Shown: piece after piece, positions 1-64,000 of the stretch | How the letters are laid out: every line of letters begins with the position of its first letter | Numbering within the stretch: the stretch's first letter is position 1 | DNA from: Alphaproteobacteria bacterium | GTDB lineage: Bacteria; Pseudomonadota; Alphaproteobacteria; UBA828 | Direction of reading: 5' to 3' | DNA: 64,000 nucleotides | NCBI GenBank assembly: GCA_965214705.1 | Contig: CBDCCI010000002.1 | Span: 1,376,001-1,440,000 of the forward strand | Program-made: the position numbers and the translations under genes | Notes under the pieces: generated by a model | What the model was told of the DNA's origin: nothing | Seen by the model: the letters and a program-made list of their open reading frames with translations, nothing else | Database searches by the model: none

Positions 1-1
1 G

Positions 2-547
2 CTCCGCCGCTTCACCACCGTCAACCGCACGATTTGCGGCGACCAAATCCCGGCCAGCGCCATCGAGCGTGTCTACGAGTGGCAGCCGCTCATTGATTTT
101 CTGGCGGCGGCGATGGACAAGCCGCAGCTATACCCGATGGCCGACCCTCTCGGCCGGCTCAACGTCATGGCCTACCGGGAAGGGGAGCGGCTCAATTGGC
201 ACTTCGACCGGGCGGAGTTCACCATCACCGTGCTCCTGCAGGCGCCGCTCGGAGGCGGAGATTTTCAGTACCGCAGCGGGCTGCGGAGCGATACCGACCC
301 GAACTACGACGGCGTCGGCCGCTTGCTCGCCGGCGACGACGAACGGGTGCGGACGCTGCCGCTCACACCGGGCACGCTCAACGTCTTCAAGGGCAAGAAC
401 ACGGCGCACAGGGTGACGCCGGTCGAAGGCGACCGCGCCAGGATCATCGCGGTGTTCTCGTACTACGAGACGCCGCACGTCACGTTCAGCGATACTGAGC
501 GCCTGGGCTTCTACGGCCGGACGACCCCCGCGAGGGCGGAAGCGTAG
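2..547 (+). CDS. 2OG-Fe(II) oxygenase superfamily protein (5' partial)
   Basis: Frame is open from the window edge (LRRFTTVNRTICGD...). It has HxD (WHFD), a distal His (TAHRVTPV) and an Arg (RIIAVFSY) typical of the DSBH oxygenase fold. Confidence 0.75.
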   Translation, partial: LRRFTTVNRTICGDQIPASAIERVYEWQPLIDFLAAAMDKPQLYPMADPLGRLNVMAYREGERLNWHFDRAEFTITVLLQAPLGGGDFQYRSGLRSDTDPNYDGVGRLLAGDDERVRTLPLTPGTLNVFKGKNTAHRVTPVEGDRARIIAVFSYYETPHVTFSDTERLGFYGRTTPARAEA

Positions 548-647
548 TCCTACCCTCGCGCACGCAGCCAGGCACCGGCGAGCCGATGACCGTCGCTCTC
601 TTCTACAACCCGCGCTGCCCCGACTGCGTGCGGCAGGCGGCGCTTAC

Positions 648-2807
648 CCCAAGTTGGCACTTTTGTCCTACCCATGTCCTTTATCGTGTTGATGTAACGC
701 GATATTTCTCTCGGCCGGTTCCAACATGGCACTACATTTTGTTGGATTCTGTCAGTTCGGCAGGCGGGTCCTCGTGCGGTAGATGGCGGGTTCCACGCCC
801 GCCGCCGAGGAGATTGCGGCAACCTCAGCGGCCGGGCGCGTGTCCTGTCGATTGACGATCAAGGTGCCGTCGGTCTGGCGCAGGCGCGTGGTGATCCGCA
901 CCCAGGTCCGCATGCTCTCGCGGATCGATGCCCAGCACTTGTGGATGTCCCGCGCGGCCAGCCGGGAACGGATCAGATGCACGGCGTGGTAGGCCAGCAC
1001 GGCGATCAGCAGGTGGGCCGCGATGCGCCGGTCGAGCTGGTGCCAGATCGGGCGAAGGCCGAGTTCGGATTTCAGGCTTCGGAATGTCGCCTCGATATCC
1101 GTGATCCGCCAGTACGTCCGCAGGACCGTCTCGATATCCCAGTCGACGTGGCTGGTGCGCAGCACATAGGCGCCCGCGCCCTCATCGGCCTCGTCGTATC
1201 GCGGCCTGCGCTTGAAGCGCACGGCGGTGGCATTGGGGCCGGTGTCCGCCTTCTCGACCGTGATCTCGTAGTGCCTGGCGACGGCGGAGAAGCGCTGCTT
1301 GAGGCGGCCTATGCTCTCCAGCACCTTGTCGTAGCGCTTGAGGCGGCCCTTGACCGCAAGGCCGCCGTGGAGCCTTTGCAGCGCCGCCTCGAAGCGGTTC
1401 CGCCTCAGGCCGATGATCGCGTTCTCGGCCTTCTTCTTGCCCTCGCTGACGACGTAGAGCCGCGCCTCGCCGTCCTCGCTGGCAAGCCGCCAGGCCCGCA
1501 CCTCGTGGCGCGCGCTGGTGATCAGCAGGGCCTCGGGTCCGCCCTCGGGCGGCGCAGGCCTGGCACCGCGGCTGACCGCGATCCAGTCGTAGCCCTGCTC
1601 GCCCAGCCAGACGATGTTCTCCTCGGTGGCGATGCCCGCGTCCATGACCACCGTGGGCTTCGCCGCCGTGCCGCCGCATACCGCCTCGAGCCGGGCCAGC
1701 GCCTCGTGCAGCGTGCCCGGCTCGCTCACGTTGCCGGGCAGGATCTCGCAACTGCGCGGGAAGCCCGCACCGTCGAGCGCCAGCGCCAGCGTGATGAGGG
1801 GACAGTCGTCGCGCTTCTGCTTGGAGCGCCCGAACCTGGGAAGCTCGCCGTCGGTGTGGCCGTGGTAGTGGACGTTGGTGAGATCGTAGAAGGCGATCGT
1901 CTCGGGCAGGTCGAGCAGCGCGCGCTCACGGTTGAACAGTTCCCTCTGGATGGCGGCCCGGTGGCGCCAGAGCAGGTCGCCGATGCGGTAGAGCGTCTTG
2001 CGCCGCAGCGCCTTGCGGTCGCCCTCCAGGCCCAGGAGCTCGGCGGCCGCGCTGTCGTGGCGGAGCCAGCGGCTGGTATCACGCTCGCTGGCGGGATGGA
2101 CCATCCTGGCGACGATCAGCGCGCTGGCGATGCGTCCGTCGCGGCCCTTGATGTCGAGGCCGTGGAGGATTTCGGCGAAGCCAAGGTCGTCGAGGGCCTT
2201 GAGGCACAGGCGCTCGCAGCCGACGGTGCGCGGGTTCTCATGCTCCAGGGTATCGAGGTCGACGGTGGCGATCTCGGGCTTGCGCGCCTCTTCCTGCATC
2301 GCCTCGGCACGGAACCCCCTGGCCCTGAGCTTGGCGACGATGTCCTCGGCTGCGGCCTGCACGTCCGGGACGGCTTGGAGCAGCGGCGGGCGGCCGTGCA
2401 GCAGCGCCTCGGCGAGTTCGGCCACTTCGCGCCATTTCTCCTTCGGCACCGGATAGTCGGTGCCGAGGTTGAGGAGCGTGCGCTGCCTGACCTTGTCGCC
2501 GATGCGCTGGGAGAGCACGAGGCGATGGCTTCGGACGGGCTTGCCGTCGGTGGTGTGGGTCTTGGTTGCCCTGATGAACATGTCGCCCGTCGCGAGATTG
2601 TTGCGAGGGGCCAAGATTTGTCGGCTTGGGGTCTGGGGTCAAGGGAAAATCGTCAATACCTAACAACTCCTGGCACTACAACGCGCTTCCAGCGCCTCAA
2701 TTACACATATAGTGGCATCATCTCGGAGCTACCCCAATATGTGGTACTTCGGTCCGCAAAATATGGGCAGACCGGCATTGAGCAACCGGAAAAAGTGCCA
2801 ACTTGGG
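648..2807 (-). mobile_element. IS1634-family insertion sequence, copy 1
   Basis: TIRs CCCAAGTTGGCACTTTT (from 648) and AAAAGTGCCAACTTGGG (to 2807). TTAC is duplicated at 644-647 and 2808-2811. Confidence 0.9.
752..2581 (-). CDS. IS1634-family DDE transposase
   Basis: MFIR start, FYDLTN, FGRSKQKRDDCPL, VVMDAGIA and IEATFRSLKSELGLRPIWH motifs. Confidence 0.92.
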   Translation of the reverse strand: MFIRATKTHTTDGKPVRSHRLVLSQRIGDKVRQRTLLNLGTDYPVPKEKWREVAELAEALLHGRPPLLQAVPDVQAAAEDIVAKLRARGFRAEAMQEEARKPEIATVDLDTLEHENPRTVGCERLCLKALDDLGFAEILHGLDIKGRDGRIASALIVARMVHPASERDTSRWLRHDSAAAELLGLEGDRKALRRKTLYRIGDLLWRHRAAIQRELFNRERALLDLPETIAFYDLTNVHYHGHTDGELPRFGRSKQKRDDCPLITLALALDGAGFPRSCEILPGNVSEPGTLHEALARLEAVCGGTAAKPTVVMDAGIATEENIVWLGEQGYDWIAVSRGARPAPPEGGPEALLITSARHEVRAWRLASEDGEARLYVVSEGKKKAENAIIGLRRNRFEAALQRLHGGLAVKGRLKRYDKVLESIGRLKQRFSAVARHYEITVEKADTGPNATAVRFKRRPRYDEADEGAGAYVLRTSHVDWDIETVLRTYWRITDIEATFRSLKSELGLRPIWHQLDRRIAAHLLIAVLAYHAVHLIRSRLAARDIHKCWASIRESMRTWVRITTRLRQTDGTLIVNRQDTRPAAEVAAISSAAGVEPAIYRTRTRLPN

Positions 2808-3080
2808 TTACGGCGCGCATGGACTGGCTGGGCCGGATCGAGCTGCGGACTGATGATTCACCCCTGGGCGAAGTCCCCGTTGGCGAGATCGTCGTGGTGG
2901 ACAAGCAGCGCAGCAAGGTCTTCACGGGCGTCTACGCCACGCGCCAAGTGTGCCTGCAGGTTCCCCTACTATTTCTGTATGGGCTCGCGCTCTACCTGCC
3001 GCCACTCCGCCTCCTCTTTGGGCGCGAGAAGCAGGGCTGCAACGGCGACGCTTGCGAAATCTGACTGAGACCACTGCCGC

Positions 3081-4298
3081 TCAGGCAGCGCCGTTGGCTT
3101 CCGCCGCCTCCGTCATCTTCCGTGCCACCCAGCGATAGAAGCAGTGGGTGGTGCGCTCCAGGGCGGGGGAGAGCACGCCGCCCTTGTAGGCCGGTGAGGC
3201 GCGGCCGCGCTGCATGCCTTCCACGACAAAGCGGTCTTCCAGGAAAATGCCGCGCCACAGGTCCTTGTTGGCCGCTCGCAGCTCGGCGCAGCCCTCGCCC
3301 ATGGCCTCGTCGGCAAAGTAATAGAGGTCGACATGTTCGATGGTGCGCCCGGTGCCCGCCGGCATCAGCGTGCCGACGAAGCAGTGATCGGCGTGGACGC
3401 CGAACACCGCAGTCGGAAACAGCGCGACGTATTCGGCCGTCCCGTGCCAGCGCTCCAGCAGGCCCGGCATGGTCGGCAAGCCGTTTCCGTTTTCCACGAG
3501 CTGCGGCCGGTAGGCGGTGCTGCCCTGCCCGGCGTAGCCGTCATCCTCCTCTGCGATCTGGTAGTGATCTTCGAGCCGCGAATAGCTGTTGAGGCTCGGG
3601 TGGATCCACGGCAGGTGGTAGGCCTCGCAAAAGTTCTCCACCGCGAGCTTCCAGTTGCACGCGACGTCCAGGGTGAAGGAGGAGTCACTCTCCTTGTAGT
3701 GCAGATCGGCGTCGTCGAAGTCTTTCCAGCGCTCGGCCACCGGCGCGATGAAGCTCTCGAACGGCGGCGCATCGCCACTCAGGTTGACGAAAATGGCGTC
3801 GAACCAGGTGGCCGTCCGCACCGGCTTGAGCCCGTGCTTGGCCCACTCGAAGCCCTCGCAGGTGTTCTTGTCGGTGCCGCCAATCATGGGCGTAGAGCAA
3901 AGCGAGCCGTCCAGATCGTAGGTCCAGGAATGGTAGGGACAGCGGATCGTGCTGCGCCTCCGCGCGGGATCCTCCAGCAGCATCATGCCCCGGTGACTAC
4001 ACACGTTGTGGAAGACGCGAACCTCTTCGTCGCGCCCGCGTACCATGAAGAGGGGCAGGCCGGCGAACTCAAGCGGCATGGCATCGCCGGCGTCGGGCAC
4101 GCGCCTGCCGGTGCCGATGCAGGCCCAGGTTCGGGCAAGCAGAACGTCCTGCTCCCACTCGGCAAATTCGTCCGAGACGTAGGCCTCGTTTGGCAGTCCG
4201 CTTGCCCACTCCTCGATGGGTCGCACCACGTTCGCGAGAGTGGTGCTCACGCCCGTGCTGCTTTCCCACCAATGGTCTGTCATGGTCGTGTTCTCCAC
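3081..4298 (-). CDS. Rieske non-heme iron oxygenase alpha subunit (choline monooxygenase-like)
   Basis: Rieske motif CSHRG...CPYHSW and mononuclear Fe motif NWKLAVENFCEAYHLPWIH. Start may be at 4283. Confidence 0.9.
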   Translation of the reverse strand: MENTTMTDHWWESSTGVSTTLANVVRPIEEWASGLPNEAYVSDEFAEWEQDVLLARTWACIGTGRRVPDAGDAMPLEFAGLPLFMVRGRDEEVRVFHNVCSHRGMMLLEDPARRRSTIRCPYHSWTYDLDGSLCSTPMIGGTDKNTCEGFEWAKHGLKPVRTATWFDAIFVNLSGDAPPFESFIAPVAERWKDFDDADLHYKESDSSFTLDVACNWKLAVENFCEAYHLPWIHPSLNSYSRLEDHYQIAEEDDGYAGQGSTAYRPQLVENGNGLPTMPGLLERWHGTAEYVALFPTAVFGVHADHCFVGTLMPAGTGRTIEHVDLYYFADEAMGEGCAELRAANKDLWRGIFLEDRFVVEGMQRGRASPAYKGGVLSPALERTTHCFYRWVARKMTEAAEANGAA

Positions 4299-4826
4299 GT
4301 GTGCCGGGGGCCGCGTCCACCCTGCAACTCAAGCTATCGCGGCGCGGACCATCACGACTACTGCGAATCCGCATCAATTTGTCGCGATTGCGACGCTGGT
4401 GGGCGCCTTCTAACTGGGCAATGCAAGCGCTGAAGGCGGTCCACCGACTGGCAATCGAGGAGCGGCCTGCCGCGACACGCAGTTCGGCCTCGAATGCACT
4501 AGCCCGCATTTCTCACCAAGGAATCCCTGAAAGAGAGAGTGGAGATATACGTGTTTGATCAATGAGTTGGAAGGCGGTTTCCCGGTTCGCGGGAACGCGA
4601 AACAGGAAAATATTCACCAAATAAGCACCGCGAAAAGATTTCAGTCCAGTCCTGACTTTCATGTTCCGCCGAGATCCTCGGTGAAGCAGGTGGCGAAAAC
4701 CTCCCCATCCGCCGCGGACCGTGGCGGAACGATACGGAACTGGCCCGGTTCATCGCCGCTGCCGAGCGCGTCTCAATGCCCGCCTTCTTGGCAGCCCCAC
4801 ACATTCTGCCGGGCGTAACCAACCAA

Positions 4827-4945
4827 ACCGCTTATGCACATAGCTCCGGTTGCGGGAGTTTGTCGCCACATGTTGCGGCCTCAGGCCAACCTCGACGAGT
4901 TCTTATCAACATATTGGTCAAGCCGGAAGCAAGTGCATAAGCGGT
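4827..4945. mobile_element. 119-bp MITE-like element
   Basis: Perfect 13-bp TIR ACCGCTTATGCAC/GTGCATAAGCGGT, extending imperfectly to about 24 bp. Flanked by CCAACCAA (4819-4826) and CCGACCAA (4946-4953). Confidence 0.65.
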
Positions 4946-5016
4946 CCGACCAAAACAGATTGCGCTGGTCGAAGCTGCATCACATCACGTCGCCAGCTCG
5001 CGCCGCTGTGCCGCCA

Positions 5017-6171
5017 TCACTCGCGATGAAGAGCAGAATGCGCCGCCAAGCGTTCGATGAATTGCCTCTTTCGTTCGTGCCTCAGCCGGATGGCGTCCAG
5101 TCGGTTGAAGAAGCCCGCCACCGTTCCGTTCTCCTCCGCCAGCGCCTTCAAGTCGAGGAGCAACTCCGTCGCCCGGTCGTAGCTCTTGGCGTTGCGCTTG
5201 CCGACTTCACTCTCGACCTCGCGCCACACGGCCTCGCCTCGATGTCGAAGTGCGTCGAGACGCGCGCGGCGCGCGTCTTGCGCTTCCCGTTCCTGCCGCC
5301 GGCGCTCGGCCTCGCGCTCCTCCGCCTCTGCGGCCTGTCGTTCTTCGCGAATGGCGGCTGCACGCGAGCGCAGATCGGATACCGTCCGAAATTCATTTCG
5401 CGCGGCTCCCGTCGCAGGCGATACTGCCTCCCGCACCCTTCTACGCAACTCCGCTGTCGCAAGCGGGTCGCCCTCGAAGAATCGGCGAAGCAACTCCGTC
5501 CTTTCGTCATCCGGGATGGAACCGAGCGCGGCAAGGGTGACTTCGGACGAGAGTTCGCCAAGCTCGGCATGCTCGGTCGTTTCGGCGGCCGCTCGGACAA
5601 GATCGAGGTCCATTCGGAAGAATCTGGCGAAGGCCTCCAGGCCACCGGTCAGCGGACCGATGCCCGCGAGCGGCTCCAACGCGTCATCTCGCAGCCCACC
5701 GCCGTCTACCGCCGCCAACCAGAGGAGATACGGCAGGCGCCAATCGCCGGAGAGCAGATCGGACCGAAGCGGTGCAAGAGCGCCAAGCCAGCCGGAGCCA
5801 TCGTCCCAGCCGTCGTAATCTGCCTCCTCACCATCGTCGCATACGTCGAGGATCAGGTGCTCGTCCAACTCGATGATTTCGCCGAGATCGCAGCCGTACA
5901 GGAAGGACTCAAGGCGGGATTGATCGACGAGCCGTTTGGGCAGCCGGATCATCAGTCGGCGCGTTCCCCAGTTCGCCAGATAGAGATGCACATCGAACCA
6001 GAGTTCCATGAGCAACCTCGGATTGCCCTTGAAGTCTCCCCACTCATAGTGATTGGTGAAGCTCGTGGCCGTGATCCGTGCCCGCGTCGAAAGCGTCCGC
6101 AACGCCTCCATGTCAGCCTCGCTGAGCGGGCGGTCTATCGCCTGGAACTCGTAGTACTGATATTCGCTCAC
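5017..6171 (-). CDS. Conserved hypothetical protein (SEYQYYEF... N-terminus, acidic core, C-terminal coiled coil)
   Basis: Long ORF with protein-like composition and a GTG start at 6171. The N-terminus resembles a family often seen in mobile regions. Function unknown. Confidence 0.75.
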   Translation of the reverse strand: MSEYQYYEFQAIDRPLSEADMEALRTLSTRARITATSFTNHYEWGDFKGNPRLLMELWFDVHLYLANWGTRRLMIRLPKRLVDQSRLESFLYGCDLGEIIELDEHLILDVCDDGEEADYDGWDDGSGWLGALAPLRSDLLSGDWRLPYLLWLAAVDGGGLRDDALEPLAGIGPLTGGLEAFARFFRMDLDLVRAAAETTEHAELGELSSEVTLAALGSIPDDERTELLRRFFEGDPLATAELRRRVREAVSPATGAARNEFRTVSDLRSRAAAIREERQAAEAEEREAERRRQEREAQDARRARLDALRHRGEAVWREVESEVGKRNAKSYDRATELLLDLKALAEENGTVAGFFNRLDAIRLRHERKRQFIERLAAHSALHRE

Positions 6172-6301
6172 GCCTTGTCGTTCCAGATAGCCGCGACCGT
6201 CCGTAGAACATGTACGTGGAGGACGCTCGCGCGTCAATCAAAGTGAAGATTACCGGTGCCAGCCGCGGGCGCGCGATCGCGGTCGCTGACGGAATCGCAA
6301 G

Positions 6302-6845
6302 GTAGGGTCGGGGGCTGACGCGCCAGCGTTAGGGGCTGGTGGCTGTTCCGGTGCTTTCGCGCCGGGCCGCAGTCCGACTCCCGTGACCGTGTTTCCAGTC
6401 CACCGCTCATCAAACCGGACGTGCGGTTTTCCCGCATCCGGCTTTCAGACGAGATCATGCCATCGCCCTCGGAAGGCCCATGGACTGCCGCGTCAGACGG
6501 ACGAGCACGTATTCGCCGTATAGCCTCTGGTCCGGGAAGCGCACGTGTTTCCCGCGCTGCGTCTGATGCTTTCGACAGAGCCATTGGCGATCTAGCCGCC
6601 TACCAGCGTGTCGGTTGATCGTGCTGTAGGCCGGGGCTGGCCTGCCCCAGGCTGAAGTAGTTGGCCCACCCGATCATGGTGCGGTTCAGACGGTCCGCCA
6701 TTTCCTCGGGCGACCGTCCGCCGTACCCACCCGCTTCCATATCGCTGATCTTGCGGCATATGCTTCGGACGCTGGCCTTGCCGGGCCGGGGCCGACGTAT
6801 GCTCCCGTCCCTTGGGGTCGATAGTTGCGCCCAATGCGGTATCTT
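6302..6845 (-). pseudogene. 3' remnant of a group II intron (degenerate maturase/domain X plus RNA domains V and VI)
   Basis: Minus strand has RLNRTMIGWANYFSLG, D5 GAAAGCCGGATGCGGGAAAACCGCACGTCCGGTTTGATGAGCGG, and a long D6 ending CGACCCTAC at 6302. Confidence 0.85.
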
Positions 6846-7133
6846 AGGAACTCACCATCACCCTAAAGATGATCCCGATCATGATCACCGTCGCTGCGGG
6901 AGCCGCCACCTCCGACAACTCGTTGTGTTGGTGTCGCTTATTCGATAGCCGCTCCACCAGCCCCACACGCAGCCCAACACCGGAACTCGGAACGTGGCGG
7001 ATCTTGAGGGTTGGCTTGCTACAGAATTCGGGCACTGCCGTCGCGTATGAAACGGTGACCTTGCTTCTCCGGTTTAGCTTGAACATGCGAGCGCCCCGGG
7101 TCGGAGCCTCACGGCCTCGAGCGCCGGTGGCGA

Positions 7134-7346
7134 TCAGCGGTCGCTGCGGTCTCCGTGCGAGACAGGCCTGCCGGCAGCCCACTCGTCGAGGTCCACCACG
7201 CGCCATCTCACGCTGCGCTTGCCGATCTTCACCGGCTCCGGGAAGCGTCCGGCGCGCATCTCGCAATAGATCCAGCTGCGCGAGACGCCGAAGCGCTCCT
7301 CGACTTCCTCGCGGTGCAGCAACTCGCGCACCATGGCGTTGCCCAT
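7134..7346 (-). CDS. alpA: AlpA-family transcriptional regulator / excisionase
   Basis: LLHREEVEERFGVSRSWIY...GRFPEPVKIGKRSVRW, with a GGAGG RBS. Confidence 0.88.
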   Translation of the reverse strand: MGNAMVRELLHREEVEERFGVSRSWIYCEMRAGRFPEPVKIGKRSVRWRVVDLDEWAAGRPVSHGDRSDR

Positions 7347-7411
7347 CACAGGTTTCCTCCTGTTTCGTCGCGGCAGGGTTGGCATTCCCCGCCGCTTTCT
7401 CTCCACCGCGG

Positions 7412-8131
7412 TCACGGCCGCACCGTCAGCGGACAATCGACAACCGTGTCCGTCCGCATGGCCTCGAGTTCGCAATCGACGATGGTGCGACCGTAGGTGT
7501 GCCGGATGTGCTCGCCCCAGCCTCGGGTCGGATCGTGCAGGGGGATGACCTCGAATTGCACCTGGACCAGCAGGCCGAGAAGGACGCAGGCGGGGAAGCC
7601 CGCGGCCATCGCGAGACCGGCCCAGCGCCTGCGCCGGCGCCTTTCATTGTCGGCCCAATGCACGAAGTCGGCCTTGAAGGCGCGGAGCGCGGCCGCGAGT
7701 TCCGCAGCCGCGCTCATCGCCGCGTCCCGGGGCTCGTGAGCCTCGTCCGTCGATCGCTCGGGCTCCGCTCCTGTTCCAGCGGCGTCCCCACCGTGCGGGT
7801 CGCCTGGCTGCTCAGCGTCTTCCTGCGCTGGCTGCGGCAGTTCCTCTCCACGTCCTTCGTACTCGGCGATCTTTTCCGCGACATAGCGCGCGAAGAGCCA
7901 GCTTTCGCCGTCTGCCCGCGCAACGCCACCGCGCTTCTCCGCCGGAGCGGGGTCAGCCCCGGCATCGGGCGCCGGCGGGGCCGGGCCGTCGCCGGCAGGC
8001 GCGCCGCCCGCGCCTGCCGACTCATCCCCCGCCGGCTTGCCGCCGCGGGCTTCGCTCCACGGCTCGTGCCGCTGCCCGTTGACGGGCCGCGCCTCTGCGC
8101 GGTCCGGATCCAGGTCGATGCCAACCGGCAT
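7412..8131 (-). CDS. Hypothetical protein with C-terminal transmembrane segment, downstream of virD4
   Basis: AGGAG RBS, low-complexity N-terminus and a hydrophobic stretch WAGLAMAAGFPACVLLGLLV. Confidence 0.6.
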   Translation of the reverse strand: MPVGIDLDPDRAEARPVNGQRHEPWSEARGGKPAGDESAGAGGAPAGDGPAPPAPDAGADPAPAEKRGGVARADGESWLFARYVAEKIAEYEGRGEELPQPAQEDAEQPGDPHGGDAAGTGAEPERSTDEAHEPRDAAMSAAAELAAALRAFKADFVHWADNERRRRRRWAGLAMAAGFPACVLLGLLVQVQFEVIPLHDPTRGWGEHIRHTYGRTIVDCELEAMRTDTVVDCPLTVRP

Positions 8132-8148
8132 CGTGGGTCTCCTGGCAG

Positions 8149-10140
8149 TCATTCCGCACCTCCCATGATCGTCGTCGGCCGGCGCGTTCCGTCGCCCGCA
8201 GCGGCGTTGGCCGCCGCCATCTCCTTGCGCAGAACGTACGGGTTGGGATCGGCCAGGAAGCGCGTGTCCGGCCGCTCCCAGTAGTGCGCGTGGTGGAGAT
8301 GAAGCGCGTCGCGCTTGATGTCCCTGGCAGCCCCGATCACGTACTGCCGGTCCGGCCCCATCGTCATCAGCTCGTCGGGCGTCACCAGCCGCTCGCGCAC
8401 GAGGCTGAAGGATTCTCCGGCCTGCCACTGGGTGTTGCCGGCAACCACGCGGCTGTCCGAGACACTGCCCGAGCGGCTCTCCGTCCGGCCCTCGAAGGTG
8501 GCGGTGCCGATGGCCTTGGACATCTCCTCCGCGCCCTCCGCGTCGGTGCGCGGGAAGCCGAGGATCTGGACGACCTCGGCAAGGTCCAGCAGCGTCTTGC
8601 GGTGCTCCTTGCCCCAGGTCGAATCCAGCGCCGAGATCGACTGGGCGAAGCACCAGAAGTGCACCCCCTTGCCGGCGGCCATGGTATAGCCGTCCATCAC
8701 CGGCTTGAGGTATCCGAGCCGCGGCATCTCGTCGATGACGATCAGCATGTCGCGCTCGAGCGGCGTGATGCCCGCCACGGCGTTCGGGATGGCGACCCAG
8801 AGGCGGAGCCAGCCCTTGACGTGCTCGACGGTCTCCTCGGGCACGACGACGAACAGGTCGGTGTCGCCGTCTGCCAGCATCAGCGGATTGAAGCCCCTAT
8901 CGGAGCAAGAGGTGTGGTCGAGCAGCTCCGGGTAGTTGAGGAAGGAGAGCTGGTTGGCGATGGTGCTGAAGTTGGACCCGCCTTCCTCCTTGCCCACCTG
9001 CGCCTGGCGCTCGACGGCGATATGCGTCAGACCGCCGGCGAAGCGCTCCGTGCGCCGGACATGCTCGGCGAACTCCTCCCGCTCGCCCGGACCCATGGAG
9101 AGCAGGCGATGGACCATGCCCAGGGTCTGGAACTCGGGCGGCTCGCGGAAGCGCACCCAGGCCATGTATCCGGCGACGATGGCGCGGGCGGACTCGTAGA
9201 AGTGCCGGCTGTTCTCCAGCGCGCCCGGACGCGGCGGCGTCAGCAGGGCGTCGAGCAGCACGTTGATATCGCGCACCGCGAGGCCCTCGTCCTCGCGGAT
9301 GAACGAGAGCGGGTTGTAGGTGAAGCTGACCACCTCCGGCAGCCGGCACCCCCCGAAATCCTCCCTGTGCTTCCTCACCACGCCGAAGGGGTCGATGAGC
9401 ACGGTGCGCCGGCCCATCTCGCGGCGGCGGCGCGCGGCGATGCAGTAGAGCTCGCCGCGCGGATCGATGGTGACGGTGGAGCCGTCGAAGCCGCGGCCCT
9501 CGGGCGAGAGCAGGTTGAGGGCGATGAGGGCGCCCTTTCCGGCGCGAGGCGGGGCGACGGTGATGGCCGAGCCCTCGAGGGACCAGCCGATCAGGGGCGC
9601 GTTCTTTCGCTCGCCCCACTGGCCGAGCAGGATACCCCGGCGCTTCGCCAGCTTGCGCATGGAGCGCCGGTCCAGCAGCGCGGCCCTGCCGTGGAGGTCG
9701 GACTTCGCGCGCCGGCGGCGCTCGCCGCCGCCGGCCTGCCCGATCAGATGGAAAGCCGCCCCGCACCAGAGCAGGGCCAGCACCGGGACGGCCGCGATCG
9801 GGAGCACCAGCATGACCAGCCCGAACCCTTTCAGCCCAAGCAGCCAGTCCAGGGTGGCGTCGCGCCACTGGACGTCCCCAAGCGGGCGTACGATGCCGGT
9901 CCAGAACGACGCGATGGAAACCGAGAGGCCCGCGCTGTAGAGCCCGAAGCGGATCCAGCCTCCGGAGCGCTGGCGGCCGGTCGCGTAGTAGGCCGCGAGC
10001 GACGCTGCGGCCGCGAGCGCGAGAGCGGCGGCGGCCAAGTCGTTCGGCCTGTAGCCGGTGGTGAGCCAGATCGCCCAGCCTCCGCCCGCGGCGAGCAGGA
10101 GGGCGCAGACGGACAGTTCGAAGGTTCTCATGTCGTTCAT
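8149..10140 (-). CDS. virD4: VirD4/TraG type IV coupling protein
   Basis: N-terminal TM helices, Walker A APPRAGKG, IDPRGEL, YNPL, Walker B IVIDEMPRLG and RLVTPDEL. Confidence 0.88.
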   Translation of the reverse strand: MNDMRTFELSVCALLLAAGGGWAIWLTTGYRPNDLAAAALALAAAASLAAYYATGRQRSGGWIRFGLYSAGLSVSIASFWTGIVRPLGDVQWRDATLDWLLGLKGFGLVMLVLPIAAVPVLALLWCGAAFHLIGQAGGGERRRRAKSDLHGRAALLDRRSMRKLAKRRGILLGQWGERKNAPLIGWSLEGSAITVAPPRAGKGALIALNLLSPEGRGFDGSTVTIDPRGELYCIAARRRREMGRRTVLIDPFGVVRKHREDFGGCRLPEVVSFTYNPLSFIREDEGLAVRDINVLLDALLTPPRPGALENSRHFYESARAIVAGYMAWVRFREPPEFQTLGMVHRLLSMGPGEREEFAEHVRRTERFAGGLTHIAVERQAQVGKEEGGSNFSTIANQLSFLNYPELLDHTSCSDRGFNPLMLADGDTDLFVVVPEETVEHVKGWLRLWVAIPNAVAGITPLERDMLIVIDEMPRLGYLKPVMDGYTMAAGKGVHFWCFAQSISALDSTWGKEHRKTLLDLAEVVQILGFPRTDAEGAEEMSKAIGTATFEGRTESRSGSVSDSRVVAGNTQWQAGESFSLVRERLVTPDELMTMGPDRQYVIGAARDIKRDALHLHHAHYWERPDTRFLADPNPYVLRKEMAAANAAAGDGTRRPTTIMGGAE

Positions 10141-10425
10141 CTCCCCTTGGTCGAGAACGGCGCTCGCATGAGGCGGCCCCGGCACGGCGCGTGCGGCGAA
10201 AGGGACACCGACCCGGACCTTGCCAGCTGCAACACAGATTGCGCTGCGAAACCGTGAAGAAGGTCCACGAACAACGCGTTCGTTTCACCGCATCCTGTCC
10301 CCATTAACATCGCCGTCAGAGCTCTTTCCGGTCTCTGAATACACGCAAGAGAACGTGCGTAAGACGGGCTGTCAACTCGGATCGAGCAATGGTTACAGTC
10401 AGTTGCCATAGACATGCGCCCCATA

Positions 10426-10465
10426 GAGTACTCCTGAGTACGCCTGACTACTCTGGAGTACGCCG
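10426..10465. repeat. Four tandem imperfect 10-bp repeats
   Basis: GAGTACTCCT GAGTACGCCT GACTACTCTG GAGTACGCCG. Confidence 0.7.
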
Positions 10466-10559
10466 AGAATTTATTTTCGTCGGTGCTGATTCTCCAGCGG
10501 TCGCGACGGCGATCATCCTCCGACTCGACGGCGACGACGCGCTCGTCCTTGGCGATGCG

Positions 10560-10805
10560 GCCGTCGAGACCGCGCAGGTCGTGGATCGACCACCGCCCAT
10601 CGTTGGCGCCGCGCGGCTTGTCCCCAGCATCCGGGCTTGTCCCACGCCGGCGCTTGAGTGGCGCGGCAAAGCCGGAGTCGCCGTGCACCTTCGTTCCCAC
10701 GCGCCGGACCGAGGGGTCGGAGCGCTTCGGATTGGCCAGGATCAAGTCACGGATGGCGTGATCGAGAGTGTCCATGCGGGTGAACATAGGCGGAACATTC
10801 GCCAT
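10560..10805 (-). pseudogene. Possible degenerate Cro-like regulator divergent from the CI-like gene
   Basis: Based on position and weak resemblance (MDTLDHAIRDLI...VHGDSGF). The reading frame is unclear. Confidence 0.3.
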
Positions 10806-10863
10806 TGACAATAGGGTTGTTTAGGAAATAGCCTGCATTCCCGCATACGCGCAAGGAGATGAC

Positions 10864-11544
10864 ATGAGCCCCGATCCACCGCGAGACAGCCTGCGCCAGG
10901 CGCTATGGAAGAACGGAATGTCCCTCGCCGAGGCCTCCCTCGCCATCGGCCGCAACAAGGCCTACCTTCACCAGTACTTCTCCCGCCTCATGCCCCGGGT
11001 GCTCTCGCACCAGGACAGCGAGGCGCTGGGAAAGCTCCTCGGCTCGGACCCCGCCGCGTTCCGCCACGAAGAGCTGCCGGCGCCCAAGCCCTGGAAAGGC
11101 AAGCGGCGCAAGACCTCCGCCGCCGGACCCGCGCTCGCCACCGTCATGGAGGTCGAGGTCGAGGCCTCTGCCGGGCCCGGCACCTTCGCCGAGGAGTTCG
11201 TTCAGGAGAGGGCACGCTGGCGCCTGCCGGAGGTCATGGTCCGCCACGAGGGCCACGCCGACCCCGATGCGCTCCGCATTCTCCGCGTACGCGGCAACTC
11301 GATGGAGCCCGAGTTGCGCGACGGCGACCGCGTCGTTGTCGACACCGCTAGGCGCATCCCCGTCACGGGCGAGTTGTTCGTGCTCTGGGACGGCACCGGC
11401 CTCGTCGTCAAGCGCGTCGCCGGCCTCTCCGCAGACGGCATGCTCAGCCTGCTCTCCGCCAATCCCGACTATCCGGCCTACGAGTGCCGCGCCGAAGAGG
11501 CCCACATCGTCGGAAAGGTGGTCTGGAAGTTCACACGGGCATGA
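10864..11544 (+). CDS. CI/LexA-like repressor with S24 peptidase domain
   Basis: N-terminal HTH (SLAEASLAIGRNKAYLHQY), VRGNSMEP catalytic Ser, VVKR Lys, SANPDYP, IVGKVVW, and an AGGAG RBS. Confidence 0.9.
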   Translation: MSPDPPRDSLRQALWKNGMSLAEASLAIGRNKAYLHQYFSRLMPRVLSHQDSEALGKLLGSDPAAFRHEELPAPKPWKGKRRKTSAAGPALATVMEVEVEASAGPGTFAEEFVQERARWRLPEVMVRHEGHADPDALRILRVRGNSMEPELRDGDRVVVDTARRIPVTGELFVLWDGTGLVVKRVAGLSADGMLSLLSANPDYPAYECRAEEAHIVGKVVWKFTRA

Positions 11545-11740
11545 GGTGTTGGCGTCCAACCCTGCCCCCTGAGTCCCGCCAGACTGGACGCTTACCGTGC
11601 CGATCGGCAGCCAATCCGCAGGCTGTGCCCAACACCGCGAGCCGGATTATCGCGGACCCCGCCGGAACCTCCGCGCCTTGTCGCGACGGCTCCTCGGAGG
11701 AAATCTGCAACGGCTTGACCTCGATGGACGATGTCCGCCC

Positions 11741-12163
11741 TCATTCTGCCGACCAGGGATCGAAGATCTCCGCGCCCGTGGTCCGGAAATCGGCCACGTT
11801 CCCGGTGACCACCGTCATCCCGTGAACTATGGCCGTCGCCGCGATCAACGCGTCCCGTTCGGCCTGCGGATCGGGCACATGCAACTGTGCGCATTTGAGG
11901 GCCACGGCGGCATCGACGGGCAATGTGCGCTCCAGGAACTCGGGCAGGACGTGCCGATCCATCCATGTGCGCAGACGCTCACCTTGTCCGGTGTCCCGCC
12001 GCTCAACGCGAAGGATGCCGATCTCCAGTTCCATGAGCGTGAGCGCCGAGATGTAGAAGCTCGCCGCGTCCTGGCCGGAGACCCACGACGCAACGCGGGC
12101 ATTCGCCCTGCCGTCTCCGAGCTTGCGCAACTCGGAGATCACGTTCGTGTCCAACAGGAACAT
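11741..12163 (-). CDS. vapC: VapC PIN-domain toxin
   Basis: LLDTNVISE and DALIAATAIVHGMTVVTGNVADF. Confidence 0.92.
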   Translation of the reverse strand: MFLLDTNVISELRKLGDGRANARVASWVSGQDAASFYISALTLMELEIGILRVERRDTGQGERLRTWMDRHVLPEFLERTLPVDAAVALKCAQLHVPDPQAERDALIAATAIVHGMTVVTGNVADFRTTGAEIFDPWSAE

Positions 12164-12417
12164 CAGGAAAGATCGGGCGCAGCAGCTTCGATACGCGCGC
12201 GCGGCGGCTCGAAGTCGATATCGGCCAGACCCGGCATCGACAGTGCCTCCACGAGACTGCGGCCCTGGCCTGCCAGCCGCCTGTAATCCTCGATGCTGAG
12301 AAGAACGTGGGCAAGCTTTCCGCGGTCGGTGATGAACACCGGTCCTGACTTCGCCGCCTTCTTTGCGCGCGCGACGTCTTGATTGAGTTCGCGGCTGGTC
12401 ACGGTGGTGATGGTCAT
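12163..12417 (-). CDS. Phd/YefM-family antitoxin
   Basis: VTSRELNQDVARAKKAAKSGPVFITDRGK, overlapping the vapC start. Confidence 0.88.
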   Translation of the reverse strand: MTITTVTSRELNQDVARAKKAAKSGPVFITDRGKLAHVLLSIEDYRRLAGQGRSLVEALSMPGLADIDFEPPRARIEAAAPDLS

Positions 12418-12503
12418 GCCGGGCTCCATTGCCTATGTAGTCATGTAACTACTACAACGCTCGGCAGGCAAGCCGGAAGCCAGCACAAAATCGTTGCCAA
12501 CGA

Positions 12504-12914
12504 TCAGCGTGCTTTCCCTTTCGGCTTGCCGAGCACCTGTTCCACCTGCGCGCGCGAGATCCGGAGCTGGCGGGCGATGGCCGCGGGTTTGACCCCGGCC
12601 TCGAACGCTGCCCGGACGAGCCTCGCCTGACCCGCCGCGAGCGGCAGCGGCCGCCGCTTCGCCTTGCCGCCGGCGGCCGGTGCCGGCTTCTCCGATCCTG
12701 CAGCCTGCGGAGGGGCGAGTTCTCCGCCGAGCGGGCACCTCCGCCGCCGCGCTTCCTTGACGACCGCCCGCAGCAGCTCGTCAAGCTGAGCGTCATCGAG
12801 GTGGCGCAACGAGCCCGGCAGATCGGACGGCAGGGAATACCGCGTCCGCCCGGCGGTGCGCGCGCTGCCCGACCCGCGCCATTCCCGCCCATCCGGCGAG
12901 TCCGGATCCCACAC
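12504..12914 (-). CDS. Small protein with C-terminal HTH
   Basis: VRAAFEAGVKPAAIARQLRISRAQVEQVL looks like an HTH. Start uncertain. Confidence 0.55.
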   Translation of the reverse strand: MWDPDSPDGREWRGSGSARTAGRTRYSLPSDLPGSLRHLDDAQLDELLRAVVKEARRRRCPLGGELAPPQAAGSEKPAPAAGGKAKRRPLPLAAGQARLVRAAFEAGVKPAAIARQLRISRAQVEQVLGKPKGKAR

Positions 12915-12935
12915 GCCGAGCGCGAACCTGCCGCG

Positions 12936-13826
12936 TTAGCGGCCATCGATCCCGGGCCTGCGGTGAGCCTCATGCCCCGCTGCTTCCGAAGCCGGGCCGT
13001 CCGCCTCCAGGCGGCGAACCAGCCTCTGCGCCCTCGCGCTATCCATCTCGCGAAGCGCGTCGAGGACGGTCCCCGCGAGCGCAGGATGATTATCGGCACA
13101 CCGGCCGAGATGAACGATTGCGTCCTCATCCCCGATCATCGTCAGCGCCTCGATCACCTTTTCCGACGGCTCGCATGCGAGTTCCGCCACGAGCGGGGCC
13201 ACGGCAGCGGCGTCCCCGGCGATACCCAGGGCGATCGCCGCCAGACGCCGCACCGGGGCCGATGAATCGCTCAGCCCCTCGCGAAGCAGCTCAACCGGCA
13301 CCCCGGCCCTCGGCGCCAGTGCATACGAGGCAGCCCGCACTGCCTCGTCCTCGTGGGCAAGAAGTGGAGCGACGAATCCCGCGGGCAGGGACAGCGCCGC
13401 CTCCGCCGCCGCTAGCATGGCCGCCGGCATGAGCGATGCAGGCAGGCCCTTCGACAGCACGATCCCCCTCAGGACCGAGCAGGCCCGCGCGTCCTCAAGC
13501 CGCGCGAGCGTGTCCAGAACTGCGCGCTGCTCCACCAGCGGGATGCGCAATCCGAACCCGGCGAAACGCCGCCACAGGCTCTCCAGCGCAGGCACTGCCG
13601 CCGCCAGCCTGCGCGACGCCACCTCGGAACACAGCGCCTCTGCGTTCGACATCGTCGCCTGCGGCAGCAGCCCGATCAGCGCCGCGTCAGAAAGCCTGGA
13701 GGCGTCAGGAGGCGCCTCCGGGGCGGCCGCCGCGGTGACGCCGCCTGCGTCTGTCAGGCCACGATCGTCGAACAGGTCGGGCTGGCTCTCAGCCGTCGCC
13801 CGACCGGCAGCTCCCCGCCCGGACAT
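12936..13826 (-). CDS. HEAT-repeat protein
   Basis: Repeats LLAHEDEAVRAAS, GLSDSSAPVRRLAAIALG and ALTMIGDEDAIVHL, with a GGAGG RBS. Confidence 0.75.
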   Translation of the reverse strand: MSGRGAAGRATAESQPDLFDDRGLTDAGGVTAAAAPEAPPDASRLSDAALIGLLPQATMSNAEALCSEVASRRLAAAVPALESLWRRFAGFGLRIPLVEQRAVLDTLARLEDARACSVLRGIVLSKGLPASLMPAAMLAAAEAALSLPAGFVAPLLAHEDEAVRAASYALAPRAGVPVELLREGLSDSSAPVRRLAAIALGIAGDAAAVAPLVAELACEPSEKVIEALTMIGDEDAIVHLGRCADNHPALAGTVLDALREMDSARAQRLVRRLEADGPASEAAGHEAHRRPGIDGR

Positions 13827-14008
13827 CCCTCCACCTTATCAATGTTCGGAAGTGCCGGCATCCCGCCGGCCGCATCCCTCGCCTTCGCCGCCCGCCGTGC
13901 CTGCGCGCCGCCGGGAGGTAGAGCCTGGCCGGGACGGGGGCGCGGCGGGGTCGGGCTCGCGGAGAGAGGCCTCCCGCCGCTTCCACCAACCAGCCCGCGG
14001 GAGGCGGC

Positions 14009-14329
14009 ATCATGCGGACATCAGGCGGCATCCAAGGGAGCGCCCGGACCTTTCTCACCCACTTCTTCGGTCGCGGTCTCGACGACGCGCGCTACGTCGT
14101 CGAGAGGTACAAGTCGGATTACCAGGGCCAGATCCGGCCCTGGCGCCCGGCCAGGGGATCGAAGGGTGCGCGCAAGGAGGCGCGGAAGGTGATGAGCCTG
14201 CGCGCCGTTCAGCGGCTGCGGCCCGAGCGCGACGAGATCATCGTGGCCACCGGGGTCGAGCTCGCCGGCGGCGTGCAAATGTATGGAGACCTCGCGACCG
14301 GGCTCTTCGCCAGCGGCAGGCATCGGTAG
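14009..14329 (+). CDS. Hypothetical protein
   Basis: GGAGG RBS and protein-like composition. Confidence 0.5.
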   Translation: MMRTSGGIQGSARTFLTHFFGRGLDDARYVVERYKSDYQGQIRPWRPARGSKGARKEARKVMSLRAVQRLRPERDEIIVATGVELAGGVQMYGDLATGLFASGRHR

Positions 14330-14415
14330 GGCCGGCCGGGCCGGGGCGTCCCCAACGGGGCGCCCCGGCCGCCGCCCTCCGTCCGACCCGACCCTTGCAG
14401 CGAGGCTCGCCGATC

Positions 14416-15231
14416 ATGTCCTATGCAGACCCCGACCGGGGCCGCGCGCTCGATCGCGAACGCCACCGCCGGCGCGCCGCCGAGCGGATCGCGCGCGGCC
14501 TGTGCCCCAGATGCGGCGTCCGCCCGATGGCGCCCGAACGCCGGCTATGCGCCGAGTGCGGCGAGAAGAAACGCAGGGCCGAGCGCGCCCGCTATGCCGC
14601 GGGCAAGGCGGCCGCGAAACTTTACGGCGGCCGCTGCGTGGAGACCCGCCGCCGCGACGCCCGCGTCCGGGGCAAGGATCGCCATCGCGCCCGGCGCGAG
14701 GCGGGAATCTGCACGACGTGCGGCCGCCAGCCCGCCGCCGAGGGTGCTGCGGTGTGCGCAGGTTGCGGCGAGGCGAGACGCGTCCGCGAGCGGGAGATTT
14801 ACGAAGAGCGCCGCGCCGCCGGCTGCTGCGTGCGCTGCCGCGGCACGGCGCCGGCGGGCGCTTCGCGCTGCCGCCGTTGCGCGGCCAGGGAGGCCGCGCG
14901 GACGCCGCGAGAGAGAAAGAACGCCGGGGACCGAAAGCGGTACGCGCGCCGCCGCGCCAGGAACCTATGTGAAAAGTGCGGCACCTGGTCGGGTGCCGCC
15001 TCGGCTTGCGAGGCGTGCGCCCGCCGGTCCCGGATGCGCTCTTCCGAGCATCGCGGGCTGCCCGTGACGGCGACCCGGTACACCGTCATCGAGATCGGCA
15101 CCAGCCGCGATCACGGGACCTACGACAATCCTGCCGAGGTGGCGGCGTGCCTGGCGTTCGCCAGGCTCGGTCCCGAGGACGTCGAAATCGTCACCGACGC
15201 CTCCCCCATGGCCGTGCTGACGTCGTGGTAG
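14416..15231 (+). CDS. Arg-rich protein with four CxxC...CxxC zinc-ribbon-like repeats
   Basis: CPRC..CAEC, CTTC..CAGC, CVRC..CRRC and CEKC..CEAC, each preceded by a basic helix, followed by a small acidic C-terminal domain. Confidence 0.7.
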   Translation: MSYADPDRGRALDRERHRRRAAERIARGLCPRCGVRPMAPERRLCAECGEKKRRAERARYAAGKAAAKLYGGRCVETRRRDARVRGKDRHRARREAGICTTCGRQPAAEGAAVCAGCGEARRVREREIYEERRAAGCCVRCRGTAPAGASRCRRCAAREAARTPRERKNAGDRKRYARRRARNLCEKCGTWSGAASACEACARRSRMRSSEHRGLPVTATRYTVIEIGTSRDHGTYDNPAEVAACLAFARLGPEDVEIVTDASPMAVLTSW

Positions 15232-15452
15232 GCGCAGGCCTCGCACCCTGGCGGCGGGCCATCGGCGAGAGCGCTCCCGATCATGGGCTGCCCCGACAAG
15301 AGGTGCGCGCGGGCGATCGCGGCCGGCGCCAACAAGCACGCGGGAGCCGGTCAAGACAGGGAAAACCGGCTCCCGCGCATCCGCAGGGTCCGCACCACCG
15401 CGGAGCTGACAGCAGCAGGAGGCGTCCGGAACCCGACGGATATTCCGTCCCT

Positions 15453-15740
15453 CTACGGCTTCGCCGCCTCGACAATGATGCGACCGCGCCCGCGCCTGAT
15501 CAGGTAGCCGCCGCGCGGGATCGCCAGCGTGCCCTGCTGAACGAGCGGCCACAGCGTGTCGACGATCGTCGCCGCGTTGCCGTCGGACCTGGCTCCCGTC
15601 GCAGGCTGTGACGCCAGCCACTCCGCGAAAGCGCGCTCAGCGATCCCGTCGCCGACCGACTTGCGCAGCGCGCGAAGCTTGCGCAGCTGGCCCTTCGTCA
15701 ATGCGCTCTCGTCGATCCCAGCCGATGATGTTCCATCCAT
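15453..15740 (-). CDS. Hypothetical protein
   Basis: 95-aa ORF with protein-like composition, downstream of the IHF gene. Confidence 0.6.
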   Translation of the reverse strand: MDGTSSAGIDESALTKGQLRKLRALRKSVGDGIAERAFAEWLASQPATGARSDGNAATIVDTLWPLVQQGTLAIPRGGYLIRRGRGRIIVEAAKP

Positions 15741-15787
15741 TGTCCCGATTCCGTCAGCCGACTCGAAGCTCCTGACAATTACACAGC

Positions 15788-16117
15788 TTAGCCCCTGGTG
15801 GCCACCTGCGCGCCGTCCGCCGCGCCGGCCATCGCCGCCGTCACGTGCTTCTTCAGTTTCTCAGACGCCCGGAAGGTCACCACCCGCCGGGCCGCGATCG
15901 GCGCCTCCTCCCCGGTCCTGGGATTGCGTCCGGTGCGCTCGCTCTTGTCGCGCACCGAGAAGCTGCCGAAGCCGGAGATCCCGACAGGCTCCCCCGCCGC
16001 CAGCCGCTCGCTGATCGCTTCGACCAGCGTGTCCACCAGCTCGGCCGCGTCGCGCTTGCGCAGTCCGGCCTCCTCGCACACCGCCGCCGCCAGATCGGCT
16101 CCGGTCACCGTCGCCAT
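15788..16117 (-). CDS. ihfA: Integration host factor alpha / HU-family DNA-bending protein
   Basis: ISGFGSFSVRDKSERTGRNPRTGEEAPIAARRVVTFRASEKLK. Confidence 0.85.
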   Translation of the reverse strand: MATVTGADLAAAVCEEAGLRKRDAAELVDTLVEAISERLAAGEPVGISGFGSFSVRDKSERTGRNPRTGEEAPIAARRVVTFRASEKLKKHVTAAMAGAADGAQVATRG

Positions 16118-16521
16118 GGCTGATCCGTCCCTCAGATTCCGCGCACCATAGCCGGGCCGGGCGGCCGGTCAATTCGGGGTGACGGGGCTGCTGCTGGGGG
16201 GGAACCGGGATCGGTTGCCGAGACCGCGCCCCACCCCGTGTTCATGTGCAGCGCTTCGCGCCGCAAAGGTGCAATCCTTGCCACCCGTTCTTCCGATCCC
16301 GGTGCCGCGCCTTCCGCATCCGGCGGCTGCCGGCCTTCGCGGCATCCTGCGCGGGCGTCCGTGCGGTCCGCGAGTTCCGCGCCTGCCCCGTTCCCGTCGA
16401 GGCAGGCGGCACAGGAGAGCTAGAGGAGGGCCTTGAGAAGAGTGAGCAGGGAAGGGGTCGAGAGAGATCCCTCTCCCGCTCGTCACCCATCGTCAGCAAC
16501 CTGGATATGAGGAGACGAACA

Positions 16522-16980
16522 ATGGCTTTCGGTCTCAACTCCGCGCAGCTCATCGGGCGCCTCGGCGCAGATGTCACGATCGGCAACCTCGCGTCCGGCG
16601 GGCGCGTCGCCAACATGTCGGTGGCGACCGACGAAAGTTTCATCGACCGGAACGGTACCGGCGACAGAATCGACAGGACAGAATGGCACCGGGTCGTGAC
16701 CTTCCAGGGCGGCCTGGTGGACATGCTGGAGAAGCACGCGAAGAAGGGCCGTTTGGTCTATGTCGCAGGCAAGCTGCAGACCCGGAAGTGGCGCAAGGAC
16801 GGCGAGGATAGCGACCGTTATTCGACCGAGATCATCCTCGTTCCGGGCTCGCGGATCCAGTTCCTCGAGCGGCCTGCCGCCGCGAACGGCGATGCCGCTC
16901 CGGCCTCCAACAACGAGGCCATGGCGCCGGCTGCGGCCGCTTCCGATGCCTCCGAAGCTGGCTCGGCGATTCCTTTCTAG
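16522..16980 (+). CDS. ssb: Single-stranded DNA-binding protein
   Basis: LNSAQLIGRLGAD, RTEWHRVV, KGRLVYVAGKLQTRKW, C-terminal IPF and a GAGGAG RBS. Confidence 0.92.
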   Translation: MAFGLNSAQLIGRLGADVTIGNLASGGRVANMSVATDESFIDRNGTGDRIDRTEWHRVVTFQGGLVDMLEKHAKKGRLVYVAGKLQTRKWRKDGEDSDRYSTEIILVPGSRIQFLERPAAANGDAAPASNNEAMAPAAAASDASEAGSAIPF

Positions 16981-17003
16981 ACGGGTCACTCCCTCCCGTC
17001 AGC

Positions 17004-17050
17004 AGGCCGGTCCCGCCCTTCACCAGGGTCTCGGGATCGGCCCTTCTTTC
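17004..17050 (+). terminator. Putative intrinsic terminator after ssb
   Basis: GGCCGGTCCCG...CGGGATCGGCC stem followed by CTTCTTTC. Confidence 0.45.
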
Positions 17051-17123
17051 ATCATCAACCGGGACGCGGCGCAGCCCTCTGACGGGCGCAGCCGCGTTCC
17101 CGCTGCCTCCCCGGAGACACGTC

Positions 17124-17429
17124 ATGCCGAGCTGCGACTTCAGCATCCATGACATCAAGTTCCGCCGGCGCCTCGACGACGAGTGCGACATCGTCGTCTT
17201 CGGCGAGACGGTCGGAACCGTCGCCCGGCGTCCCGATATCGCGAACTCCGCCGGCGGCCGGTACTACGTCGTACATCTTCGGGACGATCACCGCGGTCCC
17301 CGCACGGTCGACGACCGCGACGCGATCAAGCCGGCCATCGCCCGCATGCTGGTCGACCGCGATCTCGTCCCCTGGACGCCGCCGCCGGTTCACCCGGCAT
17401 TCGCCGCGAACGCGCAGCATCCCGCCTGA
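17124..17429 (+). CDS. Hypothetical protein
   Basis: GGAG RBS, 101 aa, followed by a GC hairpin and T-rich tract. Confidence 0.65.
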   Translation: MPSCDFSIHDIKFRRRLDDECDIVVFGETVGTVARRPDIANSAGGRYYVVHLRDDHRGPRTVDDRDAIKPAIARMLVDRDLVPWTPPPVHPAFAANAQHPA

Positions 17430-17465
17430 TCCTCAGCTTCTTCCTCCTCCCTCCGTTGCACCTTA

Positions 17466-17515
17466 GGGGGCAGCCACCGCCGACCTTCGGCGGCTGGCCG
17501 CCCCCCTCTTTCTTT
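17466..17515 (+). terminator. Putative intrinsic terminator
   Basis: GGGGGCAGCCACCGCCGA-CCT-TCGGCGGCTGGCCGCCCCC followed by TCTTTCTTT. Confidence 0.5.
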
Positions 17516-18070
17516 GCAGCCAAGCCAGAGCCCGCTTCACGCCGGAATTGGCCCCCGCCCAGAGGCTGTCAACAAGAACAGAAACAGAGGAGCCGTGCGT
17601 GGGGAGAGGGAGGTCGTACCCCGTCGTGATGCGTCATTGTGCCACGCGTCCTCGGCCCGGCAACCCTGGCGGGTTCTCCGGTCGCTGCGCTCCCTCCGAC
17701 CTTCTCCAAGAGTTCCTAGGACCGGCCGTGAAGATGCCCGACCGTGAAGTCGACTTGCCCGAACTCCCCAAGACCTCGTCCGTGGCGCACCGGCCCCTCA
17801 AGCGCGGGGCCGGCGCGTCGGCCCGGCGCTAGCAGTTCTTGAGAAGGCCTACTCGAAACGCGGCCAATCACCAAGGCAGCGCGCCGGACCTCCCAGGTCC
17901 GCAGAACGTCGACTTCCGCACCAAATCGGGCATCTTCCGCACCAAATCCGGTCCAAGAAACTCTAGGAGAAGGTGCCGGTCCTGCGGGCGCGTGTCCCAA
18001 CAACGCATCACGACGGGGCGCACCCGCAGGGTGGACACCGCCTCGGAGGATGAACGAAAGGGAGGTCGAC

Positions 18071-18988
18071 ATGATCGACACGCGCCAGGACACAGCTTCA
18101 CAGACCGCCGCCATCTGCGAGAACGTCGCACTCTACGGCGCAGCGCCCGAGAGGGGCGAGCTCGACAGCCGCGAGGTCTGGGACGAAGACGACGCCACCG
18201 AGGCGCTGAGCGAGGCCATCCGCATCATGGTGGACGGCATCACCGTGGAGGGGACGCAGATGGCCGACGAGCGCGAGGCCCTGCTCTGGAGCATCGTCAA
18301 CTGCCTCCATTCGCAGGTGGGCCGCCTCGACAGGGCGGTAGACCGCATCGCCCCGGAGATGAAGGACCTGGAGACCGCCCAAGACGGGAGCGAGGTGAAG
18401 GCCTGGGAGCTGCAGCTCCTCACCGACCGGGCGCGCAACCTCGGAGACCGGCGCGACGCCTTCGAGACCCTGCGCGATAGCGCCGCAGACGCCTACCGCG
18501 CCGAGACCGGCGATACCTGGCGGCCGAGACACGGCTCGCATACCTCGAAGGCGGCAGCGCTCACGTCGGCCGCCATCGACGCGCGCGACTACCGGCGCGC
18601 CCGCAAGGAGCGCGAGACCAGCGCGCACCTGCCCGACGGCACCCTGGTGGCGGTCACCGGCGGCAAGGAGGTCGCAGACCCCGCCGCCGTCTGGAGCGTC
18701 CTCGACCGGACGCATGCGAAGCACGGCGACATGGTGCTCGTCCATGGCGGCGCCCCCGGCGTCGAGACGGTGGCGGCGAAGTGGGCCGAGGCCCGCAGCG
18801 TGCACCAGGTAATCGTGCGCCCGGACTGGAAGGCGCACGGGAAGGCTGCACCCTTCAGGCGCAACGACGCGCTGCTCGACCTGCTGCCCAGGGGCGTCAT
18901 CGCCTTTCCCGGCAGCGGCGTCACCGGCAATCTCGTGGACAAAGCCCGGCAGATGGGAATCCCCGTGATGCAACTCAGCGCCGCCTGA
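18071..18988 (+). CDS. DUF2493 (YspA/SLOG-like) protein of plasmid/IME leading regions
   Basis: LVAVTGG, LVHGGAPG, PDWKAHGKAAPFRRND and IAFPGSGVTGNLVDKA, with a GGAGG RBS. Confidence 0.85.
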   Translation: MIDTRQDTASQTAAICENVALYGAAPERGELDSREVWDEDDATEALSEAIRIMVDGITVEGTQMADEREALLWSIVNCLHSQVGRLDRAVDRIAPEMKDLETAQDGSEVKAWELQLLTDRARNLGDRRDAFETLRDSAADAYRAETGDTWRPRHGSHTSKAAALTSAAIDARDYRRARKERETSAHLPDGTLVAVTGGKEVADPAAVWSVLDRTHAKHGDMVLVHGGAPGVETVAAKWAEARSVHQVIVRPDWKAHGKAAPFRRNDALLDLLPRGVIAFPGSGVTGNLVDKARQMGIPVMQLSAA

Positions 18989-19367
18989 TGCGGCGCTTTC
19001 CCATTCGCCACCGGCCGGTCCTTCGCTTCGGCGAGGGATCGGCTTCTCTTTTTCGCCGCGCCCGGTGTCGCGCAGCGCGTCCCGGCGCTAACGCGCCGTC
19101 GCCGCTCGCGCTCTGTATGGGCAGCACCCGCCTCGATCTTCCACCACGGCCGCCTCGCGACCGCCTCGCCGCATACGCGGCTCCGCCGACCGCTCGCTTG
19201 CTCCCTCTGCATTGAAGCGCCTCACGTCGACCCACGGATCGCCGTGCTTCGCACGACGCATCGCCGATCCGGGCTCGGTCCGTCTCGGGCTCGACGCTCC
19301 GCGTCTTTGCCATGAGCCTTCGTCTTGCAGCCAGCTCGGCGCTTGCGCGCCTTCGACCGGTTCCGGC

Positions 19368-19673
19368 TCAGAAGGCATCCCCCTCCGAATCCTTGCCGCC
19401 GATCTTCGCCGCCACTGAAGCAGCCTTGCGCCCAGGAAGCTCCCCCTTGTCGAGGAAGACCTTAAGGCTTCGTTCGCCCAGCTCGATACCTCGCGCCGTG
19501 AGCACTTCGTGCATCTGCGCCACGGTCACGCCCTTGGACCGTTGCTCAAGCATACGCTCTCGCAACCGGTCTAGGACGTCCTTCAATGTCAGCTTAGGCG
19601 GCGCCAGCTTCGCCAGGTCCGTATCGATGGCATCGAAGTCGATATCCGATTCGTTGAAGCGCCTCACGACCAT
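19368..19673 (-). CDS. Small protein divergent from the relaxase, candidate relaxosome accessory factor
   Basis: GAGGAGG RBS, HTH-like segment GVTVAQMHEVLTARGI, and position beside the putative oriT. Confidence 0.6.
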   Translation of the reverse strand: MVVRRFNESDIDFDAIDTDLAKLAPPKLTLKDVLDRLRERMLEQRSKGVTVAQMHEVLTARGIELGERSLKVFLDKGELPGRKAASVAAKIGGKDSEGDAF

Positions 19674-19699
19674 GCGATCCCTCCTCGTCTTCCCGCAAA

Positions 19700-19925
19700 A
19701 ATTCCAGACAGCTACGCACGATTATCCAAGGTCCTGATTGTGTCAAGACCACCGACGTCCCCAATGCGGTACGTAACTCCGACGGGCTCTTGTGGAGCGC
19801 CAACCAGAAAACAAAATCGTGCCGATCCAGAAATCTCCTTGACGTACAGCAAGTCATAGCGCATTGACCCTCCCACACCTATGCACTAAAGTGCGAGTCA
19901 TCGACATACATAGCCCATTGATGAG
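19700..19925. other. Putative oriT region of element 1
   Basis: Lower-GC intergenic stretch upstream of the relaxase, with hairpin GCAC-TAAA-GTGC (19883-19894) and ATAGCCCA (19910-19917). Confidence 0.45.
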
Positions 19926-20081
19926 ACAGCCTGGAAGCGGCCGTCTTGCGGATCCGGGTAGCCGTATGACCATCATGAAAAATCTCTCTCCGACGGCGTT
20001 CAGGTCCGCTCCGGTCTCAGGCCGGGAGCGGGGACCCGGCTGCGCCGCCCGCATCGGCCCGGCCAACCCGCGTGGCGCGCC

Positions 20082-23000
20082 ATGGTAGCGACGCTCGCCC
20101 AGGCGGCGTCTGCCGCGTACTACCTGGAAAGCCAGCGCTCGTTCCGCCATCCGAACGAGTACTATACGGCGGGCGAGGAGCCGGACGGGGTGTGGTTCAA
20201 CCCCAAGGGCCTGCTCGGGCTGGAGAACGGCGGCAAGGTCGACAGCGGCGACTTCCACCGGCTCTATAACGGCTTCGCGCCTGACGGCTCGCAGAGGCTC
20301 ACCAGGAACGCCGGCAGCGAGAGCCGCTCGCCCGGCCTGGACATGACCTTCTCGGCCGACAAGAGCGTGTCCGCGCTCTGGGCCATTGCCGATCCCGCGC
20401 TTCGCTCCCGGATCGAGGACGCGCACAACGACGCCGCCCGGGTCGCCCTCGAAGAGACGGTGTTCCGCTACTGCGCCTATACGCGAATCCGGGACAGGGA
20501 GGGGCGGATAGGGGTCCTGCCTGCCGATATAGCCGCCGCGATGTTCCAGCACGGCACCAGCCGCGAGAACGACCCGCAGCTCCACACCCACTGCCTCGTC
20601 TTCAACGCGGCCCGGACCCATGAGGATGGCAAGTGGCGGGCGATGCACCAGTACCCGGTCTACAGCTGGGCCAAGGCCGCGGGCGCCGTCTACCGCAATG
20701 CGCTCGCCTGGAACCTGCGCGAGCGCCTCGGCGTCCGCATCGGGCAGTATGGTCCCGACGGCGCGTTCACCCGCATCGAGGGCATGCCGGAGGACTTGCA
20801 GGTCTTCTGGTCCAAGCGGCGCAAGACGATCGTCGCGAAGGCCGGGGAGCTGGGTATCCCGACGCTCGCCAATGCCTCGCGCATGGCGGGCGTCAACAAG
20901 CTGACGCGGGCCGGCAAGTCTCACGACAACGATCCCGAGGTGCGTCACGGTCGCTGGCGCGACGAAGCACAGGGCTTCGCCGAGCGGGAGGAGCTGATCG
21001 CCTCAGTCACCGCCCATCAGGTCGCGATAGGGCGAGAAAAAATCCGTGAGCTGACGGACCGGCTCGACGACCTTCCCGCCCACCTGGCCCGTGAGGAGGC
21101 CGTGTTCCGGCGGCCTGACATGGTGGAGGCGGCCGCGAATGCGGCGGCAGGCCTGATCGGACCTGAAGCGCTGAAGACCGCCATCGAGCGGCTGCGGCGC
21201 AACCCGGAGATCGAGCGGCTTGAGCCGAAGAAGCCGACGGCCGAATCCCTCGCCGGCATGGTCCACACCGAGGTCTATTCCACCCGGCACAACCTGGGGC
21301 TGGAACAGGCCGTGAAGGACATGGCGTCGTCAATGGCGTCAGACGCCGGCCACGGACTGCCTGAAGAGGCGGTGGCGTTGAAGGTCGAGACCCTGCTGGA
21401 CCGGAACTATCCGCTGAGCCAGGAGCAGTCGCTGGCCATCCGCCATGCCACCGTCAAGGGCGGTCGTGTCGCCGTCATCGAGGGCGCGGCGGGCTCGGGC
21501 AAGACCACTACACTCCGGCCCATCACCGACCTGCACAGGGAGCACGGCTACGGGATCGTTCCCACTGCCGTCGCCTGGCGCACCGCCGTCGCACTGGGCG
21601 ACGACTGCGACGCCCGCCCCTACTGCGTGGACAAGCTGCTGAAGCTCGCCGCGAAGGGGCAGCTGGAGATCGGCCGCAATACCCTCATCGTGGTGGACGA
21701 GGCGGGGATGCTGTCGACCCGCCAGGCGCATCACATCCTCCAGCTCTCCGAGCGCCACGGCTCCAAGGTGGTGTTCGCCGGCGACACCCGTCAGCAGCAG
21801 CCCGTGGAGGCGGGGCCGGGACTGCGGCTCATCCGGGACGTCGCGGGCAGCGTCCGCGTCGACCGCATCCGGCGCCAGAAGGCGGACCTCGAAGACGTGC
21901 TGGTTCATGTGCACGGCGAGACGCCGGAGCAGGCGCGCTTCCGGACCGGACTGACCTCGCGGGAGGAGCGCGATGCGATTCTTGCCGACTACGAGGCGAT
22001 GGAGCGGAAGCCGCTGTTCACGCCCTGGCAGGTGGCGGTCTCGGAGGCGCTCAGGGACGGCGAAGCGGCACAGGCGATCGAGGCGTGGCGCCTGCGCGGC
22101 CGGCTTCACCTCTGCTACGACGAGGAGAAGACGCTCAAGCGTCTGGTGGACGACTGGGCGCACCACGCGCAGGCCGAGCCCGAAAAATCCGCTGTGGTGC
22201 TCGCGCGCACACGCGCGGAAGCAAGGGCGCTGTCATGGCTGATGCGGGAGCGGGTGCTTGCCCGAACGCCGGACGCAAAACGCGCGGTGATCGAGGTGAG
22301 CCGGGACCTGGACGGCCGCGTGACGGAGCCTCTGGAGATCGCGGTCGGGGACCGTCTCCGCATCGGCGCCACACAGTGGGAGAAGCAGCTCTTCAACGGC
22401 ACCGTGGTCACCGTCGAGGGCATCGAGATGCAAGACATCGAGGTGAGGAAGGAGGAAGGTGCGGCGGTATCACGAAAGGCTCGGAACCGGGAAGCCAGGG
22501 AGCAAGCGGCGCGCGGCACGGAGGCAGGTGAGGATCGCCTTGAAGCGGGTCATGCCAGCGAAAAGTCCGAAGGAAAAGCGGAAGACGGGCCATCGGTGTT
22601 CATCACCGCTCGGACCGACGACGGCCGGGCGGTCTCGTTCCGCCAAGACGAGATCCGGGACTTCCACGACAACATCCGCCTCGACTACGGCTATGCCACG
22701 ACCATCGCGTCCGCCCAGGGGATCACGGTCGACCGGGCCTTCCTCCTTATCGACGACAGGCCCTCCCGCGAGACCGTCTATCCCGCCGCGACCCGCCACC
22801 GCGAGGGGATCGACGTCTACGTCAACCGCGCGCCCATCGTCTTCGACATCGCCGAGCACCGGCCCGAGGACGAGGCGGACATGCCCGTCACGGACAGCGA
22901 CGTCCGCGCGTATCTGGCGGAGCGCTGGTCGCGCTCACAGCCCAAGGAAGCCGCGCTCGACTACATCGCGGACGGCGCATGGCGGGATGCGAGAGAACGG

Positions 23001-24446
23001 GCTCAGCTCGCAGCACGGCACGGAGCGCAGATCGGGCGCGGCGGCAACGGGAGCGAAGCAAACCCGCCAGGGGGCGCGAATCAACACGATCCCGGCGAAC
23101 GGCAGGCAGCCGCAGCGCAGGCGGCGGCGAACGACAACGCCATCGTGCGGATCGCCCGCGAAATCTGCCATGCGGTCAACGGCTGGCGCCACGGCGCCGC
23201 CGTCGACGCCTTCGCGGCGGAGAGCACCGCGGTCATGGCGTCATGGGAGGAGCTGCGCCGGCGCGCACGCGCCGAGGGCGAGGCGGTGGCGCTCAGTCCG
23301 GCCTTCCGCGAGACCCTCGACCGTCACCGCGCGCTGATGAAGCAGGCCGCGTCCTTCCGCTCCCGGCCGCAGGCGTTCGAGCGCCTGCTCGCCGAGCGCG
23401 CGGGTATTGGCGAAGCCGAGATCGGGGAACTGCACAATCAGCACGCGCGCGCCGGCAAGTGCCTGCGCTCCGCGGCGGCCAGGGCCGCCCACCGGGCGCG
23501 GCAAGACGCGAGGCGCCAGGACGCGCAACGCCAAGACGCACCGCGCGAAGAAGCGGGGATCGCCGAGGCCATCGCAGCCGAGGCTGTCACAGCCGAGGCT
23601 GTCGCAGCCGGGATCGCCACCCCTGCCGCCGGGCCCGCTCCCGAAGAGACCCTGCCGCCCCGGACGCCGGAGGCGCTCGCGCCCGGCCCGGAGCGCGAGG
23701 CCCCGCCCGACTGGCGGACCCTCTACCGGGAGCTGCAATGCGACTGGAACGATCTTGTCGCGCGCGCCGAGGAGCCCGACCTGCCCCTGCCGCTGATGGA
23801 TGGGTACGACACGCTCATCGGCCGCGTCCGCGCGCTCGCCGATGATCCCGGCCTGTCCGAGCGCGCGCGCAGCGTGATCGACGGGCTCCTCGACTACCAT
23901 GACGACGAGACCGCGGCGCGCGAGATCGCCGAGGGCTATCTTGCGGCAGCCGAGCGGCATGTGGAGGCGTACAGGGCCCTCGAACGTCACGCCGGCGAGC
24001 GCGGCGTTCCCATGGTCCGTCTCGACGCCTGGCCCCGGTGGCGCGAAACGGCCGAGCTGCTGGCGGACACCGGCAAGGCCGTGCTCGCCAACGACGAGAG
24101 ATACGGCGCATATCTCGACGCGATCGCCGCCGGAAAGCCGCGCGCTCGCTTGACGGTCGACCAACTGCGCAACCGGCTCGACGAGAATCGCACGGTCGCA
24201 ACTAAGCCGGAGGAGTCACGGACTCGGCGCGAGCAGAAGCCCGGGCAGCAGCAGGGTTTTGCGCACCGGCTGGACGATGATCGCCAGCCTCGGAATCAAC
24301 CCCGGCCCGCGGTCGAGGGCGAACGGCAGGGCTTCGCCCACATCCTCGACGATCCCGAGAAACTACGCGAACTGCGCAAGAAAGCGGAGCAGCGCGACCG
24401 CAAGCTCGGCAGGCACATGCGCAGGAGCCGGGGGATCAGCATGTAG
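20082..24446 (+). CDS. MOBF (TrwC/TraI-like) relaxase-helicase
   Basis: N-terminal YY...YY, DMTFSADKSVS, HGTSRENDPQLHTH, helicase GAAGSGKTT, VDEAGM, GDTRQ and YGYATTIASAQG. Confidence 0.93.
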   Translation: MVATLAQAASAAYYLESQRSFRHPNEYYTAGEEPDGVWFNPKGLLGLENGGKVDSGDFHRLYNGFAPDGSQRLTRNAGSESRSPGLDMTFSADKSVSALWAIADPALRSRIEDAHNDAARVALEETVFRYCAYTRIRDREGRIGVLPADIAAAMFQHGTSRENDPQLHTHCLVFNAARTHEDGKWRAMHQYPVYSWAKAAGAVYRNALAWNLRERLGVRIGQYGPDGAFTRIEGMPEDLQVFWSKRRKTIVAKAGELGIPTLANASRMAGVNKLTRAGKSHDNDPEVRHGRWRDEAQGFAEREELIASVTAHQVAIGREKIRELTDRLDDLPAHLAREEAVFRRPDMVEAAANAAAGLIGPEALKTAIERLRRNPEIERLEPKKPTAESLAGMVHTEVYSTRHNLGLEQAVKDMASSMASDAGHGLPEEAVALKVETLLDRNYPLSQEQSLAIRHATVKGGRVAVIEGAAGSGKTTTLRPITDLHREHGYGIVPTAVAWRTAVALGDDCDARPYCVDKLLKLAAKGQLEIGRNTLIVVDEAGMLSTRQAHHILQLSERHGSKVVFAGDTRQQQPVEAGPGLRLIRDVAGSVRVDRIRRQKADLEDVLVHVHGETPEQARFRTGLTSREERDAILADYEAMERKPLFTPWQVAVSEALRDGEAAQAIEAWRLRGRLHLCYDEEKTLKRLVDDWAHHAQAEPEKSAVVLARTRAEARALSWLMRERVLARTPDAKRAVIEVSRDLDGRVTEPLEIAVGDRLRIGATQWEKQLFNGTVVTVEGIEMQDIEVRKEEGAAVSRKARNREAREQAARGTEAGEDRLEAGHASEKSEGKAEDGPSVFITARTDDGRAVSFRQDEIRDFHDNIRLDYGYATTIASAQGITVDRAFLLIDDRPSRETVYPAATRHREGIDVYVNRAPIVFDIAEHRPEDEADMPVTDSDVRAYLAERWSRSQPKEAALDYIADGAWRDARERAQLAARHGAQIGRGGNGSEANPPGGANQHDPGERQAAAAQAAANDNAIVRIAREICHAVNGWRHGAAVDAFAAESTAVMASWEELRRRARAEGEAVALSPAFRETLDRHRALMKQAASFRSRPQAFERLLAERAGIGEAEIGELHNQHARAGKCLRSAAARAAHRARQDARRQDAQRQDAPREEAGIAEAIAAEAVTAEAVAAGIATPAAGPAPEETLPPRTPEALAPGPEREAPPDWRTLYRELQCDWNDLVARAEEPDLPLPLMDGYDTLIGRVRALADDPGLSERARSVIDGLLDYHDDETAAREIAEGYLAAAERHVEAYRALERHAGERGVPMVRLDAWPRWRETAELLADTGKAVLANDERYGAYLDAIAAGKPRARLTVDQLRNRLDENRTVATKPEESRTRREQKPGQQQGFAHRLDDDRQPRNQPRPAVEGERQGFAHILDDPEKLRELRKKAEQRDRKLGRHMRRSRGISM

Positions 24447-24577
24447 TCCAACCATCGTCGTTACTGGTGTGAGCCGCTGCTACGGACCGCTATCTGAGCA
24501 TCCGCGCTGCCTGTCGTTCGCTCTTGGAGTGTGGCCCTCGCAATGCTATATGACCAAGTCATACCCAGGAGACGCCG

Positions 24578-24847
24578 ATGACCGTCAAGACGACACTTAG
24601 CTTCACGGACCGGCATCATAAGTTCATGTCGGCGAAAGTTGACGACGGCGTCTTCGCCTCTCAAAGCGCAGTGGTCGCCTCTGCCATCGAGAATATGATG
24701 CGCGACGAACAGGAACGCGACGTCGCTCTTGCAGCTATGGCAGAAGAGGTTCGCGCGCGCATGCAAACGGCGCGATCCGAATATGTTGACGGCGAGCGAA
24801 CCTTCTCCGCTGCTCGCGCAACCGTCGCGGCGGCGCGAGAGGGGTGA
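24578..24847 (+). CDS. parD: ParD-like RHH antitoxin
   Basis: TTLSFTDRHHKFMSAKVDDGVFASQSAVVASAI, with a GTGA overlap with the toxin gene. Confidence 0.75.
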   Translation: MTVKTTLSFTDRHHKFMSAKVDDGVFASQSAVVASAIENMMRDEQERDVALAAMAEEVRARMQTARSEYVDGERTFSAARATVAAAREG

Positions 24848-25303
24848 CATATCGTATCCGTTACCACCCACTCGTATCCCGTGATCTTGAGGTGATCGCC
24901 CGGTGGATCGTCGACTACGCGGGAAGCGAAGCGGCAAACCGCAGGCTCACAGAGATAGAAGAAGCGATTGCCGCTCTGGCGCAGACGCCGCACAAGGTTA
25001 AGGGTTGGGCAGGCTCTCTCTCGAGAGCCTGCCCAACCCTTTTGAACGAAGCCGCGGGCCACGAGAGGCGAAGTTGAGCTATGTGGAAAGTGCGCTGATG
25101 TCAGCGTCAGGCGGCATCCACCGGCAGCAGAGTTGCGCATAAAATCGACGCTCGCGCCGGTCTTTCGGCAGGCATGCGGGCGCACGCTGCGAGGACTGAG
25201 CGGGGTGTGAGCCGAGGGCTGTCAGCCCGGCTCAAGCGGAGACAGGTTCGGTCGTGCGTCGGCGCTTTGGCGCCGTTGCGCGGGGCCGAAGCGAGCGGGC
25301 GTC

Positions 25304-26545
25304 TCACGGTTTCCCCCTGTGGGTCGGCGGCAGCGCCGGCGGGCCGCGCGTCGAGCGGGGCTCATGGCGGCGGCGGATTTCGCGGACGAGGCGCATGACG
25401 CCGCCGCAGTGGGGGCAGGCCACGGGCGCGGTGCCGATCTCGGGCTCTTCGTCGGGCTCGGCCCGAGCGCCGTCCACGCTTCCCTCGGGGGCGGCGCAGC
25501 CGAGGGCGCCGAGAGCCTGGCGTGCTCTCTCCAGCGTGCTGGCGCGGCAGCCGTTGGCGAGGATGCCGAAGTAGCGAGTGCGGTGCATGCCGTCCGGCAG
25601 GACGTGCCTCAGGAAGCGGCGGATGAACTCGTCGGCGCTCACGGTGGCGATGCCGTAGCGCGGCTTTCTCTGCCCCGGCGCCTTGGGCTTTCGGTGGCGG
25701 AAGGAGACCGTCTCGCCGTCGAAGGAGACGATGCGGCTGTCGGAGATGGCGATCCTGTGCGTGTAGTGCGAGAGGTACCGGAAGACCTGCTCAGGCCCGC
25801 GGAAGGGCCGCTTGGCGTAGACCACCCAGTCCCTGGCCCGGGCGGCGGCAAGCGTGGCGTGGAACTCGCCGGGATTGGCGAGGTGGGCGACGGTGCCGTG
25901 GAACTCCAGGTCCCCCCGGCCGTGGGCGCGGGCGAGCTCCTCGAGGAAGAGGCGGCGGAACAGGCTGCCGAGGACCTTGACGGGGGCGAGGAAGGTGGTG
26001 CTCCCCGTCTTCCACTCGCCACTGTCTACGTCGAAGCCCGCGTTGGGCACGACCACGTGCAGGTGCGGGTGGAAGCGGAGCTTCTGATCCCAGGTATGGA
26101 GGACCGCGGTGCCGCCGATGCGCATGCCGCCGTGGCGGGGATCGGCGGCGATGGTGCGCAGGGTCTCGGCGACGGCCCGGAAGAGGATGTCGAACACCAC
26201 CCTGCGGTTGCAGAAGGCAATGGCGGCAACCTCCTTGGGCAGGGTGAAGACCACATGGAAGTAGGGCACCGGCAGGATGTCCCCGGCGCGCTCCTCGCTC
26301 CAGAGGTTGGCGGCGAGACCCTGGCAGGTGGGGCAGTGGCGGTTGCGGCAGGAGTTGAAGAGCGGATGCTCGCGCCCGCAGCCCTCGCAGGCGTACATGT
26401 GGCCGCCGAGCACGGCGGTGCGGCACGCCTCGATGGCGCCCATGACCTTGAGCCGGGCGGCGTCGATGCGCCCTTTGTGGCGCTCACGGAAAGCGGCGCC
26501 GGCGCGGCGGAAGATCTCCGCCACGCCCGCGCGTTCGGCCTCCAC
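25304..26545 (-). CDS. IS91-family Y2 HUH transposase
   Basis: Zn motif CRT...CEGC...SCRNRHCPTC, YFHVVFTLP, LHTW...HPHLH, YLSHYTHR (YxxxY) and a C-terminal CPHC. Confidence 0.92.
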   Translation of the reverse strand: MEAERAGVAEIFRRAGAAFRERHKGRIDAARLKVMGAIEACRTAVLGGHMYACEGCGREHPLFNSCRNRHCPTCQGLAANLWSEERAGDILPVPYFHVVFTLPKEVAAIAFCNRRVVFDILFRAVAETLRTIAADPRHGGMRIGGTAVLHTWDQKLRFHPHLHVVVPNAGFDVDSGEWKTGSTTFLAPVKVLGSLFRRLFLEELARAHGRGDLEFHGTVAHLANPGEFHATLAAARARDWVVYAKRPFRGPEQVFRYLSHYTHRIAISDSRIVSFDGETVSFRHRKPKAPGQRKPRYGIATVSADEFIRRFLRHVLPDGMHRTRYFGILANGCRASTLERARQALGALGCAAPEGSVDGARAEPDEEPEIGTAPVACPHCGGVMRLVREIRRRHEPRSTRGPPALPPTHRGKP

Positions 26546-26551
26546 GCGCCG

Positions 26552-27430
26552 TCAGTTGCGCAACGCTGCGAAGCCTGAGATCGGGTGGTCGAGGCCCTCG
26601 AACATCTTGCCGGTGACGCGGGCGTAGTGACGGGTCGTGTTCGCGCTTCGATGGCCGAGCATGTCCCGGATCACCTCGATATCGCCGCCGCGCTCGAGGA
26701 GATGGGTCGCCGCCGAATGGCGCAGGCAATGGAAGGTGTAGCTGCGGTCGAGCTCGGCAATGTCGCGCGCCCTCCTGAAGGCGGCCTGCAAGGTCTCCGT
26801 TGCGATGGGCCTGTCGAGCGAGACGCCGTAGAAGAGCCAGCTCGTCGGACGCGGCCAGATGTTCCTGTAGTAGACGCGCAAGTAGTGGATGACGATGTCC
26901 GGCAACGGTGCCATTCTCTCGGTGCCGCCTTTGCCGGAGGGGATGTGCAGCAGCTTCTTCTCCGACAGGATGTCGCCGACCTTGATGGCCAAGGTCTCGG
27001 AGATGCGGAGCCCGCCGCCATAGCCGGTGACAATGGCAGCACGGTGGCGGAGGTCGGGTGTCGCAAGGATGAGGTGCTCGACCTCCTGCTCCGACATGTA
27101 GCGCGGCAGCTTGCCGGGCTTCTTGCGGGAGCGCAGGCCGGCGACATGGTCAGGCCAGCCGAGTGTGTCGATGTAGAGGAAGTTCAGCGCGGCGAAGGAG
27201 ACGTTGGTCGTGCCCGGACTGAGCCCCTTGTCGATCCGCCCCAGGTACCACTGGCGCACCTGCTCGGCGTCGAGCTCGTCCGGCGAGGCGTCGTAGTACC
27301 TGGCCAGGTTCTTGATCTCGCAGATGTAGGCCTTGGACGTGCTCGCGGCCAGATTGGCGATGCGGAGCTGCTCCTCCATGCGCTGGCGAAGAGGGGTGAC
27401 GGTGTTCGTGTCGCACGCGGTCCCGGTCAT
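26552..27430 (-). CDS. Tyrosine recombinase (XerC/D-like, N-terminal SAM-like domain)
   Basis: YGGGLRISE, GKGGTER, HCLRHSAATHL and LGHRSANTTRHY. Confidence 0.92.
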   Translation of the reverse strand: MTGTACDTNTVTPLRQRMEEQLRIANLAASTSKAYICEIKNLARYYDASPDELDAEQVRQWYLGRIDKGLSPGTTNVSFAALNFLYIDTLGWPDHVAGLRSRKKPGKLPRYMSEQEVEHLILATPDLRHRAAIVTGYGGGLRISETLAIKVGDILSEKKLLHIPSGKGGTERMAPLPDIVIHYLRVYYRNIWPRPTSWLFYGVSLDRPIATETLQAAFRRARDIAELDRSYTFHCLRHSAATHLLERGGDIEVIRDMLGHRSANTTRHYARVTGKMFEGLDHPISGFAALRN

Positions 27431-27988
27431 TATCGATCTCCCTGGATCGCGACGGCGCGCCGCCGGACCGATCCGGCGACGGTCCGTCGCAGGGGTCGAT
27501 GCTAACCACTGGTGATCGGGAGGCTGCTGGGGATCCGCCACCCGACGGGCGGAGCGCCACTGACGCAACCGGGAAGCGAACGCACAGAACAAACGGCACC
27601 CGCGACGCCTCGGAAATGAATGAACTCTACGCCGCTAACTCCGCGTAGCGGCTTCGTTCAAGGGAACCGTACGCAATGAAATTGCTCCCGGTCTCCGGGC
27701 CATCCCAGCCGGAAAGAGGGCCGTCATCGTGTTCACGGTCGACGACGCAAACGAGGAAGTACTCGTTCACGTCGTAAGCTACAGCGGAGCCGATTGGATC
27801 AGCCGCAGCCGCGCGAGAGTCTTGTAGTTCCGCACCGCCGGTGTTCAAAGGTTAACGCCCCGAGTAGCGGTGATTGCAGGGAGACACTCGGTTCCCCAGA
27901 GTATTGCAGGCTGCTCCAGTACGAACGCGGATTCATGCGTAAGACGGAAGCTCTACGATCCATGAACAAAATGGCCGAACGAGGCGAG

Positions 27989-30538
27989 ATGCGTGAAGCC
28001 TGGGGCAAATTCGACGGTGAGAAGACTCATCCACTCGCACATCACTGCATAGATGTCGCCGCGGTCTTTGCGCGGATGATCGAACTGCCGGTCGTTCGAG
28101 ACCGGTTGGATAAGGCGGTCGGAGTGCCGCTGGACGACGTGCAACGACACCGGCTGTCGGCGTTGGTGTTCCTGCACGACATCGGGAAGCTGCATCCGGG
28201 ATTTCAGGCCAAGGGCTGGCCAAACGGGGCATGGTCCGGTCCGGTGCGTGGCCACCTGAAGGAAAGCTGGGCGTTCTTGACGCTCGCCCTCAAGTGGCCG
28301 GAGCATCCATTCAATGGGACGATGCACCGGATAATGACATGGGGCGAGGCGGTCGGCCCTCTCCTCGCCGCAGCGGTCGCGCACCACGGCCGACCCGTGT
28401 CGCCGCCGGCCGGCCCGACGCTCATGGACTGGGATGGGCGATCGTTGCTTCACTACGATTGGCGAGCGGAGGCACGGACGATAGCCGACGCGTTTACCCA
28501 GTGGTTTGCCGGAGCCTTCGATACGGCCGCGGAGCCGTTACCGGATACTCCCCGGTTCCACCATGCGGTCGCCGGACTCGCCGCCCTTGCCGACTGGATC
28601 GGATCGGACCAGCGGTTTTTCGAGTTCCAGGCGCCATTCGATCCATGCTACGACGTCACCGCACATCGTCAGGCGGCACAGGCGCTAAGTACGGTTGGCT
28701 TGGATGTTCGCACGCTTGCCGACGGGTCTGCGCCCGAATTCACGAAGATGACGGGTTTCGCGGCGCCGAGGCCCGCGCAGGACGTAGCGGGTGCGGTGGG
28801 GGCCGAGGCCCGACTGGTCATCCTCGAAGCCGAGACCGGATCGGGCAAGACCGAAGCTGCGCTGTGGCGGTTCGCTCAACTCTTTGCGGCAGGCAAGGTT
28901 TCCGGTCTCTATTTCGCTGTGCCCACGCGCGCGGCGGCGCGCCAGTTACACCGGCGCGTCGTCGAGACGATGCAGCGCACTTTCGGCGAGGACGCGCCGG
29001 AGCCAGTACTGGCCATCCCCGGCATGTTGCGGGCGGGTGAGTTCGACGGCCATCGCCTACCCGGATGGGAGGTGCGATGGGACGACGACAGGGATACGGC
29101 TCCCCGACGTTGGGCGGCCGAACACGCGACCCGATTTCTTGCCGCGACGATTGCCGTGGGCACGGTGGACCAAGCGATGCTCGCGGGCCTTCGAGTCAAG
29201 CACGCGCATCTGCGGGGCAGTGCGCTCAGTCGTAGCATACTGGTGATCGACGAGGTTCATGCTTCCGATGCCTACATGACAGAAGTCCTGAAGCGGCTTC
29301 TTGATGGACATCTCGCGGCCGGCGGATATGCGATGCTGATGTCCGCCACACTCGGCGCGCGAGCACGAGTCCGCTGGACTGGTGAAGCCTTGCCAGACTT
29401 CACGACCGCTCACGCGTTGCCCTATCCAGCGGTCTGGGTGAAGGGGGAACTCGAACCACGTGCCGTCGGCGAAGCGGAGCGCCCAAAGACGGCGCACTTG
29501 GAGACCGTGCCTACGATGGACGCGGTGACGGCGGCGGCGCGGGCTATCTCAGCGGCAGAGCACGGCGCTCGGGTCCTGGTAATCCGCAATACGGTGGCCG
29601 CGGCGGTGGCGACGTGGCGTGCGGTTCTGGAGGCCGAAGCGGAATCCCTGCTCATGCAGGTCGAAGGACATTCTGCGTTGCATCATGGACGGTTCGCCGC
29701 AGAGGACCGCCTCCTCCTGGATCGAGCCGTGGAGGCGGCACTGAAACCGGAACAAGACCGGGAATGCAAAGGCTGCATCGTCATTGGCACGCAGACACTG
29801 GAACAATCCCTCGATATTGACGCCGATTTTCTCGTTACCGACTTGTGTCCGATGGATGTGCTGCTGCAACGGATCGGTCGGCTTCACCGGCATGACATTC
29901 GCCGGCGACCGTCAGACTTCGATAATGCCCGCGTCGCATTGCTGTTACCTGAGGATGGGCTGGACCCACTCGCGAAACCAGCGTTCAAGAACGGACTTGG
30001 CGCGTGGGAGACGCCGGAGGGTATTAACGGGATCTATCGCGATCTCGCGGGGCTCGAGCTGACTTCGCGAGCAATCGCAAAGAATCGGAAATGGCGGATA
30101 CCGCAGATGAACCGTGCGCTGGTCGAGGGTGCTACCCATCCCGAGCACATCGACGCGCTGATCGAAGAGAAGGGCCAGGGCTGGAAGCGTTACGAGAGAA
30201 AGGTCGGCGGTGCGGCCTTGGCCGAAGGCATGATCGCCGAGCTCAACTCCCTGGACCGTGAGGAGCGGTTCGAAGACGCGATCTTTCCCGATTCGGACGA
30301 ACGGATCATTACACGGCTCGGAGAGGAGGGAATCGTGCTGAGGCTCGATCCGCCGCCTGTCGGCCCGTTCGGTCGTTGCATAAGTCGTATTGCCCTGCTG
30401 GCACGCTGGTCCCGCGGCATCGGTATTGACGAACCCGTGGAGATATGCGCCGAAGCGGAGAGTCTTGTCCTGTCGCTCGGGGGTAGGCGGTTCCGCTATT
30501 CGCGAGAGGGGTTGGCAGTCGAAACGGGACGGCCTTGA
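27989..30538 (+). CDS. cas3: Type I-E Cas3 HD nuclease-helicase
   Basis: HPLAHHCIDV, LHDIGK, LADWIGS, AETGSGKT, IDEVH, MSAT, GTQTLEQSLDID and QRIGRLHRH. Confidence 0.95.
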   Translation: MREAWGKFDGEKTHPLAHHCIDVAAVFARMIELPVVRDRLDKAVGVPLDDVQRHRLSALVFLHDIGKLHPGFQAKGWPNGAWSGPVRGHLKESWAFLTLALKWPEHPFNGTMHRIMTWGEAVGPLLAAAVAHHGRPVSPPAGPTLMDWDGRSLLHYDWRAEARTIADAFTQWFAGAFDTAAEPLPDTPRFHHAVAGLAALADWIGSDQRFFEFQAPFDPCYDVTAHRQAAQALSTVGLDVRTLADGSAPEFTKMTGFAAPRPAQDVAGAVGAEARLVILEAETGSGKTEAALWRFAQLFAAGKVSGLYFAVPTRAAARQLHRRVVETMQRTFGEDAPEPVLAIPGMLRAGEFDGHRLPGWEVRWDDDRDTAPRRWAAEHATRFLAATIAVGTVDQAMLAGLRVKHAHLRGSALSRSILVIDEVHASDAYMTEVLKRLLDGHLAAGGYAMLMSATLGARARVRWTGEALPDFTTAHALPYPAVWVKGELEPRAVGEAERPKTAHLETVPTMDAVTAAARAISAAEHGARVLVIRNTVAAAVATWRAVLEAEAESLLMQVEGHSALHHGRFAAEDRLLLDRAVEAALKPEQDRECKGCIVIGTQTLEQSLDIDADFLVTDLCPMDVLLQRIGRLHRHDIRRRPSDFDNARVALLLPEDGLDPLAKPAFKNGLGAWETPEGINGIYRDLAGLELTSRAIAKNRKWRIPQMNRALVEGATHPEHIDALIEEKGQGWKRYERKVGGAALAEGMIAELNSLDREERFEDAIFPDSDERIITRLGEEGIVLRLDPPPVGPFGRCISRIALLARWSRGIGIDEPVEICAEAESLVLSLGGRRFRYSREGLAVETGRP

Positions 30539-30563
30539 CAAGAGGCGAGCGAGTTCCTAGTGT
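30535..30563 (+). promoter_or_regulatory. Sigma70-type promoter for the cascade operon
   Basis: TTGACA (30535-30540), 17-nt spacer, TAGTGT (30558-30563). Confidence 0.7.
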
Positions 30564-30614
30564 TTCCAAAACAGTGTAACTGGCAGAAGATCATCTTCCC
30601 TAGGAGATCCCACG

Positions 30615-30830
30615 ATGCGCTTCAGCATAGGTCTTGGTTTAGGGGTCGATTGGCGACGCGACAGCCATGTCAACCACCGCTGGACGGCACTTGTGATGCT
30701 GGCGCTTAGCGCCATATGTTATCCCCGAAGCTGGATTCGGGATAGACCTAGTGTGACTGGTACGCCCGTGTCGCACCGGATGGATTCCCCGTTGACTGCG
30801 GGGGTGAGAAGGGACCGGATCGGCGAATGA
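30615..30830 (+). CDS. Putative 71-aa leader ORF overlapping the CRISPR-like mini-array
   Basis: AGGAG at 30602-30606. Its stop overlaps the cse1 start (ATGA). No recognisable family. Confidence 0.35.
   Translation: MRFSIGLGLGVDWRRDSHVNHRWTALVMLALSAICYPRSWIRDRPSVTGTPVSHRMDSPLTAGVRRDRIGE
30718..30811 (+). ncRNA. CRISPR-like regulatory RNA (CreR/CreA-type mini-array)
   Basis: Pseudo-repeat GTTATCCCCGAAGCTGGATTCGGGATAGACCT, a 32-nt spacer at 30750-30781, and pseudo-repeat GGATTCCCCGTTGACTGCGGGGGTGAGAAG. The spacer 5' end matches 30573-30585 next to AAC. Confidence 0.8.
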
Positions 30831-32371
30831 ATCTCATTTCCGATCCGATCCTGACCCTTGCCGGTCGTACCAGGGCTTCGCTCCCCGGTCTGCTCGCGGC
30901 GATGGCGTGCCGCGAGGTGCGGGGATTTCCGGCGCTGCGTCCACACCAGCGGCCAGCTTGGCACATGTTTCTTGTTCAGCTCGCTGCCCTAGCGCTCTGG
31001 ACGGCTGGCCGCGACGATCAGCCCCTCGACGTCGAATCCTGGGCCGAGACCCTACGTGGGCTGACGGCGGACCATCCGGACGACTCGCCCTGGCGATTAG
31101 CGGTTGCGGATCGGAGCAAGCCCGCCTTCATGCAGGCCCCGGCACCGGACGGATTGAAGTGGTCCGAGGTCCCCACGCCCGACGCACTCGACATGCTCAT
31201 CACCGCGCGCAATCACGACTTGAAGCAGGCGGTCGCGCGGCAGGCGACGGCCGAAGATTGGGTCTACGCCCTGGTGTCGCTGCAGACCTGCGAAGGATAC
31301 GGCGGTAGAGGGAACAACGGGATTGCGCGCATGAACGGCGGTTCGTCCAGCCGCCCGTTGCTGGGCCTCGCGCCGACCCGCGGAGAGGACATGTCCATCA
31401 ATCCCTCAGCTTGGTGGGCGCGGGACGTGAAGCTGTTGTTGGCTGCACGGGAGAAGGGCGCGCATGGCCAACTCGGCACGCAGGGCGGACCGGCACTGCT
31501 TTGGTGCCTCGACTGGCCGGAGGGCCGACAGCTCGACATTCGCACACTCGATCCCTGGTTCATCGAGACTTGCCGCCGCGTGCGCTTGACAGAGTCGGGC
31601 GGGCGGCTATCGGCGCACCGCGCTACTTCTAATGGAACGCGCATCGACGCAAAAGCGCTCAGGGGCAATACCGGCGATCCCTGGACGCCGGTCGACAACA
31701 GTGGCAAGAGCCTGACCCTCAGCGAGAGTGGCGACTTCCACTATCGCCGCCTCTACGACTTGCTGTTCTCCGGCAATTGGAACAGGCCGCTTCTCGCTTG
31801 TCCAGGGGACGACGAGACCGTTGACATGCTCGTCGTGGCGGAGGCGTTCGCGCGCGGCAACAGCAAGACCGGGGGCTTCAAGTCGCGCGTGGTGCCGGTG
31901 CCGGGAAGAGTCTTGCCGCTATTCTCGTCCGGCGATATCGGCAGACTTGCCTCGGAGCAGCTAAAGGAGATCGAGAGCTTCGACAAGGCGCTGGCATATG
32001 CACTCGCGTTGACGGCTGCGGGCGGCAAGACCGAAGACGGCGCCGTTGGAAAAAAACACTTCGCTCATGCCGGCCCCGCCCGAAAGCGCTTCGATCAGGC
32101 CGCCGACCGGCTCTTCTTTCCGAGCCTGTGGCGTCGGACCGGCGCGGCAACCGAAAGCGACGACGCGGCCTTCGAGGCGAGGCGGGCATTCCTTGCCGAT
32201 CTGTGGGAATCGGCGAAGACCGAGTTCGAGGCGGCGCTGCCGTCCATCCCCTGCCCGACGGCCTTGCGTCCGAGGGCTGAGGCACGAGCACGGCGGGCGC
32301 TCCGTAACCGAGTATGGAAACACTACTACCCCGAGTTGTTCGACCGGGAGGGGGCCGATGACGCTGTCTGA
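30827..32371 (+). CDS. cas8e: Cas8e/Cse1 (CasA)
   Basis: MNLISDPIL start, PAFMQ and GNTGDPW motifs, and first position in a I-E cascade operon. Confidence 0.88.
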   Translation: MNLISDPILTLAGRTRASLPGLLAAMACREVRGFPALRPHQRPAWHMFLVQLAALALWTAGRDDQPLDVESWAETLRGLTADHPDDSPWRLAVADRSKPAFMQAPAPDGLKWSEVPTPDALDMLITARNHDLKQAVARQATAEDWVYALVSLQTCEGYGGRGNNGIARMNGGSSSRPLLGLAPTRGEDMSINPSAWWARDVKLLLAAREKGAHGQLGTQGGPALLWCLDWPEGRQLDIRTLDPWFIETCRRVRLTESGGRLSAHRATSNGTRIDAKALRGNTGDPWTPVDNSGKSLTLSESGDFHYRRLYDLLFSGNWNRPLLACPGDDETVDMLVVAEAFARGNSKTGGFKSRVVPVPGRVLPLFSSGDIGRLASEQLKEIESFDKALAYALALTAAGGKTEDGAVGKKHFAHAGPARKRFDQAADRLFFPSLWRRTGAATESDDAAFEARRAFLADLWESAKTEFEAALPSIPCPTALRPRAEARARRALRNRVWKHYYPELFDREGADDAV

Positions 32372-32939
32372 CGACAAACAGGCGGAAGCCGCGTGCGCCG
32401 CCGCCAAGAGGTTGCAGCACCTACCGCCTGGTCCACTTGCCGAATTGCGCCTGATGACCGAAGAGGCGGCAGCGCCGGAATTCTGGCGACTGGCCGCGCG
32501 GCATCCCGACACCATCGGAAATCGAAAGCAATACCCCGAATGGACTGCCATCGTGCGCGTCCTTGCGATCCTCACGAAGAAGGGCAATCCCGCCAGGCGG
32601 CGTCCTCTGCACGATCGTCGACGCTCTCTCGGTGAAGTGTTGTGTGACGGAGGCGACCAGAAATGGCCACCGCCGGGCGGTGGACCTCCCAGACCCGTGT
32701 TCAGCGAACGGCGTCTCGCGCAACTTATGGCAGCGCGTGGGCCGCAGCGCGCGGTCCTGCTGACGCGCGCGGCCCGCGCCCTGGCCCGAAGCCGCGACCC
32801 AAGCGGCGGCATCAATGTCGTCGATATCGCCTATACACTGTTGGCGCCCGATAACCGACGTCAACTGGCCGAACCCTACTACCGCCGGCTCGACCGCGCA
32901 GAGCTCGCCGCCCAGGAATCAGAGGAAGGAACGGAATGA
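32358..32939 (+). CDS. cse2: Cas11/Cse2 (CasB)
   Basis: PGPLAELR, FSERRLAQL and LAEPYY, plus operon position. Confidence 0.85.
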   Translation: MTLSDDKQAEAACAAAKRLQHLPPGPLAELRLMTEEAAAPEFWRLAARHPDTIGNRKQYPEWTAIVRVLAILTKKGNPARRRPLHDRRRSLGEVLCDGGDQKWPPPGGGPPRPVFSERRLAQLMAARGPQRAVLLTRAARALARSRDPSGGINVVDIAYTLLAPDNRRQLAEPYYRRLDRAELAAQESEEGTE

Positions 32940-34066
32940 TGACCCGTCCCCGTTTTCTGCAAGTTCACACCTTGACCTCCTATACAGCCGCGCTGCTCAA
33001 CCGCGACGACAGCGGATTGGCCAAGCGGTTACCCTACGGCGGAGCGCTGCGCACGCGGATTTCCTCACAGTGCTTGAAACGGCATTGGCGCATCGCCGAT
33101 GATCCGCACGCGCTGGACAGGATTGACGGGGCGACTGCAGCGTTCCGTTCGCGCGAGTTGGTCACACGCAAGGTCATCGGTCCCTTGCGCGATAACTTCT
33201 CCGAGGACGTTGTCGCGGCTCTTGAAGGCGAATTTCAATTGGCGGTCTATGGTGACAAGGGCGGCGACAGGGCGAGCCGCCAGACCCTGTTGTTGGGCGA
33301 GCCAGAGCTGAATTGGCTCAAGAACCAGGCCGAGGATTTGGCGCAACAGGCGTCGGGCGATGCGAAAGCGGCGGCAGACGGCGCTCAGAAATGGCGAAAG
33401 GATTTCCAGGCGAACATCAAGACGATGCGCGACGGCGCATCGCTGCCTGCCGGCTTGGTCTCCGCGTTGTTCGGGCGCATGGTCACATCCGATCCGGAAG
33501 CCAACATCACCGCGCCCGTGCATGTCGCCCACGCCTTCACCGTCCACGAGGAAGAGCCGGAGAGCGACTACTTCACGGCGGTCGACGACCTTGGGGAGGA
33601 CGAGCCCGGTGCAGACACGATCCAGGAGACCGAACTCACTTCCGGCCTGTTCTATGGCTACGTCGCGGTCGATCTGTCCGGCCTCGCGACAAATCTCGGC
33701 GGCGACACCGGCATGGCGGGCAGCGTGCTGCACAATCTCGTCTACCTCATCGCCGAGGTCTCACCCGGCGCCAAGCTGGGCTCGACCGCCCCTTACGGCC
33801 GGGCAGCCCTAATTCTACTGGAGGCCGGCGACCGGCAGCCGCGCAGCCTCGCCGAGGCATACCGGACACCTTGCGCTCCGCACGTGGGCCCGGCCATCGA
33901 GGCGCTCACGAATCATCTCGTCGCGCTCGACCAAGCCTACGCCACCAGCGAGGAGCGGCGGACGATGTCGCTGGCGAACGAGACCAATGTCCCTGGCGCC
34001 GAGCGCGGTACGCTGGCCGATTTGGCCGAATGGGCCCGAACCCTGCCGGAAAGGGCTATGCCGTGA
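32936..34066 (+). CDS. cas7: Cas7/Cse4 (CasC)
   Basis: LNRDDSGLAK, RISSQCLKR, ALFGRM, VAHAFTVH and DYFTAVDD. Confidence 0.95.
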   Translation: MMTRPRFLQVHTLTSYTAALLNRDDSGLAKRLPYGGALRTRISSQCLKRHWRIADDPHALDRIDGATAAFRSRELVTRKVIGPLRDNFSEDVVAALEGEFQLAVYGDKGGDRASRQTLLLGEPELNWLKNQAEDLAQQASGDAKAAADGAQKWRKDFQANIKTMRDGASLPAGLVSALFGRMVTSDPEANITAPVHVAHAFTVHEEEPESDYFTAVDDLGEDEPGADTIQETELTSGLFYGYVAVDLSGLATNLGGDTGMAGSVLHNLVYLIAEVSPGAKLGSTAPYGRAALILLEAGDRQPRSLAEAYRTPCAPHVGPAIEALTNHLVALDQAYATSEERRTMSLANETNVPGAERGTLADLAEWARTLPERAMP

Positions 34067-34785
34067 CGCACCGCTGGCTGGTCCTGCGCCTTGAAGCGCC
34101 CCTGATGGCCTTTGGCGGCGTGGCCATCGACCAGGTCGGCCCGACGCGGAACTTCCCGGCCGCCTCGATACTGACAGGACTGATAGGCAACGCACTTGGC
34201 TGGCACTGGTCGGACCGGGACGCGCATCAGGCGACGCAGGATCGGTTGGTCTTCGCGGCCCGTTGCGACCGGGAGGGTGCAGTGTTGACCGACGCGCAGA
34301 ATGTGCAACTCGCCGGGAACGACAAGGGCTGGACGACCCATGGTGCACCGGAGGGACGGACAGGTGCCAGTTACGACGCGCCGCACAGGCGGTTCCGAGA
34401 CTACTTAGCCGACGCATCGCTGCGCATCGTCCTGCGTCTGGATCCGGTCGAGGAAGCGCCGACTCTAGTCGCGGTGGCGGAGGCAATCGACCGACCCGCG
34501 CGGCCGCTGTTCCTGGGGCGCAAGCCGTGCCTGCCCTCAGCGCTGCTGCTAGAGAGTGGAGACGAGCGGTGGGTGAGCGCCGGCAACGCTTGGGAAGCAC
34601 TCCGCGCCGTACCCGGTGCCGGAACGCCAGCGCGCGCCCAATGGCCCTCCGGCCAGGGGCCTGAGTCGGGTGACAACGTGGATCGCATTGCCGATTTGGC
34701 CGACCTGCGGAACTGGCGCACCGGCCTGCACGGCGGGACGCGCCGGGTGGTGGAGGGTTGGATCGTTCCGGCCGCGGCGGCATGA
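34063..34785 (+). CDS. cas5: Cas5e (CasD)
   Basis: LRLEAPLMAFG, GLIGNALG, RDYLADA and LFLGRKPCLPS, with a GTG start overlapping the cas7 stop. Confidence 0.93.
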   Translation: MTHRWLVLRLEAPLMAFGGVAIDQVGPTRNFPAASILTGLIGNALGWHWSDRDAHQATQDRLVFAARCDREGAVLTDAQNVQLAGNDKGWTTHGAPEGRTGASYDAPHRRFRDYLADASLRIVLRLDPVEEAPTLVAVAEAIDRPARPLFLGRKPCLPSALLLESGDERWVSAGNAWEALRAVPGAGTPARAQWPSGQGPESGDNVDRIADLADLRNWRTGLHGGTRRVVEGWIVPAAAA

Positions 34786-35561
34786 CGACGTTCCATCTGG
34801 TCCGCGCTCCCGTCGACACCGGCCGCTTGGCCCGATGGGCCGACGAACGCGGTTGGGCCGGGTTGAAAGGCTCCGTGTATGACGAAGGCCGCGCCCTGCA
34901 CCATCTCGTGACCGAAGTCTGGGGACCGGGAGTCCTCCCCTGCTTCAGGTTTCTCGTCCCGCCCCGCCGACGGGCCGGCAATCTCTACGCGTACTCGGCA
35001 ATGGACGCGGAAGACTTGCGCGCAGCGGCGGACGTCCAGGCCCCGCCGGAACACCTGAAGGTCCTGTGCCTCGACGGGCTGGAGAGCAAGCTGATGCCGG
35101 CGGACTGGCGCGCGGGGCAACGGTTGGGCTTCGATCTGCGGGCTCGACCGATCCGACGCCTGCGGCGCGACCTGAACGGCCCGAGAGAGCGGGTCCCCGC
35201 TGGACGCGAGGTCGATGCGTTCCTGGTAGAGGCCTTGCGCGGCCACCCCGAAGCGCCGGACGGCATGAGCAACGAGGGCCGGACACGGCAGGAGGTCTAT
35301 CTCGACTGGCTGGCCGAACGGCTTACCCCCACGGCCACGCTCGACCGTTCAGCAACTCATCTTGTTCGTTTCAGGCGCCAGCGGGTCGCACGAGAGAATC
35401 GCGATTCTGAGGGGCCGGACGCCACCGTACACGGCGTTCTCGTCGTGGCCGATCCGACAGCGTTCTCCGCGCTACTGATGCGGGGCGTTGGGCGGCACCG
35501 AGCCTATGGCTACGGCATGCTGCTGCTGCGCCCGCCCGGCCGCCCGATTCCGGTGCGGTAG
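34782..35561 (+). CDS. cas6e: Cas6e/Cse3 (CasE)
   Basis: C-terminal Gly loop GVGRHRAYGYGMLLL, and GFDLRARP. Confidence 0.93.
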   Translation: MTTFHLVRAPVDTGRLARWADERGWAGLKGSVYDEGRALHHLVTEVWGPGVLPCFRFLVPPRRRAGNLYAYSAMDAEDLRAAADVQAPPEHLKVLCLDGLESKLMPADWRAGQRLGFDLRARPIRRLRRDLNGPRERVPAGREVDAFLVEALRGHPEAPDGMSNEGRTRQEVYLDWLAERLTPTATLDRSATHLVRFRRQRVARENRDSEGPDATVHGVLVVADPTAFSALLMRGVGRHRAYGYGMLLLRPPGRPIPVR

Positions 35562-36446
35562 ATGCTGAAGGGCCGGCTTGGACTCGACAGCGCCAAGGTC
35601 CCGCACAAGGATCGGGCCGGACTTCTCTATCTCGCGCGCGGCGCGTTGACAGCCAGAGACGGCACGCTCGCCTTCCTGCAAGGGCAAGCGACAGCGGCGG
35701 ACGCGCTCGGGCCCGGCGATTACGCGATCCCGCTTCAGGGAGTCTCGATGATTTTGCTCGGCCCTGGCTCCACGGTCAGCCATGACGCGTTGCGTCTACT
35801 TGCCTACGCCCGCACCGCGCTCGCGGCGGTGGGAGAGGACGGGGTTCGTCTCTACACCGCCCCTCCGCTGATTCCCGACCGCTCCGGCCTTGCGCGGCGG
35901 CAAGCGCGGCTGTGGGCCGACGACGCCAAGCGCATTGCCGTTGCCCGTCGAATGTACGCCTGGCGCCTGGGCGAAGTATTGCCGCATCGCTCGCTGGACG
36001 TGCTGCGCGGCATCGAGGGCGCGCGAATGAAGGAGAGTTATCGCCTGCACGCCCAGCGAGCCCGGATCGAGTGGCGTGGACGCCGCTATGATCGCGCCGA
36101 CCCGGGAGCGGCGGACCTGCCCAATCAGGCCCTCAACCACGCATCGAGCGCGGTCGAAGGCGCCGCTGCCATCGCTGTCGCCGCTACCGCGACGATCCCG
36201 CAGCTCGGTTTCATCCACGAGGACGCGGGGCAATCGTTCGTTCTGGACATCGCTGACCTTCATCGCGACACCATCACCATTCCCTGTGCTTTCCGTGCTG
36301 CCAAGCGAGTCGCCGAACGCCCCGACGAGAACATCGAGCGGCTTACCCGCCGGCTGACGGGGGAAACATTGGCACGCGAACATGTGATCCCAGCGATGAT
36401 CGAGCGAATAAGATCCCTCTTCGAGGAACCCTCCGGGGAGGAGTGA
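35562..36446 (+). CDS. cas1: Type I-E Cas1
   Basis: LLGPGSTVSHDAL, LRGIEGARMK, NQALN, LGFIH and FVLDIADL. Confidence 0.96.
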   Translation: MLKGRLGLDSAKVPHKDRAGLLYLARGALTARDGTLAFLQGQATAADALGPGDYAIPLQGVSMILLGPGSTVSHDALRLLAYARTALAAVGEDGVRLYTAPPLIPDRSGLARRQARLWADDAKRIAVARRMYAWRLGEVLPHRSLDVLRGIEGARMKESYRLHAQRARIEWRGRRYDRADPGAADLPNQALNHASSAVEGAAAIAVAATATIPQLGFIHEDAGQSFVLDIADLHRDTITIPCAFRAAKRVAERPDENIERLTRRLTGETLAREHVIPAMIERIRSLFEEPSGEE

Positions 36447-36754
36447 TCGGACGAATGGCCATGGCGATGGTCGTCACCCGCAACGTGGAAGCCCGCTATC
36501 GCGGCTTTCTGACCTCCGTCATGCTTGAAGTCGCACCCGGAGTCTACGTGGCACCCGACCTGTCGGCGGGCGTGCGGACACGAGTGTGGGACGTGTTGTC
36601 GGCCTGGTGGTCGGCACTGCGCAAAGGGTCGATCGTCCTGGTATGGAGAGACACAACAGCCGTTGGGAAATTGCGCATTCAGACGCTCGGCGAGCCTCCT
36701 AAAGAGATCGTGGACGCAGACGGTGTCCTTCTCGTAAAACGGCAAGGGGATTAG
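36443..36754 (+). CDS. cas2: Type I-E Cas2
   Basis: VVTRNVEARYRGFLTSVMLEVAPGVYV...IVDADGVLLV. Confidence 0.93.
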   Translation: MIGRMAMAMVVTRNVEARYRGFLTSVMLEVAPGVYVAPDLSAGVRTRVWDVLSAWWSALRKGSIVLVWRDTTAVGKLRIQTLGEPPKEIVDADGVLLVKRQGD

Positions 36755-36811
36755 CGCATATCACCCGCTGCTCTTTGACATTGTAAATATATCAAGGGGT
36801 TGATCGCTAGA
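36755..36811 (+). promoter_or_regulatory. CRISPR leader with IHF consensus site
   Basis: AT-rich. TATCAAGGGGTTG (36790-36802) fits WATCAANNNNTTR and ends 9 nt before repeat 1. Confidence 0.75.
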
Positions 36812-38092
36812 GGCTCCCCCGCCCGCGCGGGGATAGCCCCAGAGAAGGGACTCAAGATTATGACAAGCACGGGGCTCCCCCGCCCGCGCGGGGATAGCCC
36901 CATACTAGTCCTCGTCAGCAGTCATGCGGCGGGGGCTCCCCCGCCCGCGCGGGGATAGCCCCCGGCCTCTGACCAACATCAGCATCGCCTATATGGCTCC
37001 CCCGCCCGCGCGGGGATAGCCCCATCCCGGTGATGAAGCAGTCCGACGCGTACTGGGCTCCCCCGCCCGCGCGGGGATAGCCCCCTGCATCATCCTGCAC
37101 GAATCTCTTCAGCACAGGCTCCCCCGCCCGCGCGGGGATAGCCCCGGTCTAAACAGGGAGACAACAGGGAGACTGGAGGCTCCCCCGCCCGCGCGGGGAT
37201 AGCCCCCTCTTGCCGTATTCTTCCGAAATAACCTGTGCGGCTCCCCCGCCCGCGCGGGGATAGCCCCGAGAGGTGAGGAACAACGGCCGGGGTCGCTAAG
37301 GCTCCCCCGCCCGCGCGGGGATAGCCCCCCGTACGTGTGCCACGACGCGGAGGCCGCCGTGGCTCCCCCGCCCGCGCGGGGATAGCCCCGATCCCCTCCA
37401 GGAGCGCCGGCCGCAGCTCGTGGCTCCCCCGCCCGCGCGGGGATAGCCCCGCCTTGTTTGGCTCGCGGGATGCGCTCTTCACGGCTCCCCCGCCCGCGCG
37501 GGGATAGCCCCAATGAAGGGACTCAGATATGACGTGCACGGAAGGCTCCCCCGCCCGCGCGGGGATAGCCCCCGAGCAGCACTACCCCGACGCCCTCGTG
37601 CTCGGGCTCCCCCGCCCGCGCGGGGATAGCCCCCTCGACGGCGCCAACCTCGCCCGCGCCAACCTGGCTCCCCCGCCCGCGCGGGGATAGCCCCCTTGAC
37701 GCCGTAGTAGTCAGAGCTGCCCGTTCGGCTCCCCCGCCCGCGCGGGGATAGCCCCGCCATGAAGCTGGTGATCGACTACGCCGACATGGCTCCCCCGCCC
37801 GCGCGGGGATAGCCCCGCAGAAGCCGACGCTGGGACCAGCGATTCGAAGGCTCCCCCGCCCGCGCGGGGATAGCCCCGATCCCTCGGTCGGCGCTTTCGT
37901 CATGATCATGGCTCCCCCGCCCGCGCGGGGATAGCCCCATTGCGGTCGAGTCCGCCAGCTCCCGCACGAAGGCTCCCCCGCCCGCGCGGGGATAGCCCCG
38001 AGAGACATGACCGATTCAGCCCACCCAGCCTGGCTCCCCCGCCCGCGCGGGGATAGCTGCGGCCTCAACACCCGCCACATCTCAGCATTAGT
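36812..38092 (+). CRISPR. Type I-E array, leader-proximal part: 21 repeats and 21 spacers
   Basis: 29-bp repeat GGCTCCCCCGCCCGCGCGGGGATAGCCCC with 32-bp spacers and a 61-bp period. Repeat 21 ends in ATAGCTGC. Confidence 0.98.
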
Positions 38093-40063
38093 CCGAACTT
38101 CCCCAGCAGATATTGAGCTAAGTTGTTGCGGTGGCTTTCCAAACCACCGTTTCGCGGAGTCGCGTACTGGGTACGCTACAGGCTGACGCCAAGCAGATCG
38201 AGCGCCTGGCGCTGTACCGGCGTCGGCTTGGTGACCAGATCGAAGGGCGGTGCTCCGGCGAGTTTCGGTTGAACGCGGTTCCTGGCGATGGTCGCCAAAT
38301 CATCGAGGAGCGTGCGGAAGCTGTGCACCGGCATCCCGTCTGGCGTGCGTTTGCCGGCGGCCTTGCGACGGGCGGAGGGCGAGGGCTTTGCCGGTGAGAC
38401 GATGGAAGCGCGCGCGGCGTCCGCAGCGGCCGGGTCGTCCTCGTCGAACAGGATGGGGGCGAGCCTTTGGCGCATGTGCCATTCGACGTGGTAGGCGAGC
38501 ATGCACAGCAGCACGTGGGCGCGCACGCGCTCGGGGCGGTAGTGGTGGATGGGCCGCACCTTGAGGTCGACGGTCTTGACGCTGCGGAAGGCGCGCTCGA
38601 TGCGGCTCAATCCCTTGTAGGCGCGCACCGTGTCCTCGGCTCCGAGCTCGCCCTCGGGCACGCTGGTGCGGATGACGTAGAGGCCATCGAGCGCCGCCTC
38701 CTCGGCGATCCGCTCCCGGTTGCGCTGCCAGGTGAAGCCGTCATCGGCGATCTCCAGCTCGAAGTGCTTGGCGACCTTGTGCTTGCCGATGACCTTGCCC
38801 ACGCGCAGGCCGATCTTGTCCTTGCCGGCGAGGCGGCGCTTGGCGCGCCGTGTTGCCGCTCGGATCTCGTCGAGGTCGCCCTCGGTGGCCTGGAGCAGGG
38901 CCTCGCGCTTGCGCGCCCTCTCGACGGCGAGCAGCGGGTTGCGGCAGGCGATCAGGCGTTCGCCGGGGAAGTCGGGATGATGGATCTCGGCCAGGTCGCG
39001 TTCGTCGAAGAGCGAGGGCTGCAGCGTTCCGCTGGAGGCCAGCTCCCGGATCGCCGGCGCCCGCAGCGCGCTGATCCACTCCAACCCGGCCGGCTTCACC
39101 TCCTCGCGGATGCGCGCCTCGGTGAGCATGCCGCGATCGCCCACCAGCACCACCCGCGAGAGGCCGAAGCGCCGGCGCAGCTTGTCGATCTGGGAGCCCA
39201 GGGTGGCCGGATCGGCGGTGTTGCCCTCGAACACCTCCACCGCCACCGGGCAGCCCTGCGCGTTGCACAGGAGCCCGAACACGATCTGCAGCTTGCCGCG
39301 CTTGCCGTCGCGGGAGTAGCCGTGATGCGCCAGCGGGCAGCAGCGCCCCTCCAGCCATGTCGAGGTGACGTCGTAGAGTACCAGAGCGCCGTCCTCGAGG
39401 TGACGCTCGGCCAGACGCCGTTCGATCCTGCCCTGGCGCTCAAGCAGCCAGTCCATCGCCTGGTAGAGTTCGTCTTCGTCGACCTCGCCCAGGTCGAGGG
39501 CCTCGCCGAGGCCGCAGCTCAGGGTGTCGCCGCTGAGCCCGCGTGCGGTGGCGAGCTTCGAGCGCGGCGCCACGATGCGGGCGACGATCATCGCCGCCGC
39601 GAGGTCGCGCAGCCGCGAGCGCCTGGCCGCGATCAGCCGTTCCAGACCGAGGCCGCGCAGAGCCCCGAGCACCGCTGCGACATGGCCGAAGGGACGCGAG
39701 CGGGTGATGTCGAAGCCGTCGTCCTCGCGGCGCTTCTCGCCGCGGGGCACAGCGGTTCCGCCGCGCAAGAGGATGCGCAGGCCCTCGACCAGGTGCGGGG
39801 GCCACCTGGAGAGGTTGGCGAGGGTGCGCTTTCTGATTTTTCCGCCTTCGCGCCATGATTCGCGCAGGAGGATTGCGGGGGGTGAGTTCCGGTTTGGGAC
39901 GCTTTCGATATACATGGGGACGGATCATAGTGCCTGACCCGCAAAATATCAACGCCCCATCCTCATTTACATGGGTACACTTTGCATCCGCACCAACGGC
40001 CGATACGTCCGCAAAAACAAAGACTTATGCCCGAAAATCAGCGAAATTCTGGGGGAAGTTCGG
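38093..40063 (-). mobile_element. IS1634-family element inserted in the CRISPR array
   Basis: TIR CCGAACTTCCCC/GGGGAAGTTCGG. The 6-bp TSD ATTAGT is at 38087-38092 and 40064-40069. Confidence 0.93.
38176..39915 (-). CDS. IS1634-family transposase
   Basis: MYIESVPNRNSPPAILLRESWREGGK, LYDVTSTW, GYSRDGK, VGDRGM and IERAFRSVKTVDLKVRPIHH. Confidence 0.93.
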   Translation of the reverse strand: MYIESVPNRNSPPAILLRESWREGGKIRKRTLANLSRWPPHLVEGLRILLRGGTAVPRGEKRREDDGFDITRSRPFGHVAAVLGALRGLGLERLIAARRSRLRDLAAAMIVARIVAPRSKLATARGLSGDTLSCGLGEALDLGEVDEDELYQAMDWLLERQGRIERRLAERHLEDGALVLYDVTSTWLEGRCCPLAHHGYSRDGKRGKLQIVFGLLCNAQGCPVAVEVFEGNTADPATLGSQIDKLRRRFGLSRVVLVGDRGMLTEARIREEVKPAGLEWISALRAPAIRELASSGTLQPSLFDERDLAEIHHPDFPGERLIACRNPLLAVERARKREALLQATEGDLDEIRAATRRAKRRLAGKDKIGLRVGKVIGKHKVAKHFELEIADDGFTWQRNRERIAEEAALDGLYVIRTSVPEGELGAEDTVRAYKGLSRIERAFRSVKTVDLKVRPIHHYRPERVRAHVLLCMLAYHVEWHMRQRLAPILFDEDDPAAADAARASIVSPAKPSPSARRKAAGKRTPDGMPVHSFRTLLDDLATIARNRVQPKLAGAPPFDLVTKPTPVQRQALDLLGVSL

Positions 40064-40069
40064 ATTAGT

Positions 40070-40586
40070 GGCTCCCCCGCCCGCGCGGGGATAGCCCCGT
40101 CGAACGGCAGCGGGTGGTCCACAACGCCCTGGCTCCCCCGCCCGCGCGGGGATAGCCCCCGGGCATCCAGCGATCCACGTAAGTCAGGTGGGGCTCCCCC
40201 GCCCGCGCGGGGATAGCCCCCAACATGGATGACCAGCCCTCGGCGTTCAGCCGGCTCCCCCGCCCGCGCGGGGATAGCCCCTATCGTTGCGGCGCCAACT
40301 GGCGGACGCGGAGGGCTCCCCCGCCCGCGCGGGGATAGCCCCTGCCCGATCGTGCAGTTGCCGGCACCGGCGGTGGCTCCCCCGCCCGCGCGGGGATAGC
40401 CCCTTTTCGCAGGACGCCAGCCCGACGAAGCGGCCGGCTCCCCCGCCCGCGCGGGGATAGCCCCCCTCCGGCGACGCTCGAGATGCTCACGGAGGTGGCT
40501 CCCCCGCCCGCGCGGGGATAGCCCCCAACGGTGGTGCATCAACTCGACGGCACACTCGGCTCCCCCGCCCGCGCGGGGATAGCCCC
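40070..40586 (+). CRISPR. Type I-E array, distal part: 9 repeats and 8 spacers
   Basis: Same 29-bp repeat and 61-bp period. The last repeat (40558-40586) is perfect. Confidence 0.98.
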
Positions 40587-40782
40587 CCACCGCATAGGCC
40601 GCAGTCGCGATCAGCGAGGAGGTGATGGAGGTGCGGAAGCGGTCGAGCGCCGGCCCCAGCCCCGCCACGGAGACGGCGAAGCGCCGGTTGGCGACGATGG
40701 CCCGGTTGACGCCCGCCTCATAGGGCAGCGCGTTAGCGGAGAAGTCGACGTGGGCGCCGGCGACGCGGATGGATGTGGGCAT
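40587..40782 (-). pseudogene. 5' fragment of a probable phage tail tape-measure gene truncated at the CRISPR repeat
   Basis: GGAGG RBS, MPTSIRVAGAHVDFSANALPYEAGVNRA...IATAAYAVG, running into the repeat with no stop. Lies downstream of chaperone-like ORFs. Confidence 0.55.
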
Positions 40783-40820
40783 GGGCGTCTATTACCCTCC
40801 CCCCATGGGACAGACGAAGA

Positions 40821-41291
40821 CTATTGCGGCGTCATCTCCGCACGAACGCCCTGCCCCACCATTATGTCGATGCACCGCTCGCGCAGTTGCTCATAGATGT
40901 GCGGATGCACTTCTTCAGGATATTGCGCCACGATCCCCTCAAGCACCTTGCGCGTCTCCTCGATTATCTCCCGCCCAGCGGCGCGATACGCGATGAGCGT
41001 CCCGTCGGGATCGAAGTTATCCCAGAGGCTGTCCTGGGAGATGTACTCGCGGAGGCAAGGCGTGATGACCTTGGCCTCCATCTCGGTCTCGTCCGGTGCG
41101 ACGCGATACTTGTGCACGGAGCCGAGAGGCTCCATCTCGGCCAGCTCGCAGCCACGCTCGCAGAGCCTGACCGCGATGGGGTCATCGTATCCGAGACACT
41201 CGGACTTGCAATCCGCCAGAGCGGGTCCGATGAACATGGCCAGAGCCAAAATCCCGGCCACAGCCATCCCGAAGTACGGGATTGTCCGCAT
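40821..41291 (-). CDS. Hypothetical secreted protein (moron-like)
   Basis: Signal-peptide-like N-terminus (MRTIPYFGMAVAGILALAMFIGPALA) and a Cys-containing mature part. Confidence 0.65.
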   Translation of the reverse strand: MRTIPYFGMAVAGILALAMFIGPALADCKSECLGYDDPIAVRLCERGCELAEMEPLGSVHKYRVAPDETEMEAKVITPCLREYISQDSLWDNFDPDGTLIAYRAAGREIIEETRKVLEGIVAQYPEEVHPHIYEQLRERCIDIMVGQGVRAEMTPQ

Positions 41292-41300
41292 TGACGACAT

Positions 41301-41931
41301 CTATCCCCTCCCCATCTCGGCCAGACACGCTTGGCGGTCAGCCTCCATATCGGCCTCGCGTTGCGCCGCCGCGCTCGCCCCGTCTTCCTTGAACTCCTCC
41401 CAAGGGAACCACGAGGCCACGTCCGGGCGCTTGCCGGTGACCTTGAGCTCGAAGAAAACACCGATTTTCGCGAGCGTCAAACGGATGTCGCTGAGCAACA
41501 CCGGATCGGGCGGCACCCGATCGAAGTGCCGCTCCCAAAGCTCTACCTCATGGGGATTATCGAGGAAGTGCTGGAGCGGCTGCCCCGTCTCCCTTGATGC
41601 TAGGTAGGGCCGTCGCCGACGGCTTCGTCTACCTCCGCCGCCTTGTCGATGACGCCGGCGGCGTCGGCAGGATCGCCGCCCTCGCCGTCCTCGGTCATGT
41701 CGATCAGCTTGTCCAGCTTGCAGAGCTTGAGCGCGGCGTTCACGACGAGGGGGAGTCGCTCGAACTTCTCCGGCTCTTCGCGCGATTTGCCGAGCAGCCG
41801 ATCCCAGGCGTCCTCGTCCATGTCGTCGTGCCCTACGACGGTGATGACGAGGGCATTGCAGATGATCCGCTCGAGATCGACGGCCAGCCGCGCGCCGAGA
41901 TCGGATTCGTCCTCGCCCTTCTGCTTCTTGA
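41301..41931 (-). pseudogene. Probable phage tail assembly chaperone pair (G/GT-like), 5' end cut by IS1634
   Basis: An acidic ORF ending ...VGDGPT* (41600) overlaps a -1 frame ORF lacking its own start (...LWERHFDRVPPD...MGRG*), upstream of the tape-measure-like gene. Confidence 0.5.
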
Positions 41932-41943
41932 CCCAAGTTGGCA

Positions 41944-42836
41944 GTGCGCCGTGGAAAGGCGCTCTCTTTCAGCGGGTGCGAATCCCGCCCAACAACTGTC
42001 GCTCCGGTTGGTAGCAGCCAGGGCGGTTCATGGAGGTGACGACATGGGCTGAAGCACCTTGGTGGAAAAGGGCCACCGTTGGGTGGCTCAGCGACCGTGC
42101 GGGCCGGAACGTGAGTGAACGCTGAGCAGGCCTCGAAACGGGTAATGCGAGTGTCGACCCTCCTGCCAAAAGGGGAAGACCGTCGCCGATCGGGAAGAGA
42201 GCGACATGCGCACCGATCGCGGCTCGCCGGGGTAGTGGCGCCGGCACGCACGGAAGAGGAAGAGAGCAGCAACACGGGAAGCCCTGACGGTGGTGCGCGC
42301 ACATCAACCGGAAGCCCGCGAGGGACAGGCCGGGCCGTCAGGGTGGCGGAGAGGCCCGTAAGACTGAGGACGCCGGGTAATGCCGGCCGAGGAAAGGGGC
42401 CTCAGGTGTGGAGGGGTGCCTTGAAGGGAGAAGGGCCAGGGAGTGGCTAAGCCTGTAACCCCGAGAATGGCCGGAGATCCCGGCGGCATCACATGCAAAT
42501 GGAAGCGAAGGGGCCGCCCGGAGCAAATCTGCGCGGTACCGCCGGGGCATCGACAGGCCCGGCGGTCAAGGCGGACGACGAATGGACCGCGATGGTTGAG
42601 GGGATGCGCACCCTTGCGACCGGATCGGAGGTTCCGATCACGTGCGCCATCGTCGCGAGCTTTGCCTGTGTGCGAGATGCATGATCCCACTGGAGAGCTC
42701 GGTGCTCGAAATGGGCACGCCGGGTTCGGAGAGCGGGGACCGGAAACGCGGCCAAGGGAGCCGGATTGAGGCCCGCAGCGAAAGCGGCGGAATTGCCACC
42801 GGACCCTACAGCAGGCGCGCCAGTCCTCGACTCTAC
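41944..42836 (+). ncRNA. ORF-less group II intron (IIB-like, 893 nt)
   Basis: 5' GTGCG, D5 GAGAGCTCGGTGCTCGAAATGGGCACGCCGGGTTCGGAGAGCGG, a long D6 ending CTCGACTCTAC, and EBS1 TGCCAA (42164-42169). D4 holds only degenerate IEP ends. Confidence 0.9.
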
Positions 42837-42928
42837 CTTTTCCGCTGTCTGTGTTCCCTATTGGTTTGATTCAACGCGATATTTTTCTCGGTCGATTCCA
42901 ACATGGCCCCACATTTTGTGAGATTCTG

Positions 42929-44740
42929 TCAGCTCATCAGACGGGTCCTCGTGCGGTGGATGGCGGGGTCCACGCCCGCCGCCGAGGAGATTGCGGCAAC
43001 CTCGGCGGCCGGGCGCGTGTCCTGGCGGTTGACGATCAAGGTGCCGTCGGTCTGGCGCAGGCGCGTGGTGATCCGCACCCAGGTCCGCATGCTCTCGCGG
43101 ATCGATGCCCAGCACTTGTGGATGTCCCGCGCGGCCAGCCGGGTACGGATCAGATGCACGGCGTGGTAGGCCAGCACGGCGATCAGCAGGTGGGCCGCGA
43201 TGCGCCGGTCGAGCTGGTGCCAGATCGGGCGAAGGCCGAGTTCGGATTTCAGGCTTCGGAATGTCGCCTCGATATCCGTGATCCGCCAGTACGTCCGCAG
43301 GACCGTCTCGATATCCCAGTCGACGTGGCTGGTGCGCAGCACATAGGCGCCCGCGCCCTCATCGGCCTCGTCGTATCGCGGCCTGCGCTTGAAGCGCACG
43401 GCGGTGGCATTGGGGCCGGTGTCCGCCTTCTCGACCGTGATCTCGTAGTGCCTGGCGACGGCGGAGAAGCGCTGCTTGAGGCGGCCTATGCTCTCCAGCA
43501 CCTTGTCGTAGCGCTTGAGGCGGCCCTTGACCGCAAGGCCGCCGTGGAGCCTTTGCAGCGCCGCCTCGAAGCGGTTCCGCCTCAGGCCGATGATCGCGTT
43601 CTCGGCCTTCTTCTTGCCCTCGCTGACGACGTAGAGCCGCGCCTCGCCGTCCTCGCTGGCAAGCCGCCAGGCCCGCACCTCGTGGCGCGCGCTGGTGATC
43701 AGCAGCGCCTCGGGCCCGCCCTCCGGCAGCGGCGGCCTGGCGCCGCGGCTGACCGCGATCCAGTCGTAGCCCTGCTCGCCCAGCCAGACGATGTTCTCCT
43801 CGGTGGCGATGCCCGCGTCCATGACCACCGTGGGCTTCGGCGCCGTGCCGCCGCACACCGCCTTGAGCCGGGCCAGCGCCTCGTGCAGCGTGCCCGGCTC
43901 GCTCACGTTGCCGGGCAGGATCTCGCAACTGCGCGGGAAGCCCGCGCCGTCGAGCGCCAGCGCCAGCGTGATGAGGGGACAGTCGTCGCGCTTCTGCTTG
44001 GAGCGCCCGAACCTGGGAAGCTCGCCGTCGGTGTGGCCGTGGTAGTGGACGTTGGTGAGATCGTAGAAGGCGATCGTCTCGGGCAGGTCGAGCAGCGCGC
44101 GCTCACGGTTGAACAGTTCCCTCTGGATGGCGGCCCGGTGGCGCCAGAGCAGGTCGCCGATGCGATAGAGCGTCTTGCGCCGCAGCGCCTTGCGGTCGCC
44201 CTCCAGGCCCAGGAGCTCGGCGGCCGCGCTGTCGTGGCGGAGCCAGCGGCTGGTATCACGCTCGCTGGCGGGATGGACCATCCTGGCGACGATCAGCGCG
44301 CTGGCGATGCGTCCGTCGCGGCCCTTGATGTCGAGGCCGTGGAGGATTTCGGCGAAGCCAAGGTCGTCGAGGGCCTTGAGGCACAGGCGCTCGCAGCCGA
44401 CGGTGCGCGGGTTCTCATGCTCCAGGGTATCGAGGTCGACGGTGGCGATCTCGGGCTTGCGCGCCTCTTCCTGCATCGCCTCGGCACGGAACCCCCTGGC
44501 CCTGAGCTTGGCGACGATGTCCTCGGCTGCGGCCTGCACGTCCGGGACGGCTTGGAGCAGCGGCGGGCGGCCGTGCAGCAGCGCCTCGGCGAGTTCGGCC
44601 ACTTCGCGCCATTTCTCCTTCGGCACCGGATAGTCGGTACCGAGATTGAGCAGCGTCCTGTGGCGCACCTTGTCGCCGACGCGCTGGGCGAGCACGAGGC
44701 GATGGCTTCGGACCGGCTGGCCGTCCTTGTCGGTGTGCAC
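42929..44740 (-). pseudogene. IS1634 transposase, N-terminally truncated
   Basis: Near-identical to the copy 1 transposase but lacks the first residues (MFIR...). Confidence 0.8.
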
Positions 44741-45043
44741 CTACTTTAGCGAATATTTGGCGAGCGCACCGTGACGCAGGGTTGCAATTTTCTCCTGTAT
44801 GTTGGTTATGATACAGTGGGTTATGGTTGGCGTCAAGAACGGTTGGGCCGGGCCTGGAGAACACATGGGCTGATCTTGTGTCACTGAGTAGTTGCATTCG
44901 GGGAAACAGGTAGTGGAGTTTTTCGTGGAGCGCTGGTATGGTCGTGGCATCCATTGTGGCTCGCTATGTAGGGACACAATAGAGACATAGGATTATGTCT
45001 GCGACGAATACCATAGGAATATCGTCACACATTCTACGTCATT

Positions 45044-45700
45044 ATGCAGCTGCGTGTCGCTGTCTCCACAGGCCTTGCCGGACGGATGGCCGCGATTAGG
45101 GAGGAGGCCGGCGGACGCCGCCAGCGCGCGGTGATGGCCACCGATACGGAGTGGGAAGGGATCGGCCGGGCGGCTGCGGCGAGCGGCATGGACCTGTCGC
45201 GCTTCGTGATCCATCGCGCGCTGGACCGGGACCTCTGCCGCCGGAGGTTCTGCGCCGGGCGGTCCGCGAGATGCTGGTGATGTCGAGGCTGGAGGAGAGG
45301 CGGCTGCGCGGGGCCGGCGAGGCCTGGGAGGACGCCTGCGACGCGGTGGACGAATGGATCGAGCGGGAGGGCACGCTGGACCGGCTCACCGATCCCGGCG
45401 CGGCGAACCGCTGGAAGGCGGCGGGGCCGGCCGAGGAGGACGGGTCGTGACGGAGGAGGCGGTGCGGGCCCGTCAGGCGTGGGCCCGTCAGGCGTCAGCG
45501 GAGCCTGCACTGCAAGCCGGCGAAGCAGCAGGCGATGATCCGGGAGCGCGCGGCGGCGGCGGAGAAGACCGTGTCGCGCTATGTTCTGGAGCTTGCGCTC
45601 GCCGACGATCCGGACCGCAATCCTCTGGTGCTGACGGAAGCGGAACAGGTTGAGCAGCGGGACGGGGTGCGATCGCCACGTACAGCGTGTCATGCTCCGC
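45044..45700 (+). pseudogene. Two frameshifted MobC-like ribbon-helix-helix genes
   Basis: ATDTEWEGIGRAAAASGMDLSRFVIHRAL and AMIRERAAAAEKTVSRYVLELAL. Frames are broken and the region ends at IS21. Confidence 0.55.
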
Positions 45701-46049
45701 CCTGATCGGCGCGGCCGTCTCATTTGTGCGGATTCCGGTTCATTTGACCGCCGGTTCTGATTCTATCTGACCGGGGTTCTGATTTTATTTGACCGGGGTT
45801 CTGGCAACACTTGACCGTGCTGCGGGCGCGCGCCAGCGCGCTGTCTCTCCCGGATTTGGCGGTGTGACCCTCCCCTTGGTGATGTCGGGGGGCTGGCCTC
45901 TGGCCAGCCCGAGCCGAGCGTATGCGAGGCCTCTTGGGCATGCAAACGGCCGGCGGGGCGCGGCGGCAAGCTCTCACACACAGCATGCCGCCGCGCACCT
46001 CCGCCCTCGCAGCCTGGAAGGCGCCGCAGGCGCCCATGGACCCCGGCCT

Positions 46050-46826
46050 TCAGGCCGGGGCTCTGTTGCCGTTGCCGCCGCCGTCGAGTGGCGGGGGCTT
46101 GTTGCGCTTGCGCTGGGACTCTCCCTTGAGCTCGATGCGATAGGCGTTGTGGACGATGCGGTCGAGGACCGCATCCGCGATCGTTAGCTCTCCGATCACC
46201 TCGGGCCAGCCGTCTACGGGGATCTGGCTGGCGATCAGGATGGACTTGCGTCCGTGGCGCGCCTCCACGATCTCCAGCAGGTCGCGCCGGCCCTCGGCGG
46301 AGAAGCCCTGCAGCCCCCAGTCGTCGAGGACCAGCAGGGAGACCCTGCCCAGGCGGCCCATCAGGCGCTCGAGCGTGCCTTTGTCGCGGGCGCGGGTCAG
46401 GGCAGCGACCAGTTCGGGCACGCGGCGATAGAGGACGGACTGGTGCTGGCGGCAGGCCTGGTGGGCGAGCGCGCAAGCGACGAACGTCTTTCCCGACCCG
46501 GTTGGCCCACCCAGGATCAGATTGTGGCCTTGGCGGATCCAGTCGCCGGCGGCGAGCTGGGTGAGCGTGGTCCGGGCGATGCCGCGCCCCGCGCGGCAGT
46601 CGACGTCCTGGACGTCGGCGCGGATGCGCAGCTGGGCCTGGCGCAGATGGCCGAGATAGCTTTTGTGATCGCGGTGCTCGGCCTCGCGCTCGATCATCAG
46701 GGCGAGGCGGTCGTCGAAGCCGAGCTGGTCGACGTCGGCGATGTCGCGCTGCTCCTCCAGGGCCTCGGCCATGCCGCTGAGGCCGAGCTGCAGCAGGCGG
46801 TCGATATTGGGTTGTCGCAGGGTCAT
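46050..46826 (-). CDS. istB: IS21 helper ATPase IstB
   Basis: GPTGSGKT, LVLDDWG, ADAVLDRIVHNAYRIELKGESQR. Confidence 0.95.
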   Translation of the reverse strand: MTLRQPNIDRLLQLGLSGMAEALEEQRDIADVDQLGFDDRLALMIEREAEHRDHKSYLGHLRQAQLRIRADVQDVDCRAGRGIARTTLTQLAAGDWIRQGHNLILGGPTGSGKTFVACALAHQACRQHQSVLYRRVPELVAALTRARDKGTLERLMGRLGRVSLLVLDDWGLQGFSAEGRRDLLEIVEARHGRKSILIASQIPVDGWPEVIGELTIADAVLDRIVHNAYRIELKGESQRKRNKPPPLDGGGNGNRAPA

Positions 46827-48421
46827 GGTGTCGCTCCTCCGTTGTTGCCGTAGTACTCGCCACCGCGGATGTTGCCGTGGCTGGGGATGGTCTCGTCGGG
46901 CTCGGGGCGCGGCCGATCGGGCTCGCCGCCGCCGTTCTTGAGGCGCTCCCTGAGGAAGCCTGAGGCGAGGCGGTTGAGGTCGAGGGCCTCGGCGCAGAGC
47001 ACGTCGAGGCGCTCGGCACCGTGATCGTCAGCGAGCTGGATCATGCCCTTCACGGTGGCGAAGGCTTGTTCCGGGAAGTCGCGCGAGGCGTAGCATCGCT
47101 CGGCCCAGGCCAGGGCATTGGCTCCGATGCGGCGCGCCTGATCGAGCAGGATGTCGCCGTAGTCGGGGCGGCGGATATCGCAGACCGCCCGGTGGTTCTC
47201 CGGCATGTGCTCGGGGGTGGTGGCGTACTGGTTGCGCCCGGCCTTGCGGCGATGGACAGCGATGCGCTCGCCGCCGCGTTCGAGGAACACCTCGACCATG
47301 CGTTCACCGGCGCGGACGTCGACCTGGCGGCCGATGTAGCGCTCCGGCACGGAGTAGTGATTGTGCTCGAGGCGGACGTGGCAGTTCGGCCCGACCTTGC
47401 GCTCGACCCACTCTCCCCACTCCCAGGGGTGAGCCGGCAGGGCGGTCAGGGCCGCCCGCTCGTTCGCCTCGAAGAGCGCGCGGCGGCTCTCGCCGCACTT
47501 GGCCATGGGGGCATCGTTGAGGCGGTCGAGCTCGCGGCGGATCGCGGCGTTCATGGTGTCGAGGGAGAAGAAGGTGTGGTGGCGCAGCGTCAGCAGGATG
47601 CGTGTCTGCACGGCCTTGACGCAGCTCTCGACCAGCCCCTTGTCGGTGGCCCGGTACTGGCGCGCGGGCAGCACCGCGATCTTGTAGTCGCGCGCGAACT
47701 CCCGGTAGGAGGGGTTGAGCCGGATATCGTCGCGGTCGGGATCGTCCACGCCCGACTTGAGGTTGTCGATGATCCACCGGCGGGGGGTGCCGCCGAAGTA
47801 CTCGAGCGCGCGCCGGTGCGCCATGGTCCAGTGGCGCACCGTCTGGTCGGGGACCGCCTCGGCGTAGATCAGGTTCGAATGGGCCAGGACCGCGACGAAG
47901 ATCTCCACGTCGGTCTCGCCGCGCCCGGTGCGAAGGGCCAGCGTCTTGCCGGAGAAGTCCGCCATCCCGTACAGCCCGGGCTCGTAGTCGAAGTGCATCT
48001 GCGCCGAGCCGCCGCAGCTGCCCTGGTGCGCCTTCAGGCGCGCGCAAAACTGGCTATAGCTGTACGCCTTCCCGCCCTGGGCCTGGGCCTCGTCGCGGTA
48101 CTCCTCCCAAAGCGTGCGACGCGTCGCACGCACCCGGCGCCGCTTGCGCTTGGCTCGAAGCTCACGGAGCACATCATCCCAGTCCGGCTGCGCATACCCG
48201 CTCTCGCGCGGCGCCGGCGGATACAGCCGCGCGCGCAGCCCGTCATCGTCGAGATCGGACGGCAACGGCCATGACAGGCCCGCCGCCTGCGCGCGCTCCA
48301 GAACGTTCGATACCGTCCCCGCGCTCACGCTCACGGCCACCGCGATCTCCGCCCGGGGCAAGCCCAGGTCGTGATGGTGCCGAAGGATGTCCCTGATGCT
48401 CATGGTGTCGATCCTCTTCAT
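46823..48421 (-). CDS. istA: IS21 transposase IstA
   Basis: N-terminal HTH, YSYSQFC, ADFSG, IDNLKSGV, DKGLVE and HYSVP. Confidence 0.93.
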   Translation of the reverse strand: MKRIDTMSIRDILRHHHDLGLPRAEIAVAVSVSAGTVSNVLERAQAAGLSWPLPSDLDDDGLRARLYPPAPRESGYAQPDWDDVLRELRAKRKRRRVRATRRTLWEEYRDEAQAQGGKAYSYSQFCARLKAHQGSCGGSAQMHFDYEPGLYGMADFSGKTLALRTGRGETDVEIFVAVLAHSNLIYAEAVPDQTVRHWTMAHRRALEYFGGTPRRWIIDNLKSGVDDPDRDDIRLNPSYREFARDYKIAVLPARQYRATDKGLVESCVKAVQTRILLTLRHHTFFSLDTMNAAIRRELDRLNDAPMAKCGESRRALFEANERAALTALPAHPWEWGEWVERKVGPNCHVRLEHNHYSVPERYIGRQVDVRAGERMVEVFLERGGERIAVHRRKAGRNQYATTPEHMPENHRAVCDIRRPDYGDILLDQARRIGANALAWAERCYASRDFPEQAFATVKGMIQLADDHGAERLDVLCAEALDLNRLASGFLRERLKNGGGEPDRPRPEPDETIPSHGNIRGGEYYGNNGGATP

Positions 48422-48666
48422 TGGGGCCCTGCCTCCTCGAGTCGATCGATGGATCGATGAGGCTGAGCCGGGAGAGGATCGGCGCGTCTGGAAACATGGG
48501 TGTCGGTGGCGCCCGCAGGGCGATCGGGCCGGGCCTCTGACCCGGCCTCCGGCGGTCAAATCACGCCGGAATCACGGTCAGATGTCGCCAGAACTTCGGT
48601 CAAATAAAATCAGAATGGCGGTCAGATAAATTCAGAACTGCGGTCAAATGAGGCCAGATTTGGCCA

Positions 48667-48948
48667 AGCCAAGCTGATATCGACTTCGCCCGAAAGGAGG
48701 GCCTCGACGATGGACACATTCGACGAACCGCTGACCGCTTCCGTGACTACTGGATTGCCCAGCCCGACGCCAAGGGACGAAAGCGTGATTGGGCCGCGAC
48801 CTGGCGAAACTGGGTCCGCAAGGATGCCGAACAAATGCACGGACCCGGAACCGCTCGAGTCGGGAACCGCGCGATGGGACAGCTTCATGGAGGCGGCGCG
48901 GGCGAGGGACGCCAAGCGCGAGGCCGAAATTCGCAAGCTGAAAGATAG
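48667..48948 (+). pseudogene. C-terminal fragment of a phage replication initiator, cut by IS21
   Basis: ADRFRDYWIAQPDAKGRKRDWAATWRNWVRKD, a motif typical of DnaT-like C-termini of phage replication proteins. Confidence 0.6.
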
Positions 48949-49561
48949 CGCGCCGTGGCACGGGGTGCCGATCGAGCGCTTCACGAAGGGAAGATGGATC
49001 AGGCCGAGCGATCTGGACGCGCCTCGCAAAATCGAGGACACGAGATCGAACTACTTGCGGCGGGAGTATTACGAGAGCATTCCGCCGTCGCTGAGTGATG
49101 CACAGGCTGCGGAGGTTCATCGTCTCTTGGCCATCGCCCGAGAGCGGGCAATTCCCGCACCTCGCGAACAGATTGCCGCGATGATCTTGAAGCTCGCCGC
49201 TGTGGTGAGGATCCCTGAAATGGCGGGGATCGAGACCATGACCGGGATCATGATCGAAGAGCTCTCCGACGTGTCTCCCGAAGCGCTGGAGCACACCTTT
49301 CGCCACTGGATCAGGACACAGAAGTTCTTTCCGACGATAGCTGAGTTGATCGAGATCACCGAGCCGCAGATGGCAACACTCCGCTATGAGCAATACAAGC
49401 TGGAGAGGCTCGCAAGCGTTGCGGCAAACCCTGCGCCCGATCTGTGGGTTACGGGCGATTGGCTCGACGCGCGGAAATCGGACGCTCGCGCCGCCGTCTA
49501 TCCACCTCCGGTCAAGGACAAGCTGAACAGCCGCCGGTTGGTCGAGCAGAAAGAATATTGA
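48710..49561 (+). CDS. Phage replication-module protein (helicase loader/inhibitor-like)
   Basis: ELSDVSPEALEHTFRHWIRTQKFFPTIAELIE motif, following the initiator fragment. True start is probably later than 48710. Confidence 0.55.
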   Translation: MDTFDEPLTASVTTGLPSPTPRDESVIGPRPGETGSARMPNKCTDPEPLESGTARWDSFMEAARARDAKREAEIRKLKDSAPWHGVPIERFTKGRWIRPSDLDAPRKIEDTRSNYLRREYYESIPPSLSDAQAAEVHRLLAIARERAIPAPREQIAAMILKLAAVVRIPEMAGIETMTGIMIEELSDVSPEALEHTFRHWIRTQKFFPTIAELIEITEPQMATLRYEQYKLERLASVAANPAPDLWVTGDWLDARKSDARAAVYPPPVKDKLNSRRLVEQKEY

Positions 49562-49824
49562 TGGCAGGCCCGATGAATTCTCGCACTTCCCGTTCTCTCG
49601 TATCCTTGGGGCCGTCACGATGGCCGCCCTGAGACCCCCTGCACCGCATCCGCCACGCGGGACTCAATGTGCACACCGTTAAGGAAGGTCTGATCAAGTC
49701 GGGTGTGCCATGATTTTCGTAGGAGTCGCGGATTGGATGATCGGGCCATGGCACAGGCAAGCTTTGCGGAACTGGAGCACGAGATGAAGAAGCGCCGGAC
49801 GCGGCGCGAGCTGTTCCTTGAGAA

Positions 49825-51920
49825 CCCATCTTTGCCACTTTTCGGTCCCGAAGGCCTGATTTTGGGTAGCCTTTGGGATCTAAGGCACTGATTTTGTTGG
49901 ATTGTGTTTTGGGAAGTCCATTGTAGTGCCATAATCTTTGGTCTGTGGGCCGGCGCTCCTTGACAGTCCGCAAACTGTCCGTGACCCTGCCGCCATGTTC
50001 ATTCGCAAAACCCTCACCGGTCGCGGAGACGGTGGCGAGCGCTATGCCACCTACCGCCTCGTGCGCAGCGAACGCATCGGCGGAAGGGTGCGCCAGGTCA
50101 CGCTCCTCAATCTCGGCGCCGACTTCGGTGTGCCCGAGGAGCAATGGCGCGAATTGGCGCTTCTGATCGAAACCCTTCTCGCCGGCAGCGAGCCGCTGCT
50201 GGAGCCGGATGCCGCCTTGCGCCCCGTCGCCGAGGACGTCGTACGGCGGCTTCACGCCCGCGATCTCGGCGCGTCGCGGCCCGGGGACGAGAGCGACCTG
50301 GCCACGGTCCGTCTCGATAGCCTCTCCCACGAACAGGTCCGCTCGGTGGGCTGCGAGCGCCTGGCTCTCGCCGCGCTTGACGACCTTCGCTTCATCGAGA
50401 CGCTGGAGAGGCTGGGCGCAAGTGAGCGCGACGCACGCATCGCGGCGGCACTGGTGGTCGCGCGCATGATCCATCCCTCCAGCGAGCGCGAGGCCTTCCG
50501 CTGGCTGAGCGCGAACAGCGCGACCCTGGAGTTGCTCGATGTCGACAGCGGCAAGTCGCTCACGCTCAGCAAGCTCTACCGCATCGGCGACCTCTTGTGG
50601 CGTCACCGCGCGGCGCTTGAAGAGGCGCTGTGCGCCCGGGAGCGCGATCTCTTCGGCATCCCCGACACCATCGTCTTCTTCGACCTGACCAACACCCATA
50701 TGACCGGACGGCCCAGCTCCGCGCTGGCCCGCTTCGGGCGCTCGAAGCAGAGGCGTGACGATTGTCCGATCGTGACCCTGGCCCTGTCGCTGAACCAGGC
50801 CGGCTTTCCGCAGCACAGCGAGATCCTGCCCGGCAACATCTCCGAGCCGGCCACTCTCGCCGACGCCATCGGGCGGCTGGAATGCCAAGCGCGCGGCAGC
50901 AACGCCCCCAGGCCCACGGTCATCATGGACGCCGGCATCTCCACCGAGGCCAACCTCGCCTGGCTGCGGGCGGGCGGCTATCACTGGATCACCGTTCGCC
51001 GCGGCGTCTCGGCGCCGCCCGGGCGCGAAGCCGATGCCGCCTTCGAAACCCGGGCCGGCCACGATGCCCGCGCCTGGCGTCTCGCGGCAGGGGACGACGA
51101 AGCGCACCTGTGCGTCTGGAGCCATGAGCGCCAGCAGAAGGACGAGGCCGTGCTCGCCCGTCAGCGTCACAACTTCGAGGACGCCCTGCGCGCCCTGCAT
51201 GGCGGGCTGTCGAAGAAGAACCACATCAAGCAGTTCACCAAGGTGATGGAGAAGCTGGGCCGGCTGAAGGAAAGGTACAGGCGCGTCCACCGTCAGTACG
51301 ACATCGAGGTCGAGCCCGGAGAGAAGGGGCGGGCCAGTGCGGTCCGCTGGAGGCGCAACGCTCTCCATGCCGAGCGCGACCGCCAAGCGGGCATCTATGT
51401 GCTGCGCACCAGCCACGTCGAGTGGGATCTTGAAACCGTGGTCCGAACCTACTGGAAGCTCACAGAGCTCGAGGCCACCTTCCGCAGCCTGAAATCCGAA
51501 ATCGGCCTGCGCCCGGTCTGGCACTCCAAGACCTCGCGCATCGCCGCCCACCTGTTCATCGCCGTCCTCGCCTACCACGCGGTTCATCTGCTGCGAACCC
51601 GTCTGGCGGCGCACGGCTTGCATGACCGCTGGAGTACGATCCGCGACAAGCTCGCGGGCTGGGTGCGTCTCACCTCCACCATCCGGGAGGTGGACGGAAA
51701 CCGCATCGTCATCCGCCAGGATGCTCAACCCGACGCCGAGGCGCGCGTCATCGCGCAGGCGGCGGGCCTCACGGTGGATCCCCACAGGCGCCGGGCGGTG
51801 CTCCCGGGAGTGTCGCGATGAGCGCACAAACGTAGTGCCATAATCCCAGATGGGCCAGAAAATCAGCCCATCATCGCAACTACTTAGGTCGCAGGCGCGC
51901 GCCAAAATGGCAAAGATGGG
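49825..51920 (+). mobile_element. IS1634-family element type B, copy 1 (2096 bp)
   Basis: TIR CCCATCTTTGCCA/TGGCAAAGATGGG. TSD AGAA at 49821-49824 and 51921-51924. Confidence 0.92.
49995..51821 (+). CDS. IS1634-family transposase
   Basis: MFIRKT, FFDLTN, FGRSKQRRDDCP, VIMDAGIS and LEATFRSLKSEIGLRPVWH. Confidence 0.92.
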   Translation: MFIRKTLTGRGDGGERYATYRLVRSERIGGRVRQVTLLNLGADFGVPEEQWRELALLIETLLAGSEPLLEPDAALRPVAEDVVRRLHARDLGASRPGDESDLATVRLDSLSHEQVRSVGCERLALAALDDLRFIETLERLGASERDARIAAALVVARMIHPSSEREAFRWLSANSATLELLDVDSGKSLTLSKLYRIGDLLWRHRAALEEALCARERDLFGIPDTIVFFDLTNTHMTGRPSSALARFGRSKQRRDDCPIVTLALSLNQAGFPQHSEILPGNISEPATLADAIGRLECQARGSNAPRPTVIMDAGISTEANLAWLRAGGYHWITVRRGVSAPPGREADAAFETRAGHDARAWRLAAGDDEAHLCVWSHERQQKDEAVLARQRHNFEDALRALHGGLSKKNHIKQFTKVMEKLGRLKERYRRVHRQYDIEVEPGEKGRASAVRWRRNALHAERDRQAGIYVLRTSHVEWDLETVVRTYWKLTELEATFRSLKSEIGLRPVWHSKTSRIAAHLFIAVLAYHAVHLLRTRLAAHGLHDRWSTIRDKLAGWVRLTSTIREVDGNRIVIRQDAQPDAEARVIAQAAGLTVDPHRRRAVLPGVSR

Positions 51921-53049
51921 AGAAGATGGACAAGCTGGTTCCGTGGGAGCGGCTGGAGCGACGGATCGAGCCGTTCTATCCGAAGGCGGGGCGCGGTCGG
52001 CGCCCGTACCCGCTTGGGGTGATGCTGCGGGTTCACTGCGTGCAGTTGTTCTACAACCTGAGCGACCCTGGGATGGAGGACCTGCTCTACGAGGTGGAGT
52101 CGGTGAGGCGTTTCGTGGGGCTGCGCCTGACGGAGGCGCTGCCCGACGAGACCACCATCCTGAACTTCCGGCATCTGCTGGAGAGGCACGATCTGGGCGC
52201 GGGTCTGTTCGAGGAGATCAATGCGCACCTGGCGTCGCGCGGCCATCGGCTGCGCACGGGGACGATCGTTGGCGCGAGCATCATCGAGGCGCCGTCGTCG
52301 ACGAAGAACCGGCGCCGCGCACGGGACCCTGAGATGCGTCAGACGAAGAAGGGCAAGCAGTGGTATTTCGGGATGAAGGCGCACATCGGGGTGGACGCCG
52401 GGTCGGGTCTGGCGCACAGCGTGGTGACGACGGCGGCCAACGCAAGCGACGTGACGCAGGCGGGAGCGCTGCTGCATGGCGCTGAGACGACGGCGTGGGG
52501 CGACGCGGGCTACCAGGGGGTGGAGAAGCGGCCTGAGCACCGGGATGGCGGTGTCAAGTGGCGTGTGGCGATGAAGCCGGGGCGGCGCCGGCTGCTGGGC
52601 GAGGGCGGCGCCGAAGCGGCGGCGGAGACGCGCAAGGCGTCGGTGCGGGCGAAAGTGGAGCATCCGTTCCTGTACGTAAAGCGGCACTTCGGCTACGCCA
52701 AGGTGCGCTACCGGGGCGTGGCGAAGAACAGGCAGCGCATCGCGTTGCTGCTGGGGTTCTCGAACCTGCTGATCGCCGGCCGCTACGCGACGCAATGACA
52801 GGGGAGCAGGTTGCCCGCTGCGGGCGGGACGGCGGGGAAGGAGGCGGACCGACGCGGATATCGCCCGCTCGCAACGCATCCCGTGGCAAAAGTAGCCCCC
52901 AGCCTGTCGGCAATATCGTCGAGCTTCAAATCCAAGCTGCCTCTACCCCTCGAAGCCGAGAAGATGGGGTTGTTCAGACTTTCCCTAGGTGTTCCCACCG
53001 GCAGTGCCAGCGCCGCAACCAGCAGCCCTACCGCAATCGTTCGTCTGAA

Positions 53050-55145
53050 CCCATCTTTGCCACTTTTCGGTCCCGAAGGCCTGATTTTGGGTAGCCTTTG
53101 GGATCTAAGGCACTGATTTTGTTGGATTGTGTTTTGGGAAGTCCATTGTAGTGCCATAATCTTTGGTCTGTGGGCCGGCGCTCCTTGACAGTCCGCAAAC
53201 TGTCCGTGACCCTGCCGCCATGTTCATTCGCAAAACCCTCACCGGTCGCGGAGACGGTGGCGAGCGCTATGCCACCTACCGCCTCGTGCGCAGCGAACGC
53301 ATCGGCGGAAGGGTGCGCCAGGTCACGCTCCTCAATCTCGGCGCCGACTTCGGTGTGCCCGAGGAGCAATGGCGCGAATTGGCGCTTCTGATCGAAACCC
53401 TTCTCGCCGGCAGCGAGCCGCTGCTGGAGCCGGATGCCGCCTTGCGCCCCGTCGCCGAGGACGTCGTACGGCGGCTTCACGCCCGCGATCTCGGCGCGTC
53501 GCGGCCCGGGGACGAGAGCGACCTGGCCACGGTCCGTCTCGATAGCCTCTCCCACGAACAGGTCCGCTCGGTGGGCTGCGAGCGCCTGGCTCTCGCCGCG
53601 CTTGACGACCTTCGCTTCATCGAGACGCTGGAGAGGCTGGGCGCAAGTGAGCGCGACGCACGCATCGCGGCGGCACTGGTGGTCGCGCGCATGATCCATC
53701 CCTCCAGCGAGCGCGAGGCCTTCCGCTGGCTGAGCGCGAACAGCGCGACCCTGGAGTTGCTCGATGTCGACAGCGGCAAGTCGCTCACGCTCAGCAAGCT
53801 CTACCGCATCGGCGACCTCTTGTGGCGTCACCGCGCGGCGCTTGAAGAGGCGCTGTGCGCCCGGGAGCGCGATCTCTTCGGCATCCCCGACACCATCGTC
53901 TTCTTCGACCTGACCAACACCCATATGACCGGACGGCCCAGCTCCGCGCTGGCCCGCTTCGGGCGCTCGAAGCAGAGGCGTGACGATTGTCCGATCGTGA
54001 CCCTGGCCCTGTCGCTGAACCAGGCCGGCTTTCCGCAGCACAGCGAGATCCTGCCCGGCAACATCTCCGAGCCGGCCACTCTCGCCGACGCCATCGGGCG
54101 GCTGGAATGCCAAGCGCGCGGCAGCAACGCCCCCAGGCCCACGGTCATCATGGACGCCGGCATCTCCACCGAGGCCAACCTCGCCTGGCTGCGGGCGGGC
54201 GGCTATCACTGGATCACCGTTCGCCGCGGCGTCTCGGCGCCGCCCGGGCGCGAAGCCGATGCCGCCTTCGAAACCCGGGCCGGCCACGATGCCCGCGCCT
54301 GGCGTCTCGCGGCAGGGGACGACGAAGCGCACCTGTGCGTCTGGAGCCATGAGCGCCAGCAGAAGGACGAGGCCGTGCTCGCCCGTCAGCGTCACAACTT
54401 CGAGGACGCCCTGCGCGCCCTGCATGGCGGGCTGTCGAAGAAGAACCACATCAAGCAGTTCACCAAGGTGATGGAGAAGCTGGGCCGGCTGAAGGAAAGG
54501 TACAGGCGCGTCCACCGTCAGTACGACATCGAGGTCGAGCCCGGAGAGAAGGGGCGGGCCAGTGCGGTCCGCTGGAGGCGCAACGCTCTCCATGCCGAGC
54601 GCGACCGCCAAGCGGGCATCTATGTGCTGCGCACCAGCCACGTCGAGTGGGATCTTGAAACCGTGGTCCGAACCTACTGGAAGCTCACAGAGCTCGAGGC
54701 CACCTTCCGCAGCCTGAAATCCGAAATCGGCCTGCGCCCGGTCTGGCACTCCAAGACCTCGCGCATCGCCGCCCACCTGTTCATCGCCGTCCTCGCCTAC
54801 CACGCGGTTCATCTGCTGCGAACCCGTCTGGCGGCGCACGGCTTGCATGACCGCTGGAGTACGATCCGCGACAAGCTCGCGGGCTGGGTGCGTCTCACCT
54901 CCACCATCCGGGAGGTGGACGGAAACCGCATCGTCATCCGCCAGGATGCTCAACCCGACGCCGAGGCGCGCGTCATCGCGCAGGCGGCGGGCCTCACGGT
55001 GGATCCCCACAGGCGCCGGGCGGTGCTCCCGGGAGTGTCGCGATGAGCGCACAAACGTAGTGCCATAATCCCAGATGGGCCAGAAAATCAGCCCATCATC
55101 GCAACTACTTAGGTCGCAGGCGCGCGCCAAAATGGCAAAGATGGG
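53050..55145 (+). mobile_element. IS1634-family element type B, copy 2 (appears identical to 49825-51920)
   Basis: Same TIRs, same length and identical translated protein. Flanks TGAA and TGGA do not match exactly. Confidence 0.92.
53220..55046 (+). CDS. IS1634-family transposase
   Basis: Identical translation to 49995-51821. Confidence 0.92.
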   Translation: MFIRKTLTGRGDGGERYATYRLVRSERIGGRVRQVTLLNLGADFGVPEEQWRELALLIETLLAGSEPLLEPDAALRPVAEDVVRRLHARDLGASRPGDESDLATVRLDSLSHEQVRSVGCERLALAALDDLRFIETLERLGASERDARIAAALVVARMIHPSSEREAFRWLSANSATLELLDVDSGKSLTLSKLYRIGDLLWRHRAALEEALCARERDLFGIPDTIVFFDLTNTHMTGRPSSALARFGRSKQRRDDCPIVTLALSLNQAGFPQHSEILPGNISEPATLADAIGRLECQARGSNAPRPTVIMDAGISTEANLAWLRAGGYHWITVRRGVSAPPGREADAAFETRAGHDARAWRLAAGDDEAHLCVWSHERQQKDEAVLARQRHNFEDALRALHGGLSKKNHIKQFTKVMEKLGRLKERYRRVHRQYDIEVEPGEKGRASAVRWRRNALHAERDRQAGIYVLRTSHVEWDLETVVRTYWKLTELEATFRSLKSEIGLRPVWHSKTSRIAAHLFIAVLAYHAVHLLRTRLAAHGLHDRWSTIRDKLAGWVRLTSTIREVDGNRIVIRQDAQPDAEARVIAQAAGLTVDPHRRRAVLPGVSR

Positions 55146-55365
55146 TGGAGACGATCACGCGGGAATAGCCCGGGTCCCTAACCAAGCTTGCGGAAATCGC
55201 GGGACTGAGCAAGTTGAACCTGTCGCGGGACGCTGAAGAGGATGTCGCGCTACGGGCTGGTGGAATTGAACGAGGGAGAGCACGGCACGCTTGTGCCACG
55301 GGTCCCCTACGATCAAGTGAGGCTGGATGATTCGTTGACTGCGAACGCCCGGCGGGTTGGGTGAG
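55146..55365 (+). pseudogene. HTH transcriptional regulator/antitoxin remnant
   Basis: ETITRE*PGSLTKLAEIAGLSKLNLSR/TLKRMSRYGLVEL...LVPRVPYDQVRL, with an internal stop and a frameshift. Confidence 0.55.
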
Positions 55366-55870
55366 CGGTTCTAGATTCACTTGCCGTTCAATGCTGGAAT
55401 CGCATGGGAATCAAACGAATTCAACCTCCAGGGCGCTTAAGACCACTCGTGACCTGATCGGCGCTGGGGCAGCGCTGGATGGTGAAAAGACGCTGCCGCC
55501 CGGTCTAAATCCGCATGCCCGGCCCAGCTCCTGAAGGCGCGAATTATTTAGCTACAAGAACAGGTTACAGCATGCGAAGCGCCGGATCGAGTCGGCTCCA
55601 GGAGGGCCCCGGCGTGAGGCGGCGACGATACACACAGACCTGACCTTCAGGTGGAACACCTGACATACTTGTTTGCGGATCTCGGTCCGTTGGAACCGGC
55701 GCCGCTCTGGGGGCTTGACGCAAAGCGGCATCCTCGCTCTGTCGTACCAGAGGCACATTGCGAGGCACCTAGACAACCGCAGGAAAACGGCGACACTTTC
55801 GTTGCCGTCGTTTGAAGCTGCACCGGCTTTCAGAGGTTTTGGAACGGAGAAGCCGGCTCCGGCCCCGCCG

Positions 55871-58159
<2,289 letters not shown>

Positions 58160-58434
58160 TCAATACTAGGCCCCGTCTCTGGAGTGGGCCGAACATGGCT
58201 CTTGTTCCGCTCGGCATTCCTCTTCCGCGTGCGAGCCGCTATCGGGCCTGGCCCGTCGCGTGGCGCCCTGACGGGTGAAGCATTTACCGCCGCGCCCGCC
58301 GGGGCGAGCCACGGCTTGGAGCGGGCGGCGCAGACCGAGAGAGCGCGGGCGCGGGGTGCGGTGTTGCCGGTGCCCGAGCAGCTTGCCCGCCAGGGGCAGG
58401 TGCTCGCCGGGACATTCCGCGCCTTTTCCAGCGC

Positions 58435-61400
58435 TCACATGCTCCACGACCGCCCCCTGTCGCGGCTCCGCGACTGGGCCTGATGCTGCGGCGAGAGGCG
58501 GTCCATCCGCGACATCGAGTCGGCCACGGGTTCCACGAAGTCTTCCCCGCGCTTGAGGTGGACGCCGTAGGTCCCGGGATCGTCGAGGATCACCCTGCCC
58601 TCCCGGCGCAGGCGCTCGTTCCGCTCCAGCCAGTCCGGCCAGGCGCGCAGGGTGACGATCCGCACGTCGAGCGCCCTGGCGCGGCGCCTCAGCCTGTGGA
58701 AGCGCTTCCAGTGCTCGTCGGAGGCCTTGAGCCAATTCCTCACGTGGGTGCGCGCGCGCACGTGCGCGCGGTAACTGTCAACCATCGTTTGAAGTTGCCG
58801 GCGCGGCTCGGCAGGAACTCGCTGGTTCTCGGCGAACTCGGCGATGCGCTCGATCAGTGCGGCGGCGCCGTCGAGATCGTAAGGGGAGATGCCGGTCCGT
58901 TCCGCGCGTGCGCGATGCAGGTTCCAGTCGAGGCGCAGGAGCCGGTATTCGACTCCCGAAAGCGGCGACGGCACCGCGTTGTTCGCCTGACCTGTGGCTG
59001 CGGGGCGCTTCGGCGTGCGGGCCGGGGGGCGAGCCTCTGTCTCGACCGGCTTCTCCGCGCGGCTGGCCTGCTGCGCCTCCTGCGAGCGCTCCGGCGGGCG
59101 AGCCGCCACCTCCACAGGCGCCTGCGTGCGTTGCGGCTCCTGCGAGCGCTCCGGCTCGGCCCGCCGTGCGTGCGCGGCCTTGCCGGTGACAGAGCGGCGG
59201 TAGCTGCCCGCCCGGGCATAGACTTGCCCGAGCTCCTCGATCTCGCCTTGGCCGATACCGGCGCGCTCGGCCAGCAGGCGCTCGAAGACCTGCGGCCGGG
59301 CACTGAAGGATGCTGCCTGCCTCATCAGTGCGCCGTGGCGGTCGAGGGTCTCGCGGAAAGCCGGGCTCAGCGCCACGGCGTCGCCGTCCGCTCGGGTTCT
59401 CTGGCGCAGATCATCCCACGTCGACAGCACCCGCGTCCGCTCGGCGGCGAATGCGTCCACCGCCGCGCCGTGGCGCCAGCCGACGACCGCGTGGCGGATT
59501 TCTTCGGCAATGCGCACGATCGCATTGTCGTTCGCAGCAGAATGGCGCGCTTCGGTCGCCTCCCCACTCCCGCCGCCGGGAACGTCGTGCCCTCTGCCGT
59601 TCGATCGGCCGCCGCCGTTGCCGCCGCCGGCCCGCGCACCTTTCCTCGCATCCTGCCATGCGCCGTGCGAGACGTAGTCGAGCGCCGCCTCCTTGGGCAC
59701 GGACCGCGACCAGCGCTCGGCCAGGTACGCCCGCACATCCGAGTCCGTCACCGGCAAATCGGCCTGATCCTCCGGGCGGCGCTCGGCGATGTCGAAGGCC
59801 AGAGGAGAGCGGTTGACATAGATGTCGATGCCCTCCCGGTGCCGGGTGGCCGCCGGATAGATCGTCTCCCGTGCCGGCCGGTCGTCCACCAGCAAGAAGG
59901 CGCGGTCCACGGTCAACCCCTGGGCCGACGCGATGGTCATCGCATAGCCGTAGTCGAGGCGGATGTTGTCGTGCCAGTCACGGATTTCGTCGTGGCGGAA
60001 CGAGACGCGCCTGCCGTCGTCCGTGCGCGCGGTGATGTGAACGGAGTTCTGCGGCTCGGAGCGGCCTGTGTCCGCATGCGGCGGCCGTCCGCCGGCTCGC
60101 CGGTTCCGGGCCTTGCGCGTGACCGCCGTGTCCTCCGCGCGCTTTACTTCGAGATCCTCGACGGTGACGACGGTGCCGTTGAAGAGCTGCTTCTCCCACT
60201 GCGTGGAGCCAATGCGGATGCGGTCGCCCACCGCGATCTCCAGCGGCTCCGTCACCCGCCCGTCCAGGTCCCGGCTCACCTCGACGACCGCGCGCTTGGC
60301 ATCGGGGGCCTGCGCGAGCATGCGCTCCCGCATCAGCCACGACAGCGCCCGTCCCTCCGCCTTCGTGCGCGCGAGCACGACGGTGGAGGTGCCAGGCTCG
60401 TGCTTCACATGGCGCTCCCAGTCGTCCACCAGACGGGTCAGCGTCTTCTCTTCGTCGTGGCAGAGATGGAGCCGGTTGCGCAGATGCCAGGCCTCGATCG
60501 CCTGCTCCGCCTCCCCGTCCCTGAGCGCTTCCGAGACCGCCACCTGCCACGGCGTGAACAGGGGTTTCTTCTCCATCGCCTCGTACTCGGCGAGGATGGC
60601 GTCGCGCTCCTGCGGGTTGGTCAGGCCCGCCCGGAAGCGTGCCTGCTCGGGCCTCTCCTTGTGGACGTGTGTGAGCACGTCCTCGAGGTCCGCCTTCTGG
60701 CGCCTGATGCGGTCGACGCGGATGCTGCCTGCGACGTCCCGGATCAACCGCAACCCCGGCCCCGCCTCCACCGGCTGCTGCTGCCGGGTGTCGCCCGCGA
60801 ACACCACCTTTGCGCCGTGGCGCTCCGAGAGCTGCAAAATGTGATGAGCCTGCCGGGTCGATAGCATCCCCGCCTCGTCCACCACGATCAGCGTGCGCTT
60901 GCCGATCTCCACCTGCCCCTTCGCCGCGAGCTTGAGGAGCTTGTCGACGCAGTAGGCGCGCGCGTCGCAGTCGTCGCCCAGAGCGACGGCGGTCCGCCAC
61001 GCCACCGCCGTCGGTACGATCTCGTAGCCGTGCTCCTTGTGAAGGTCCGTGATGGGGCGAAGCGTGGTGGTCTTGCCCGAGCCCGCCGCCCCCTCGATCA
61101 CCGCCACGCGTCCGCTCTTCACGGTGGCGTGGCGGATCGCCAGCGACTGCTCCTGGCTCAGCGGATAACCGTCAGCCAAGAGGGTCTCCACCTTCTCCTT
61201 CACCGCCTGTTCCGGCGGGCCATGACCGCTATCGGCGGCCATGGCCTCCGCCATGTCGCGCACCGCCTGCTCCAGGCCGAGATTGTGCCGGGTGGAATAA
61301 ATCTCGGTGTGGACCATCCCTGCCTTGGATTCTGCGGTCGGCTTCTTGGGCTCAAGGCGCTCGATCTCCGGGTTGCGGCGCAGACGCTCGATCGCCGTGC

Positions 61401-62490
61401 CCACCGCCTCCCGGCCCATGAGGTCTGCCGCCGCGTTGGCCGCCGCCTCCACCATGTCAGGGCGCCGGAACACTGCTTCCTCGCGCGCCAGGTGGGCAGG
61501 AAGATCGTCGAGCCGGCCGGTCAGCTCACGGATTTGCTCTTGCCCAATCTTGACCTCGTGGCCGGTGACTGCAGCGATCAGCTCCTCGCGCTCGACATAA
61601 CCCTCGGCCTCGCCCCGCCAGCGGCGGTGTCTGACCTCGGGGTCGTTGTCGTGCGACTTGCCCTCGCGCGTGAGCTTGTTCACCCCCGCCATGCGGGCAG
61701 CATTGCCCAATGACGGGACGCCCAGCTCCCCGGCTCTGGCGACGATCGCCTTGCGGCGCTTCGACCAGAAGGATTGCAAGTCCTCCGGCATGCCTTCGAT
61801 GCGCGTGAACTCGGCATTCGGGCCGTACTGCTCGATCCGCACCCCAAGGTTCTGTTGCAGCTCCCACGCCACATAGGCCCGGAACAGAGCGCCCGCCGCC
61901 TTCTTCCAGCTGTAGACCGGGTACTGGTGATGCGCCCGCCACTTGCCGTCCTCGCGGGTCCTGGCCACGTTGAAGATCGTGCAGTGGACGTGAAGCTGCG
62001 GATCGTTCTCCCGGCTGGTGCCGTGGACGAAGGTGGCGCCCATCAGGTCCGCCTCCACCGGCCGGGTCACCCTCTTCTCGCTCATACGGGTGTAGCTGCA
62101 ATGCTTCAGCACCGTGTCTTCGAGCGCCGCCCTGGCGGCGGCCACCGCCATCGCCTCGATCCGCTCGCGCATCTCCGGCTCGGCGATGGCCCAGAGCGAG
62201 GACATGCTCTTGTCGACCGAGAACGTCATGTCGATGCCGGGGGAGCGGTCCGGGTTGCCGGCGCGCTGCACCAGCTTGCCGGAGCCGTCGGGAGCGAAGC
62301 CCGAGTAGAGGCGGTGGAAGTGGCCGGAATCCACCTTGCCGCCGTCCTCAAGGCCGAACAGGCTCTTGGGATTGAACCAGGTGCCGTCAGGCTCCTCTCC
62401 GGCCGTGTAGTACTCGTTGGGGTGCCGGAAGGAGCGCTGGCTCTCCAGATAGTACTCGGCAGAGGCCATCTGCCCGATGGTGGCTACCAT
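58435..62490 (-). CDS. Second MOBF relaxase-helicase, paralogue of 20082-24446
   Basis: MVATIGQMASAEYYLESQRSFRHPNEYY, HGTSRENDPQLHVH and GAAGSGKTT. The C-terminus is divergent. Confidence 0.93.
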   Translation of the reverse strand: MVATIGQMASAEYYLESQRSFRHPNEYYTAGEEPDGTWFNPKSLFGLEDGGKVDSGHFHRLYSGFAPDGSGKLVQRAGNPDRSPGIDMTFSVDKSMSSLWAIAEPEMRERIEAMAVAAARAALEDTVLKHCSYTRMSEKRVTRPVEADLMGATFVHGTSRENDPQLHVHCTIFNVARTREDGKWRAHHQYPVYSWKKAAGALFRAYVAWELQQNLGVRIEQYGPNAEFTRIEGMPEDLQSFWSKRRKAIVARAGELGVPSLGNAARMAGVNKLTREGKSHDNDPEVRHRRWRGEAEGYVEREELIAAVTGHEVKIGQEQIRELTGRLDDLPAHLAREEAVFRRPDMVEAAANAAADLMGREAVGTAIERLRRNPEIERLEPKKPTAESKAGMVHTEIYSTRHNLGLEQAVRDMAEAMAADSGHGPPEQAVKEKVETLLADGYPLSQEQSLAIRHATVKSGRVAVIEGAAGSGKTTTLRPITDLHKEHGYEIVPTAVAWRTAVALGDDCDARAYCVDKLLKLAAKGQVEIGKRTLIVVDEAGMLSTRQAHHILQLSERHGAKVVFAGDTRQQQPVEAGPGLRLIRDVAGSIRVDRIRRQKADLEDVLTHVHKERPEQARFRAGLTNPQERDAILAEYEAMEKKPLFTPWQVAVSEALRDGEAEQAIEAWHLRNRLHLCHDEEKTLTRLVDDWERHVKHEPGTSTVVLARTKAEGRALSWLMRERMLAQAPDAKRAVVEVSRDLDGRVTEPLEIAVGDRIRIGSTQWEKQLFNGTVVTVEDLEVKRAEDTAVTRKARNRRAGGRPPHADTGRSEPQNSVHITARTDDGRRVSFRHDEIRDWHDNIRLDYGYAMTIASAQGLTVDRAFLLVDDRPARETIYPAATRHREGIDIYVNRSPLAFDIAERRPEDQADLPVTDSDVRAYLAERWSRSVPKEAALDYVSHGAWQDARKGARAGGGNGGGRSNGRGHDVPGGGSGEATEARHSAANDNAIVRIAEEIRHAVVGWRHGAAVDAFAAERTRVLSTWDDLRQRTRADGDAVALSPAFRETLDRHGALMRQAASFSARPQVFERLLAERAGIGQGEIEELGQVYARAGSYRRSVTGKAAHARRAEPERSQEPQRTQAPVEVAARPPERSQEAQQASRAEKPVETEARPPARTPKRPAATGQANNAVPSPLSGVEYRLLRLDWNLHRARAERTGISPYDLDGAAALIERIAEFAENQRVPAEPRRQLQTMVDSYRAHVRARTHVRNWLKASDEHWKRFHRLRRRARALDVRIVTLRAWPDWLERNERLRREGRVILDDPGTYGVHLKRGEDFVEPVADSMSRMDRLSPQHQAQSRSRDRGRSWSM

Positions 62491-62697
62491 GGCGGGCGGT
62501 TCCCGAGCCGTTGGGCGAGCACGTTCATGACCGCCGGGGCCTGGCTCTCGGAACTCGGCGCCGCCAGCCTCTCATGGCCGGCTGCGACTGCGTGAAGAGG
62601 CACGCCAGGTCCTTGTATAGGTCTTGTATCGTTCAGCCTGCATGGGCCGGTCAGGCGACTCCGGCTCGCTCGCGCAAGCGCCAGCTTGCACAGGCGT

Positions 62698-62749
62698 GCA
62701 AAGCTATCTATTCCCTGATGTGCGCAAAGCTATCTATTCCCTGATGTGC
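62698..62749. repeat. Perfect 26-bp tandem duplication in the putative oriT region of element 2
   Basis: GCAAAGCTATCTATTCCCTGATGTGC at 62698-62723 and 62724-62749. Confidence 0.85.
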
Positions 62750-63589
62750 TTCGCTCACGATGAGGTACATCATATAGTGGGTCGCCCGAAGGGGAGAACT
62801 AGGAGTAGCATCAGGTCGGGCGCGGCACCTGATCGATGCGCCGTCCTGGATGGCAAGGTGGGGCCGTATGGCGCTCATTCGTAACTGCTTGAGGCTGTTG
62901 AGATAATCGAGGCGTCGGGCGATGGTGCCGAGGCGGTACGATTCAGCGGGGATGGGCGGCAAGGCGATGCGGTCGTTTTGGCGGCCTGTGCGAACCACTA
63001 TGAGCACCATTGATGAGCGGGCTGGCTGCCAGAGCGTAGGCTCGAGCGACGGTCCGGGGGCATGGTGCTGATGATCACCATGCGATTTGCAGAGGCAAAT
63101 TGGCATCGGAGAGCTTCGGCGCGAGGCGAGAGAGTGGAGCGCAAGCGAAGGCGGAGCGGAGCGACGCATCGCCAGGCGCGAGGCGACCACGGTGGGGTGA
63201 TGCTGGCCATTCTGGCGATGGCGCGTAGTGCCGAGCGCTGGGTGGCGATGCCGTCCGCAGGACAGCGACCCGTGATCGGCGCATTGACCTTCAACTATAG
63301 GGAGAGGCTGCGAGCATTGGGCGACGGTGCGCAGCACCGAGCTGAAGCGTCCAACGTCACGACACTCGGGACTAGCGCGAACGACGAAGGCGCAAAGCAC
63401 CGGGTCATGAAGCGCGACACGGTTGCCGGGGGCGGCAGAAGATCGATCATGGGAGGGAGCGAAGCCGCGAAGCAGCGAGCGCGCTGTCGCGATGAAGGCG
63501 TCTGGCTTTGTAAGCTCGTCGGAGAAGTGGCGAACCCGACCGCCGGACTGCTGAACCGAGCCGCGACTGCGGCTACGCTAATGAGACGG

Positions 63590-64000
63590 TCAACCGGCGG
63601 CCAGGTGATGCGCAACGCGCAGTGCTTGTGCAGCGATGGTGAGAGAGGGGTTTACGGCAGCTGAACTCGGTAGAAAACTGGCATCAACGACGTACAGGTT
63701 TGGGTGGTCGAAACTCCTGCAAAAGGGATCGAGTGCCGCCTTCGCGGGATCGTTACCCATCCGAACAGTGCCGCACTGATGGGACGGTGCGCCGCTGTCG
63801 AAGGGCTTGGTGAGAATGAGCTGGTAACCCGCGCGGCGAAATATGCGGTGCATGCGATCGACGAGGAGCCCGTGGGCCTTCAGGTTAGTCGGCCGCCAGT
63901 CGAGGACGATGTGGCTGCCCTCCAGCAGGACGCGGCTTTCCGATGACGGCAGATCCTCGCTCATGAGATACCAATCGAGCGCTCGTCGACAGACCGGACG
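63590..64000 (-). CDS. GMC-family oxidoreductase, C-terminal part (runs off the window)
   Basis: SHQCGTVRMG, NLYVVDASFLPSSAAVNPSLTIAAQALR. Confidence 0.9.
   Translation of the reverse strand, partial: RPVCRRALDWYLMSEDLPSSESRVLLEGSHIVLDWRPTNLKAHGLLVDRMHRIFRRAGYQLILTKPFDSGAPSHQCGTVRMGNDPAKAALDPFCRSFDHPNLYVVDASFLPSSAAVNPSLTIAAQALRVAHHLAAG

Follow-up and report, generated by a model that had tools for sequence, protein, structure and literature searches.

Why does a type I-E CRISPR-Cas locus carry, between cas3 and cse1 and apart from its CRISPR array, two repeat-like sequences and one spacer-like sequence? This arrangement is found in the window analyzed here (the whole 64-kb stretch of DNA), where a sequence-only reading had described it as a hidden mini-array that guides Cascade to its own promoter. 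From the comparison of related loci, we consider it likely that the element is a CreR-type (cas-regulating) mini-CRISPR of type I-E, that lies in the Cascade operon's 5' leader and autorepresses this operon.

Anatomy of the mini-array and its target

The type I-E locus around the mini-array is complete, cas6e included, and has the following features.

27794..30538, + strand: cas3 (helicase-nuclease), ORF with NCBIfam Cas3 core and HD domains
30827..32371, + strand: cse1/cas8e, the first Cascade gene (TIGR02547, E 1.2e-13, under the curated cut-off; 80 relatives)
32373..36754, + strand: remaining operon, ORFs with family profile matches
within 32373..36754, + strand: 188-aa ORF at the cse2 position, no family match
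32936-34066, + strand: cas7
34066-34785, + strand: cas5e
34758-35561, + strand: cas6e
35562-36446, + strand: cas1
36443-36754, + strand: cas2
36812..38060, + strand: CRISPR array, 21 repeats of 29 nt with 32-nt spacers
40070..40586, + strand: second block of the same array, 9 repeats

The two array blocks are split by an IS1634-family transposase gene. The array repeat, GGCTCCCCCGCCCGCGCGGGGATAGCCCC, served as the canonical repeat with which the repeat-like sequences of the mini-array were compared.

30721-30749, + strand: PsiR1, degenerate repeat with a hairpin and an 8-nt 5'-handle
30750-30781, + strand: guide (Psi-spacer), 32 nt, the array spacer length
30782-30810, + strand: PsiR2, degenerate repeat with the 5' part and hairpin kept

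On re-reading, all sequence statements of the sequence-only reading were confirmed, beginning with the two degenerate hairpin repeats flanking exactly 32 nt. The PsiR1 hairpin pairs CCCGAA (30724-30729) with TTCGGG (30736-30741) and is followed by the handle ATAGACCT (30742-30749), which is identical to the ATAGCCCC of the array repeat at 6 of 8 positions. Over its full length, PsiR1 agrees with the array repeat at 15/29 positions. Since its stem, CCCGAA, differs from the CCCCGC stem of the array repeat, and 2/8 handle bases differ as well, recognition by the locus's own Cas6e and Cascade is an assumption. PsiR2 pairs 30787-30792 with 30798-30803 and is identical to the array repeat at 13/29 positions, including 8/10 over the first 10 bases. 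The feature that characterizes CreR elements was thus found here, with the 5'-handle bases of the cognate repeat retained in PsiR1 and its 3'-handle/hairpin part in PsiR2. Single-sequence folding was no better than that of shuffles (z of -1.74 and -0.11), and the 97-nt fold favors pairing of PsiR1 with PsiR2 over two local hairpins.

The start of the guide matches a site close to a promoter-like sequence upstream.

30535..30563, + strand: predicted promoter of the leader and Cascade operon (TTGACA at 30535-30540, 17 nt, TAGTGT at 30558-30563)
30570..30572, + strand: PAM-like AAC, directly 5' of the target on the guide-identical strand
30573..30585, + strand: protospacer-like target, same as the guide at positions 1-5, 7-11, and 13

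As seen, the first 13 nt of the guide differ from the target only at positions 6 and 12, and AAC precedes the target, both as previously claimed; pairing in the window comprises 11 bases (5+5+1), none of them past position 13. The sequence AGTGTNACTGG occurs twice in the 64-kb window, in the guide and in the target (0.03 expected; 0 of 100 shuffles reached 2), and the seed preceded by AAC or AAT occurs once in the whole 7.92-Mb genome, at the target, where 0.11 occurrences were expected. The sequence observation is therefore correct and far beyond chance. An ordinary CRISPR array with an immune spacer was considered and rejected, given the low identity of both repeats to the array repeat and given that the sole PAM-flanked genome match of the guide seed is the locus's own promoter region. 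Matches of the array spacers yielded no PAM for the host's I-E system. In another I-E system, with a repeat that likewise ends in CCC, AAC is described as a proven PAM (PMC13572051), and AAT is likewise reported as an I-E PAM in other systems.

The target begins 9 nt past the -10-like hexamer, close to where transcription would be expected to start, and the -35-like TTGACA is overlapped by the last codons and stop of cas3. The hexamers and the spacing of the proposed promoter are present as read before, but a sigma-70 scan over 30300-31000 called no promoter, because TAGTGT agrees with TATAAT at only 3/6 positions. The promoter is therefore a motif reading backed by comparison rather than a call.

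Co-variation and conservation across related loci

Of 81 related cse1 loci, 28 have the same layout; they come from several phyla and differ in guide sequence, and their handle-like motif lies 60 to 170 nt before cse1, mostly at 85 nt. For each locus, the seed of the 32 nt after the handle was searched within 600 nt upstream, with 560 shuffled guides as the control. The best target had 0 seed mismatches in 14 loci, 1 in 10, 2 in 2, and 3 in 2, so that 24 of 28 had at most one; of the shuffled guides, none reached 0 mismatches and 22/560 had 1. Targets therefore co-vary with guides across loci, these being related and hence non-independent samples. In two loci (L007 and L009), the handle was present with no detectable target.

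Guide and target identity, counted per position in 22 loci, was 20, 20, 20, 21, 22, 2, 22, 21, 18, 22, 22, 6, 18, 15, 12, 11, 8, and 4, then 3 to 9. Positions 6, 12, and 18 are free, a six-base periodicity; as the seed positions were the search criterion, the only counts free of bias are those at positions 6 and 12 and past position 11. The best target was flanked by AAC in 16, AAT in 6, and TAC in 2 of the 28 rows, giving AAC or AAT in 22/28 against an AAY background of 2.9%. In 18/22 loci (counted by eye), TTGAC precedes the flanking motif by at most 62 nt, and the target lies a median of about 8 nt past a -10-like hexamer (ad hoc hexamer heuristic). The recurrence, the co-variation, the AAC/AAT flank, and the promoter-like position support the earlier proposal of RNA-guided autorepression of the Cascade operon.

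The repeats are conserved in a similar manner. Across loci, 89.1% of the cells of both hairpins are paired, versus 25 to 59% with slid partners, and double-sided changes number 17 versus 6.0 ± 2.0 in shuffles, a value reached by 0 of 500. An alignment of 23 loci shows both the handle bases and the PsiR2 motif TTCCCC...GGGG kept in at least 90% of rows, several being invariant. Beside three related loci, real arrays are present, and the ATAGACCC at the end of their repeats matches the handles of the mini-arrays of the same loci at 6 to 7 of 8 positions. The element is kept across loci whose Cse1 proteins are 50 to 65% identical, whereas the nearest Cse1 relatives (L002 and L008 at 91%; L036) are without it, indicating that it is dispensable.

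A conserved upstream ORF and the alternatives

The sequence-only reading had the layout right and overlooked a conserved ORF that reads through the mini-array.

30602..30607, + strand: Shine-Dalgarno-like AGGAGA, 7 nt before the ATG of the upstream ORF (duplex -7.3 kcal/mol)
30615..30830, + strand: upstream ORF, 71 codons and stop, conserved across loci

Lying under the targeted promoter, between target and cse1, this ORF spans the whole mini-array (PsiR1, guide, PsiR2), which it reads in the frame GAT-AGA-CCT, and its TGA stop and the ATG of cse1 overlap in an ATGA. Across loci, Shine-Dalgarno-preceded starts are frame specific (16 sites versus 1 and 2 in the other frames), and the frame is open in 21/27 loci against 4.65 expected. 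The ORF is probably translated. It shows no codon bias, and residues of the peptide are conserved only in the repeat-encoded parts, where the repeats fix the DNA. A Pfam search with all 18 upstream ORF peptides gave no credible family and no KilA-C domain, only two chance-level rows; an NCBIfam search gave no match for the peptide of the window, so that the product could be placed in no known family. Neither a terminator nor a second promoter was found between the upstream ORF and cse1, and one transcript must therefore serve both the ORF and Cascade.

The ORF raises the alternative of a CreTA- or CrePA-like addiction or anti-anti-CRISPR module, which we regard as improbable though the best placed of the alternatives. 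Here the upstream ORF would yield a toxic peptide, or be toxic as a translated RNA, and the promoter repressed by the guide would serve mainly to control this product. A cell that lost Cascade, or whose Cascade was inhibited, would then be poisoned, with cas autoregulation of secondary importance. The order of promoter and target, Shine-Dalgarno-ATG ORF, and mini-array is that of the creTA operon described for Halobacterium hubeiense type I-B, in which creA is co-transcribed from the promoter that it represses (Cheng et al. 2021, PMC8501985), one promoter serving a translated small ORF and a crRNA-like gene whose RNA targets that promoter. The ORF is kept in frame, length, and start signal, and two of its early codons, the fifth (ATA) and the ninth (TTA), are very rare, at relative uses of 0.03 and 0.01; toxin-antitoxin genes are reported as enriched beside mini-arrays (Shmakov et al., PMC10120712). 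However, its rare codons are neither consecutive nor right after the start, unlike those of the two CreT RNAs characterized; the H. hubeiense CreT is described as a mini-ORF in which two rare codons follow one another, with a stem-loop, and as toxic via tRNA sequestration (PMC8501985). CreT also ends before creA, with a terminator after creA, while the 71-codon ORF here spans the mini-array into cse1 on a shared transcript. Membership in CreTA was rejected on the codon placement and the length, although the Shine-Dalgarno sequence and ATG are present. For CrePA of Acinetobacter baylyi type I-F, a protein ORF in the cas3-cas8 spacer region is likewise described under a promoter repressed by the neighboring crRNA-like RNA; its CreP is a 103-aa KilA-C domain protein (bioRxiv 10.1101/2024.01.05.574328), which has homologues and is separate from creA. 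The peptides here are domainless with almost no conserved residues, and the lack of KilA-C or another credible Pfam match in 18/18 led us to reject CrePA membership. The same absence of family matches, and conservation confined to repeat-encoded parts, argue against a toxic peptide in general.

It is very unlikely that the element is a functionless decayed array remnant or stray repeat pair, with the 11-base match a leftover or chance. The low identity of the repeats to the array repeat, the unremarkable folding energy, and the closest relatives without the element would suit such decay. Nevertheless, a remnant would not be expected at a fixed position across several phyla and distant Cse1 proteins, with compensatory changes in both hairpins, guide-target co-variation of six-base periodicity, and a PAM-flanked match unique in the genome. 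We give equally little credence to the AGTGTNACTGG copies being operators of a protein regulator, or the region a plain small protein gene, with incidental repeat likeness: a promoter-proximal direct repeat is a typical operator arrangement and a conserved ORF spans the region, but a protein would not leave every sixth base free, an operator sequence would not vary by locus at a fixed 8-nt distance from a GGG-ending hairpin, a protein gene should show codon bias or conserved residues outside the repeat-encoded parts, and the handle corresponds to that of the cognate arrays.

Probable CreR-type autorepression and its setting in a leader ORF

CreR-type autorepression is not new in kind, since it has been shown for the I-E system of Salmonella enterica (Liu et al., bioRxiv 10.1101/2023.03.10.532045) and mini-arrays between cas3 and cas8 are predicted widely in I-E to target the cas8 promoter (Shmakov et al., PMC10120712). 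The mini-array, although real, therefore embodies no hidden new principle. As described, Salmonella CreR is also a degenerate mini-CRISPR in the cas3-casA/cse1 spacer region, with the 5' handle kept in PsiR1 and the 3' part in PsiR2, and with a guide partly matching a PAM-flanked site at the casA promoter. The Salmonella guide matches 15 consecutive bases by AAG, about 140 bp before casA, whereas here the match is 5+5+1 by AAC. Salmonella creR was assayed from its own or a tac promoter, while the locus studied here is known from its sequence. Compared with the Salmonella arrangement, the mini-array here lies downstream of the targeted promoter, in its own operon's leader, 17 nt before the cse1 start and inside an ORF.

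In the survey of Shmakov et al., about 19% of 3741 I-E loci are reported with a mini-array, and sixth-position mismatches are reported for I-F1 mini-arrays (PMC10120712). The locus position, the cas8 promoter target, and a seed beside the better-conserved repeat are shared with the present case, in contrast to their Escherichia coli example, with a target downstream of the mini-array and an AAG PAM. As described, their pipeline dropped repeat-like matches overlapping annotated ORFs, so that ORF-embedded mini-arrays may be under-counted. A more distant parallel is the long tracrRNA (tracr-L), in which an effector reprogrammed by a noncanonical, partly complementary guide represses its own cas9 promoter; it belongs to a class 2 system, has another RNA origin, and is described as having no Cas6 processing. 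What is new here, as read from the DNA, is a mini-array in its operon's own predicted 5' leader, inside a conserved upstream ORF of about 71 codons.

Under CreR-type autorepression, we infer the following course of events. A transcript from TTGACA-17-TAGTGT would cross the leader of about 250 nt into cse1, and Cas6e would cleave it at the bases of the two repeat-like hairpins. The released crRNA-like RNA, from 30742 to about 30803 (61 to 62 nt), would consist of the handle, the 32-nt guide, and the 3' hairpin. Cascade loaded with this guide would read the AAC and pair 11 bases at the transcription start region, a pairing that would suffice to hold Cascade and block RNA polymerase but presumably not to form a complete R-loop and let Cas3 cut. 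Because promoter-bound Cascade would block RNA polymerase, it would repress its own operon together with guide synthesis. Array crRNAs would compete with the mini-array guide, and repression should ease when ordinary crRNAs titrate Cascade or when inhibitors block it, a sensing of crRNA load and anti-CRISPRs as proposed for Salmonella CreR (bioRxiv 10.1101/2023.03.10.532045).

More tentatively, and in our estimate with the chances against it, the mini-array might be deliberately embedded in the translated leader ORF, with ribosomes and Cas6e competing for the RNA. A translated leader would have its repeat hairpins melted and would pass ribosomes to cse1, so that Cascade would be made; from an untranslated leader, Cas6e would cut out the repressor guide and sever cse1 from its upstream ribosome entry site. 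Such competition would add a post-transcriptional layer sensing Cas6e and translation to the transcriptional autorepression, and the crRNA-like RNA would be the first to be encoded within, and gated by, a coding frame. As a variant, toxicity may come from the peptide or its translation, as one arm of a CreTA-like guard that is fused to the cas operon.

Feedback of the CreR type is proposed to match effector production to the crRNA load and to allow a rebound after anti-CRISPR attack, and has so far rested on a few tested loci. The conserved ORF over the mini-array raises the question of whether guide maturation is coupled to leader translation, and pipelines that discard repeat-like matches inside ORFs will miss such elements. 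The clade described here is an unusually clean natural data set, with two dozen loci from at least six phyla and differing guides; each guide fits the promoter of its own locus in blocks of five bases, and every sixth base is free. Overall, these data provide independent comparative support for the mechanism and for AAC and AAT as accepted flanks.

The type I-E locus and the mini-array between cas3 and cse1

ORF and family calls place a complete type I-E locus in the window, with a degenerate mini-array (PsiR1, guide and PsiR2) between cas3 and cse1.

Features of the type I-E locus and its mini-array
26552-27592 (- strand): tyrosine recombinase/integrase gene, directly upstream of cas3
27794-30538: cas3
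30573-30585: target of the guide, preceded by AAC (30570-30572)
30615-30830: upstream ORF
30721-30749: PsiR1, first degenerate repeat, hairpin CCCGAA/TTCGGG, ending in the handle ATAGACCT
30750-30781: guide, 32 nt
30782-30810: PsiR2, second degenerate repeat, hairpin CCCCG(T)/(G)CGGGG
30827-32371: cse1
remaining genes of the locus: a 188-aa ORF in the cse2 position, cas7, cas5e, cas6e, cas1 and cas2
36812-38060 and 40070-40586: array in two blocks, 29-nt repeats (GGCTCCCCCGCCCGCGCGGGGATAGCCCC) and 32-nt spacers
38176-39915 (- strand): IS1634-family transposase gene (E 5.2e-97), between the two array blocks

The cas3-cse1 spacer region is 288 nt long, with a GC content of 0.569 versus 0.667-0.669 for the genome's three contigs. 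Identity to the array repeat is modest (15/29 for PsiR1 and 13/29 for PsiR2) and is concentrated in the 8-nt handle of PsiR1 (30742-30749; 6/8) and, for PsiR2, in bases 1-10 and the hairpin. Guide bases 1-13 equal the target apart from positions 6 and 12, and the target, with AAC directly before it, starts 9 nt past the putative promoter TTGACA-17-TAGTGT (30535-30540 and 30558-30563). Single-sequence folding of the mini-array was uninformative. The observation made in the sequence-only reading (two degenerate repeats, a 32-nt guide and an AAC-flanked target match) is confirmed. Within the window, the seed pattern occurs only at the guide and the target (two sites versus 0.03 expected). With an AAC or AAT flank, the pattern has a single site in the 7.92-Mb genome, which is the target (0.11 expected).

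The two array blocks have identical repeats and look like one former array split by the IS1634-family transposase gene; the final repeat ahead of that gene is degenerate, ending GCTGC. Two spacers (36841-36872 and 37512-37543) are variants of a single sequence, with GAAGGGACTCA...ATGAC..GCACGG in common plus an indel, and suggest that related invaders were sampled more than once; no protospacer turned up for either. Outside the window, on contig C3 of genome G000 (C3:2065084-2066100, - strand), lie two more small array blocks, of 2 and 7 repeats, with the same 29-nt repeat and about 650 kb away from the cas locus. The CRISPR-Cas locus may be on a mobile island, given the integrase gene directly upstream of cas3. 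Elsewhere in the window, two sets of 22-nt tandem repeats (45745-45817 and 48552-48658), about 2.7 kb apart and apparently mutually inverted copies, could be multi-site mobile-element ends or iterons, and at 62698-62749 a 26-nt unit is duplicated in tandem without a mismatch (2.0 copies, 100% match).

Guide and target pairing across related loci

A DNA search with 30500-30900 in 61 related genomes matched the window only, and the comparison was therefore made via the Cse1 protein. The resulting set has 81 sequences, the window plus the best 80 of 116 confirmed Cse1 matches; these related loci are non-independent samples, and two of them (L018 and L019) are identical copies. The latter are copies of the whole cse1 region on one contig, at about 1.10 Mb and about 1 kb, and reflect either genuine duplication or contig ends that overlap in the assembly. 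A handle of the form GG-ATAnnCCn lies 60-170 nt upstream of cse1 in 28 of the 81 sequences, in most of them at exactly 85 nt. Since the pattern used for the handle was strict and at least one sequence scored as negative (L068) resembles a more decayed form, these 28 rows are a lower bound.

For each of the 28 rows, the 32 nt after the handle were taken as the guide, and both strands of the 600 nt upstream were searched using only positions 1-5 and 7-11. Mismatches at the best site numbered zero in 14 rows, one in 10, two in 2 and three in 2; among 560 shuffled guides, none had zero mismatches and 22 had one. The guide sequence varies by lineage (e.g., GGTGTGACTGG, GTGGTGTCCGA, CGTGTGGTCGG, GGGAACGCTGA and TACTTGGCTGC), and every target tracks its own guide. 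Position by position, guide and target are identical in 20, 20, 20, 21, 22, 2, 22, 21, 18, 22, 22, 6, 18, 15, 12, 11, 8 and 4 of 22 loci, then in 3-9, and positions 6, 12 and those beyond 11 are unbiased because they were left out of the search. The five-base blocks of predicted guide/target pairing, with every sixth base free and a fading after about 17, match the footprint expected of Cascade. The target flank is AAC in 16 of the 28 rows, AAT in 6 and TAC in 2, over an AAC/AAT background of 2.9%.

The repeats also covary. In an ungapped alignment of 23 sequences, 89.1% of the cells of both hairpins are paired, versus 25-59% with a slid partner, and double-sided changes number 17 versus 6.0+/-2.0 in shuffles (reached in 0 of 500). 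At three related loci, the neighboring arrays have repeats ending in ATAGACCC, matching the loci's own mini-array handles at 6-7 of 8 bases. Descent of the guides from full-length copies of the target was not supported: the L004 guide agrees with the window's target at 11/20 tail positions, a score equalled by three unrelated pairs (all-pair mean, 5.3). In the related loci L079 (about 3838-3933) and L078, it is L079 that has the handle and guide bases 1-11 tandemly duplicated (ATAGACCC-TGCTTGTTTGT twice), which may capture such an element in the course of change.

Derivation of the PAM from spacer hits, one of the checks proposed with the sequence-only reading, gave no PAM from genome, phage, plasmid, viral or metagenome matches. 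The genome's 35 array spacers had no match of at least 22 aligned bases better than E 0.45 in the rest of the genome, the array had none in phage and plasmid collections, and two spacer patterns found nothing among viral contigs. One spacer pattern led to one metagenome contig (L082), with flank CGA and surroundings that read like a conserved enzyme gene; it was set aside as uninformative, agreement with the spacer being confined to the 23 searched bases. The argument that the repeat's final C reflects the PAM is plausible by analogy, since for a Streptomyces I-E system with a repeat likewise ending CCC, the PAM is reported to be AAC by experiment (PMC13572051), and since I-E repeat clusters are listed with AAC, AAT and AAN, the last base of the repeat often being that of the PAM too (PMC8482600). 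By our own count, the last handle base equals the last PAM base in 15/23 versus about 12 expected, which is no signal.

In a quick Cse1 tree of 79 rows (L042 and L075 were left out, presumably as translations below the 350-residue cut-off), the element occurs in 28 rows, 23/44 in one major branch and 5/35 in the other. It is clustered beyond any of 500 label shuffles, and well-supported branches force at least nine gains or losses. Judging by record titles, its hosts include Acidobacteriota, Latescibacterota, Deinococcota, Spirochaetota, Binatota and several Pseudomonadota classes. In the window's nearest relatives (L002 and L008, both with 91% Cse1 identity, plus L036), the spacer region is shorter and different and lacks the element: they have in common with the window the cas3 end and the AGTGTTTC motif of its -10 region, past which comes a different, shorter leader with neither mini-array nor upstream ORF. 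The element is present in L004, the next branch out, and the simplest reading of these sequences is that it was lost in the three relatives. The element is dispensable.

A proposed CreR-type circuit at the predicted promoter

The mini-array is likely a CreR-type regulatory mini-CRISPR, a member of an already known kind whose crRNA-like RNA steers Cascade to the cas promoter. RNA-guided autorepression of the Cascade operon, as originally proposed from the sequence, is supported as an instance of the CreR kind by the guide/target covariation across loci, the AAC/AAT flanks and published precedent. The Salmonella I-E CreR is reported to have a 15-base match beside AAG, about 140 bp ahead of casA, and repression there is guide dependent and relieved by crRNA overexpression and by an anti-CRISPR (bioRxiv 10.1101/2023.03.10.532045). 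Predicted mini-arrays are described for about 19% of 3741 I-E loci, typically in the cas3-cas8 interval and aimed at the cas8 promoter (PMC10120712).

From the anatomy and this precedent, we infer the following circuit. The promoter would yield a transcript of a leader of about 250 nt and the Cascade genes, and cleavage by Cas6e after the PsiR1 and PsiR2 hairpins would release an RNA from 30742 to about 30803. Cascade carrying this RNA would bind the AAC-flanked site at its own transcript start via 11 base pairs and stop RNA polymerase; Cas3 would stay unlicensed because such short pairing cannot complete the R-loop. Since the guide comes from the transcript that it represses, guide and Cascade would be subject to one shared negative feedback.

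A sigma-70 scan of 30300-31000 called no promoter, because TAGTGT fits TATAAT at only 3/6 positions. Across the loci, TTGAC lies at most 62 nt upstream of the flank in 18/22 (counted by eye), and a hexamer heuristic puts the target -3 to +35 nt (median, about 8) past a -10-like hexamer. These positions place the target at about the predicted transcription start, a start set by motif rather than mapped.

An upstream ORF across the mini-array

A conserved ORF (30615-30830) that had escaped the sequence-only reading covers the mini-array. A Shine-Dalgarno-like AGGAGA lies 7 nt ahead of its ATG; it crosses the whole mini-array, from PsiR1 to PsiR2, in the frame GAT-AGA-CCT, and its terminal TGA overlaps the cse1 ATG as ATGA. 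In 28/28 rows, this frame is stop-free between the handle and roughly the start of cse1. The stop ends exactly 4 nt into the cse1 start in 19 rows, with an offset of 0 in two and of -1 in one; where cse1 starts is uncertain in the other 6. Across a stretch of about 185 nt, 21 of 27 distinct loci keep the frame open versus 4.65 predicted when only the variable segments were shuffled (21 reached in 0 of 200,000 simulations). Starts preceded by a Shine-Dalgarno (duplex of -6 kcal/mol or lower, 45-150 nt upstream of PsiR1) number 16 in the ORF frame, in 14/27 loci, versus 1 and 2 in the other frames. ORF lengths cluster at 64-73 codons, with exactly 71 in seven loci. Taken from sequence, these features make translation of the upstream ORF likely.

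The signal of selection on the encoded protein is weak. The sole invariant residues are those encoded by the repeats, and differences in protein-guided pairwise alignments are nearly flat across codon positions (382/328/441 over 809 codons). Neither in codon adaptation (CAI, 0.351 versus 0.419 and 0.397) nor in GC3 (0.63) does the ORF surpass the other two frames, and it falls short of both the cas genes (0.484-0.571) and the proxies for host genes (median, 0.722). Among 524 candidates, a profile search picked out 30 predicted proteins of 64-73 aa, all of them unnamed and outside any Pfam family; three, each 71 aa long, share 73-86% identity with the window's peptide. No protein-family match was found for the ORF peptides. 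The conserved trait is probably the act of translating the leader rather than the peptide.

The ORF may serve to deliver ribosomes to cse1, to protect the long leader against premature termination, or to let ribosomes compete with Cas6e for the repeat hairpins. By analogy, it may also be a toxin arm of the CreT or CreP type, since the order of promoter, ORF and mini-array is that of the Halobacterium hubeiense creTA operon (PMC8501985). One test of the coupling idea failed, as cse1 Shine-Dalgarno strength did not differ with and without the element: the proposal that an intrinsic Shine-Dalgarno of cse1 is missing only in loci with the ORF was not supported by duplex energies (median of -5.55 in 22 loci with the mini-array versus -3.5 in 23 without; -6 or lower in 6 loci per group). 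Inside the ORF, just before PsiR1, a terminator-like hairpin (30700-30714, TGGCGC-TTA-GCGCCA) is followed by a T-rich run and could be an attenuator read through on ORF translation; its conservation in relatives was not evident by eye.

The literature searches and paper passages covered on mini-CRISPRs and CreR nowhere mentioned an ORF that overlaps a mini-array. Within that scope, the ORF-embedded, leader-borne arrangement is a variant for which no published description was found.

Follow-up and report, generated by a model that had tools for sequence, protein, structure and literature searches.

How does phage DNA come to be joined to a CRISPR array exactly at the edge of an intact repeat? 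In the window, by which we mean the whole stretch of 64,000 nt that was analyzed, 29 spacers lie upstream of a repeat whose next base belongs to a phage gene. An earlier note on this DNA had described both of these features, and both are seen. It took the repeat for the end of the array and explained the junction either as a giant spacer or as a scar of recombination. The following sections ask what kind of array this is, what the phage DNA encodes, where the array really ends, and which process may have placed gene-sized DNA between two repeats.

The Type I-E Locus

The array adjoins a type I-E cas operon on the plus strand (27794..36754), in the order cas3, cse1, (cse2), cas7e, cas5e, cas6e, cas1e, and cas2e. 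NCBIfam models match seven of the eight cas ORFs (Cas3, Cse1/CasA, Cas7/CasC, Cas5/CasD, Cas6/CasE, Cas1e, and Cas2e), while the candidate ORF for cse2 has no NCBIfam family match. Pfam also recognizes Cas1 and Cas2, whose genes cas1e (35562-36446) and cas2e (36443-36754) lie on the plus strand. Seven cas genes are thus found together with an array beside them, as in a type I-E operon. The leader (36755..36811, plus strand) is AT-richer and nearly identical to the array leader of a genome of the same genus (G014). It is followed by the leader-proximal half of the array (36812..40586, plus strand), in which 30 repeats (29 nt each) alternate with 29 spacers (32 nt each) at a period of 61. In the window, 30 matches to the repeat were found at three mismatches or fewer, against 0 expected from 100 shuffles, and repeat 21 has two bases changed at its 3′ end. 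The array has the marks of type I-E: its 29-nt repeats are partly palindromic, its spacers are 32 nt long, its leader lies next to cas2, and degenerate repeats close the opposite end.

Spacer 21 carries an IS1634-family insertion sequence (38092..40064, minus strand) with TTAG on both flanks. Its transposase was assigned to NF033559 with 325.9 bits, and its ends were set by other genomic copies. The possibility that 39916-40069 is the leader of a second, separate array was considered and rejected, since this stretch is the end of the IS1634-family element and its excision restores a spacer of 32 nt. No true protospacer of any spacer was found in the own genome, in both oversized inserts described below, in 43 other genomes of the family, or in 50,697 phage records. 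Spacer 14 matches pentapeptide-repeat genes only.

Phage Genes Beyond the Repeat

The last repeat of this half (40558..40586, plus strand) agrees with the consensus at 29/29 positions, with 0 mismatches. It is followed by 1345 nt (40587..41931, minus strand) of a 1633-nt phage fragment, hereafter insert 1, including the TTGA target duplication at 41928-41931. This DNA is unique in the genome, and its genes are antisense to the array. The whole fragment contains the end of a further gene, a chaperone-like gene, ORF C, ORF B, and the start of a tape measure gene.

The gene cut at the repeat (40588..40782, minus strand) starts with ATG at 40782 and, as noted earlier, runs into the repeat without interruption, after 65 codons and 1 nt. 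Its 65 residues are 51-80% identical to the N-termini of eight proteins, seven of which are 1081-1999 aa long. Precomputed annotation places PF10145 in seven of these eight tape measure homologues, and re-scoring of one protein, P0012, gave 43.5 bits for PF10145 and 30.6 bits for PF09718, both above the cut-off; the 65-aa piece itself lies upstream of both domains. Because these residues match tape measure N-termini, the base after the repeat is truly mid-gene. As a prediction from homology, it is solid that the fragment is phage tail DNA with a tape measure N-terminus. Two further observations concern this junction: the tape measure DNA and the CCCC at the repeat end have a possible microhomology of 2-4 nt, and a 271-aa "protein" (P0011) is the tape measure start read through eight repeats.

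ORF B (40821..41300, minus strand; 159 aa) has an N-terminus that resembles a signal peptide by eye and belongs to no known family. It gave no Pfam or PHROG match, near-identical matches only among 5.8 billion proteins, and a best Atlas score of 0.75. ORF C (41301..41606, minus strand; about 100 aa) has no Met before residue 105 of its 120-residue translation and is shifted by -1 against the frame of the chaperone-like gene. It may be a G/GT-type frameshift extension of that gene; its position and frame fit such a pair of tail chaperones, while ORF B intervenes before the tape measure gene.

The chaperone-like gene is represented in the window by its C-terminal 109 codons out of 155 (41600..41927, minus strand), recognized from homologues of 130-183 aa, a profile, and the restored ORF. 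Its identity as a tail-assembly chaperone is weaker than that of the tape measure protein. It has no Pfam match, and the leads are a hit of one homologue to PHROG 344 (E 0.16), Phage_TAC_2 in 11 of 30 Atlas matches, and the HK97 chaperone 2ob9 in a Foldseek search with the chaperone model (TM 0.44/0.55, E 2), where nothing was found at E <=0.001. Pfam and PHROGs gave nothing significant for ORFs A-D, B′, P0005-P0009, or a 30-aa methylase start, and the 47-aa gene end at the distal side had no homologue in the search. The earlier reading of this DNA as the chaperone/tape measure part of a phage tail operon is therefore kept, firmly for the tape measure with its eight homologues and less so for the chaperone.

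The Element That Ends the Phage DNA in the Window

The phage DNA ends at 41931, where it was interrupted by the insertion of an IS1634-family element that contains a group II intron. This element, IS_B (41932..44737, plus strand), is truncated at the transposase-start end and is composed of a 12-nt left terminus (41932-41943), the intron, and the IS body (42837-44737). Its ends, with 4-bp duplications directly beside them, occur in about 50 genomic copies, and the transposase family was matched. The ORF-less intron (41944..42836, plus strand) lies 12 nt inside the terminal repeat of IS_B. Rfam RF02003 matches it with 80.2 bits, above the gathering threshold of 49, and RF00029 with 36.9 bits, below the threshold of 40. 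It begins with GTGCG at 41944, and stretches complementary to the 12 nt in front of it were noted by eye, unscored. By these features it belongs to the group II introns. A free-standing intron at 41931, preceded by a 13-nt 5′ exon by chance, was also considered. It was rejected, as all six near-identical intron copies are preceded by the same 12-13 nt, which are the IS_B terminus. Within IS_B lies one end of a further multi-copy element (44738..45700), with CTTGTCGGTGTG (12 nt) on both sides. The opposite end of this element has a P4-like integrase gene next to it and meets the second half of this IS_B copy at C3:2067573. Both ends are repeated in the genome and are found together at C1:3377405-3381546.

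Once the IS is removed, insert 1 has no transposase, terminal repeats, or target duplication, and it ends mid-gene. The oversized insert is thus not an insertion sequence or transposon itself; the IS elements are nested in it (41932-44737) or separate from it (38092-40064).

The Distal Half of the Array

The CRISPR repeat is found at two sites of the genome only, with 30 forward and 9 reverse copies. The reverse copies belong to a distal locus (G000:C3:2065084-2066420), inverted on the same replicon and about 650 kb from the window half. This distal half contains seven perfect repeats, six spacers, a second oversized insert of 560 nt, one further spacer, and two degenerate trailer repeats, which are confined to G000:C3:2065084-2065173. 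Because the remainder of the array is elsewhere on the replicon, the repeat at 40558-40586 is not the trailer repeat. The earlier note was right that this repeat is not degenerate and that the next base is mid-gene, but it had the array end here, and instead there follow 292 nt more of phage DNA, the seven perfect repeats, and the degenerate trailer.

At the distal locus a perfect repeat is followed by 292 nt of coding DNA and then by the same IS terminus and intron. The TTGA duplicate adjoins both ends of the IS_B copy. Removal of IS_B and one 4-bp duplicate yields an intact 155-aa chaperone-like ORF, whose first 46 codons lie at G000:C3:2066281-2066420, and a contiguous 1633-nt phage fragment between two perfect repeats. 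With a profile of five homologues, positions 44-148 were found in the window (E 1.9e-39) and positions 1-44 at the distal locus (E 3.3e-10). The halves of the array were once joined through this contiguous fragment, which lay exactly between two perfect repeats, and the repeat at 40558-40586 is ancestrally the leader-side repeat of the oversized insert. The term "giant spacer", used earlier, suits this ancestral state. Later, an IS1634-family element inserted into the chaperone-like gene and duplicated TTGA. Group II introns then homed into both terminal repeats of IS_B, another element inserted into IS_B, and at least one large inversion separated the array halves.

A single inversion by recombination between repeats to the right of both loci was considered as a path to the present arrangement; between the flanks only one inverted match, of 549 nt (95%), was found. 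Two other reconstructions were tried and rejected. One joined the phage pieces through an 8-nt inverted overlap, GGGTCAAG, which is wrong, as the true duplicate is the TTGA at the IS ends. The other was integration of a whole phage, in which the start of the tape measure gene and the gene end at the distal locus would be halves of one gene. It fails because that gene end is located upstream of the chaperone-like gene, and the pieces form one short contiguous fragment.

It could be argued that the repeat-phage junction or the separation by 650 kb is a misjoin of the assembly at repeated sequence, and indeed the region is full of repeats of 2-3 kb. Logan contigs of 1402 nt were found in two of four runs (X3 and X6, from one study). 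They cover 40559-41960 with zero differences, that is, 28 nt of the repeat, all of the phage DNA, and 30 nt beyond it, in the IS; being contigs of 31-mers, they do not show which spacer the phage DNA is linked to. A second study (X1 and X2) also contains parts of this DNA. In addition, the two loci are connected, whatever the order of assembly, by the 4-bp duplication and by the 155-aa ORF that is restored, and a misjoin inside the nested elements would alter only the distance or orientation of the halves, not the oversized insert. We regard an assembly artefact as very improbable.

The 560-nt insert of the distal half comes from another phage, and both of its ends are again mid-gene phage DNA. 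Both oversized inserts encode a homologue of one rare small protein, ORF B in insert 1 and B′ in insert 2 (32% over 107 aa, E 5e-9). Their lengths, 1633 and 560 nt, depart from the canonical spacer length of 32 nt (+/-1). DNA of either phage is absent elsewhere in the genome. The phage DNA had no match in 20 other genomes of the genus, the tape measure start no relative in 48 other genomes of the order, and the chaperone profile none in 400 other genomes of the class. Five viral records gave no match, and IMG/VR returned nothing for ORF B, D′, P0007, P0006, and P0013. The intact phage homologue that the earlier note had hoped for was thus not found in the genome, viral-record, and IMG/VR searches, and no related array with the first 32 nt of the phage DNA as a normal spacer turned up in the searches. 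The homologues that did turn up are on ENA or Logan contigs.

PAM and Insert Ends

From one protospacer family, that of spacer 3, AAC looks like the PAM of this type I-E system. The two closest viral matches of spacer 3 (30/32 and 29/32) have AAC directly upstream. Among all of its 27 protospacer sites AAC is found at 12, and the eight sites with at least 28/32 have AAC (3), AAT (3), or GAC (2). Weaker matches of spacer 4 are flanked by ATC and ATT, and two metagenome matches of the spacer-12 family by ATG and GAG. All 37 of the 37 perfect repeats end in C, and by analogy with type I-E of E. coli, a repeat-final C fits a PAM with C as its last base.

At the leader-distal end of insert 1, AAC is located at -35..-33, that is, before the last 32 nt ahead of the downstream repeat; AAC occurs at 10/1625 positions within this insert. 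Insert 2 (4/559) has AAC before its last 31 nt. The next repeat starts with a variant base, A; if this A came from the phage, the distance is 32 nt, and the A would complete the Tyr codon of a methylase NPPY motif. The 32-nt distance from the PAM is thus exact in insert 1 and holds in insert 2 only with a shift of 1 nt. In neither case was the PAM removed: AAC is kept together with a flank of 1598 nt (insert 1) or about 526 nt (insert 2).

The leader-proximal end is different. A PAM had been predicted at 40586/40587, with the intact gene continuing GTG GGT T and residue 67 starting with T. This conflicts with all eight tape measure homologues, which read G-V-G (seven) or G-I-G (one) after residue 65. 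Judged from protein homologues only, an AAC at this end of insert 1 is not supported.

These junctions also bear on the possibility that the inserts are remnants of a larger insertion, either a whole phage or a transduced phage-array hybrid, which later deletions reduced to 1.6 kb and 0.56 kb with ends at repeat edges by chance. In favor of this, the genome has been extensively rearranged and carries nested elements and some 50 copies of one IS, and the fragments are cut mid-gene at both ends. However, four junctions lie exactly at, or within 1 nt of, repeat boundaries, and two of them are 32 nt past AAC; random deletions are therefore unlikely. As the genome also has no other DNA of these phages, we consider this origin improbable.

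How the Inserts May Have Arisen

In the published E. coli model of acquisition, the non-PAM end is integrated first at the leader side, and the PAM end is trimmed and integrated later at the spacer side (bioRxiv 10.1101/608976). The explanation we favor, for which we see about an even chance, is a faulty acquisition in which Cas1-Cas2 measured and integrated the non-PAM end normally and the PAM-side tail was never trimmed. Cas1-Cas2 would capture phage DNA at an AAC PAM, the non-PAM end would be measured and integrated as usual, and the PAM-side 3′ tail would be left untrimmed. Gap filling would then duplicate the repeat, and the product would read repeat, long PAM-side flank, AAC, 32 nt, repeat. 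Complete repeats on both sides are what full-site integration with repeat duplication would leave. The 560-nt insert would be the same failure at an earlier time with another phage, and acquisition at the leader end would have added the 29 normal spacers after insert 1.

Several points speak against faulty acquisition. Two aberrant events in about 38 acquisitions are a high rate, the rare protein homologue common to both inserts is left unexplained, and insert 2 needs its 1-nt shift. No documentation of kilobase integration by Cas1-Cas2 in vivo was found in the literature searched. Kilobase spacers that retain the PAM were not described in its titles and abstracts, which is no proof of absence.

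Homologous recombination between a spacer and its protospacer would equally leave both inserts with AAC and 32 nt at their leader-distal ends. In this case the last 32 nt would already have been a normal spacer with which the phage DNA paired. The PAM and its upstream flank would have come in either by a second crossover, at a neighboring spacer acquired from this phage, or because phage DNA was copied starting at the invading spacer end and then rejoined at the repeat edge. Recombination between spacers and phage protospacers is reportedly a known route in staphylococci. Adjacent spacers from the same phage do occur here, as contigs L046 and L056 are each matched by spacer 3 and by spacer 4, and the possible C-run microhomology of 2-4 nt at the near junction would suit rejoining. 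The two junctions of insert 1 differ, however: the far one has a PAM-flanked 32-mer, and at the near one the homologues argue against AAC. Recombination at two spacers needs AAC before the first base of the insert, where the eight homologues all imply C-N-C, and a shift of the boundary is incompatible with the number of C's. Moreover, the inserts are not flanked by copies of any spacer, and none of the spacers has a match in the inserts or the genome. At the near junction, both inserts begin precisely where a complete repeat ends, which end joining would hardly be expected to produce twice. Recombination is the main rival of faulty acquisition, and we give it the lower probability of the two.

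Returning to faulty acquisition, its full form would be that type I-E Cas1-Cas2 carried out full-site integration with one end correctly measured and one untrimmed kilobase tail, so that gene-sized DNA including the PAM was inserted in vivo and fixed twice in one lineage. We hold this tentatively, at slightly less than even chance. If it is true, the array preserves an intermediate-like product formed in vivo, which bears on the order of integration steps and on PAM-end trimming, so far worked out mainly in vitro and for E. coli. Cas1-Cas2 would then act as an integrase of kilobase DNA in the cell, a functional link to casposases that is relevant to molecular recording, and such events would systematically escape array finders and assays of 61-bp expansion. 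Other genomes are easily searched for the order repeat, long flank, PAM, 32 nt, and repeat. Under any mechanism the locus calls for caution in annotation, as an array reported to end at a perfect repeat has its other half 650 kb away.

Comparison with Known Systems

The locus resembles canonical type I-E acquisition by E. coli Cas1-Cas2, in which trimming of the PAM end is delayed (Kim et al., bioRxiv 10.1101/608976), in having cas1e and cas2e at the array, 29-nt repeats and 32-nt spacers, a PAM 5′ of the spacer on the leader side, leader-distal ends 32 nt from the PAM, and complete repeats on both sides of the insert. It differs from that account in that the inserts have 1633 and 560 nt instead of 32, that the PAM and the PAM-side flank are kept, and that the homologues imply no PAM at the leader-proximal end.

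As in the recombination reported by Varble et al. (2019), phage DNA is joined in register with a 32-nt unit that has a phage PAM. Unlike there, no spacer duplicate flanks the insert, and the other junction is at a repeat edge where no PAM is implied. In addition, the host is a GC-rich alphaproteobacterium with a type I-E system, and the product has become fixed in its chromosome instead of being packaged.

Long spacers (>=100 nt) were mostly similar to transposons in Kupczok et al. (2015; PMC4524480). As with those long spacers, array-finding software run on this locus would return either one oversized spacer or a pair of arrays, and true IS elements are present, one in spacer 21 and one nested in the insert. 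Unlike those long spacers, the insert without its IS is a phage fragment that runs from mid-gene to mid-gene.

Finally, in casposon integration by casposases, the subject of PMC6977970, an integrase of the Cas1 family reportedly joins both 3′ ends of kilobase DNA to staggered sites and the target between them is duplicated, which is like the process proposed for the oversized inserts. In contrast, neither casposon ends nor a casposase are present at this locus; here the usual adaptation complex would serve as the integrase, with unprocessed prespacer DNA as its substrate.

CRISPR array and its junction with phage DNA

A type I-E cas operon (cas3, cse1, cas7e, cas5e, cas6e, cas1e at 35562-36446 and cas2e at 36443-36754) is encoded in the window, and directly after cas2e come a leader of 57 nt and an array of 29-nt repeats and 32-nt spacers. 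The repeat was matched 30 times in the window, always on the plus strand, where chance would give no match. Repeats 21 and 22 are 2 kb apart because spacer 21 holds an IS1634-family element (38092-40064); it is bordered by TTAG, and its removal leaves a spacer of 32 nt. Thus, the window array consists of 30 repeats and 29 spacers, the spacer number already counted in the earlier note. Three more near-full-length copies of this element (99.9-100% identity) and one of 1499 nt (97.9%) are found in the genome. The last bases of repeat 21, just upstream of the element, are changed from CCCC to CTGC.

The last window repeat (40558-40586) is perfect, and, as described previously, a minus-strand ORF starting at 40782 enters it after 65 codons and one base. 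These 65 residues are the start of a tape measure protein, with 51-80% identity to the N-termini of eight proteins (seven of 1081-1999 aa and one of 262 aa). Precomputed PF10145 is present in seven of the eight, and in one homologue, P0012, both PF10145 and PF09718 exceed the cut-offs. The annotated 271-aa protein P0011 (39967-40782, minus strand) is an annotation artefact, in which translation of the tape measure N-terminus carries on into the array, across eight CRISPR repeats with their spacers.

The rest of the phage DNA carries three further minus-strand ORFs. No protein family was assigned to ORF B (41300-40821, 159 aa), for which a word-based search of 5.8 billion proteins returned near-identical copies alone. 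For ORF C (about 41606-41301), a 120-residue translation contains no Met before residue 105. Its frame is -1 with respect to the chaperone-like gene, and this, together with the lack of a Met close to the start, resembles the G/GT frameshift pair known from tail chaperones of siphophages; no obvious slippery heptamer was seen near it (41301-41640, minus strand). ORF D' (41927-41600) has no start codon, and its alignment with five homologues of 130-183 aa begins at their residue 43-67. Weak leads to a tail assembly chaperone are PHROG 344 (E 0.16, one homologue), Phage_TAC_2 in 11 of 30 Atlas matches, and the HK97 chaperone 2ob9 (TM 0.44/0.55, E 2).

The repeat-to-phage joint is real, and misassembly is unlikely: 1402-nt Logan contigs from sequencing runs X3 and X6 span 40559-41960 with zero differences, and parts of the same phage DNA were also found in a second study (runs X1 and X2). 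These 31-mer contigs give no link to a particular spacer.

Nested mobile elements and the distal half of the array

The phage DNA ends at 41931 because the left terminus of IS_B, a 2160-bp IS1634-family element, begins at 41932. About 50 full copies of IS_B, plus related families, are distributed over all three replicons, with 4-bp target duplications right at the ends. A group II intron without an ORF, about 893 nt long (41944-42836; Rfam RF02003, 80.2 bits; RF00029, 36.9 bits, slightly below the gathering score), lies 12 nt inside this terminus. In the same IS_B copy, such introns have homed into both terminal inverted repeats (window 41944-42836; G000:C3:2066433-2067325), 12 nt from each end and facing inwards, and the genome's six near-identical copies of the intron are all preceded by the same 12-13 nt of the IS_B terminus. 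The window copy of IS_B is truncated at 44737 by the end of a further multi-copy element. This element, inserted in IS_B (window 44738 onwards; G000:C3:2067573 onwards), has a P4-like integrase gene at one end, and elsewhere it is present in copies of about 4 kb (C1:3377405-3381546) up to tens of kb. With 7.9 Mb, the genome is larger than 20 other genomes of the genus (2.8-6.3 Mb), and its 'contamination' score of 8.7% could be caused by duplicated DNA of a heavily IS-laden genome.

The array repeat was found at one other site of the genome, on the opposite strand (G000:C3:2065084-2066128). Read in the array direction, this distal locus begins with a reversed intron within the right IS_B terminal repeat, followed by 292 nt of coding sequence. 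Then come seven perfect repeats, which enclose six spacers, and an insert of 560 nt; the locus closes with a repeat altered at two bases, a single spacer and a final repeat altered at three. The trailer repeat had been described as not degenerate; this holds for the last window repeat, but the array continues, and a degenerate trailer is present at the distal locus. The 292 nt comprise the last 47 codons of one gene, for which a homologue search gave none, and the opening 46 codons of another, which has a start of its own.

Four ties connect the two loci. First, TTGA at 41928-41931 adjoins the window end of IS_B, and its complement adjoins the IS_B end at C3:2066417-2066420. Second, taking out the IS and one TTGA yields an uninterrupted 155-aa ORF with the D' residues at its end. 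Third, a profile of the chaperone-like homologues aligns over its positions 44-148 with the window (E 1.9e-39) and over its positions 1-44 with the distal locus (E 3.3e-10), and it has no other match in 400 other genomes of the class. Fourth, the 12 nt CTTGTCGGTGTG, present on both sides of the insertion of the P4-like-integrase element, occur at this insertion point both in the window's truncated IS_B body and in the distal IS_B remainder; the two ends of that element are now 650 kb apart. From these ties, the ancestral array was reconstructed as one: leader, 29 spacers, repeat, 1633-nt phage fragment (insert 1) and repeat, followed by 6 spacers, repeat, the 560-nt fragment (insert 2) and two degenerate repeats with one spacer between. 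This structural reconstruction is well supported. For the halves to lie about 650 kb apart and in opposite orientation, at least one inversion is needed, whose end points were looked for and not identified; a misjoin within the nested repeats would alter only this separation and orientation.

Insert 2 contains the last part of an ORF, an ORF B homologue termed B' (nucleotide record L003:255-740, minus strand; 32% over 107 aa of ORF B at 40821-41300, E 5e-9), and the first 30 codons of a DNA methyltransferase. This methyltransferase start matched 262 phage records, up to 67% identical and several annotated as DNA methyltransferase, and is truncated after Asn-Pro-Pro. Insert 2 is bounded by repeats on both sides, as is insert 1, but is in sense orientation and derives from another phage and another region. 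Both inserts encode a member of one family of small, very rare and apparently secreted proteins. Coincidence between related phages, or selection for retention of the inserts, could lie behind this, and it is explained by no model.

PAM and anatomy of the junctions

Zero matches were obtained for the spacers against their own genome and the inserts. The PAM was searched at a conserved site to which two spacers match independently: spacer 3 of the present array, and spacer 6 of an array with the same leader in a genome of the same genus. The site set comprises 26 IMG/VR contigs and one MAG; a 28th match, L042, was excluded as itself a CRISPR array. For spacer 3, the upstream bases are AAC at both closest sites (30/32 and 29/32), AAC (3), AAT (3) and GAC (2) at the eight sites with at least 28/32, and AAC (12), GAT (6), AAT (4), GAC (4) and TTG (1) at all 27. 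Weaker evidence against AAC comes from spacer 4, matching two viral contigs that spacer 3 also matches, with 25/32 after ATC and 24/32 after ATT, and from the spacer-12 family, with two metagenome matches (27/32 and 22/32) after ATG and GAG. In E. coli, the PAM supplies the last repeat base; the final base of every perfect repeat here is C, which is consistent with AAC. AAC is the putative PAM, on the basis of one protospacer family.

At the leader-distal end of insert 1, AAC is the three bases preceding the last 32 nt, a triplet occurring 10 times in 1625 insert positions. In insert 2, where the triplet is present 4 times in 559 positions, the stretch after AAC is 31 nt long. It would be 32 nt if the next repeat's variant first base, A, is phage-derived, in which case this base would finish the Tyr codon in the methylase motif. 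For the leader-proximal end of insert 1, the earlier note had predicted a PAM, with the intact gene continuing GTG GGT T. This is not supported by the tape measure homologues, in 8/8 of which G-(V or I)-G follows residue 65. In array sense, these residues imply that C-N-C, not AAC, would precede the first base, permitting 2-4 nt of identity with the CCCC end of the repeat. A search for the intact source phage found none.

Three spacers (window 36841-36872 and 37512-37543; spacer 3 of the distal array on G000:C3) have 11-16 nt in common (GAAGGGACTCA...), with this core at one and the same offset, which suggests that a single site in related phages was sampled more than once. The conserved site matched by spacer 3 and by the spacer of the same-genus array is a similar case, as are the two viral contigs matched by both spacers 3 and 4. 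Matches of spacer 14 (37634-37665; 85-88%, in several family genomes and 150+ mycobacteriophage records) were rejected as protospacers, being low-information and in pentapeptide-repeat genes.

Origin of the oversized inserts

The inserts, two instances in one genome, have the pattern of a complete repeat, an arbitrary start, a long flank, the PAM, 32 nt and a complete repeat. In the published E. coli two-step model (bioRxiv 10.1101/608976), the non-PAM end is trimmed and integrated first on the leader side, Cas1 shields the PAM end until later trimming and spacer-side integration, and the repeat is duplicated by repair afterwards. The insert pattern would be the outcome expected from this model with a failed last processing step. 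The retained flank, in array sense, is the side into which the PAM-complementary 3' tail runs, and hence the distant 3'-OH of this untrimmed tail is proposed to have made the second attack, a step that the consulted literature does not show in vivo. Its main rival relies on homology: a spacer made up of these 32 nt would have been in place beforehand, and recombination or copying would have brought in the phage DNA. This rival accounts equally well for the leader-distal end, but fits the near end less well, where no PAM for a second spacer can be inferred and where the exact repeat edge was hit twice. That the inserts are instead random deletion remnants of a larger insertion is unlikely. The inserts would be an aberrant product either of type I-E adaptation or of spacer-guided recombination.

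A literature search for kilobase, PAM-retaining spacers found no description, which does not prove their absence. Long 'spacers' in arrays are already known and are mostly transposons (PMC4524480). In contrast to these, insert 1 is not a transposon after the nested IS is taken out.

What the first reader, a model, noticed from the sequence alone, without database searches (positions are those of the whole stretch)
41932..42845. ORF-less group II intron whose guide sequences read an IS1634 terminal inverted repeat
Seen: the intron sits between nt 12 and 13 of the TIR (CCCAAGTTGGCA|CTTTTCC). A loop TGCCAA (42164-42169, EBS1 position) is the exact complement of the last 6 exon bases TTGGCA. A second hairpin GCCAC-CGTTGG-GTGGC contains TTGGGT (42079-42084), complementary to ACCCAA upstream (IBS2). 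The intron is antisense to the transposase and lacks an RT. Inference: a non-autonomous retroelement specialised on a transposon end, a target present twice per IS and spread by the IS itself. Insertion probably immobilises the IS. Introns in IS genes and next to attC or terminator hairpins are known, but I do not know of TIR targeting for this family.
Basis: partly seen in the sequence, partly recalled or inferred. Interest (0 to 1): 0.78.

Follow-up and report, generated by a model that had tools for sequence, protein, structure and literature searches.

The report
ORF-less intron inside a transposon end
A self-splicing group II intron that has lost its own reverse transcriptase sits 12 bases inside the terminal repeat of a jumping gene and reads that repeat by base pairing; the behaviour is real, but a similar case (RmInt2 in ISRm17) is already published.

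Summary
Window 41944-42836 (+) is an 893-nt group II intron without an RT gene. It lies between nt 12 and 13 of the 17-bp terminal inverted repeat (TIR) of an IS1634-family insertion sequence. All 6 copies in this genome (3 full, 3 cut at the 3' side) and the 1 copy in a sister species follow the same 12-nt tip. The 3 full copies lie in 3 different IS ends, so they arose by separate homing events.

EBS1 (42164-42169) is correct and covaries with the 5' exon across relatives. The real EBS2 is C-GGGT at 42139-42143, and EBS3 is G42235, pairing with TIR nt 13.

RT-encoding relatives hit the tips of a second IS1634 element, an IS1380 element and a MITE-like repeat, 11-17 nt from the tip (most often 12-13).

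TIR targeting is not new. RmInt2 of Sinorhizobium meliloti homes into both inverted repeats of ISRm17 (PMC4615759). New here are the loss of the ORF, an intron lineage whose IEPs lack the class D motif, and the tip-reading habit across the clade.

The trans-acting RT, present activity and IS immobilisation are inferred, not shown.

The parts
41931..41934 (+). IBS2: ACCC, one flanking base (A) plus TIR nt 1-3
   Evidence: Pairs with GGGT of EBS2 (4 bp). In the sister-species copy the tip reads CCCGAG and all 5 nt of CGGGT pair. Position -13 is A in 5 of 6 occupied sites and in 77 of 117 free sites.
41932..41943 (+). Outer 12 nt of the IS terminal inverted repeat (5' exon side)
   Evidence: The same 12-mer ends 117 uninterrupted IS ends in the genome and the intact IS at window 648-2807.
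41938..41943 (+). IBS1: TTGGCA, TIR nt 7-12
   Evidence: Complement of the EBS1 loop, 6 of 6 bp.
41944..42836 (+). ORF-less group II intron, 893 nt
   Evidence: GTGCG...CTCTAC; Rfam RF02003 and RF00029. Two further full copies and 3 truncated copies in the genome. No RT remnant.
42071..42088 (+).
   Evidence: The stem is kept through compensatory changes (pair 132-148: GC in 15 sequences, AU in 5). The loop does not follow the exon: best-6 score 4.77 against a shuffled mean of 4.80, and 1443 of 2000 shuffles reach the observed value.
42139..42143 (+). EBS2: C-GGGT, in an internal loop of domain I
   Evidence: Across 26 distinct guide pairs this 5-mer pairs with exon -14..-10 at 3.08 of 5, against a shuffled mean of 2.07; 0 of 2000 shuffles reach the observed value. 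Neighbouring registers are not enriched. The region is unpaired in the RNAalifold consensus.
42164..42169 (+). EBS1: TGCCAA, in a terminal loop
   Evidence: Mean 5.65 of 6 pairs with exon -6..-1 over 26 guide pairs, against a shuffled mean of 2.99; 0 of 2000 shuffles reach the observed value. It lies in the terminal loop of helix 223-226/237-240 of alignment A1.
42235..42235 (+). EBS3: G, intron nt 292
   Evidence: This column is Watson-Crick to the first 3'-exon base in 28 of 31 relatives (29 counting G-U). The next best column reaches 18 of 31. It is unpaired between two helices.
42693..42836 (+). Domains V and VI
   Evidence: RF00029 aligns over model positions 1-77 of 77 at 36.9 bits, below the gathering score of 40. 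The AGC triad and both domain V helices are kept through compensatory changes relative to RT-encoding relatives.
42837..42837 (+). IBS3: C, TIR nt 13
   Evidence: Pairs with G42235. All 3 full copies in this genome have C here.
42837..44737 (+). Rest of the invaded IS (IS nt 13-1913 of 2160); the far end and second TIR are missing
   Evidence: BLAST to intact IS copies: 96.5-97.6% identity. No second TIR within 3 mismatches in the window.
42929..44740 (-). IS1634-family transposase ORF, 603 aa
   Evidence: NF033559 at 258.7 bits, cut-off 100. Pfam DDE_Tnp_1 at 30.5 bits.
648..2807 (-). Uninterrupted reference copy of the same IS, with 4-bp duplication TTAC
   Evidence: Transposase 752-2614 (-): NF033559 at 256.1 bits.

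Best explanation
The feature is a non-autonomous (ORF-less) group II intron of the IIB-like, endonuclease-less kind. It retrohomed into the terminal inverted repeat of an IS1634-family insertion sequence.

The excised intron RNA recognises the transposon tip by three pairings:
- EBS2 GGGT with ACCC (one flank base plus TIR nt 1-3).
- EBS1 TGCCAA with TTGGCA (TIR nt 7-12).
- EBS3 G with C (TIR nt 13).

The RNA reverse-splices between TIR nt 12 and 13 and is copied into DNA by a reverse transcriptase/maturase supplied in trans. Each IS carries the target at both ends, in opposite orientation, and the intron always reads from outside inward.

The insertion separates the outer 12 bp of the TIR from the inner part by 893 bp, and so most likely disables that IS end.

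Shown: the ribozyme identity, the site, the three guide pairings (by covariation), independent insertions into three different IS ends, and the same habit in relatives.

Inferred: retrohoming as the process, the source of the RT, present activity, and IS immobilisation.
For: Ribozyme. RF02003 at 80.2 bits. Domains V/VI aligned end to end, with compensatory changes that keep domain V paired. The domain I consensus fold on 24 relatives has 101 pairs, 44 of them with double changes.

Site. 6 of 6 copies in the genome and 1 of 1 in genome G012 follow CCC(A/G)AGTTGGCA. The three full copies have three different 3' exons: CTTTTCCGCTGTC, CTTTTTCCGACCGG and CTTTTGTCCTACC. These are different IS subtypes and both IS ends. 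All six have different upstream flanks.

Guides. EBS1, EBS2 and EBS3 covary with the exons.

Relatives do the same.
- A second IS1634-family element in this genome has TIR CCCGACTTCCGC|AACTCGG (NF033559 at 303.7 bits). It is hit at 12|13 by a relative whose EBS1 is GCGGAA and whose EBS3 is T.
- In G013, an IS1380-family IS has intron copies facing inward at both ends, and a 21-copy repeat tip CCCGGATTTCTC is hit at 12|13.
- Among 40 non-tandem sites of RT-encoding relatives from other genomes, 6 have the inverted partner tip downstream. The upstream control gives 1.

RT in trans. G000:C2:25403-26836 is a complete RT/maturase frame (TIGR04416 at 335.5 bits, cut-off 300; RVT_1 plus GIIM). It is 80% identical to the IEP of the nearest full-length relative. 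The ORF-less intron keeps nt 1 to about 504, which is 80% alike to relatives and includes the start of domain IV.

Recent spread. Two full copies are 100% identical and the third is 99.6%.

Precedent for the mechanism. RmInt2 retrohomes into both inverted repeats of ISRm17 in plasmid assays (PMC4615759).
Against: No intact autonomous member of this lineage is left in the genome. All RT-encoding relatives are split by a 3.4-kb element at intron nt 562-565. The C2 frame therefore starts inside foreign sequence and has no ATG before the RT motifs.

EBS2 pairing is only 4 bp here. It sits one position off the clade's commonest register, where only 3 of 5 positions pair.

RF00029 scores below its gathering score.

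Three of the six copies are cut at the 3' side, which reverse transcription does not produce; they need later deletions.

No RNA evidence for transcription, splicing or lariats was obtained.

The link between occupied ends and broken IS copies could mean that old dead copies collect introns, rather than that introns kill IS copies.
Confidence: 0.8

Rival explanations
1. Fossil. The intron homed into the TIRs in the past, when an autonomous relative was intact. It is now immobile and decaying, and nothing in this genome can move it.
For: All RT-encoding relatives in the genome are interrupted. Three of six copies are truncated. All six host IS copies are themselves broken. RF00029 scores below its gathering score.
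Against: Two full copies are 100% identical and the third is 99.6%. Domain V keeps its pairing through compensatory changes. A complete RT/maturase frame of the right lineage exists on C2.
Confidence: 0.3
2. Hitch-hiking. One ancestral insertion was multiplied by transposition or segmental duplication of the intron-bearing IS, not by repeated homing.
For: The outer 12 bp of the TIR remain at the end of the composite element. Upstream flanks differ between copies, as after transposition.
Against: The three full copies continue into three different IS sequences, and into both ends of the IS. A relative with a different EBS1 sits at the same 12|13 position of a different IS. No two copies share an IS body.
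Confidence: 0.05
3. One reading: EBS2 is the loop TTGGGT of the hairpin at 42071-42088, pairing with ACCCAA.
For: There are 6 complementary bases in this one sequence.
Against: Three of the six bases lie in a helix that is kept by compensatory changes. Relatives with unrelated exons carry the same CTTGGG or CATGGG loop. There is no covariation with the exon: 1443 of 2000 shuffles do as well.
Confidence: 0.03
4. Homing is coupled to transposition. The endonuclease-less RNP uses free 3' ends at the IS tip in transposition intermediates as primer, which would explain the fixed 11-13 nt distance from the tip.
For: The distance from the tip is 11-13 nt in most TIR cases, across IS1634, IS1380 and MITE-like targets. 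The IEPs carry no endonuclease domain.
Against: The guide also pairs with a flank base outside the IS. CT at -17/-16 is found at 6 of 6 occupied sites against 65 of 117 free sites, which points to integrated IS copies as targets. The fixed distance follows more simply from a conserved EBS2 (GGGY) reading a CCC tip. The 3' end at the tip lies on the wrong side of the insertion site to prime cDNA synthesis (reasoning, not tested).
Confidence: 0.05

Closest known systems
RmInt2 of Sinorhizobium meliloti GR4, homing into the inverted repeats of ISRm17 (Martinez-Rodriguez et al. 2014, PMC4615759; passages and section 6 read)
   Same: [quoted passage not shown] In both, EBS1, a 5-nt EBS2 with a linker, and EBS3 give the specificity, and pairing of 4 of the 5 EBS2 positions is tolerated. 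Head-to-tail copies occur in both: here in G012 and in 6 of 52 site contexts of relatives. Flank bases just outside the pairing matter in both: C-16/T-15 for RmInt2, CT at -17/-16 here.
   Different: RmInt2 encodes its own IEP and is class D. The present element has no ORF. The IEPs of its nearest relatives lack the class D C-terminal motif LX3AX3PXLF[V/A]HW. blastn of the intron against 72,556 plasmid records matched only 4 Sinorhizobium records. The target is an IS1634-family TIR; I did not determine the family of ISRm17. The exact offset of RmInt2 from the IS tip is in supplementary figures that I could not open.
RmInt1 in ISRm2011-2 (class D; review PMC5894124, passages read)
   Same: An endonuclease-less intron that lives in an abundant IS and is said to block the spread of that IS.
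   Different: RmInt1 inserts inside the IS transposase gene, not in the TIR, so it has one target per IS. It is autonomous.
Bacterial ORF-less group II introns that depend on a related IEP in trans (Zimmerly and Semper 2015 review, PMC4424553, passages read; the primary survey, Simon et al. 2008, is not held)
   Same: These are rare ORF-less introns found in genomes that also hold related RT-encoding introns. The same holds here.
   Different: The passages I read mention no ORF-less intron in an IS end. Here the ORF-less form shows three independent insertions, so it was mobile after losing the ORF, or it lost the ORF once and then spread.
Class C group II introns at terminators and attC sites (PMC4424553, passage read)
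   Same: Endonuclease-less introns aimed at a recurrent structural DNA motif of another mobile or regulatory element.
   Different: Class C introns lack EBS2 and read a hairpin. The present intron reads a linear 13-nt sequence with EBS1, EBS2 and EBS3.

Membership tests
Group II intron (ribozyme) | Domain I architecture | tested here: met
   RF02003 at 80.2 bits, gathering score 49. Consensus fold of 24 relatives: 101 pairs, 44 with double changes.
Group II intron (ribozyme) | 5' GUGYG and 3' AY ends; domain V with AGC triad and bulge; domain VI | tested here: met
   GTGCG...CTCTAC. RF00029 aligned over all 77 model positions, but at 36.9 bits, under the gathering score of 40. Domain V pairing is kept by compensatory changes.
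Group II intron (ribozyme) | EBS1-IBS1, EBS2-IBS2 and EBS3-IBS3 pairings with the flanking exons | tested here: met
   EBS1 6 of 6; EBS2 4 of 5 (5 of 5 in G012); EBS3 G-C. All three covary across relatives.
Group II intron (ribozyme) | Self-splicing or protein-assisted splicing | not testable with these tools
   No RNA reads were laid. RNA runs held only 0.05-0.06 of the sampled words.
Mobile (autonomous) group II intron | Intron-encoded RT/maturase in domain IV | tested here: not met
   blastx against all genome frames of 100 aa or more finds no RT. Only about the first 40 codons' worth of similarity is left, up to about nt 504.
Bacterial class D introns (RmInt1/RmInt2 group) | C-terminal IEP motif LX3AX3PXLF[V/A]HW (as given in PMC4615759) | tested here: not met
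   The motif matches 0 frames among the ORFs of loci L037-L048 and 0 among 38,449 frames of G000. It could be tested only on relatives' IEPs, because the element itself has none.
Bacterial class D introns (RmInt1/RmInt2 group) | IEP without DNA-binding/endonuclease domain | tested here: met
   Pfam finds only RVT_1 and GIIM. GIIM ends at residue 454 of 484 and at 451 of 478.
IS-inverted-repeat-homing introns (as RmInt2) | All natural copies lie inside the inverted repeats of one IS, at both ends | tested here: met
   6 of 6 copies; both IS ends are used.
IS-inverted-repeat-homing introns (as RmInt2) | Retrohoming into a cloned inverted repeat | not testable with these tools
   This is a bench assay.
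IS1634 family (the target) | Transposase matches the family model | tested here: met
   NF033559 at 256.1 and 258.7 bits, cut-off 100.
IS1634 family (the target) | Terminal inverted repeats and target duplication | tested here: met
   17 bp are identical at both ends. 4-bp duplications TTAC, TTTC and TATC. From memory, IS1634 itself makes long variable duplications, so this element differs from the type member in that respect.
ORF-less introns mobilised in trans | A related IEP gene in the same genome | tested here: met
   G000:C2:25403-26836: TIGR04416 at 335.5 bits, 80% identical to the IEP of the nearest full-length relative.
ORF-less introns mobilised in trans | That IEP is expressed and acts on the ORF-less RNA | not testable with these tools
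   The frame begins inside an inserted element and has no ATG upstream of the RT motifs.

The most novel reading that the evidence does not exclude
A widespread clade of endonuclease-less group II introns is specialised as a parasite of DDE-transposon ends. Its IEPs are 71-85% identical, and it is found in MAGs labelled Alphaproteobacteria, Longimicrobiales, Binatia and others.

In this reading a conserved EBS2 (GGGY) is anchored on the CCC tip and the last flank base. EBS1 and EBS3 are retuned to TIR positions 7-13 of whichever IS (IS1634, IS1380, MITE-like) is abundant in the host. Each insertion splits and disables one IS end.

The 893-nt element is then a hyperparasite: an intron that lives on the RT of its relatives, and those relatives live on transposons. 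The net effect would be a natural brake on IS expansion.
Probability: 0.35. Interest if true: 0.65.

Novelty: new variant of a known kind. Interest (0 to 1): 0.45.

Why it matters
It adds a second, independent intron lineage to the single studied case (RmInt2) of a retroelement that aims at transposon ends, and its IEPs lack the class D signature.

The habit survives loss of the intron's own RT. It also recurs with retuned guides on at least four kinds of transposon tip.

If insertion really disables the IS end, such introns are a layer of control among mobile elements in genomes crowded with IS copies. This genome has 123 such IS ends and 57 RT matches.

The mapped EBS1, EBS2 and EBS3 and the short ribozyme also give a compact natural ORF-deleted scaffold whose targeting rules can be tested directly.

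Tried and rejected
Dead ends and weak results:
- The repeat finder on 41000-46500 did not find the TIR, because the intron splits it and the far IS end is missing. The typed-pattern search found it.
- blastx and tblastn for an RT remnant in intron nt 459-771 gave nothing beyond about nt 504. The origin of nt 505-713 stays unexplained.
- Tips of four relatives were searched in their own genomes. Those of G004, G047 and G005 occur once each, so TIR status there is untested. Only G013's tip is repeated: 21 times, control 0.
- Strand bias relative to replication: cumulative GC skew is too weak and noisy in all three contigs. 5 of 6 copies agree with the local G-rich strand, which proves nothing.
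- Sequencing runs: only Logan contigs were available, and they break at the repeats. Contigs of X1 and X5 carry the unique flank joined to the tip and the first 17 nt of the intron with 0 differences. X7 carries the flank of the C2:673884 copy joined to at least 431 nt of intron, where G000 keeps 106. There is no evidence on RNA, splicing or empty sites. In X5 and X7 an intron 3' end is followed by another sequence that is absent from G000; I did not follow this up.
- Class assignment: I could not place the lineage in class E, F or another class. Passages of PMC3552965 and PMC3753933 give no usable test. A tblastn hit on a S. meliloti pSymB record (H45, 32% identity) was fetched to stand in for RmInt1. 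It lacks the class D motif and reads through into hutI, so it was dropped.
- blastn against plasmids: 76 records, best about 72% identity over nt 1-462, none covering 80% of the query.

What I could not see:
- PMC2525955 (the ORF-less intron survey) is not held.
- Supplements are closed, so Fig. S1/S2 of PMC4615759, which show where in the ISRm17 repeat RmInt2 sits, were not seen.

Literature: searches of the held library turned up no paper on an ORF-less intron in an IS end or on IS1634 TIR targeting. That covers the held library only.

Counts and dropped rows:
- One search found 65 intron copies with both ends among 79 loci, in 52 distinct contexts. Loci whose 3' end did not align to the last 5 nt of the probe were left out.
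- One search used 40 sites, after dropping tandem junctions and merging arrays.
- started from 53 distinct 5' exons. 15 were dropped because a regex anchor failed (L012 among them). The remaining 38 collapsed to 26 distinct guide pairs.
- One search used 31 distinct domain I/+1 combinations. Introns longer than 2100 nt and tandem junctions were left out.
Full report
WHAT IS THERE. Window 41944-42836 (+) begins GTGCG and ends CTCTAC. Rfam's domain I model RF02003 (group-II-D1D4-4) matches 41970-42114 at 80.2 bits against a gathering score of 49, and it is the only gathering-level RNA match in the window. The domain V/VI model RF00029 aligns over its whole length at 42693-42836 but scores 36.9 bits, below its gathering score of 40. 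RT-encoding relatives score 42-46 bits with the same model.

An alignment of the last 150 nt with 14 relatives shows the AGC triad. Both helices of domain V are kept through compensatory changes: GCGG/CCGC becomes GCTC/GGGC. The element is 893 nt. blastx against all 38,449 stop-to-stop frames of 100 aa or more of the genome finds no reverse transcriptase. So it is a group II intron without an ORF.

THE HOST SITE. The flanks CCCAAGTTGGCA | CTTTTCC join into the end of an insertion sequence. An intact 2160-bp copy lies in the same window at 648-2807. It has CCCAAGTTGGCACTTTT at both ends and a 4-bp duplication TTAC. Its transposase, and the one next to the intron (42929-44740, minus strand), match the IS1634-family model NF033559 at 256 and 259 bits against a cut-off of 100.

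The genome (7.9 Mb, 3 contigs) holds the 12-nt tip 124 times. 117 tips run on into CTTTT, 6 run into the intron and 1 into something else.

ALL COPIES SHARE THE SITE, AND THEY ARE INDEPENDENT. BLAST of the intron against its own genome gives three full copies: C3:1417944-1418836 (the window copy), C3:2066433-2067325 and C1:1330418-1331309. They are 100%, 100% and 99.6% identical. Three further copies keep only nt 1-524, 1-179 and 1-106. All six are preceded by CCCAAGTTGGCA and by six different upstream sequences.

The three full copies continue into three different sequences: CTTTTCCGCTGTC, CTTTTTCCGACCGG and CTTTTGTCCTACC. These belong to different IS subtypes and to both ends of the IS. One insertion carried around by the IS cannot produce this pattern. 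At the C3:2066433 copy the intron is sense to the (truncated) transposase, and at the other two it is antisense. The constant feature is that the intron reads from outside the IS inward.

A 96%-identical ORF-less copy in a sister species (G012:C8:236078-236970) sits behind CCCGAGTTGGCA. It is followed directly by nt 1-37 of a second copy. That genome has 14 free tips. A third species (G005) has 15 free tips and no copy of this intron.

THE GUIDES. I aligned domain I of 11 relatives with different exons. I then aligned a wider set from a scan of 185,579 species' genomes with the IEP of the nearest full-length relative. That scan gave 463 confirmed relatives, 79 loci kept, 65 intron copies with both ends found, and 52 distinct contexts.

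- EBS1. The loop at window 42164-42169 pairs with exon -6..-1 at a mean of 5.65 of 6 over 26 distinct guide pairs. The shuffled mean is 2.99, and 0 of 2000 shuffles reach the observed value.
The hairpin at 42071-42088 is a conserved helix with compensatory changes. Its loop is CTTGGG or CATGGG in relatives whatever their exon. Its best complementarity to exon -16..-7 is 4.77, no better than shuffled at 4.80, and 1443 of 2000 shuffles do as well.
- The true EBS2 is the 5-mer after CGAAA, at window 42139-42143 (C-GGGT), in an internal loop 21 nt upstream of EBS1. Across the clade it pairs with exon -14..-10 at 3.08 of 5 against 2.07 shuffled; 0 of 2000 shuffles reach the observed value, and the four neighbouring registers are not enriched. 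Clear cases are CGCTC/GAGCG, CGTAT/ATACG and CGGGC/GCCCG.
- In the window copy the best pairing is GGGT with ACCC (-13..-10), one position off the modal register. In that modal register only 3 of 5 positions pair. In G012, whose tip reads CCCGAG, all five bases pair in the shifted register. I count EBS2 here as real but weak.
- EBS3. Intron nt 292 (G, window 42235) is Watson-Crick to the first 3'-exon base in 28 of 31 relatives, and the next best column reaches 18 of 31. It lies unpaired between two helices. It pairs with C42837, which is TIR nt 13.

The whole recognised sequence is therefore one flank base plus TIR nt 1-13.

RELATIVES DO THE SAME WITH OTHER TRANSPOSONS.
- In this genome a relative whose domain I is 82% identical (C3:604054-604468) follows CCCGACTTCCGC. 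Another relative's 3' end (C1:28191) runs into AACTCGGGGGTTATGAGG. Together these are the TIR of a second IS, C1:3382626-3384656 (2031 bp, NF033559 at 303.7 bits), again split at 12|13. That relative's EBS1 is GCGGAA and its EBS3 is T.
- In G013 a 1.6-kb IS1380-family element (NF033539 at 409 bits) has intron copies facing inward at both ends.
- Also in G013 the tip CCCGGATTTCTC occurs 21 times (control 0) and ends a 121-bp MITE-like element. It is occupied once, at 12|13.
- Among 40 non-tandem sites of the wider survey, 6 have the inverted partner of the tip 0.2-3.7 kb downstream (at least 15 of 18 matches), against 1 in the upstream control. The distance from tip to insertion site is 11-17 nt, mostly 12-13.
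- Tip-targeting members mostly carry EBS2 CGGGC or CGGGT, which reads the CCC tip and the last flank base.
- Other members sit in unrelated sites, with good EBS1 and poor EBS2 pairing. They look like ectopic insertions (for example L014).

WHERE THE RT COULD COME FROM. The nearest full-length relative (L037, 1983 nt, from G005) encodes an IEP with RVT_1 and GIIM only and no endonuclease domain. It matches TIGR04416 at 328.9 bits. The ORF-less intron matches it at 80% over nt 1-458, with weak protein-level similarity to about nt 504. It matches again from about nt 714-772 to the end, so the deletion removed nearly the whole ORF but kept the start of domain IV.

In the present genome every RT-encoding member of this lineage is damaged. 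A 3.4-kb element with duplication AAGG sits at intron nt 562-565 in all three, one is also hit by the IS itself, and the 5' ribozyme halves are missing.

One frame, C2:25403-26836, still holds a complete RT/maturase core. It scores 335.5 bits on TIGR04416 (cut-off 300) and is 80% identical to the L037 IEP. It is the best candidate helper, but its start lies in foreign sequence. The other roughly 40 group II RTs of the genome are at most about 35% identical.

EFFECT ON THE IS. None of the 6 occupied ends belongs to a structurally intact IS. The window copy lacks IS nt 1914-2160 and the second TIR. The C3:2066433 copy keeps 247 nt of IS. The C1 copy is complete but is split by a 3.2-kb insert, with its duplication TATC intact. 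The three truncated introns have no IS behind them. Of the 117 free tips, 100 have a partner tip at 2150-2165 bp. This fits immobilised copies that decay, but it would also fit old dead copies that collect introns. Causation is not shown.

CT at -17/-16 is present at 6 of 6 occupied ends against 65 of 117 free ends. This is reminiscent of C-16/T-15, which the RmInt2 protein requires, but it is only suggestive.

The 3'-truncated copies are later deletions. Contigs of run X7 join the flank of the C2:673884 copy to at least 431 nt of intron, where this genome keeps 106.

WHAT IS KNOWN. Martinez-Rodriguez et al. 2014 (PMC4615759; passages and section 6 read) report the following for RmInt2:
- All RmInt2 copies in S. 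meliloti GR4 lie in the inverted repeats of ISRm17.
- This gives two targets per IS on opposite strands.
- The intron retrohomes into the cloned repeat with a lagging-strand bias.
- Pairing of four of the five EBS2 positions suffices.
- Head-to-tail copies arise.
The review PMC5894124 repeats this. TIR targeting by a group II intron is therefore known and has been tested.

Zimmerly and Semper 2015 (PMC4424553, passages) state that bacterial ORF-less introns are rare and nearly always live beside related introns whose IEP may act in trans.

The differences here are:
- No ORF.
- The class D motif given in PMC4615759 is absent from relatives' IEPs.
- The target is an IS1634-family TIR.
- The same tip-reading habit recurs with retuned guides on several transposon families.
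I could not assign the lineage to a named class.

VERDICT. The EBS2 assignment and the novelty claim are wrong. I rate it a new variant of a known kind, with moderate interest.

Noticed in passing
window 6302-6854 (-): A 3' fragment (nt 1434-1983, 84.5% identical) of an RT-encoding relative of the intron, with a GIIM match at window 6636-6767. Its break point equals the point where the IS is inserted in the C1:24607-28191 copy.
   Followed up: partly
window 50055-51767 and 53280-54992: Two copies of a third IS, 68% identical to the IS1634-family element, lie 3.2 kb apart. About 25 copies occur genome-wide.
   Followed up: no
G000:C2:22202-25570, C1:21238-24606, C3:595843-601878: A 3.4-kb element with 4-bp duplication AAGG is inserted at the same position (intron nt 562-565) of all three RT-encoding relatives. 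The C3 copy is longer. I did not identify it.
   Followed up: partly
G000 whole genome: 57 RVT_1 and 43 GIIM matches from several group II intron families, many nested in each other. One 439-aa RT type is present about 16 times, and one of its copies sits inside the relative at C3:604054.
   Followed up: partly
L138:78-1515 and L084, L143, L144, L145: Head-to-tail arrays of relatives, including two 719-nt ORF-less copies in tandem in a MAG labelled Paracoccaceae. ORF loss and tandem homing therefore recur in the clade.
   Followed up: partly
L123, L126, L127, L132, L135, L141, L144 (MAGs labelled Longimicrobiales): A sub-lineage sits in the middle of short palindromes of the form TGTAAA...TTACA | ...TGTAA...TTTACA. 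These may be abutting repeat ends or hairpin repeats.
   Followed up: no
L043:482-9844 (G013:C2:2311481-2320843): One IS1380-family IS has intron copies at both ends facing inward. Each intron is itself interrupted at nt 161 by another group II intron (RF02005 at 166.7 bits).
   Followed up: partly
window 44738-45060: The invaded IS breaks off at IS nt 1913 and runs into an AT-richer repeat that also occurs at G000:C2:640184-640497 (91% identical) and, more distantly, at other places.
   Followed up: no
runs X5 and X7, at window 42837: In contigs of two other studies, an intron 3' end at least 90% alike is followed by GAC...GGCTCGACGATGCCGGCATC rather than by the TIR. That sequence is not in G000.
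   Followed up: no
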